From Euglena gracilis (lineage: Eukaryota), in contig CP154954.1 in NCBI GenBank assembly GCA_039621445.1, positions 39,393,816 to 39,457,815 on the forward strand: a stretch of 64,000 nucleotides of DNA, given 5' to 3'. A model generated the notes under the pieces. That model was not told where the DNA came from. It worked only from the letters and a program-made list of their open reading frames with translations, and did no database searches. The stretch's first letter is position 1. Each line of letters begins with the position of its first letter. Positions 1-64,000 of this stretch are shown in pieces. A program made the position numbers and the translations under genes.

Positions 1-3000
1 GAACCACAGAACCAGGACACTGACTGGGACTGGTGGTCGAACTTTGCTTACGAAACTGGACAGGTGACCCAGGAATTTCAACAGTTCAGACACAAAACTG
101 AACAGACGAACCAGCAAACGGCAGAAACACTGCAGCAGCTACAGCAAAAAACGACGGAATGGGTCAGCGAACTGCACGCAACAGTCAACAGACAGGCTGA
201 AGCACTCCTGACAGAAATCAACGGCAGACACGAAGAACTGACAACAGTCCTCGCAACAACGCAAGCGAACATGGAACTGGTGACAGTGAACCAGAACAAC
301 CTGTACCAGGAACATTTCAACGGAATGTCACAGCAGATCGCGGAAATCAGGGAAATGTCTGGCTCAACGGGCGAAAAACTCAGGGAATTTCACAGTTTTC
401 TGCAGATGGCTGGTGGAAATGCACAGAACCAGGGTGAACATCTGGTTGGTTTACTGCACCGACAGCGAGAAAACGAAAAAAACAACTGCAGAACTGCAAC
501 AGAGAACGGCTGTGGCAGAAGAACGGGTTGCAGGAATCACAGGCGGCGTCCAAGCGGTGAACAGCAAAGTGGACGAAACTGTGGCAACAGTTTTCAGAAA
601 GGTTGAAAACCTCAGAGGCGAAATCAGCAGTGTGGTGGAAAGAATTCAGAAGGACATGGGCAGTGAAATCGGAAATCTAGCAGGACGGGTTCATCAGCAG
701 GAAACAAAAACAACAACAACCATTCAAAACTGTGATTACCTGCACAAAAAAATGGTCGAACTGCAGAAAATACCAGATCAGCAACAGCAGGTTACACAGC
801 TGAACGAGGAAATCGGCAGACTGAAACGACAGGTGGAAAACCTGACCTCCAACGAAGAAAAACACAAGCAACGCACTGAACGACTGAACCTGGAGGTCGG
901 CAGCCTGGGTCACAAGGTGGACGAAACAGCCCAAACGACTCAAAAACTGCTGGGTGGACTGCAGAAAGGTGCCATTAAGACGGGAACACATGCCACAGCG
1001 GAACAAGCTAAATGGCTGGAAATGACATCTGCCACTAGCTCAATGACAACCAGGGTCGGTCAAATGGAAGCAAAACTGGCTGGTCTGACAAAAAAAAACG
1101 GCAGAACGGGAAACGCATGACAACAGCATCCCGCAGCACTTACATGCTCTGACCACGGAACTGCAAACACAGCAGAAACGGTGGACAGAACAGTTGGTGA
1201 CCCTGGACAGAAAACACAGCACAGTGACAAAAACGACTGAGTACCTGACCGGAAAACTGGAAAGGGAAAACACCCAGCAAATCACAAACCCCAGCCCTAG
1301 CCTGGCTGAAATACCCAACCTTTTTGAAAATTTAAGCATTTCTTCTCGCCCAGCCTGCACAGGGGCCTTCGGGCCGGAGACAGGGGCCGGCCCCCTGGCC
1401 AGTGGGCCTCCCGCGAGGACCCAGGCTGGACAGCCAGGGGAAGCCACGACAGCCCAACGAACGGAACAGCCCACCCAGGGGACAGACAGGGCCGCGGGCC
1501 AACGGGGATCAGGGACCGCACAACCCCAGAACCTGCCGCCAGCCCCGAGGGGCCAGCCCACTGGGCAGGGACCCCACAACCCCTGGCCCAGCCACCGCCA
1601 GCCCTGAGGGGCCAGACCGTAGGAAGCCAAAGGACGGGGACCCCAGAACCCCAGGCCTGTCAAACCAGGGCGGGGACCCCACAACCTCTCACAGGTACGT
1701 TCAGCCAGAGCAGCCAGCACTGGGGGGCTGAAACACCACACCCAAAAATGGAAGGAGTAGCTGCAACACTGGGGACCGTTAACTCGGCTTCCATGGTGGG
1801 GCAGCTCATCCAGCAAAGAAAAAAAGACTGCCTTGACACCTTTAATTGCCCAACTGACTCGACAAACGGAACAACGACCGACTGCAGTGCCGACCAGCCC
1901 AGCACTCCCGACGAACACGACAAGCCCTGCACCACAGCCAACCCAGCCGACGCAGCAGACTCAACAGCCAGTGACGACACAACAAAACCCACAGTTCCGG
2001 ACTCGGGGCTTGTTCATGTGGGCAGACGAAACAGAAACTCAGAAAACAGCCACAACAACCTGGGTGGGACCCCAGGTGGGGTCTACCCAAACTGCCATCC
2101 ATCACATAGGAGAGGAAACAGTGGTGGCACCCGTTGCAACGGCCCCGACGGCACCCTTCGGGCTGCTGCTGGGTCCAGTGCGCGCGGCAATGACAAAAAA
2201 CCTGGTAAGACCAACACTGCAGGGGAATTTCGTAGATTTTGCCGTGAAATTTCCAATGCACCTGCAACGTGTGTCAGCCAGTCAGGGGTCCCTGACTGAT
2301 GACCTGAAACTGTCACTGCTGGAGAGCAGCCTGGACAGTGCCAGTAAACTGGAACTACAACGCAGACAGGAACGCGGTGAGAAAATAAAATTCCAGGAAT
2401 TTTGGAACTGGGTGTGCCAGAAATACGGTGGAGACACGCAATCAGCCATCAAAGACGAACTGAAAAACCTGAGACCAAAAACGGAAGGAAAACTTACACT
2501 GGAAGCGTGGAGGGAGTTTGATGCCCATTTCAAACTCCTCTACAGCAGGCTGGAAAATCCATCAGAGGAAGACGCTTACAGCCCGGTGGCTGAAAAAAAT
2601 GCCTGAAACACAACGCAGAAGCTGCATCAGGGAACAGGACCGCAGAAATCAGGACAGACCAACACTGAAACCGAAAGGGGTCACGAACATTACGATCCCA
2701 GATGCAACGACGGAAGCCGTTCGTGACCTGGTGGCAGCAACTGTGGGTACAGGTGAGAATTTTCAGGTGGCACGAGACGGACAAAACTTCAGAATCCATC
2801 TGCACAGCAGCAGAGCTGCTGAACTGCTCCTGATGAAAAACGGTTCAACGCTGCTGACTGGACACAAACCACACTTCACACAGGTGCAAGCCAGACTGAC
2901 TCTGGACGAACTGTTCGAACGGGTGGAAACTGAACTCAGGTGCCAACAACAGTCAGACTCCCTAGGTAAAGGGTACAACGGCTGGCAGAACCAACCTCGT

Positions 3001-3567
3001 GAAAACAGATCACGGTCGATGGACCGCAGGGGTAACGTTAGGGAAGTCAAGGAGGAGGAAAAAACAAAATCCAGAAGTCGGACACCACCTTCCAGATCCC
3101 GACCCAACTCCCCTGGACCTCGAACCACAACACCTGAAAAAACAAGACCCCCCTCTCCACGCCAGCAGGTGCCCATGGCAGTTTCAGAACAGCCTGGCCA
3201 GGGACGATACACCAACTGGTAACACTGGAGACAGAACGACTAAGGCAAAGGCAAAGGAAAGAAGAAATGTCAAAACTGGGGTTCAACCCAAAACTGGAAC
3301 CAGAACCAGAACTTGAATCAGAATTACGGCAAGGGCTACGATTCCGGAAAGGGATACAACTCTGGGAAAGGATACGATTCTGGGAAAGGGAGCGGGAAAG
3401 GAAAAGGTACAGGGCAGCCACAGCCACAGCCAGCAGTAACGAAAACTGAACCACAGCCACAACAAACCAATTCACAGGGGCCAGCCAACCAGCCACGGGG
3501 ACAGCCAAAGGCAGAAGCAGCCTCCAGCAATCGCTGGCACCCAGTTCAAAACGCAGAACGGAAGTGA
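1..3567 (+). pseudogene. Gag-like region of the Gypsy element: long coiled coil (1-1300), Pro/Gln/Thr linker, helical core (about 2000-2980), RS- and GKG-rich tail
   Basis: Frameshifted ORFs 64-606, 413-1120, 1194-1607, 1833-2606, 2518-3222, 3313-3567; three of them have homologous peptides in the second copy at 9960-12050; lies upstream of pol; no clear CCHC knuckle seen. Confidence 0.6.
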
Positions 3568-3789
3568 AGGGGCTGCTGCCTGAGGGTAGGGGACGAGAGT
3601 GGCGACTCTCTGCAGACACAACCGAAACAACTAGACAAAACAAGGGAACCAGGTCCAGAGCCGCAGCGGTCATACACACTGGTTAAAAAAAAAAAAAAAA
3701 AACCTCAAAAGAAAAACATCCTGACAAAAAAACGACTCCACAGCCCAGGACCGAAAAGGGAACAGGTCAGCTGCAGGTTCGGCAGAGCG

Positions 3790-4230
3790 GCTTCACGGTG
3801 GGTGTCTGAAAACTACCACGTGAAGGAAGATAAAATGACGGAAATTCTCTCACACTTCGGAGTCCAGCCCCAGCTGGATGCCTTTGCAACGGAAAAAAAC
3901 AAAAGGTTCTCGCAATGGTGGCATCGGGCAGCCCTGAGGCCACAGACGCATTTGAGAAAGACTGGCACGGAAAACTGCTGTGGATGAACTCCCCATTCAG
4001 CAAAATTTCACAGGTGGTGAGAAAAATTCAAACAGACGAGGCCCATGCACTCCTAATGGTACCCAGATGGGTTCACAGAAAGTGGTACGGAGAAATCAAA
4101 AAACTGGCAGTGATGTCAATGTTCATTTCAGCGAAAACAGAACTGTTCGGACAGGGTGACAAGAAAAGCAGGGAAATACCGTGGCCCGTGGAAGTGTTTT
4201 TGGTATGCGGACACAAAACACGGTGCAAGT
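3790..4230 (+). pseudogene. Dam-like N6-adenine DNA methyltransferase domain (DIRS-MT type) inside the Gypsy element
   Basis: YHV...PQLDAFATEKNKRF(frameshift about 3920)...DAFEKDWHGKLLWMNSPFSKISQVVRKIQTDEAHALLMVPRWVHRKWY; NSPF at 3987-3998 is one base from the NPPF catalytic motif; same layout as the DIRS MT at 19600-20030. Confidence 0.85.
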
Positions 4231-4445
4231 ACCTACCAGGTTTCCACAAACATTTCACCCCCCTACACCCGACATCCAAGGTGAGGTTCGGCACAGCCAA
4301 CGAGTACCCGCCAGTGGAGGACGAGGTGGAGGGTGGTGAACAAAAAACCGGTTTGGCAACTGAAAAACCACAGAAACACATCAGAAAAGTGCAGGAGGCA
4401 GCCACAGCGACACCAGAACGGGCCACAGCAGAAAAACTGAAACCG

Positions 4446-5030
4446 AAAATGCTGGACCTGTTCTGTGGAACAAAGTCAGTCAGCAAGGTGTATGAAGAAA
4501 TGGGTTTCGAGGTGGTGACAGTGGATTCAGACCCCAGGTGGAAAGCGGATTACCAGGTGGACGTACTGGACTGGGACTTCAGGAAACATTTCAAACCTGG
4601 TGACTTTCACACGGTGGTGTGTGGGGTTCCCTGCACAGAATTCAGCATTGCCCTGACGACAAGACCCAGAAACCTGGAAAAAGGAGACAGCCTTGCAAAG
4701 AAAGCCCTGGAAATTGTGGAATTTCCGCAGCCGCAAAAATGGTTGTTGGAAAACCCAAGGTACGGATACCTGAGAAAACGAGATGACATGAAACCGTACC
4801 CGTACGTTGACGTGGATTACTGTCAATACACTGACTTGGGTTACAAAAAACCAACACGAATCTGGGGCAGCCCTGACATCCTGCAGGTACCAGCAAAACG
4901 GTGTGACGGAAAAACCTGCAAAAACCTGGGCCCGAACGGTGGTGGTCACCTGGTGAAACTCAGCAACAAACACAACATCCCAGCCTTCAAAAAAATTCAG
5001 GATCCCAGACAAACTGATTCAGGACCTGGC
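4446..5030 (+). CDS. C5-cytosine DNA methyltransferase domain (compact Dcm-like type) inside the Gypsy element
   Basis: Motif I MLDLFCGTKS (4449), motif IV with catalytic PC (VPCTEFS, 4629-4634), motif VI LLENP (4749-4757), VDYCQY..GYKKPTRIW, C-terminal FRIPDKLIQDL after a poly-A frameshift about 4995; same ORF (3915-5348) as the Dam-like domain. Confidence 0.9.
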
Positions 5031-5289
5031 GGGGTTCCACGAACTACGGCAAACCAGCCAAGCCCAGGCCGCGCAGCAACCACCGCTGCAGCAGCCCAGC
5101 CCTGCCCAGACTGCACGACAAAACATGCTCTCACAGCCCAGACCAGAACCCGACAGGTCAACAGCCAAACCCAGATTCAACTGACAAAACAGACCCAGAC
5201 CAAAACATTCGGCTTCAAAAACGACTGTGTGAACCGGTGTCCAAACTCCTGCTGGGGCAGGCCATCAGCAGAAAAAAAGCAAAACAACT

Positions 5290-5630
5290 CCTCATCGAAG
5301 TCCGTGCTGTTTTGCCAGACGGCAAAAAAATGTTCCTACAGGCCCTGATTGACACGGGAGCACAGGCAAACCTGGTGGAAAAGAACCTGATTCCCCAACA
5401 AAACTTCAGTCGTTCACAAAAACCCCTGGCCATGATCACAGCGGACGGAACAAGGATGGAAGAAGGACTACACGAAGTCACAGTGGAACTGCAGTTTTCA
5501 TCAAGGGTGCACAACACGGACAGGACAAGGGAGTGTTCCACCATTGGAACATTCCATGATGCCGACATCTAAGTGGTTGCCATCCTCGGGTATCCGTGGA
5601 TGGAACAACACCAACTGGGGGTTTTCCCAC
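5290..5630 (+). pseudogene. Retroviral-type aspartic protease
   Basis: ALIDTGAQANL (DTG at 5351-5359) and AILGYPWM; stop at 5570-5572. Confidence 0.9.
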
Positions 5631-5989
5631 ACCTACAATCACTAGCCCTCATAGGTGAACCCCTGCGGCAGCTGTCCAGTTGGCACCAGCTGAAGGAACA
5701 AAAACACAGGGAACCTAAAATACACCAAATTCAGAAAAACATTTCGGCAGTGCGGGCAATGAATTTTCAGATTCCTGCTTAAGAGGGCCAGGACGAGGAA
5801 AGACTGTTCGAAGACGAAACAGCACTGGAAACACTGGATAAAAAACTTCAGAAATTGGCAAAGAAATCTGACAGGGTACACCGTGTTGTGGTGCTGCCAG
5901 AAGGACATGAAACACAAGGTGAAAAGGTGGCTGAACTGGTGAAAAACCTGCGGCAGGACTATGAAGGAGTGGTCTTGCAAGACAAAATC

Positions 5990-6760
5990 TACCCAGACCC
6001 CCCAGAACGCGGACCACTGGGATTTGGAAAGATTGAGCTGAAACCTGGAACAGTGGCAAAAAAGCAAAGACCCATCCACATGACAGGAGAACGCACTCAT
6101 CGACATGGTGGACGAATGGGTTAGGGACCTGAAAGTGGAAGACGGGAGGAGTGACTGGTCCAGCCCCACGTTTGCGGTGGCCAAAAAAGGTGGAAAATGG
6201 AGAGGCGTGGTGGATTTCAGAGCACTGAACGAGACAACAATCACAGATGCCCATCCCCTGCCTGGGATAGAAGACATCCTAGTTCAACAAGGACAACGGG
6301 CCATGTATAGTGTACTGGACCTCATAGACGCATTCCATCAGGTGCCACTGAGAACAGAGTCCAGACCCTACACCTGCTGCAGCACACCTAAGGCAACAAA
6401 ACAGTGGAGAGTGGTGTTCATGGGAATGAAAAACGGTGTACCGATTTTCCAGAGGGTGGTTGAGTACAGCCTGGAGGAGGTACAGGACATTGCAAACCCC
6501 TACGTGGACGACATAATCGTAGGAACCGTATGGCAGGGGTCAGAAGACAAAACCCTCGAACAACACGACAAGGACATCAGAAGGGTGATGGAGGCACTGG
6601 AAAAACAGTAACACCGTGGCAGACATCAAGAAATGCAATTTTTTCGTGAAAGAGGTTGAACTCTGTGGACATTTGCTGGGTGGTTGACAACGAAAACCAG
6701 CACCTGGAAAACTGAGGGCCTTGTAAAAATGAAAGGAACCAAAAAGGGTCACAGCCCTAC
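5990..6760 (+). pseudogene. Reverse transcriptase (Gypsy)
   Basis: WSSPTFAVAKK..KWRGVVDFRALN, LDLIDAFHQVPL, MGMKNGV.IFQR, YVDD at 6501-6512. Confidence 0.95.
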
Positions 6761-6969
6761 GGGCATTCCTGGGATTCACAAACTATTATGCCTCATACAC
6801 TCCAGGGTACGCGGAATTGGCTGCAGGCCTGATGGAAAAACTGAAAGTGAAAAAGGGACAGGGAAAGAAAGGAAGCCTGACACCTGTGTTTTTCGGTGAA
6901 AAGGAACGAACAGCTTTTCAGACCATCAAAGAAAAACTGCTCAGAAGCCCCAATCTGCAAACGGTGAAC

Positions 6970-7400
6970 TCAGACAAACCGTTCATACTCAGGGTGGTTG
7001 CAAGTGGCAGAGCCGTAGGTGCGGCTCTGGAACAATTTGGGGAGGACACTCCAGAAAAACCAGAACCAACAACAGCCATGACCAAAAAAACAGTACCCGT
7101 AGCTTTCTGTTCACGAAAGCTGACACCTGGGCAGGTTCGCTCGTGGTCTCCTAGGGAGAAGGAGACCTACGCAGTGATCCTGGCCCTGCAAAAATGGGCT
7201 TCCTGGATAGGAATGCAACCGGTACTGGTGTTGACGGACCACAAGTGCATTGAGGCATGGGCAACGGAGGTTCTGGACACCCCCAGTGGACCAGCTGGAC
7301 GTAGGGCTAGGTGGCACGAACTGCTTTCGCAGTTCGACATAACCGTAGCATACGTACCTGGCAAAGGCAACACGGTCGCCGATGCCTTGAGTAGGTGGGC
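6970..7400 (+). pseudogene. RNase H (Gypsy)
   Basis: FILRVVASG (first Asp lost), PVAFCSRKL, REKETYA, LTDH, NTVADALSR. Confidence 0.9.
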
Positions 7401-8149
7401 GTACCCCGCCACACAGGCATTCGCCGACGTGAGTATCCACGGGAGTGAGGAGGACGACCGACTCATGAAAGAAATCATCAAACAGGAGGAAAAGGAACAG
7501 AAAACGTGTATGGTGATCAACGTGGCAGACCTGGCACAGGCACAAAAACAACTTCAAAAACCCGTCACTGTGGCAGTCACAACAAGGGGGGGAGCCAAAA
7601 CGGGTGAAGATTCGCCCACAGTGCCTGGTTCAAAGGAAAACGGTGACACCCCTCAAAAAATTCAAAAACACCACAAAAACCTGCAAAAACGTCAAAGAAG
7701 TGGGTTGTGAAGGAAGCGACTGTGGTGGAACCCAGCAAAAAACTGCAGAAGCAACCCCAAGGGAGACCACGGATGAGGCAGGAAACCTGATCCGACCAGA
7801 CCAACCAAAAAAAAAAACCCAGAAAATCCAAACACGGCCGAGGGACCATCCACTGAGGAATACCCACCAAGGCGAAGACCCCTGGAAGAGGACCCTGTGG
7901 AACCCCTAACAACAAACGACTCAACAAAACAAAAGGACGCGCAAGGTGCGTCATCCTCAACGGGGACACCCGTTGGACCTCCATCAAGCGGAGTGCACGC
8001 CCCGGAGCTTCAACAGGGGGAACCGAAAGGGGTGATGGACAGGGAATGGAAGAACGAGTACGAAAGTTGCCCAAGGTGGGGACCTGTGCTCAAGGACCTG
8101 AAGGAAACGGGGTTCAAAAACTGGCCTGACGGGTACCGATTCGACAACC

Positions 8150-9220
8150 GCAGGCTCTTCAAAAACGGTCTCCTGTGTGTACCAAGCGGGTTGACTGGAA
8201 ACGTAATTCGGGAACATCACGAAACAGCCGGGCACCCAGGGTCAGCCCAACTTTGGGACCAGATGGGAAGGTGGTTTGTGTTTGCGGACCACCAGGATGC
8301 AAAAAAACTGACAGGCAAAATTATGACCATGTGTGAAACCTGCCAAGCAACAGAACCCAGCCACCTACCATGCAAGTGCCCCATTGAACCGACACCGATT
8401 CATGCACACCTCATGGACAGTGTTGCTATCGTTCTGTTCTCTCTACCTGAAACGACCTTTGAAGGGAAAAAATATGACACGTTGGCGTTGTGTGTGGACA
8501 GGCTGAGTGGGTGGATGGTTGCAACCCCCCACCTGGCCAAGGGACTCGCAGCGGAAAAGGTTGGAAAGGAAATGTACAAACAGTGGGTAATTTTTGGGAT
8601 ACCCTCGGTGGTGAGCTCCGACCGTGGCTCCCAATTGACAGCCGGTTGGTGAAAACATTGTGCACTGTACGTATCCGTGTGGCGTACGGGCAGGCATACC
8701 ACCACCAAGCCAACTGACGGGTTGAAGTAGCGGGTCAACAAGTCCTCCGAAAACTGGCAAAACTGGCTGCTGAAAAAGGGGTACCCTGGGTTGAACTCCT
8801 ACCGAACGCCTTGAAGGCCCTACACGACGTCCAAGGTGAAACGGGACTGTCACCGTACGAAATTGTGTTTGGCAGGCACAGACCGTTGGCGGGATTGCCA
8901 TATCAACCACAAAGGGAAGCGGAAGGGGCCACAGCGTTCTTGGGAAGGATGAAAGAACAAGACCAGTGGGTGAGCCTGGCCCTGAACGAAAAACAGCGTG
9001 AACGGGCTGAAACGGTGAACAGAAAACGCAGAGAACCACCTGCCTTGGAAATCGGCTCGAAAGTCTGGTATCAACCCGAAAGAAAACCTGGCACCGACAA
9101 ACTCGAACCGAAGTGGAAAGGACCTGCGGTGGTGTTGGAACGGGTAGGACAACACTCCTAGGTGGTTGAACTACGACCTGGAAACCGACAACCTGTCCAC
9201 CGTTCACAACTCAAACCCCA
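8150..9220 (+). pseudogene. Integrase (HHCC zinc finger, DDE core, GPY/F-like tail)
   Basis: HHETAGHPG...CETCQ, VDRLSG, SDRGSQL, YHHQAN, TGLSPYEIVFG, KLEPKWKGP; stops at 8650 and 9159. Confidence 0.92.
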
Positions 9221-9299
9221 CGTGGGAGACCACTACAACAAAACCCCTGTCCCCCTCTACTTTTGGTCGGGCAAAGCACAGGAGTTGGAGGTTGGCCCA

Positions 9300-9440
9300 G
9301 ATAAATGGGAGGTTGACAAAGTGCTGAACCACCGCAGAAAAGACGGAAAACTTCAATTTTTGATTCAGTGGAAAAACTGGGACCCGTCTGACACTCAGTG
9401 GGAACCCTTGAACCACTTCTTCCTCCGAACCAACAAAGAT
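9300..9440 (+). CDS. Chromodomain at the integrase C-terminus
   Basis: KWEVDKVLNHRRKDGKLQFLIQWKNWDPSDTQWEPLNH; aromatic cage positions present. Confidence 0.9.
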
Positions 9441-9959
9441 GTGGTCCAATATTGTAAGAAACAGGACCTGGCTGTGGATGTGAGAGAGTTGCTTGATGGG
9501 ATGGAGTGACGCATGTCGCAAAGCCCAGCGCTCTGTCACAGATGCCGACACGTCGCCACCCCCAACAACCCCGTCGCCAACCCCAACCCTACCACCCCCA
9601 CCAACCTCGACAAGCCCCCTTCACCATCCCCACCATACTACCCCCACCCCTACGTGCCCTTGAGGCCCAACTTCCTTCCCCCCTGTGCCTCCGAACATCA
9701 ACACCAACGCAAACGAGGCCACCCCCACCACCATACCGCCCCCACCTCCATACCAACCCCCAACGACAACCCTCACCACAACACCCTCAAGAGCCCCCAC
9801 AGCCACCCCCACAGCGGAGCCCCAGCCCGAACCCCCCACAGCCGGAGCCACCGAGCCCTCCGCGGAGGCGGAGACGCTCAGGCTGCTCCAGCCCGGACAG
9901 TTTACGGGGGGTATCGCTGCCCCTGGACAGCCCCCCAGCAACACCCCCCCGCAGTCCAC

Positions 9960-12050
9960 GAATATCCCCCCTTTGTCGCTGGATCTGGATCGGTGTTCTC
10001 GTGGCTGCTCCGCTACTCCCCGTAATTCCGTCGGAACGTGTCAGGTTGTTTCTGACATCTCAGTTCTGTTTCCACCTTTGCAAAAAAATTTTCCAGGGAG
10101 AGCTTTGTATGTACCACCATGAATCTGAATTGCTGTCCTGGGGCCAGGGCTGTGCCTTTTTTCATCATCAGCAGCTGGGATGCTCTGCTGCTTTCCAGGC
10201 TAGTGATGAAATCAGTTCCATCGGCTGTCACAAGGAACCTTTCGTCAGCCCCAAGTGTGGCTGGCACCAGCCCCTTCAAATTCAGGGTGGGTCTGTCTTG
10301 GTTCCTTCTTTATTGTTCTCGAATGCAGTTTCATCGCATCATTTCAGGCATCCATTCAGCGAATAATCCGTATGAATTGTCTGCGAAGGGGTGTTCGAAC
10401 AAACTTTAGAGCAGTTTGAAGCGTGCTTCAAACACCCTCCGTGCCCCCAGAGTCAGTTTTCCATCGCACCTGGGTTTCTGGTTTTTCAGCTCCTTCTTTA
10501 TTGCCAGCTGGGTGTCCCTTCCTACTTTCGGCAGAGACAATTCCAAAATTCCTGACACCTGGTTTTTTCTCCCCGTTCTTGTCGTCTCTGGAGCTCCAGC
10601 CGGCCCGTCTCGTCAAGGCTTCCCTCCAAAATTGTTAGTTTCCTGTCATCTATGAGGTGTCCTTTCCGGCTGACAATAGGTTCAGGTAAACGGGGAATTT
10701 AACATAAAAACCTGAAACAATTTCACTGGAGGAGCGGTCTGACCAAGTCTTTTGCCAGGTCTGCACCCACTGGTCCCATCAGCAGCCCAATGGATGGGTC
10801 ATCCTGTGCTGCAACTGGGGCGACAACCGATTCTTTACCCACATGAAAAATAAGTGTGTATGTGCTGCCGAGTTGGGGACCTGTGTTTTGTGGTCCTGGG
10901 TTTTCTTCTGTCACCCATGTGAACACATCCCGCGTTCGCGGCTGTGAGATCTGGCTAGGTCCCGTGTTTTCCCGTTGCTGAAACTGCTGTTGCATCATGT
11001 TTTGACTTCAAACAACAGTTCCCTCTACAGTCGCTGCTGGTGATCCAGCATTGGGTACGTCGGTTTCGGTCGGAGTTGAAATGGTTGGGAGTCGGCTGAA
11101 AGTTCAAACACAGGTTGGAGTTCGGGGTGATGGGTCTTTGACACGGTGTGGTCCTGTCTGATTGAAAGTTAATAAATTCTTCTTGAAAAGTTTGCACCAT
11201 TACTTTTTTATGTCAGAGTCCCAACCCACACGTGGCACAGGTTCGCGGGGTCCTTGGGTTCCCTTACAAAGCTGTCCTTGAGGCACTCAGGTCCCCTCCC
11301 TGGGCTGTGTTAGGGGATATTGGGGCCGTTGGGGTCACTGGCTGTGGTGCTGAAGCTGCTGGGAGTGGGGCCGGGGTCGCTAGCTGGGCCCCATCGGTTC
11401 TGCCCAAGCCTTCGGCTGGGGACCAGATTCCAGCTCCTGCCGTGGTGGCTGTGGCTAGGCGGCTTTGCTGCCTTGCTGCAGCAGCTGGCTGGGGTTCTTG
11501 GGTTTGCACCGTCCCGTTTGGCGGTTCCGTTGTCCGTCCGGACACCTGGACCACTGGCCCAGTGGCTGGGGTTTCTGGGGTTTTCCCCGTCCCCTGTTGG
11601 AGCCTGTCGCTGGGAGAGCTAGAGACTGCTGAGAAAGAATAAAATTGAGGGTTTAAAAACTTTTTTTGTCTTTTGTGCCGGTTCAGTCAATTTAACCTTT
11701 TTTCGGTGGCCTCCCATTTCGTTTGCCACATTTGGTTCCGATTGTGGAACTCGGCAGTCAGCGATCTACACTGCTGCCAAATTCCAAAGTGTTGTGTTTC
11801 TTGCAGTGTTGTTCATGTGATCAGGTCTGTCAGCTGTGCCTCCAACCGTGCCACCTTGTTTACCATCTGTCCCAGTGTGGAAAACAGGTCGATCCACCTG
11901 GCCTGGTCACTGGCTTCCTGCAACCCAGTCTTGAAAACCCCCTTTTGGGTTTTCTTCAGTGCCATCCGGAAGGTCTGAGCAAATTCCTCAAGTTTGTGCC
12001 CTAGCCCGGTCATTTGGTGGTTCACACGGTCAAATCTTCTTTTGTTGTCA
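9960..12050 (-). mobile_element. Inverted, decayed gag-region fragment of a related Gypsy element
   Basis: Minus-strand peptides align by eye with copy 1: FAKVETELRCQKQ vs FERVETELRCQQQ; GLLMGPVGADLAKDLVRPLLQ vs GLLLGPVRAAMTKNLVRPTLQ; LGHKLEE..QKGVFKTG vs LGHKVDE..QKGAIKTG. Confidence 0.85.
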
Positions 12051-12149
12051 TCTTTTGGAGCCAGGTTGTTCAAACGGCTGGTCAAAAGGGTTTGTTGTAA
12101 GGGTTTGTTGTAAGGGGGCTGGGCCGCTAACTCACAGACAGCTTCATTC

Positions 12150-12600
12150 CTCGATAGGACAGTTGTGGACCCGTTGCAGTGGATGTGACAATCCCCCAGT
12201 CCCTTGCGAAAATTCACCCGCTGCGGAATGCAGGTAGCCATTCATAATGGCAAACGCGCATACCAAATATGATGCAACATGCCAACAACTGGGCTGGCGG
12301 TTGATGCCATTCGTCATGGACTGCTACGGGGGCATGGGGCAAGAAGCACGTTCCTTGATGGCCACCCTCCTCAAGGCCCCTCTGGGGCAGCGGGGAGGGT
12401 GGCAACAGCGGGCGACAAAAGCAGACACTTCGCAAAGCCTGTCATTCAGACTAATCACAGAAATAACCAGACAGCTCGTTTGGAGCTTGTATTCTTCCAA
12501 AAAAATCACCCTGTCTTCCGCCCACTCACCATATGCTGTCTGGAGGCCTGAGCACAAAGTCTCACCCCTGCCCAATATATTTTGGAGGTGACCTTTGCTC
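12150..12600 (+). mobile_element. 3' fragment of an RLE-type (CRE-like) non-LTR retrotransposon
   Basis: DVTIPSP...KYDATCQQLGWRLMPFVMDCYGGMGQEARSLM fits the C-terminal half of restriction-like endonuclease domains. Confidence 0.7.
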
Positions 12601-13239
12601 GTCAACCACTAACCACTGACCTCCGCACCCTGAACAAGTATCACTGAGCACTCTTTTGTACATTACACCCACGGTATAAACAATCCACGACCTGTGGCGG
12701 CACAGGGAGCCACAAGGGGGTTCCTCTTGTGGCGAAGGCCAAAAGAGACGTTTCCCTGGGCCCGGGGCATGGTTTTGTGAAGCTGTGCTACCCACCTGGG
12801 AACACAAAAAAAGTGATCATTAAAAAAAAAAGGAAAATCGGGGAATTGGAACCTAAATGGGTACATGCATCAGAACTATCCTTGGCCAGAAGGAGCCCTT
12901 GGAGAGAAGAACCTGTGTGTTGGCCCGCGAAGAGGGTCGACAATTGTCATGTTCGCAGTGCCTGGGATCTGAAGGCACGCAATACCCGGCCATTGCGAAC
13001 AAAACAAAACCATTTGCAAACACAGATTAAGCAAATGAACCGAGGGAATTGGACATGCGAACCACCAGTCCAAAAGTTACATTGAAGACCAAACGAACCC
13101 TGAAGAAAGGGATCACAAACAAAGAACGAATCAGGAACGGCCAAAAAATATATCCTGACCATCTTCTAGGGTACAAGACGGGATCAAGAATACTGGATCA
13201 AGTTAGTCGCTCTCTCTCACCATCAATTCCGTGCCAATG

Positions 13240-13650
13240 GCCCAAATTCCATGCCAAAGAAGATCAGGTTGATGACAATTTCCGCCCTGGCGATATCTTA
13301 ATTTCTCGCCTTGCCAGCGAATGCCTGATCCAAAGCGACGTCACCAACCGTCACACAAAGACCCAAAGCAAAACTGACCATTTGGCAAGAAAAACAAGAA
13401 GCAGACAAACACCAGAAATGTGATGAAACTTGTTTGAGACGAGGCTGGAGTGTCACTCCGTTTTTGCTTGACTCCTTTGGCGGCATGGGACAGCAAGGTC
13501 TTTCTCTGATTTCCACTCTGCTTAAAGCCTTGTTAAGGAAGAGAAGAGTTGACCTCAGCGGCGAACCGAAGCAGAACTGTGGCAAGGACTCTCACTCAGC
13601 CTGGCCAAAGAATCTCTAAACAACTGGTTTGGAGCTTCTATCCTACAACT
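13240..13650 (+). mobile_element. Second RLE-type (CRE-like) non-LTR 3' fragment
   Basis: FRPGDILI...SDVTNRH...CDETCLRRGWSVTPFLLDSFGGMGQQGLSLISTLLKALL; RPxD...DVT signature; paralogous to 12150-12600. Confidence 0.72.
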
Positions 13651-14299
13651 ATCCTGTCAAATGACACTGACCTGTCTTCCGGTTGTCACCGCCCATATTC
13701 CCATTAAACACTTTTGCTAACCACCTTTCACCCCTTCATGGAACCTTGTTGGCACACGGCAACACAAAGAAAAAGTCAGGCTCCATGGGTGCAGAGCTTG
13801 TTGCTGCTGTCAACTGTTTGGAGTTCGCCAAACTGTGTCAACGTCAGCAAACTTCTTATCCTGTGCCGGATGCTTTCTTTGTTGTCTGTACGGGACGGGA
13901 CCTGGAATCCTGCCTGTTGTTCGATGAGGCGAGCGTCACTGAACATTGTGTGACTCAACATGACCAGCAGTCGTGAACTTTATTCATTTCAGGGAATCGT
14001 TCAGCAACCTCTTTTCATACGTGATTGAATGCCGTCGATCGGGCACTAACCACAACCCAGGGAGTAGTGTAGCCTTTCTTAGTGCGCCAATTCCCCTAGT
14101 TCAATGAGATGTTTTCGCGTTTCTTGGAGCGCGAACGCGCGGAGAAGGCAGTGTCAAAGGTGGTTCGGCCTCCATCTGACGTGTTGCAGCCTGAAGAGTT
14201 GGACCAGTTGCTGAAGGGGTCGAACTGGTCCAGCGCTTATGAGACGCAAGAAACCTGGTGGTGGGGTTCACCACCGGCCTCCGCAGCGAGCATGATGTC

Positions 14300-14935
14300 G
14301 TAGCCCAGTGGGGTATAATCAACAGAGAGGTTAGGTCTGGACTTAACATTAATCTCTGAGCCCATTGGGGAGTTGTGATCCAGTGGGGGTTTGCATAAAC
14401 TGGAGGGAGACCCTTTAAATCTGCCCTCAAGTCATCCACCAGCAAAGCTCCTTGTTGTAGATAGCGACAAACGAACTTGGGGAACTTTTTGTTGCTGGGT
14501 GTGCAAAATATGTACACCTCTGGGGGTATTTCTTTCTTAAATTTTTCAGAATTTTGTGAAATTTGTTCCTGTTCAGGGTATAATCCCCTGGTTCATTTTG
14601 TTCCCTGGTCAAGAGTGTGCAAATTGCTCCTTTGTGCGTACCCACACCACCTGCAAATTGATCTGTTTTTCCTGGCAACGATACAGCAGGGGTTTTTTAA
14701 GATGCAATTTAGGTGTGGCTTTTTACCTACCCATCTTGTTAAATGACTGACAGCCACTTGGTTACAACATGAAGCACAATTGTTTGTTTTGGTTTGGCCA
14801 AAGCTTTTTACAGTTTCCACTGCAGCCTGCAACTCTTTGTGATTGATATGAAGGACATGCGGGTCCCTCCACAAATCCTGCACCTTTTGGCCTGAATGTT
14901 TGTCCAGCCCCCCCCCCCCCACTTCCAGGTGCTGC
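14300..14935 (-). mobile_element. DIRS-like fragment (RNase H + Dam-like MT), inverted
   Basis: HINHKELQAAVETVK, EPGDYTLN, VYANPHW; collinear with 19280-19890. Confidence 0.88.
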
Positions 14936-15519
14936 GGAACCCTCTTGGTCGTGCCGCCCAATTACAATCTTGGGAGGAGAAGCAAGAAAGATAAAAGCAC
15001 CAGAACTACGATGCTGCTTACCACAAAACCCAGAGGGTGGCCACTTTGAGGGGGGTGAGGATATGCAGTTTATGGGGAATTCTGGCAGTACAGTTTGGTC
15101 ATTTTGCCACCCCCCCCCCTATGCTGACGTTCACCGTTTAAAAACGTGCTCAGCCCGCCAAGTGCCGGCCCTGAACTTACTGGTCATGAACACGTTTTCC
15201 ATTAGGGAATCTGTTGCAATGACACGTCTTCCATTAAGGCATCTGTTGGCAGGCACGTTCTCCATTGGGGCATCTGTGGCAACGCCAAACAAGAAGCAAA
15301 AATCGCTTTCATGAAAAATTGTCGAGTGGGTGATAAGCCGGGTGGTCCTTAACGAGTGAGGCGGGTCAGGGGCACTCTACAACTCAACAGAAGGCTAGGC
15401 TGCCTTGGAGCACTCCGACACGGAGTGGCGGACATCAGGGAACACAACACGCCTTACACAAAAAAGAGCTATACTTTTAGAAACCGCCGCAAATCTTGGC
15501 AATGAAAATGATATGCCAA

Positions 15520-16510
15520 ACCACTGTAACCCCTGTGTGGAACCAGTTCCTTCAATCTCCAGCCGACTCAACACGGTGGCGCCAATTAATGTCAACCAGG
15601 CAGCCAGGCAGCAAGGTTCTGCTGGTACCCCCCCAATGGGGTCTGTTCACCAACTGCTGTGGGAGGAGATGCGCCGCCAAGGTGGAAATATGGCCTGCTT
15701 GATAATGTCAGGCAAGTATTACAATCCCAGGAAGTTTCGATGTCCTGCATCGACACTTACGTAAAAAATGTGGAAAATGTCACGAGATATGACTCAGCAC
15801 TGAGGGCTTTGGTGGGCTAGTTGTTGCACAAAGGAGTGCCCCTGCAGGATTGCACAATCCACAGGATGGCTGACGCCATCCTCGATCTTGCGGTCCACAG
15901 CATCAACACGGCCCAAATTTTGCCCATTTCTGCAATTATGCCCCTTTTTGGGACCCTTCTGACTTCCTAGAAAACATCATCAGAAATTCAAAACCCTCTT
16001 AGAGCTATCCGCGAAAGACTTCAGAAACAGACTCATCGTTTGTTGGAGGCTTCTGGCCCTCCACAGGGTGGTTGATCTAGCCAGGACGCAGTGAGAACTC
16101 CGTTTCGTGGAATAACAAATTTTCATTTTGTTGCAGAGGAAAGCGTGGCAGTTCCCAAGGCGGGAGGAAATTTTGAATTTGTCACACAACCCCCTCATAG
16201 GCCCTTGGCATTTGTTGAAAGAGTATTTGGAAAGGACAGCCCACATGGTGGGGCAAAAAAATCATTTATAATGGTCTTTGGATGGCAAAAGACCTTTGAC
16301 ATCGGGGAGAAGGAATTCCCTTACCAAAAAAAATTCTACAAGAGGGGGGGTGGGAACCACCCATTGGAAACCCCACAGCACCTGGGGGGCTGGCGTTTTT
16401 TACTGCAAAAATGCTGGTTTGCAAGTTGCAGAAGTCCAGCAACTGGGTCAGAGGAAAAAATTTGGGCCTTTCCAGCCCACTACTTAAGGCTGGGCGTCGT
16501 GTTAAAGATT
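15520..16510 (+). mobile_element. DIRS-like fragment (end of MT + tyrosine recombinase)
   Basis: Collinear with 19880-20740; retains the YR C-terminus WKPHSTWGAGV (HxxR-like) and HYLR (catalytic Tyr). Confidence 0.85.
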
Positions 16511-16897
16511 GAAAATATTATATCCCAAAGGGGGGTGCACAGTACCTCACCATCTCGCAGTGCGGAGCCCAAATGGTTTCGGACTCCCACGACACAGGAA
16601 GAGGGAGGAAGGGACCAAGAGAGCGAAGCACAAGAAGATGGTGAGCCCAACCCTCCCACCCAAAAAGTCAGCAGAAGAAGAAAAACATCCCAACCAGAAA
16701 GGGGACCCCCTACCAAGCAGCCCCAACCACCCTCCCAGAGACACACACGAAAGAGAAAACCATCGATGGGGGGGAGCCAAGCAATCACGTGGGGTGGGGA
16801 CCCAAGCAATCATGTGGAGGGGGGGGGACGGGGCCACGACGGTTCAGCTTCGCCAAGGTGTCGGAGGAGGCGTCGACCATTCGGGCTCCGCACTGCG

Positions 16898-19800
16898 AGA
16901 TGGTGAGGTCCCGCTTTCCTTGCCGCCTGTTCTGTTCTGGTGTGTTTGTGGGTGCGCGGGGGGTGCTTCTTACTGTGCCTTTGTTGCCGGAGTTGGCTGA
17001 TTCCTATTTCTGCCCTTCGACCTCAAGAAGAAAGAATTTTACTTCTACGAACTCAAGTGGACGGAACTTTTTCGGAGCCTCAACTTCCTGACGAAAGAAT
17101 TCAACTCTTCGGAGATCAACAACTGGACTTCCATGAATAACAAAATTCAAAAGAACCTCTCAATTTTAAGAAGAACTTCAAAGAACTTCAAAGTCAGCTG
17201 GAGCTGGGGAAGGTGGAGTCACAGCAGCAGCTGCAGAAACTGGAGGGGCTGCAGCGACACGTCCGTACCTGGCCATTGCAACCCCCCCACCCCCCAGCAC
17301 GTCAGAGATTTCAAAATTCAAAAATTCAGACTGCCCCACTAAAACTGATGGCCATGGACCATAGACAACGGTGGTCAGGAAGAGAAGACAGATTGGGAAC
17401 TACCATCACAGTTCCAACAGACTCCACCGCTTTTTCTCAGCTCCTCCCCTTTCAGGGGAAAAAGCAAAGGCTATGGCAGCCTCAATCCAAAGGATTCAAA
17501 TCAAAATCAAGGCTATGGCAGCCATCACTGCACAAGGCCTGGGGCCCAGAAACATGGCTATGGAAGCCATCATCCAAGAGGGCAGTGGGCCCATGAGCAA
17601 GGCTATGGCAGCCTGTGTCCAAACCTGGGAAGCTCCCACGGGGGAAAGGTATGTCCAACGTACCCCACGGCTCCCTCAAACATAAACCCCTCAGGAGCTG
17701 CCCATCCAAGCAAGCAACGCCCCCTTCAGGGGAAGGCCAATGGGGGCCATCATATGCAAGGGGCCAAGGGAGGCCAGGAGGATCACCAAGATATCAAGGC
17801 CAATGGAGGCCATTATCTGCAAAAGGCCAGTGGAGGCCAGCGGAAGCATCAAGTTTTCAAGGCCAATAGAGGCCAGTTCAATCAAACCCAAGTGGCCACT
17901 GGAGGCCAGTGCACTCAAGATCACATCAGCCCTTGGGGGGGAGACCCAAGATTGGCTACACCAGGGCCCTCCCAGAAGGGAATCAGCCCACACCCGCCAG
18001 CTATATGTGTACCTCCACAATGCAGACACAGACTTTCCCCAATCTTTCCACATCAGGAGAAAAGCCTGTCTTTGAACAGCCCTATGGCAGGGCCAGAGGT
18101 CACCCAAGTGATGTTGCACCCAGGGGAATGGACCCCAGTGATGGGGCCTGTGGAATCCCCAGACACATTGCACCCAGGGGTGACCCCATACAAAGCCCTG
18201 CAGACCAGAATTCCCCATTGGGTCAAGGCAGGAGTCAGCCCAGAGGTTTTAAACTTAATAAGGGAATGGGTCAGGGCTGATCTTCCCCTCCCCCTCAGAT
18301 GTCCTTGAAACTGCCCTTCAAAACTCCACAAGAAATAATGACTGCCCAGAAAATTCTGAGGGAATACCAGCGTGCAGGGGCAACCAGACAAATAACCCCA
18401 GAGGATACAAAATATTTGGTCCCTTATTTTATCATTTCCAAAAAGGAAGGGGAAAAACAAAGGAAATACTAATTTTTAATTGTCGACAGTTAAATCTCGA
18501 TTTCACCCCCCAGAAGTTCAGATTAGAACACATGGGAAACATCTTCCCATATCTCAGAGAAGGTTGGTTCTGTGGAAAAATAGATCTGAAAGATGCATAT
18601 TTCCAGCTACAGCTGCACGACATCTTAAAAAAGTATTTTTTCATGCAGGTGGGCGGAGAAACCTGGCAGTTTCAAGCTGCATGCTTCGGCATCAGCTGCC
18701 TGTCACAAAAATTGGCGACTCCATGAGAGTCTGGGAAAGAAAATGGAGAAGGGAAGGCAAGGTGGTTTTCATCTACCTAGACGACATTTTGCTGTCAGCC
18801 TCCAGCAAAAAGACAGCAGCCCAGCATTTGGCAGAAATAAAAAAGAGACCTTTTACTGGCAGGTTTCAGATTAAACCTCCCCAAATCCTGTCTTGAATCC
18901 ACACAGGACATATAGCATTTGGGTCAGTGGTTAAATTTGAAAAAAGGCCAACTGTAAATTCCACAGGAGAAACTAAAATCGTTGAGAAAGGAACTACGCA
19001 AAGTGCTCACAGCACAAAAAATGAGCTGCAGAAAACTCAGTTCATTTGTGGGGCAAAGTCAGAAGCTATTTAGTCTCAGTGCCATTTCTCACAATTCTGA
19101 CAGATCAACTTTGCAAAATGGTGGATTTGCACACAAAGTGAGATTGGGACCATTCCCCAGGACGGGACAAGGTTCAAATTGTGGAGTTAAAGGCATTTTT
19201 GCGGCCAGGTGTGGGCAGAGCATTTCAATCCCAGACCTCTCAGGAACTGTTCTCAGACAGCAGCACCTGGCTATGGGGGGGGGCTGGACAAAATTCTCTT
19301 CAAAGGTGCAGGATTTTTGGAGGGACCTGCATGTCCTTCACATCAAACAAAAAGAATTGATGTGAAAACTGTAATGGATTTGGCAAAACCCAACCAAACC
19401 ATTGTTCTTCATGTGGACAACCAGGTGGAAGTAAGCTATTTAACAAAATGGGCAGGCACAAGCCATAACTAAATTCCATCCTAAAACCCCTTCCATATCA
19501 TTGCCAAGAAAAGGAAATCAATTTGCAGGTGGTTTGGGTTCCCACAAAAGAACAATTGGCAGACTCCCTGACAAGGAACCAAAAAGAACCAGGGGATTAC
19601 ACCCTGAACATGAACATTTTTCACCAGATTCTAAAGTTCTTCAAAAACCACATCATCCCAGAGGTGGACATGTTTTGCACACCCACCAACAGAAAATTCT
19701 CCAAAGTTCATTTGTTGATACCCCCACCAAGAGGCTTTGTTGGTGGATGCTCTGAAGGCAGAATTAAAGAGTCTCCCCCCAGTTCATGCCAACCCTCCCT

Positions 19801-21285
19801 GGAGCATCATCCACCAGTGGGTTCAGAGATTAATGTTAAACCCGGACCTAACTTGTCTGTTGATTGCACCCCGCTGGGCTTCGACATCACGGTGGCGCCA
19901 ATTAATGTCAATCAGGCAGCCAGGCAGCAAGGTTTTGCTAGTACCCCCCAATGGGGTCTGTTCACCAACTGCTGGGGGGAGGAGATGCCCCCCCCAAGGT
20001 GGAATTTGGCCTGCTTGATTGTGTCAGGCAAATATCACAATCCCAGGAAGTTTCTATGTCCAGTATCGACACTTACATAAAAAATCTGGGAAATGTCAAA
20101 AGATGTGATTCAGCATTCAAGGCTTTGATGCGCCAATTGTTGCACAAGGGGGTGCCCCGCGGGACTGCACAGTCCGCAGGATGGCCGAGGCCATCCTTGA
20201 TCTGGTTGCCCACACCATCAACCCTGCACGAAATGCATATGCAGCAGCCTTATTACTCCCAGGGTTTGGATCATTGAGTTTTTCCCCTCTTTTGTCTCCA
20301 TTGAAGAGTAAATGGAATTCCAATGTCTGCCAGTATGCCCATTTTTGGGACCCCACTGACTTCTTGGAGAACATCATCAGGAAATACAAACCCCTCTCAG
20401 ACCTATCTGTGAAAGAGCTCAGAAACAGGCTCATCATCTGTTGGAGGCTGTTGGCCCTGCACAAGGGGGTTGATCTAGCCAGGACACAGCGGAAAATCAG
20501 TTTCGTGGGAGAAAAAAAATTCTTTTTATTGCAAAGGAAAGGCTGGCAATTCCCAAGATGGGAGGAGATTTTGAATTCGCCAAACACACCCCCCCTCATC
20601 AGCCCCTGGCATTTATTGAAAGAGTATGTGGAAAGGACAGCCCACATGGTTGGGCACAAAAATAATTTGCTATGGTCTTTGGATGATAAAAGACCTTTGA
20701 CGTCAGAAAGGGTGAATTCCCTGACCAAAGAAATTCTGAACTTTTTTCCTGCAGAATTGTTCCATTTCGGACACCAATTGCACATTTTTGGGGGAAGTTG
20801 GAGGCAAAAAAACGACAATCTGGGCACATGTGGCATTTGGCCGCAATTGAAGACTTCCGAACATTGCGGGGTTTAACCGCTGAAGTTTTAATTCTTCCCC
20901 AAATATGAAGCCCTGCAGGGGGTCTTGAAATCCCGTCCAAGTACAGAGCTGGGGGGCTGTACAATTTTGGCGAGTTCAGTTTGGCGCCCCCGTTTCGGAC
21001 TCCCACGACAGCGGAAGGGGGAGTAAGGGACCAAGAGGACGAAGCACAAGTAAGTGGTGAGGTCCTGCTTTCCTTGCCGGCTGTTCTGTCCTGGTGTGTT
21101 TGTGCGTGCGCGACGGGTGCTTCTTACTGCGCCTTTGTTGCCGGAGTTGGCGATGATGGGGCCGCGTCCGACACCTTTGGCGAAGCTGAACCTTCGTGCC
21201 CCCCCCTCTCCCATGGTCGGTCTCTGGTTGAGATGTCTTTCTTTTTCTGCTGACTTTTTGGGTGGGAGGGTTGGGCTCAGACACC
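16898..21285 (+). mobile_element. Near-complete, decayed DIRS-type retrotransposon: gag-like, RT, RNase H, Dam-like MT, tyrosine recombinase, split terminal repeats
   Basis: KIDLKDAYFQL, YLDD (18774-18785), VDNQV, LADSLTR, VDMFCT..NRKF, HANPPW (NPPW at 19791-19802), YR-like ORF 20181-20876 (similarity to the other copy lost after about 20745); block 16901-16997 repeated at 21055-21152. Confidence 0.9.
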
Positions 21286-21595
21286 CAGTTGATCGCGGTC
21301 AATCGCTTGGTCCCCGCTTTGGCGGTTAATTGATTATTCCTGCCACCCCCTGGGGGGGGTCCAGGTAGGACCCCTTTCCCAGTTGGTTTCCAATTTCGGT
21401 TCAAATCCAAATTTCAGGTGTGGGTATTCCTAATTTATGGAAAAATTTTCCATATTTTGGGTTCGGTGAATTTGCCAACCGAAAATGTAGTGTTCCCCCC
21501 CGTGAGCCCCCTATGCATGCGACGCGCCTTCGGCATCTTCTGCAGATTCATTGCAAGGAATGATTTATTGAGATTGAGCAATTGCCATTCTTTGG

Positions 21596-55195
<33,600 letters not shown>

Positions 55196-56480
55196 CCGCG
55201 AGCCGATCGCCCCCTCTCTCTGCTGCTGTGCCGCCTGGACCCTCTCCCTTCCTCGTCCTTCCTCGTCCTTCGTCTCTGTTTCGCAGTTCTTGGCTGGCAG
55301 TCAATCCCCCCCCCTCAATACCTCGTACTGTTGCATCCCTGAAAGAAACGATCCGCCCATGGTTTGGTCTTTGACTGAGGATGGCAGGATGCTAGCAGGA
55401 AGTGTCATTTAAGCATTTGAACACCCATGCAGCATGAACCCAAACTCTTTTTTGTCACCATCTTCCTAAAGTTACCCCCAGAATAATAACCCCTCCTCCC
55501 AAGGACTTTCCGAAAAATACTGCAAATTCCAAAAAAAAAATTACAGAAATTGAAAAAAATTGAGACTAGCGAAACAAGGACCAGAGGGGTTGGTGAAGTG
55601 TTTTTGTTGCCTTTTTGGTGGGGGGTTGGAAATATAATTAACCGATACCGCCAAATAATAAATTGGGGTCTGTCTGGCTAGCTGGCTCTCTGGCTGGCTG
55701 GCTGGCTGGCTGTCTGCCTGTCTGTCTGTCTGCTTGTCTTATGTTTTTTTTTGAATATCTGCCTGCCTGTCTGACTGGCAGGCTGGCTGTATATTTGTTT
55801 GTCTGTCTTTTCGTCTGTCTGTGTGTATCAACGTGACTGGCTGGCAGAACTTGAACCATCCCCCCCCCCCCAACTCCCCAAATACCCGAATACCCTACAA
55901 AGTTGCTCGCTCCTTTTGCCCTCAGGAGCCAAAGAAAGGGCCACACAGGCAGCACCCCAACCACGGATGGTCCCGTTTATTTTGAAGTGTAACCCCCGAT
56001 AATAAATGCGGATTTACTCAGTTAATTTTTTTTCTTTCGGCAACTTCCACTCACACGTTTCCTGCAAGCGCTCAAGTCCCCCAGGCTGGGGGGGGGGTCC
56101 GCTGACCCACCCAGCTGGGGGGGGGTGCCCCACCCGTCTCGTGTGTGGCTGGCTACCAAAAAAAACAGCCGTCCGTCATTTCCTCTTATGGGGTGACCCA
56201 CACTGCATTGCATTTTTGCCAGGGAACCGGCTTCTTTTTAACTCAAAAAACCCCTCAGGGGTGGGCTGGGATCCAGGCCAGATTCCCCAGGACCCCATCT
56301 GGGCTGGAGGCGTGGATGTGGGTTTTGGAGCGAAGCCCCAGAATTTTTTCTGGAATGACACATATATGTGCATTCATAAAATCATACATATTGCATTGTG
56401 CAGGCTGTGCTTACGTGTGCATGTCTACAATATGTACATGCACACATATATACATACATACGTGCATACAGACAGACAAA

Positions 56481-56513
<33 letters not shown>

Positions 56514-57050
56514 AAGACCGCCAGCAAGAAAGACATAATTTCGTTTTGCAGTGGTTGGCAGATCCAGAGAGGAACCTGTGCCCTTCGTCCTCATCTTTTG
56601 CCCCTCTGCACCATTGCACCCTCATTGTCACATCACCCAAATGGTCCTCCCCCCCTCTCATCACTCTCACCCTTCCACCACAGCAACGGCCCCACATCTG
56701 CACGATTTCCAATCGACGATTTTTTGACCCTTTCTGCCCCCTACCCGTGAATGGGCCCCTCGCCTTCCCCACCGCCGTGCATTGCCTTCCCCTCTGCTTG
56801 CGTGCTCGCCACGGAGCAAACTCCTGCAACGCCCCCTCCCTGCAAGCGTACCCCCAGAGAGCCCACTCGCCCAGGCAAGGCTGCACATGCGTCACAGCGG
56901 GTTTGGCTCCCCGTGCGCACTGCCCAACCCGACAAAGGCCACCACTAGACCCAGGGAGGTCCACCCCGGCCCGGCCAGGCGGTCCCCCACCCCGCCGCCC
57001 GCCCCCCTCTGCCGGCGGTGCCTCCCATCCACAGCCGGCCTGCGGGCGCC

Positions 57051-60000
57051 ATGTCCCGGATGGATCTGGACGACGAGCCCGCCAACGGGCTGAAGCGTGA
57101 CTTGGAGGAGGACGAGGCGGAGGAGGAGGAGGAGGCGGAGACGGAGGGGGAGGGCGGGCACTCCCCCAAGCGGTACCGCCGGGATGGCCCCGCTGACAGC
57201 GCCAGCCCGCCGGACTTCTCCGCCCAGCACTGGTCTCACGGCGCGCACGCATCCCCCCACCCCCATGCCTGGCCGTCTGAGCATTTGTTGCCCGAAAAGA
57301 AGGGCTTGAGACATTGTACTCCACCGGATTCGAGGAGCATCGGGAAGGCCCCGGTCGGTGTTGGCAGGAGCTGGGAACCCCCAAATTGGATGTTTTTGAC
57401 AAAATTTATCAGAAATGGCATTTTTGATGATGGTCGGTCTCATAAGAATTTCCAAATCAGTTTTGGGCGTTTTGCGACCGAAAAAATCATCACCAGTGCT
57501 TTTCATTTTTCTCCACGAGGGGGGTTATAAGTGGGGGAGGTCATCAGTAGGGAGTTTATAAGGACACACCCAAGAACGGTATGGGTGGGTGTGGGTGTGG
57601 GTGTGGGTGTGTTTGAGTAGAATTGGAACGTGCGAAGTTAAAATAATTCACATCGTCCCGTCATATCTGCCTTCAAGCCCCCCACAGGGAAGCCTGCACC
57701 GTGTCTGGTCCTCGCGGTGCTGCCCCCAGCCCACCGGCCCTGTCGCCGTCCCCCGCCGACGGCGACGTCTGCCCGTCCCCCGGCCTCGGCCTGCGGTCGC
57801 CGCCGTTCTTCTCCGGCCTCGTGGAGCGCCTCGGCAGCGCGGCCCGCGCCCCGCTGCCGCTGTCACTGCCTGTGGGGGGGGGGGGGGGCAACCCAGCAGA
57901 AGTCTGGGGGGGGGGCAAGTGGTGGGTGGCCAAGCTTTTCGTCCCTAAAAGGGATGTTTCTCCCGTTGTCCCCCGCGGGTATTTCAGGTTTCAACCCACT
58001 TCCGCATTTTGTACCGGAAAGTCGTCCTTTGCTTGCAGTTTCCCCTGGGGCGGGCTCCATCAGGGTGTCGGGGCCCTGAAGGTCTGTGGCCCCCTTTGGG
58101 GAAAGCCCAATGGTGTTGGGGTGAACCTTGGATTGCATTCCGCTCCCTTTGATGGAAGGAGGTTGTCATGGCTTTTGGTGGGCGTGCTCCCTACCGTAGG
58201 GGAAGTTCGACCCCCCCCCCACCTGCCAAGGGCTTAGGTGGCGTAACTTGAGCATTTTTGTTTTGAAGGGTTGGGGTCCAGGTTTTTGAACTGTTTGTGA
58301 TACACCGTCCCTCCATTTGTTTATTTTCTGGTGGTAAACATCCTCAGGAACACAAATTTGTTTTGACGCTCTGAAACTCGTCGCTGAGCTGTGAAACCCA
58401 CTGACCTCTCCAAAGTGAAGTATATGCAAGAGCAAGGACCGGGCTTCTCGTGTATTTTTGGCATACAGATGTACATATACAGATCCATCCATCCATCCAT
58501 CCATCCATCCATCCATCCATCCATCCATCCATCCATCCATCTGTCCGTCCATCCTTCCTTCTACCCATCCATCCACCCATCCATCCATCCACCAATACGC
58601 AAAACTCCAGTCTGCGCCCCCCCCCCCTCCCACACGCCATTTCATATTCTGATGGTTGATTGTGCTCCATTTCGCAAATGGACCAAAGTTTTGTTTTAAT
58701 TTTGAAGCCTTTACAATCGAGACAAGATGAGAAGGAGGAGGGCAGCGTGCGGAGTTGTTGTGCTCAAAGTGGAGGTGCTGTGCGTCTGAGAAGGTCAAAT
58801 AAAGTATGTCACGGCATTGTCTTATAATGGCCTCCGACACCAAGATTTTCAACTCAGTTGACACATCTATTTCCAGCCAATGTATTGTGCCTCATTTTCA
58901 GACTAAAATGCTGGGGGGGGGGTAAAGGTCACCGTTAAATTTATGCAACCCAGAAATACCGTTTATTTTGAGGGTCAAAAATTGTTTTTCATAGGCTCAA
59001 CTGCGGACAACACACCTCTAGTTGGTATGTGTGTTAAGTTGCACAAGTGGTCAGTGTGCAGATGCGCAACCGACCAAACAGATTATTTGCGCATTGTGCA
59101 AACCAATGTTGTTTGTGGAATTTCACAACGCACCAATTTCAGCTTGCACATGTGGCCCGTTCACAGATTTGTGCAAATGGTTCATTTGCGCACTTACACC
59201 AATCATTGGGTTCTCACAAATTCAAAATTGGGATGCTGCTCCCAATTTGGGAGCAGCATTCGATATCAAGGGCAGGTGGGGCAGCTCCAGCCACCTCCTT
59301 TCGGTCAATGGGGGGGGGAGGAACACCACCCCCACCTAAATAGTGGCACAGCCAAAGTGACCAAAAAGTTCCCCAGAAATGGATCCAAAATGCCACTTTG
59401 GGGTTTTTTTGGCAAAAAAGAATAATCAAAATCCCAAAACCCAAGCACGGCAAAATGTGATCTGGTGCCCCAGGACGGGGAGATGGAAGCAGGGACTTTG
59501 CCAGTCAGGGTGCCTCAGAGCAAGTGTCACCAGATGCATCCGGGGTACACAACCCCAAACGTGTTTGTTTGGAAACCTTCCATCGGTTACCTCATGAACA
59601 TGGGGTGGAAGGTTTGGGGAGGGGAGGCAGCCTTCCCCGGAACTGCCCCCTCGGCCAGGGGCCGGGGGTCCCCCCGCACACACCCCAGCCGGGCGCGGCA
59701 GCCGTCCAGTCAGTGGGCCTCCCCCTTCCGGGCGGCGGTCCCCACCAAGGCCGCCCCGCCCCGCCCCGCCCCGGCCGCTGCGCCGCGGGAGCCGGCCAGC
59801 CTGCGCCCCACCACCCGCCGGGGCTGGGCCGGGGCCGGGGGCCCGCGGGAATGCCTCCGATCGCCTGCCCACGTGGGGGTCCCACCCACCCACGATAACA
59901 CACACACACACACGCACATGCACATGCCCGCAAACACACCTCCCCAATGTTTGCAGCCGGGGGGGACCACACCCCAGCCAGCACATCGTTGTTTTTTTTT

Positions 60001-60458
60001 CTTCCAGCCAGCAGCTCCGCCGGGGTGTGGGATCCTCCTCTGGCGGTCTGCTGTACGAAAGGTTGGCCAACCACAGCTGGGGTGAGCCGAACCGTTCGAA
60101 AACGGGGTCACTGGCGGAGGTTTTTTCAGAACTTTGTGGGGGGGGGCACAACCACGCAACTGGAAAGGAAAGAAACTGACTGGAAGTCCAGCCCGCTGCT
60201 GGGATGGACCTACCTGGTGGGCACCTGGAAACAAAGCAAAAACCGTCCAGAGCCACTTTTTGGCGCTTCCTTGACTACCATCCCTCTCCTCCGCAGTCCA
60301 GCCCACCCAACAGTCCTCCACACCACCTCTGGCCTCCACTGTCAAGCTGCCGCCTTCAAAGGCCATCCCACTTCCTTCGTCATTGCACAAGCACCAGCCC
60401 AATGGGCAACGATGCTCGATTTTTGTTCCAGCCATCCGTCGCCTTGGCCGTACCTGAA
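57051..60458 (+). CDS. Probable spliced gene for a low-complexity acidic / Pro-rich protein of unknown function (exons about 57051-57232, 57730-57861, 59689-59822, 60297-60458)
   Basis: GC-rich islands with cag acceptors and compatible phases: [28 protein letters not shown]...PKRYRR / [11 protein letters not shown]...VERLG / [14 protein letters not shown] / [10 protein letters not shown]...IRRLGRT-stop; last junction needs a GC donor. Confidence 0.5.
58483..58592. repeat. (ATCC)n microsatellite
   Basis: Direct inspection. Confidence 0.95.
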
Positions 60459-61895
60459 GCGGACAGCAGATTCCACAACCCTTCTCCCATGCATATGGAG
60501 GGAAGTGGTGCTTGCTCGCGTTGCTGCCCTCGTGGTGGTCCTGGCCAAGCCCCTCTGTTGGTTGGTCGTTCCCCATGCGGATTAACTGCTCTTCAACACG
60601 CACGGTCGCTCGCAGTCGTTGCATTGTTGGACTGGTTGGTGACTTTGTTTGGAACCTCTCCTTTGCACTCTGGTTTGAGGAAGCCGTGGCAAAAAAGAAA
60701 GTGTGCGGGGGGGGGTGAAAATCAGAGAGTGAGATTATCACCCTGCATAGATGCATTATTGGAAGGAAAGATTTCGTTGTTGGTTCTTTTTTTTCAGGAG
60801 CAGACAAAGCCCTGGTGGTGTGCATGTGTGGTCATTACAGGGCCTCAGTGCTGATTTTATTTCAAATAAAGGAACTGGAGCCGGCAGGGGGGGGGGGCAG
60901 GTATTTAGGTCCCAAACGAGCCTAAATAAACTGGAAGAAAAAATTTCCCGAAATTCCTGAAAACCCTGATTGCCTTAAATGAAAGTTTCATAGCAAACGG
61001 TAAGGCCGTAAAGCGCAGCTGTTCATGGACCATTCGTTCCTGGCTGCTGGTGTGGATGATCATATTTGTTTGGCCACAGATACGTCCTCGAACACTGCAT
61101 CAGCAAGGCATCTCAGGCACATACAAAATGATAGGATGCCAAAAATGGCTTGAATTTGTCATGCTGAATTTTTTCTTGGTAATTGTCAGTACAAAGTCGC
61201 TGGAAGTTCCAGAGTTATTCTTTCACCTGGGGGGGTACCTGGACCCCAAAAAAATTGCTGGCAGTTTTGCAAATTTAAGAACATCCCATCAAAGGTGCTC
61301 AAATTGTATAATTGGCAATCTTGGGGGTCAACATTGTTCGGCTGAAAAATGGGTCATTGTGGTCTGTTTAGGTGGTGGGGGTCTGGACCAAGATTCTTTT
61401 GAACACCTCTGGGGGTGGCTTGTGCAATGGGTTGCCTGTCCATAGCAAGCAAAACAGGGGGGGGGTCGGCTTTGGTTTCGGCCGAGGCCAACTCTGCTGA
61501 TCTCCCCCTCGAAATGGCCATTTCAGGCCCTCCTGAGTGTAGTAACGCTGAATATTCCCACCCCTAAATGAAATTTTGAACAAACCTGATTGGACGCCTG
61601 ACATTAGTGCCCCAGAGGTTTGGGACCACTATTAAGATGGGGGATTAGCCACCTTGGGCCCGGAAAGTACAAAACACAAATCGGCACCCGAGTCTGGGCG
61701 GGTATACCAAAAATCCCTGACTTGCCAGATTTATGTTGTTTTCGGGATACTGAGTGAGAAAAGGATGGGCCGTCGTCATGGATAGGGCCTGGGTCAGGCT
61801 TTTGTCCTCATGTTTGGCCAATTTTAGTTCAGTCGTGCCTCAGGGGAAAGGCTGGAAAATTGGAAAAAGGCTGCGTTTTTTCTAAGTATTGCACC

Positions 61896-62247
61896 CAGGG
61901 TTTGATATGAGGAGGGCGTACGGGGTTTAGGTGGGGGGTGTCCCCCCACCCCCCCCCCTCCTGGCCCGCAGGGGGGGTCCCTGGGGGGGGTACCCGGGAC
62001 CCCCCCAACAGGGTCAATTTTTTCCTCCGGCGCTTCGCGTCGATTTTTTTTGCATTTTTGGCAAATTTTTGCCCAAAAGTGCCCAAAATTGCACTTTTGG
62101 TCGTTTTGGGGGGTCAAAAAATTTCGGTCACCCGGACCGCGCCACTGTTTAGGTGGGGGGGGTGTCCCCCCCCCCCCCCCCCCCCCTCCTGGCCCGCAGG
62201 AGGGGGGTCCGGACCGCCCCCCCCACCTGTCCTTACATCAAACCCTG
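61896..62247. mobile_element. hAT-type MITE, same family as 38209-38612
   Basis: TIR CAGGGTTTGATATGAGG / CCTTACATCAAACCCTG, perfect TSD ATTGCACC, collinear interior. Confidence 0.92.
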
Positions 62248-64000
62248 ATTGCACCACATGTAAAGTTTTTCGAGTACATTTAAATATGCCCCAATTTGCA
62301 GGTGATGAAAAATCAATGTCAAGCAACGTTTTTATGGATTCTCATCAACACCGTGCATTTGTATTTTGATGGGGGGCTATGTTTTTTGCGCCTCAAATAT
62401 GGGGTTCATTCTGGGCGCCAAATCAAGCATCCCACGGGGGATTCTACAAGCAAATAAACCCAAAGCCCTCGTTTCTCCTAAAACTTGCCATCATTCCGCT
62501 GAGCAGACCATGATGGGGTTGACAGATATTCTTGAGGGTGGGAAGCCCAGAAAACCTGGTCCCGGGGACTGGCTGCCAGTTTTGCCACAGCTAATTTTCG
62601 GGCATCGAGACATTTCGCCACAAAAATCATGCCCCCAACCCCCCCTTTTCACCTAAAAATTACCATCATTCTGCTAATTCGGGTAGAATAAACACTTGCC
62701 GCAAATTATGACAAACCGACAACCTGATCACATCCACACATATACCTGGTGACTGTTTACACCCATTCCCACACATCCGGTAGTTTGAAGCGGGGGGGAT
62801 ATGCAACAGTGACCCTCGAAAAGCACGACACAAAAAAAACACACAAAAATGCAAAAAAAAACACGCAAGTTGCAAGTTAAATCCCGTAGGAGGTCCCCCA
62901 GGATGCACACTGTCTGCTGGAGAAGACGGAGATAATTTTTTACCTCTGCATTGGAGGAGTTTTCATTGTACAAAATAATATGCAACTTTCTGACCCAAAA
63001 ATGCAAAAGCTTTCACAAAAAAATGACAAGAATTTTGGTCTCGGGGGGAAATTGGAGCCAAAAGATGAGGAGTTTTTCAGAATAAAAAAATTCCAGCAAA
63101 ATCGCCAAAAAAATCACAAAAAAAAACCCGCAAAAATTCATAAGAACCCGCTAAATTTTTTGTTTTATACATGACGAAAAGTGCAAAAAAAACCGCAAAA
63201 AAAGAGCGCGTGTGTTCGCCCCCCCCCCCCTTCAAAGGGGCTTCCCCTGGCGGCGGGCTGCTGCCTTGGGCCTCGTCCTCCTCCTCGTGGGCTGGTGGTG
63301 GGGCCGTCCCCGCTATTGCAGCTCCGGGGCAGCCCCGGAGGGTGGCTGTGCCCGGGGCCCGACCCTCCCCGGGAACCATTTTGACTGCTGCCCCCCCCCC
63401 CCCTGAGTGAGTCCATGATGATACATGATGTTTGGCGGCGTCGAGGTGCGCCTTAGCGATGGGTTGCCCCCGGGGACGGGACTGCGCTGATTTGCAGGGG
63501 TTTTGCCGTTATCTGTGGGCAGTGCCTCTGATCTTTTCTCCCCCTAATCCTGGTGTTGGTGTGCTGTGGTATGTGCAAGTGCAGTCGGTGTTGACCGGAA
63601 ATTATGTTTGCTGACCTGGCTGCATCGCAACTCTTCGTCTCCACCTGTTGGATTTCTGTGGCGAAACAGGTTGCGAAGTGGGGACCAGAGCGACCCTCCC
63701 TAAACCCACCCAAATAATCAACCCGAGTCCGGGTTTGTGTGATCCATGCTTTCTGGTAGTGGACAATGCTGATTCGTGTGTACTATTTTGGGAGAATTGC
63801 ACTGAATTTGTTCAGCAGAGGTAATTTGTCGGTCTTTGTTGTGTAGGGGACTGGGCTTAAATCCCAAATCCTGAAAAATATGTTTGCAATGCGGCAATGC
63901 GGTGTACACAAAATAGGATCCTTCCCCAAATGACACTCATTTTCGCCCAAAATGTTTTTTATTGTTTTGCCGTACAGTCTGTAGGGATGACAATCATATG

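What the first reader, a model, noticed from the sequence alone, without database searches (positions are those of the whole stretch)
3790..5030. Gypsy retrotransposon carrying both a 6mA (Dam-like) and a 5mC DNA methyltransferase in tandem ahead of the protease
Seen: one reading frame (3915-5348, extended upstream by a frameshift) encodes a Dam-like domain (DAFA...WMNSPF...VPRW) followed by a C5-MTase with motifs I (DLFCG), IV (PC) and VI (ENP), inserted between gag and PR-RT-RH-IN-chromodomain. Established: DIRS elements carry Dam-like MT domains, and retrotransposons carrying C5-MTases (DNMT5-like in dinoflagellates, DNMT3-like in a charophyte) have been described. I am not aware of a Gypsy carrying both types together, or of this in euglenids. 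The C5 domain looks compact and Dcm/virus-like rather than DNMT3/5-like (by-eye inference). Inference: the element may methylate its own cDNA at A and C to look like self, avoid host defence or pre-set its chromatin state.
Basis: partly seen in the sequence, partly recalled or inferred. Interest (0 to 1): 0.92.

Follow-up and report, generated by a model that had tools for sequence, protein, structure and literature searches.

The report
Retrotransposon carrying two DNA methyltransferases
This is a broken copy of a very abundant Gypsy-type jumping gene that carries both an adenine and a cytosine DNA methyltransferase ahead of its protease, an arrangement first described in a May 2026 preprint under the name EpiLTR.

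Summary
Window 1-9510 (+) is one Ty3/Gypsy chromovirus: gag-like region, DAM-like N6-adenine methyltransferase (3775-4215), compact C5-cytosine methyltransferase (4449-5040), then PR, RT, RNase H, IN and chromodomain.

This copy is dead. It has frameshifts at about 3922 and in the A-run 4989-4995, and NPPF has become NSPF. The module still belongs to the family. A 91%-identical intact ORF reads DAM(NPPF)-DNMT-PR. Thousands of contigs from other runs cover the module as evenly as RT and IN and bridge all its junctions, and most lack the extra A at 4989.

It is not new. bioRxiv 10.64898/2026.05.21.726589 describes LTR elements of Euglena gracilis and Cymbomonas with DAM, DNMT and a chromodomain ("EpiLTRs"). 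No tool named the window's organism.

Added here:
- The DNMT is virus-type. It matches phrog_757 at E 1e-13, and the model's best viral match is a 218-aa Tetraselmis virus 1 methyltransferase (E 1e-21).
- Retroelement copies form one side of a well-supported tree branch, against stand-alone ~200-aa enzymes on virus-like contigs.
- The module sits at five different positions in pol.

What the enzymes do is inferred, not shown.

The parts
1..3567 (+). gag-like N-terminal region. It runs off the window's 5' end and is spread over several frames. It ends at a TGA (3565-3567) that is in frame with the start of the DAM domain.
   Evidence: ORF list. No Pfam family reaches its threshold. A paralogous fragment with 35-55% amino-acid identity lies on the minus strand at 10022-12085. 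L004 has a 25% match in the same relative position.
3775..4215 (+). DAM-like (DIRS/phage-type) N6-adenine methyltransferase domain. Frame 1 covers 3775-3921 and frame 3 covers 3924-4215. The catalytic tetrapeptide is degraded to NSPF at 3987-3998.
   Evidence: PF05869 at 18.6 bits, below its cut-off. The intact relatives P0002 and P0011 pass it at 32.0 and 31.7 bits. phrog_111 matches at E 7.6e-9 (P0157) and 1.2e-11 (P0095). The model of relative P0095 has pLDDT 77.7, and its best PDB fold match is the cap-specific adenosine N6-methyltransferase at E 2.2e-4.
3919..3924 (+). Frameshift inside the DAM domain, private to this copy or a minority of copies.
   Evidence: Frames 1 and 3 both align to P0157 on either side. 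Loose ends of contigs from run X1 read through with an intact frame giving QWWGSGS (table 7, place 3923).
4216..4448 (+). Poorly conserved linker between the two methyltransferases.
   Evidence: Alignment A2. Low pLDDT in the corresponding part of P0095.
4449..5040 (+). Compact C5-cytosine DNA methyltransferase of about 200 aa. Motif I is at 4455-4478, PCTEFS at 4629-4646, ENP at 4749-4757 and KKPTRIW at 4845-4865. Conserved Cys codons are at 4902-4904 and 4917-4919. The C-terminal FRIP motif (4996-5007) is in frame 1 after the frameshift.
   Evidence: PF00145 at 25.7 bits, above its cut-off. phrog_757 at E 1e-13. The model of relative P0004 has pLDDT 85.3. Its fold matches are DNMT3A/3B/DNMT1 at about E 1e-8 and the Tetraselmis virus 1 methyltransferase at E 1.2e-21.
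4989..4995 (+). A-run with one extra base, which shifts the frame before the last methyltransferase motif.
   Evidence: table 4: 'left out 1' at 4989 in 11 contigs of X1 (depth 108,720 of 191,658), 10 contigs of X2 (60,015 of 89,162) and the single X15 contig. Translation of frame 1 is.
5294..5488 (+). Aspartic protease in frame 2, with DTGA at 5351-5362.
   Evidence: Weak Pfam hits to RVP, Peptidase_A3 and gag-asp_proteas, all below their cut-offs. 88% identity to the PR part of P0157.
5783..6611 (+). Reverse transcriptase, split over frames 2 and 3.
   Evidence: PF00078 at E 2.5e-21.
6895..7335 (+). RNase H.
   Evidence: PF17917 and PF17919 at about E 1e-18.
7777..9161 (+). Integrase. The H2C2 zinc domain is at 8179-8358, followed by the core and C-terminal part. 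The region is interrupted by stops and frame changes.
   Evidence: PF17921 at E 2.1e-5. Relatives P0094 and P0089 carry PF00665 rve at the matching place.
9162..9509 (+). C-terminal chromodomain (9306-9410) and the end of pol, with stop at 9507-9509.
   Evidence: PF00385 at E 1.7e-10.
9510..10020 (+). C-rich 3' tail. No LTR was identified. It is cut off where the inverted gag-like fragment begins.
   Evidence: Sequence. No direct repeat involving 1-10100 was found. Contig depth falls here (table 2).

Best explanation
Window 1-9510 (+) is a dead copy of a very high-copy Ty3/Gypsy chromovirus. Its order is gag-like region, DAM-like N6-adenine methyltransferase, compact C5-cytosine methyltransferase, protease, RT, RNase H, integrase, chromodomain. 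This is the domain set that a 2026 preprint names EpiLTR.

Shown: in intact relatives the two methyltransferases and the protease lie in one open reading frame. Inferred: they are made as part of Gag-Pol and released by the protease.

The C5 enzyme keeps every catalytic motif across the retroelement clade, so it is very probably an active 5mC writer (inferred, about 0.7). The DAM-like domain keeps NPP[FYW] in most relatives, but its activity and substrate are unproven (inferred, about 0.4 that it writes 6mA on DNA).

The most likely role is inferred, at about 0.4. The enzymes would mark the element's own new DNA, either the cDNA or RNA:DNA intermediate or the fresh insertion reached through the integrase chromodomain. 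New copies would then match the host's 5mC and 6mA landscape.

The DNMT module belongs to a virus-type lineage of compact methyltransferases. The data fit a single origin of the retroelement copies (the tree is unrooted), and the module has since moved to several positions within pol.
For: Anatomy:
- All domains lie on one strand in Gypsy order.

The module belongs to the family:
- P0157 is 91% identical over 98% of the query. It is an intact 544-aa ORF reading DAM(NPPF)-DNMT-PR.
- P0185 (1648 aa) reads DNMT-PR-RT-RH-IN-chromo in one ORF, with RT 71% identical to the window.
- 16,253 contigs of run X1 and 10,601 of run X2 lie on 1-10100 at 90% identity or more, with depth in all 30 bins. The methyltransferase bins are as deep as the RT and IN bins.
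- Contigs from two other runs bridge gag|DAM (3417-4040 and 3177-3987), DAM|DNMT (4000-4753) and DNMT|PR (4684-5566).
- By summed contig depth, most of what covers place 4989 lacks the extra A.

Enzyme identity:
- PF00145 is above its cut-off.
- The model of P0004 has pLDDT 85.3 and the DNMT3/DNMT1 fold at about E 1e-8.
- On the retroelement side of the tree, 71 of 73 sequences keep the PC motif, 73 of 73 keep E[NTS][PV], and 68 of 73 keep the K-x-T-R motif.
- 16 of 19 DAM-bearing relatives keep NPP[FYW].
- The DAM model's best PDB matches are N6-adenine methyltransferases.

Virus-type lineage:
- phrog_757 scores 52 bits at E 1e-13, against 25.7 bits for PF00145.
- The best viral fold match is a 218-aa Tetraselmis virus 1 methyltransferase: E 1.2e-21, TM 0.82 on the target, 33% identity over 215 columns.
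- 61 of 65 metagenome loci carry a stand-alone ORF of about 200 aa on low-GC contigs. The contexts of eight long ones include D5/Prim-Pol primase-helicases, an A32-type ATPase and other DNA methyltransferases.
- Retroelement and stand-alone sequences split at one branch, with FastTree support 99 on 123 rows and IQ-TREE SH-aLRT 98 on 67 rows.

Host context:
- CpG observed/expected is 0.55 across the window, with an excess of TG and CA. This fits a host that methylates CG.
Against: - This copy cannot make either enzyme. It has two frameshifts in the module. It also carries changes at conserved positions: NPPF to NSPF, KWWLENP to KWLLENP and DWGY to DLGY.
- The window's DAM match is below Pfam's cut-off.
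- The preprint reports that eukaryotic DAMs expressed in dam-deficient E. coli did not raise 6mA.
- The best fold matches of the DAM model are RNA adenine methyltransferases (PCIF1/CAPAM, KsgA/Erm), with modest TM of 0.42.
- The trees are unrooted, so the direction of transfer (virus to element or element to virus) is open.
- The preprint places the EpiLTR DNMT as sister to DNMT4. I could not test that because I had no DNMT4 sequences.
- No LTR was found, because the 5' end lies outside the window.
- Contigs in RNA-type libraries do not prove transcription.
- One X1 contig (depth 225, side 28 letters) joins 3813 to 5152 without the module, so rare copies lacking it may exist.
Confidence: 0.85

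Rival explanations
1. The methyltransferase block is a one-off nested insertion or an assembly chimera, for example a piece of a DIRS element or a viral gene that landed in this Gypsy copy. On this reading it is not part of the element family.
For: The preprint warns that Euglena DAM-LTR/DIRS mixtures may reflect nested insertions or assembly artefacts. One X1 contig joins 3813 to 5152 and skips the block (table 5). A second retroelement remnant with the start of a DAM-like domain lies in the same window at about 19.6 kb.
Against: The same gag|DAM|DNMT|PR junctions are bridged by contigs from other runs. Depth over the block equals that over RT and IN. Intact single ORFs read DAM-DNMT-PR in P0157 (91% identical), P0184, P0001 and P0158, which come from different collections. 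The skipping contig has depth 225, against bin depths of about 220,000-360,000 over the block in X1 (table 2), and only 28 letters on its shorter side.
Confidence: 0.03
2. The DAM-like domain is not a DNA 6mA writer. It may methylate RNA or the RNA strand of the replication intermediate, or serve as a non-catalytic nucleic-acid-binding module. On this reading only the C5 enzyme marks DNA.
For: The preprint found no rise in 6mA when eukaryotic DAMs were expressed in dam-deficient E. coli. It also says the eukaryotic domain lacks the CD-1 and TR-1 parts of bacterial Dam. The best PDB fold matches of the P0095 model are RNA N6-adenine methyltransferases: PCIF1/CAPAM at E 2.2e-4, then KsgA, Erm and DIMT1. 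phmmer of P0095 against PDB sequences found nothing at E<=10.
Against: 16 of 19 relatives keep NPP[FYW]. Sequence matches are to phage DNA methyltransferase families: PF05869 passes its cut-off in P0002 and P0011, and phrog_111 matches at E 1e-11. The preprint reports more 6mA on DAM-LTR copies than on other LTR elements.
Confidence: 0.35
3. The C5 module descends from a cellular eukaryotic DNMT lineage, sister to DNMT4 as the preprint's tree has it. The compact stand-alone enzymes on virus-like contigs would then be secondary captures from such elements or hosts.
For: The preprint states that Euglena and Cymbomonas EpiLTR DNMTs form a clade with 100% bootstrap, sister to DNMT4 (Supplementary Fig. 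2D not seen). A profile of the family against PDB sequences hits eukaryotic DNMT1 best at E 5.4e-5, ahead of bacterial Dcm at 0.04 and M.HhaI at 0.89. My trees are unrooted.
Against: Matches to viral families are far stronger and span the full length: phrog_757 at E 1e-13 and the Tetraselmis virus 1 218-aa methyltransferase at E 1.2e-21 with 33% identity, against DNMT3A at E 1.3e-8 with 18% identity. The family sits at the edge of PF00145, the model that an earlier paper from the same group used to collect DNMTs (E<1e-4; PMC12344493). Only 3 of 10 relatives scanned reach E<1e-4, so viral relatives may be under-sampled in trees built that way.
Confidence: 0.3

Closest known systems
EpiLTRs of Euglena gracilis (Fernandez-Moreno et al., bioRxiv 10.64898/2026.05.21.726589; Results and Discussion read)
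   Same: An LTR retrotransposon with Ty3-like structure that encodes a DAM, a DNMT and a chromodomain. The host epigenome is described as heavily CG-methylated, and the window has CpG observed/expected of 0.55.
   Different: I could not show that the window is from E. gracilis. The main text does not give the domain order, and its figures and supplements were not available to me. The preprint says the DNMT is sister to DNMT4. Here its nearest relatives are compact virus-type enzymes.
EpiLTRs of Cymbomonas tetramitiformis (same preprint)
   Same: A chromovirus with DAM, DNMT and a chromodomain. The preprint places its DNMT in the same clade as the Euglena one.
   Different: There the DNMT is appended to the 3' end of pol. 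Here it lies between the DAM domain and the protease at the 5' end of pol.
KnitGypsy-DNMT3 of Klebsormidium nitens, and SymbioDIRS-DNMT3 and SymbioLINE-DNMT of Symbiodinium (de Mendoza et al. 2018, PMC5890265; passages read)
   Same: A C5 methyltransferase built into a retrotransposon polyprotein. Those authors report conserved catalytic residues and purifying selection for theirs.
   Different: Those carry DNMT3-type or other DNMTs and no DAM. The enzyme here is an enzyme of about 200 aa with a tiny, Cys-rich target-recognition region.
DAM-like domain of DIRS retrotransposons (PF05869-type)
   Same: The same small NPP[FY] domain with the D-x-F-A start. Phage-type matches are PF05869 and phrog_111.
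   Different: The element here has a DDE integrase with an H2C2 zinc domain and a chromodomain, in the order PR-RT-RH-IN. It does not have the tyrosine recombinase of DIRS.
Compact viral C5 methyltransferases: phrog_757 and the putative cytosine DNA methyltransferase of Tetraselmis virus 1 (A0A2P0VN45)
   Same: The same length of about 200-220 aa and the same motif set. The fold match spans the full length (E 1.2e-21, TM 0.82 on the target, 33% identity). Stand-alone relatives lie on virus-like metagenome contigs.
   Different: Those are free-standing genes of DNA viruses. Here the enzyme is a domain of a retrotransposon polyprotein, and the retroelement copies form their own side of the tree.

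Membership tests
C5 cytosine DNA methyltransferase (PF00145 superfamily) | Pfam model reaches its gathering score | tested here: met
   25.7 bits against a cut-off of 22, E 9.5e-6. Only profile positions 2-111 of 324 are covered.
C5 cytosine DNA methyltransferase (PF00145 superfamily) | Catalytic motifs (names recalled): I (F-x-G-x-G type), IV (P-C), VI (E-N-V type), VIII (R-containing) | tested here: met
   DLFCGTKS, PCTEFS, ENP and KKPTRIW are all present in the window. On the retroelement side of the tree, PC is kept in 71 of 73 sequences and E[NTS][PV] in 73 of 73.
C5 cytosine DNA methyltransferase (PF00145 superfamily) | Intact C-terminal motif in frame | tested here: not met
   In this copy the FRIP motif follows a frameshift in the A-run 4989-4995. 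It is in frame in P0157, P0004 and P0001.
C5 cytosine DNA methyltransferase (PF00145 superfamily) | DNMT fold | tested here: met
   Tested on relative P0004, which is 64% identical to the window, not on the window copy itself. pLDDT is 85.3. Foldseek probability is 1.00 to DNMT3A/3B/DNMT1 at about E 1e-8.
Dam / DIRS-type DAM domain (PF05869) | Pfam model reaches its gathering score | tested here: not met
   The window scores 18.6 bits against a cut-off of 28.1. Relatives P0002 (32.0) and P0011 (31.7) pass, and P0001 (27.0) just fails.
Dam / DIRS-type DAM domain (PF05869) | Asn-Pro-Pro-aromatic catalytic motif | tested here: not met
   The window has NSPF at 3987-3998. 16 of 19 relatives keep NPP[FYW], including the 91%-identical P0157.
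Dam / DIRS-type DAM domain (PF05869) | N6-adenine methyltransferase activity on DNA | not testable with these tools
   The preprint's E. coli assay was negative. The fold of the P0095 model resembles N6-adenine methyltransferases that act on RNA.
Ty3/Gypsy chromovirus | Order PR-RT-RNase H-IN, with a chromodomain at the C-terminus of IN | tested here: met
   Pfam hits fall in that order on the + strand. Chromo scores E 1.7e-10.
Ty3/Gypsy chromovirus | Long terminal repeats flanking the element | not testable with these tools
   The 5' end lies outside the window. No direct repeat involving 1-10100 was found. No genome is held.
EpiLTR (preprint 10.64898/2026.05.21.726589) | DAM, DNMT and chromodomain in one LTR retrotransposon | tested here: met
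EpiLTR (preprint 10.64898/2026.05.21.726589) | Host is Euglena gracilis or Cymbomonas tetramitiformis | not testable with these tools
   Organism names are coded. No genome is held.
EpiLTR (preprint 10.64898/2026.05.21.726589) | DNMT belongs to the clade sister to DNMT4 | not tested
Supplementary Fig. 2D was not seen.
DIRS retrotransposon | Tyrosine recombinase in place of a DDE integrase | tested here: not met
   Integrase_H2C2 is present in the window. Relatives carry rve at the matching place.

The most novel reading that the evidence does not exclude
The cytosine methyltransferase of these elements is not a cellular DNMT offshoot. It belongs to a lineage of compact (about 200 aa) C5 enzymes of large DNA viruses of algae and protists, with the Tetraselmis virus 1 enzyme as the nearest named relative. 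A chromovirus captured it once. It was then shuffled to at least five positions in pol:
- DAM-DNMT-PR
- DNMT-PR without DAM
- DAM-PR-DNMT
- PR-DNMT-DAM
- RH-DNMT-IN

The clade is far more widespread in environmental protists than the two species reported so far.

A bolder corollary concerns the two named hosts. Cymbomonas belongs to the Pyramimonadales, and euglenophyte plastids come from that order (PMC5784168, abstract and passages read). The module may therefore have reached euglenids along with, or through viruses of, the green-algal endosymbiont. The preprint's main text holds none of the words endosymbio-, plastid, Pyramimonad-, Tetraselmis or 'viral origin'.
Probability: 0.4. Interest if true: 0.6.

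Novelty: already known. Interest (0 to 1): 0.4.

Why it matters
Retrotransposons that carry their own writers for both 5mC and 6mA, plus a chromatin reader, would be able to set their own epigenetic state rather than merely suffer host silencing. That is why the class drew attention when it was described in 2026.

This window adds a clean example and three pieces of context:
- The family is extremely abundant, and the module is an integral part of it.
- The DNMT is of a compact viral type that PF00145-based screens mostly miss. Only 3 of 10 relatives reach E<1e-4.
- The module has been moved around within pol many times, which argues that it is kept because it is useful to the element.

Tried and rejected
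- **Whole genome:** none is held, so copies could not be collected, no LTR pair could be found and no Ka/Ks could be computed. The DNA of the 91%-identical relative P0157 was not among the 65 loci fetched.
- **Rfam on the window:** no match.
- **Earlier scan notes:** nothing by place, by sequence or by words.
- **phmmer of the window ORF against PDB sequences:** only a chance-level match at E 0.48.
- **phmmer of P0095 against PDB:** nothing.
- **The search for related loci with the 13-row alignment A2:** answered that no stretch was conserved enough. The 6-row alignment A3 worked.
- **Naming the organism:** run names are coded. The closest proteins have no organism. The one named relative, P0011, is filed under the plant Genlisea aurea (EPS62093.1), which I do not take as the true host.
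- **Looking for host genes:** a Pfam scan of 104 ORFs from 10-64 kb (104 of the 120 ORFs of at least 120 aa that passed a complexity filter; 16 in repeat arrays were left out) gave only one IBR hit. That is too short to place the host.
- **Depth:** it is summed over contigs and is not a copy number, so I use it only to compare parts of the element.
- **Contigs in RNA-type runs X15 and X20:** they lie on the element, but this does not show transcription or habitat.
- **The single contig joining 3813 to 5152:** too weak (28 letters on one side) to claim a module-less subfamily.
- **hhalign of window 19469-20077 against A5:** circular, because that sequence is a row of A5. The non-circular BLASTP gave E 1e-4.
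- **Phage or eukaryotic virus:** whether the stand-alone contigs are one or the other was not settled. Among the 25 PHROG families listed (of 42 matched), none is a structural protein, and most of the 86 ORFs match nothing.
Full report
**What is in the sequence**

The + strand of window 1-9510 carries one retroelement. Stop-to-stop ORFs and Pfam give the following, in order:
- a gag-like region with no family match (1-3567)
- a weak Dam match (PF05869, 18.6 bits, below its cut-off of 28.1)
- a C5 DNA methylase match above its cut-off (PF00145, 25.7 bits against 22, E 9.5e-6)
- weak aspartic protease matches
- RVT_1 (E 2.5e-21)
- RNase H (E about 1e-18)
- the integrase H2C2 zinc domain (E 2e-5)
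- a chromodomain (E 1.7e-10)

The coding strand is strongly A-rich, at A 33% and T 15%.

**State of this copy**

The copy is broken.
- The DAM domain begins in frame 1 (about 3775-3921) and continues in frame 3 from 3924.
- The methyltransferase's last motif (FRIPDKLIQDL, 4996-5028) is in frame 1, after an A-run at 4989-4995.
- The protease is in frame 2, and RT, RNase H and IN change frame again.
- Against the intact relative P0157, the window copy has changes at conserved positions: NPPF to NSPF, KWWLENP to KWLLENP and DWGY to DLGY.

**Is the module part of the family?**

Yes. Four lines of evidence agree.

1. A search of 5.8 billion proteins found P0157. It is 544 aa, 91% identical over 98% of the query, and reads DAM (with NPPF), DNMT and the start of the protease in one open frame.
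2. P0184, P0001 and P0158 have the same order at 40-45% identity. P0185 (1648 aa) reads DNMT-PR-RT-RH-IN-chromo in one frame, with RT 71% identical to the window.
3. Contigs of four public runs were laid on 1-10100 at 90% identity or more. 16,253 contigs of X1 and 10,601 of X2 lay on it, with depth in all 30 bins. The bins over the module are as deep as those over RT and IN. Contigs from two further runs bridge gag|DAM, DAM|DNMT and DNMT|PR.
4. By summed contig depth, most of what covers place 4989 lacks one A: 108,720 of 191,658 in X1 and 60,015 of 89,162 in X2. That puts the FRIP motif back in frame. Loose ends at 3923 read through the first frameshift with an intact frame.

One contig of low depth joins 3813 to 5152 without the module. 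With only 28 letters on one side, I do not build on it.

**What the two domains are**

*The C5 domain.* An alignment of 50 relatives shows conserved motifs: DLF[SC]GTGS, PPCTE[FY]S, LENP, [QK]KPTR[IF]W and a C-terminal YRIP. Between the last two lies a very short region holding conserved Cys and His residues. These are C341, C368, C373 and H383 in P0157 numbering, invariant in the six full-length sequences. That this region binds zinc is my inference.

A model of P0004, which is 64% identical to the window, has pLDDT 85.3. It matches the catalytic domains of DNMT3A/3B and DNMT1 in the PDB at about E 1e-8, TM about 0.48 and 18% identity.

The viral library gives a much better match over the full length. 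It is the 218-aa putative cytosine methyltransferase of Tetraselmis virus 1, a giant virus, at E 1.2e-21, TM 0.82 on the target, rmsd 2.3 and 33% identity over 215 columns.

By sequence, the phage family phrog_757 matches the window's domain at E 1e-13 and 52 bits. That is far better than PF00145.

*The DAM domain.* It matches phrog_111 at E 7.6e-9 for P0157 and 1.2e-11 for P0095. A model of P0095 has pLDDT 77.7. Its best PDB matches are N6-adenine methyltransferases: the cap-specific adenosine methyltransferase at E 2.2e-4, then KsgA, Erm and DIMT1.

**Relatives and their arrangement**

phmmer against 1.84 billion representatives gave 3015 hits at E<=1e-3. Among intact predicted proteins, the methyltransferases sit at five different places:
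- DAM-DNMT-PR: P0157, P0184, P0001, P0158
- DNMT-PR-RT... with no DAM found upstream: P0094, P0186, L004
- DAM-PR-DNMT: P0011, P0096
- PR-DNMT-DAM: P0007, with P0069 showing DNMT-DAM
- RH-DNMT-IN: P0154, P0187, P0188, P0161

A scan of JGI metagenome contigs gave 65 loci. Four are retroelements (L001-L004). The other 61 carry only the methyltransferase; where examined it is a free-standing ORF of about 200 aa, and the 19 of them whose composition was computed are low-GC (0.25-0.46).

I scanned 86 ORFs from the eight long contigs. Pfam found D5_N, PriCT_2, Prim-Pol, DUF5906, Pox_A32, PIF1-type helicase, HNH and three N6_N4 methylases, and nothing cellular. PHROGs listed no structural protein among its first 25 of 42 families. 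I call these contigs virus-like. Whether they are phages or eukaryotic viruses is open.

**Tree**

130 full-length domains were extracted with a profile, of which 123 are distinct.
- A FastTree tree splits them at one branch (support 99). One side holds 50 rows: all 30 stand-alone contig rows and none of the 41 rows labelled as retroelement. The other side holds 73 rows: all 41 retroelement rows and no stand-alone contig row.
- An IQ-TREE quick search used 67 of these rows, 36 retroelement and 31 stand-alone. I left out the 30 unlabelled rows and 26 further labelled rows (5 retroelement-labelled, 21 stand-alone). It gives the same single split with SH-aLRT 98.

The trees are unrooted. They show that all retroelement copies, whatever their position in pol, are one group apart from the stand-alone enzymes. 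They do not show the direction of transfer.

On the retroelement side, 71 of 73 sequences keep the PC motif and 73 of 73 keep E[NTS][PV]. 16 of 19 DAM-bearing proteins keep NPP[FYW].

**What is already in print**

A full-text search found bioRxiv 10.64898/2026.05.21.726589 (Fernandez-Moreno et al., May 2026). I read its abstract, Results and Discussion and searched its main text for terms. Figures and supplements were not available. It reports:
- DAM domains in Ty3/Gypsy-like LTR elements of several lineages
- "EpiLTRs" in Euglena gracilis and Cymbomonas tetramitiformis, which combine DAM, DNMT and a chromodomain
- a DNMT shared by the two hosts and sister to DNMT4
- no rise in 6mA when eukaryotic DAMs were expressed in E. 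coli
- more 6mA on DAM-LTR copies than on other LTR elements
- a Euglena genome with 5mC as the default state at CG

Earlier work (PMC5890265, passages read) described DNMT3-type enzymes in a Klebsormidium Gypsy element and in Symbiodinium DIRS and LINE elements, none with a DAM.

PMC12344493 (passages read) collected DNMTs with PF00145 at E<1e-4. Only 3 of the 10 relatives I scanned reach that value, so this family is easy to under-sample.

**What remains open**

- No tool named the organism.
- The window-wide CpG observed/expected of 0.55, with TG and CA in excess, fits a CG-methylating host but is not specific.
- I could not test the DNMT4 placement, compute Ka/Ks or find the LTRs.

**How it most likely works**

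Shown:
- The two methyltransferases and the protease share one reading frame in intact members.
- The catalytic motifs are conserved across a large, diverse retroelement clade.

Inferred:
- The enzymes are released from Gag-Pol by the protease.
- The C5 enzyme is active (about 0.7).
- The DAM-like domain writes 6mA on DNA or on the RNA:DNA intermediate (about 0.4).
- The pair marks the element's own new DNA so that fresh copies fit the host's 5mC and 6mA landscape (about 0.4).

**Verdict**

This is a real, well-supported feature that was correctly read by the first stage. As a class it has already been described. The added value here is the virus-type affinity of the DNMT, its single grouping across elements, and its repeated repositioning within pol.

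Noticed in passing
window 10022-12085 (-): A truncated gag-like fragment of a related but distinct element, 35-55% amino-acid identity to 290-3222. It lies tail-to-tail against the 3' tail of the main element. No methyltransferase or pol follows it, so one element probably interrupted the other.
   Followed up: partly
window 14286-21151: A second retroelement remnant. It has direct repeats about 4.3-4.4 kb apart (15661-16997 against 19977-21151, 81-93% identity) and an inverted pair (14286-14489 against 19693-19896). It gives sub-threshold RVT_1 hits at 18262-18893. It also shows the first 40 or so residues of a DAM-like domain near 19590-19720 (BLASTP to P0095, E 1e-4). The repeat layout recalls DIRS elements, but no recombinase was looked for.
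   Followed up: partly
window 3565-3567: A single TGA separates the gag-like frame from the start of the DAM domain in the same frame (frame 1). It could be a read-through gag-pol boundary or just another mutation of this dead copy.
   Followed up: no
window 45159-45803 (+): The only Pfam match among 104 ORFs scanned from 10-64 kb is an IBR half-RING domain, at E 5.5e-5 and just under its cut-off. It may be an exon of a host RBR-type ubiquitin ligase.
   Followed up: no
window 25115-26416; 53381-54031 with 54942-55079: An array of 11 copies of a 112-bp tandem repeat. Separately, long low-complexity microsatellite arrays form inverted repeats about 1.4 kb apart.
   Followed up: no
whole window; element 1-9510: CpG observed/expected is 0.55 window-wide, with TG and CA at about 1.25. 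Inside the element, ApT observed/expected is 0.60 against 0.83-0.86 elsewhere, and the coding strand has A 33% and T 15%.
   Followed up: no
P0129 (261 aa; stand-alone side of the tree): This relative carries a Cys/His-rich N-terminal extension of about 50 residues, which looks like a PHD-type finger by eye, in front of the compact methyltransferase. It was not checked against Pfam.
   Followed up: no
L010:9995-11250: This virus-like contig carries two of the compact methyltransferase genes in tandem, of 202 and 214 aa. They fall in different parts of the stand-alone clade.
   Followed up: no
P0011 (NCBI EPS62093.1): A DAM-PR-DNMT retroelement protein is filed in NCBI as a hypothetical protein of the carnivorous plant Genlisea aurea, on a 2.5-kb contig. 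It may come from an organism living with the plant rather than from the plant itself. This was not tested.
   Followed up: no
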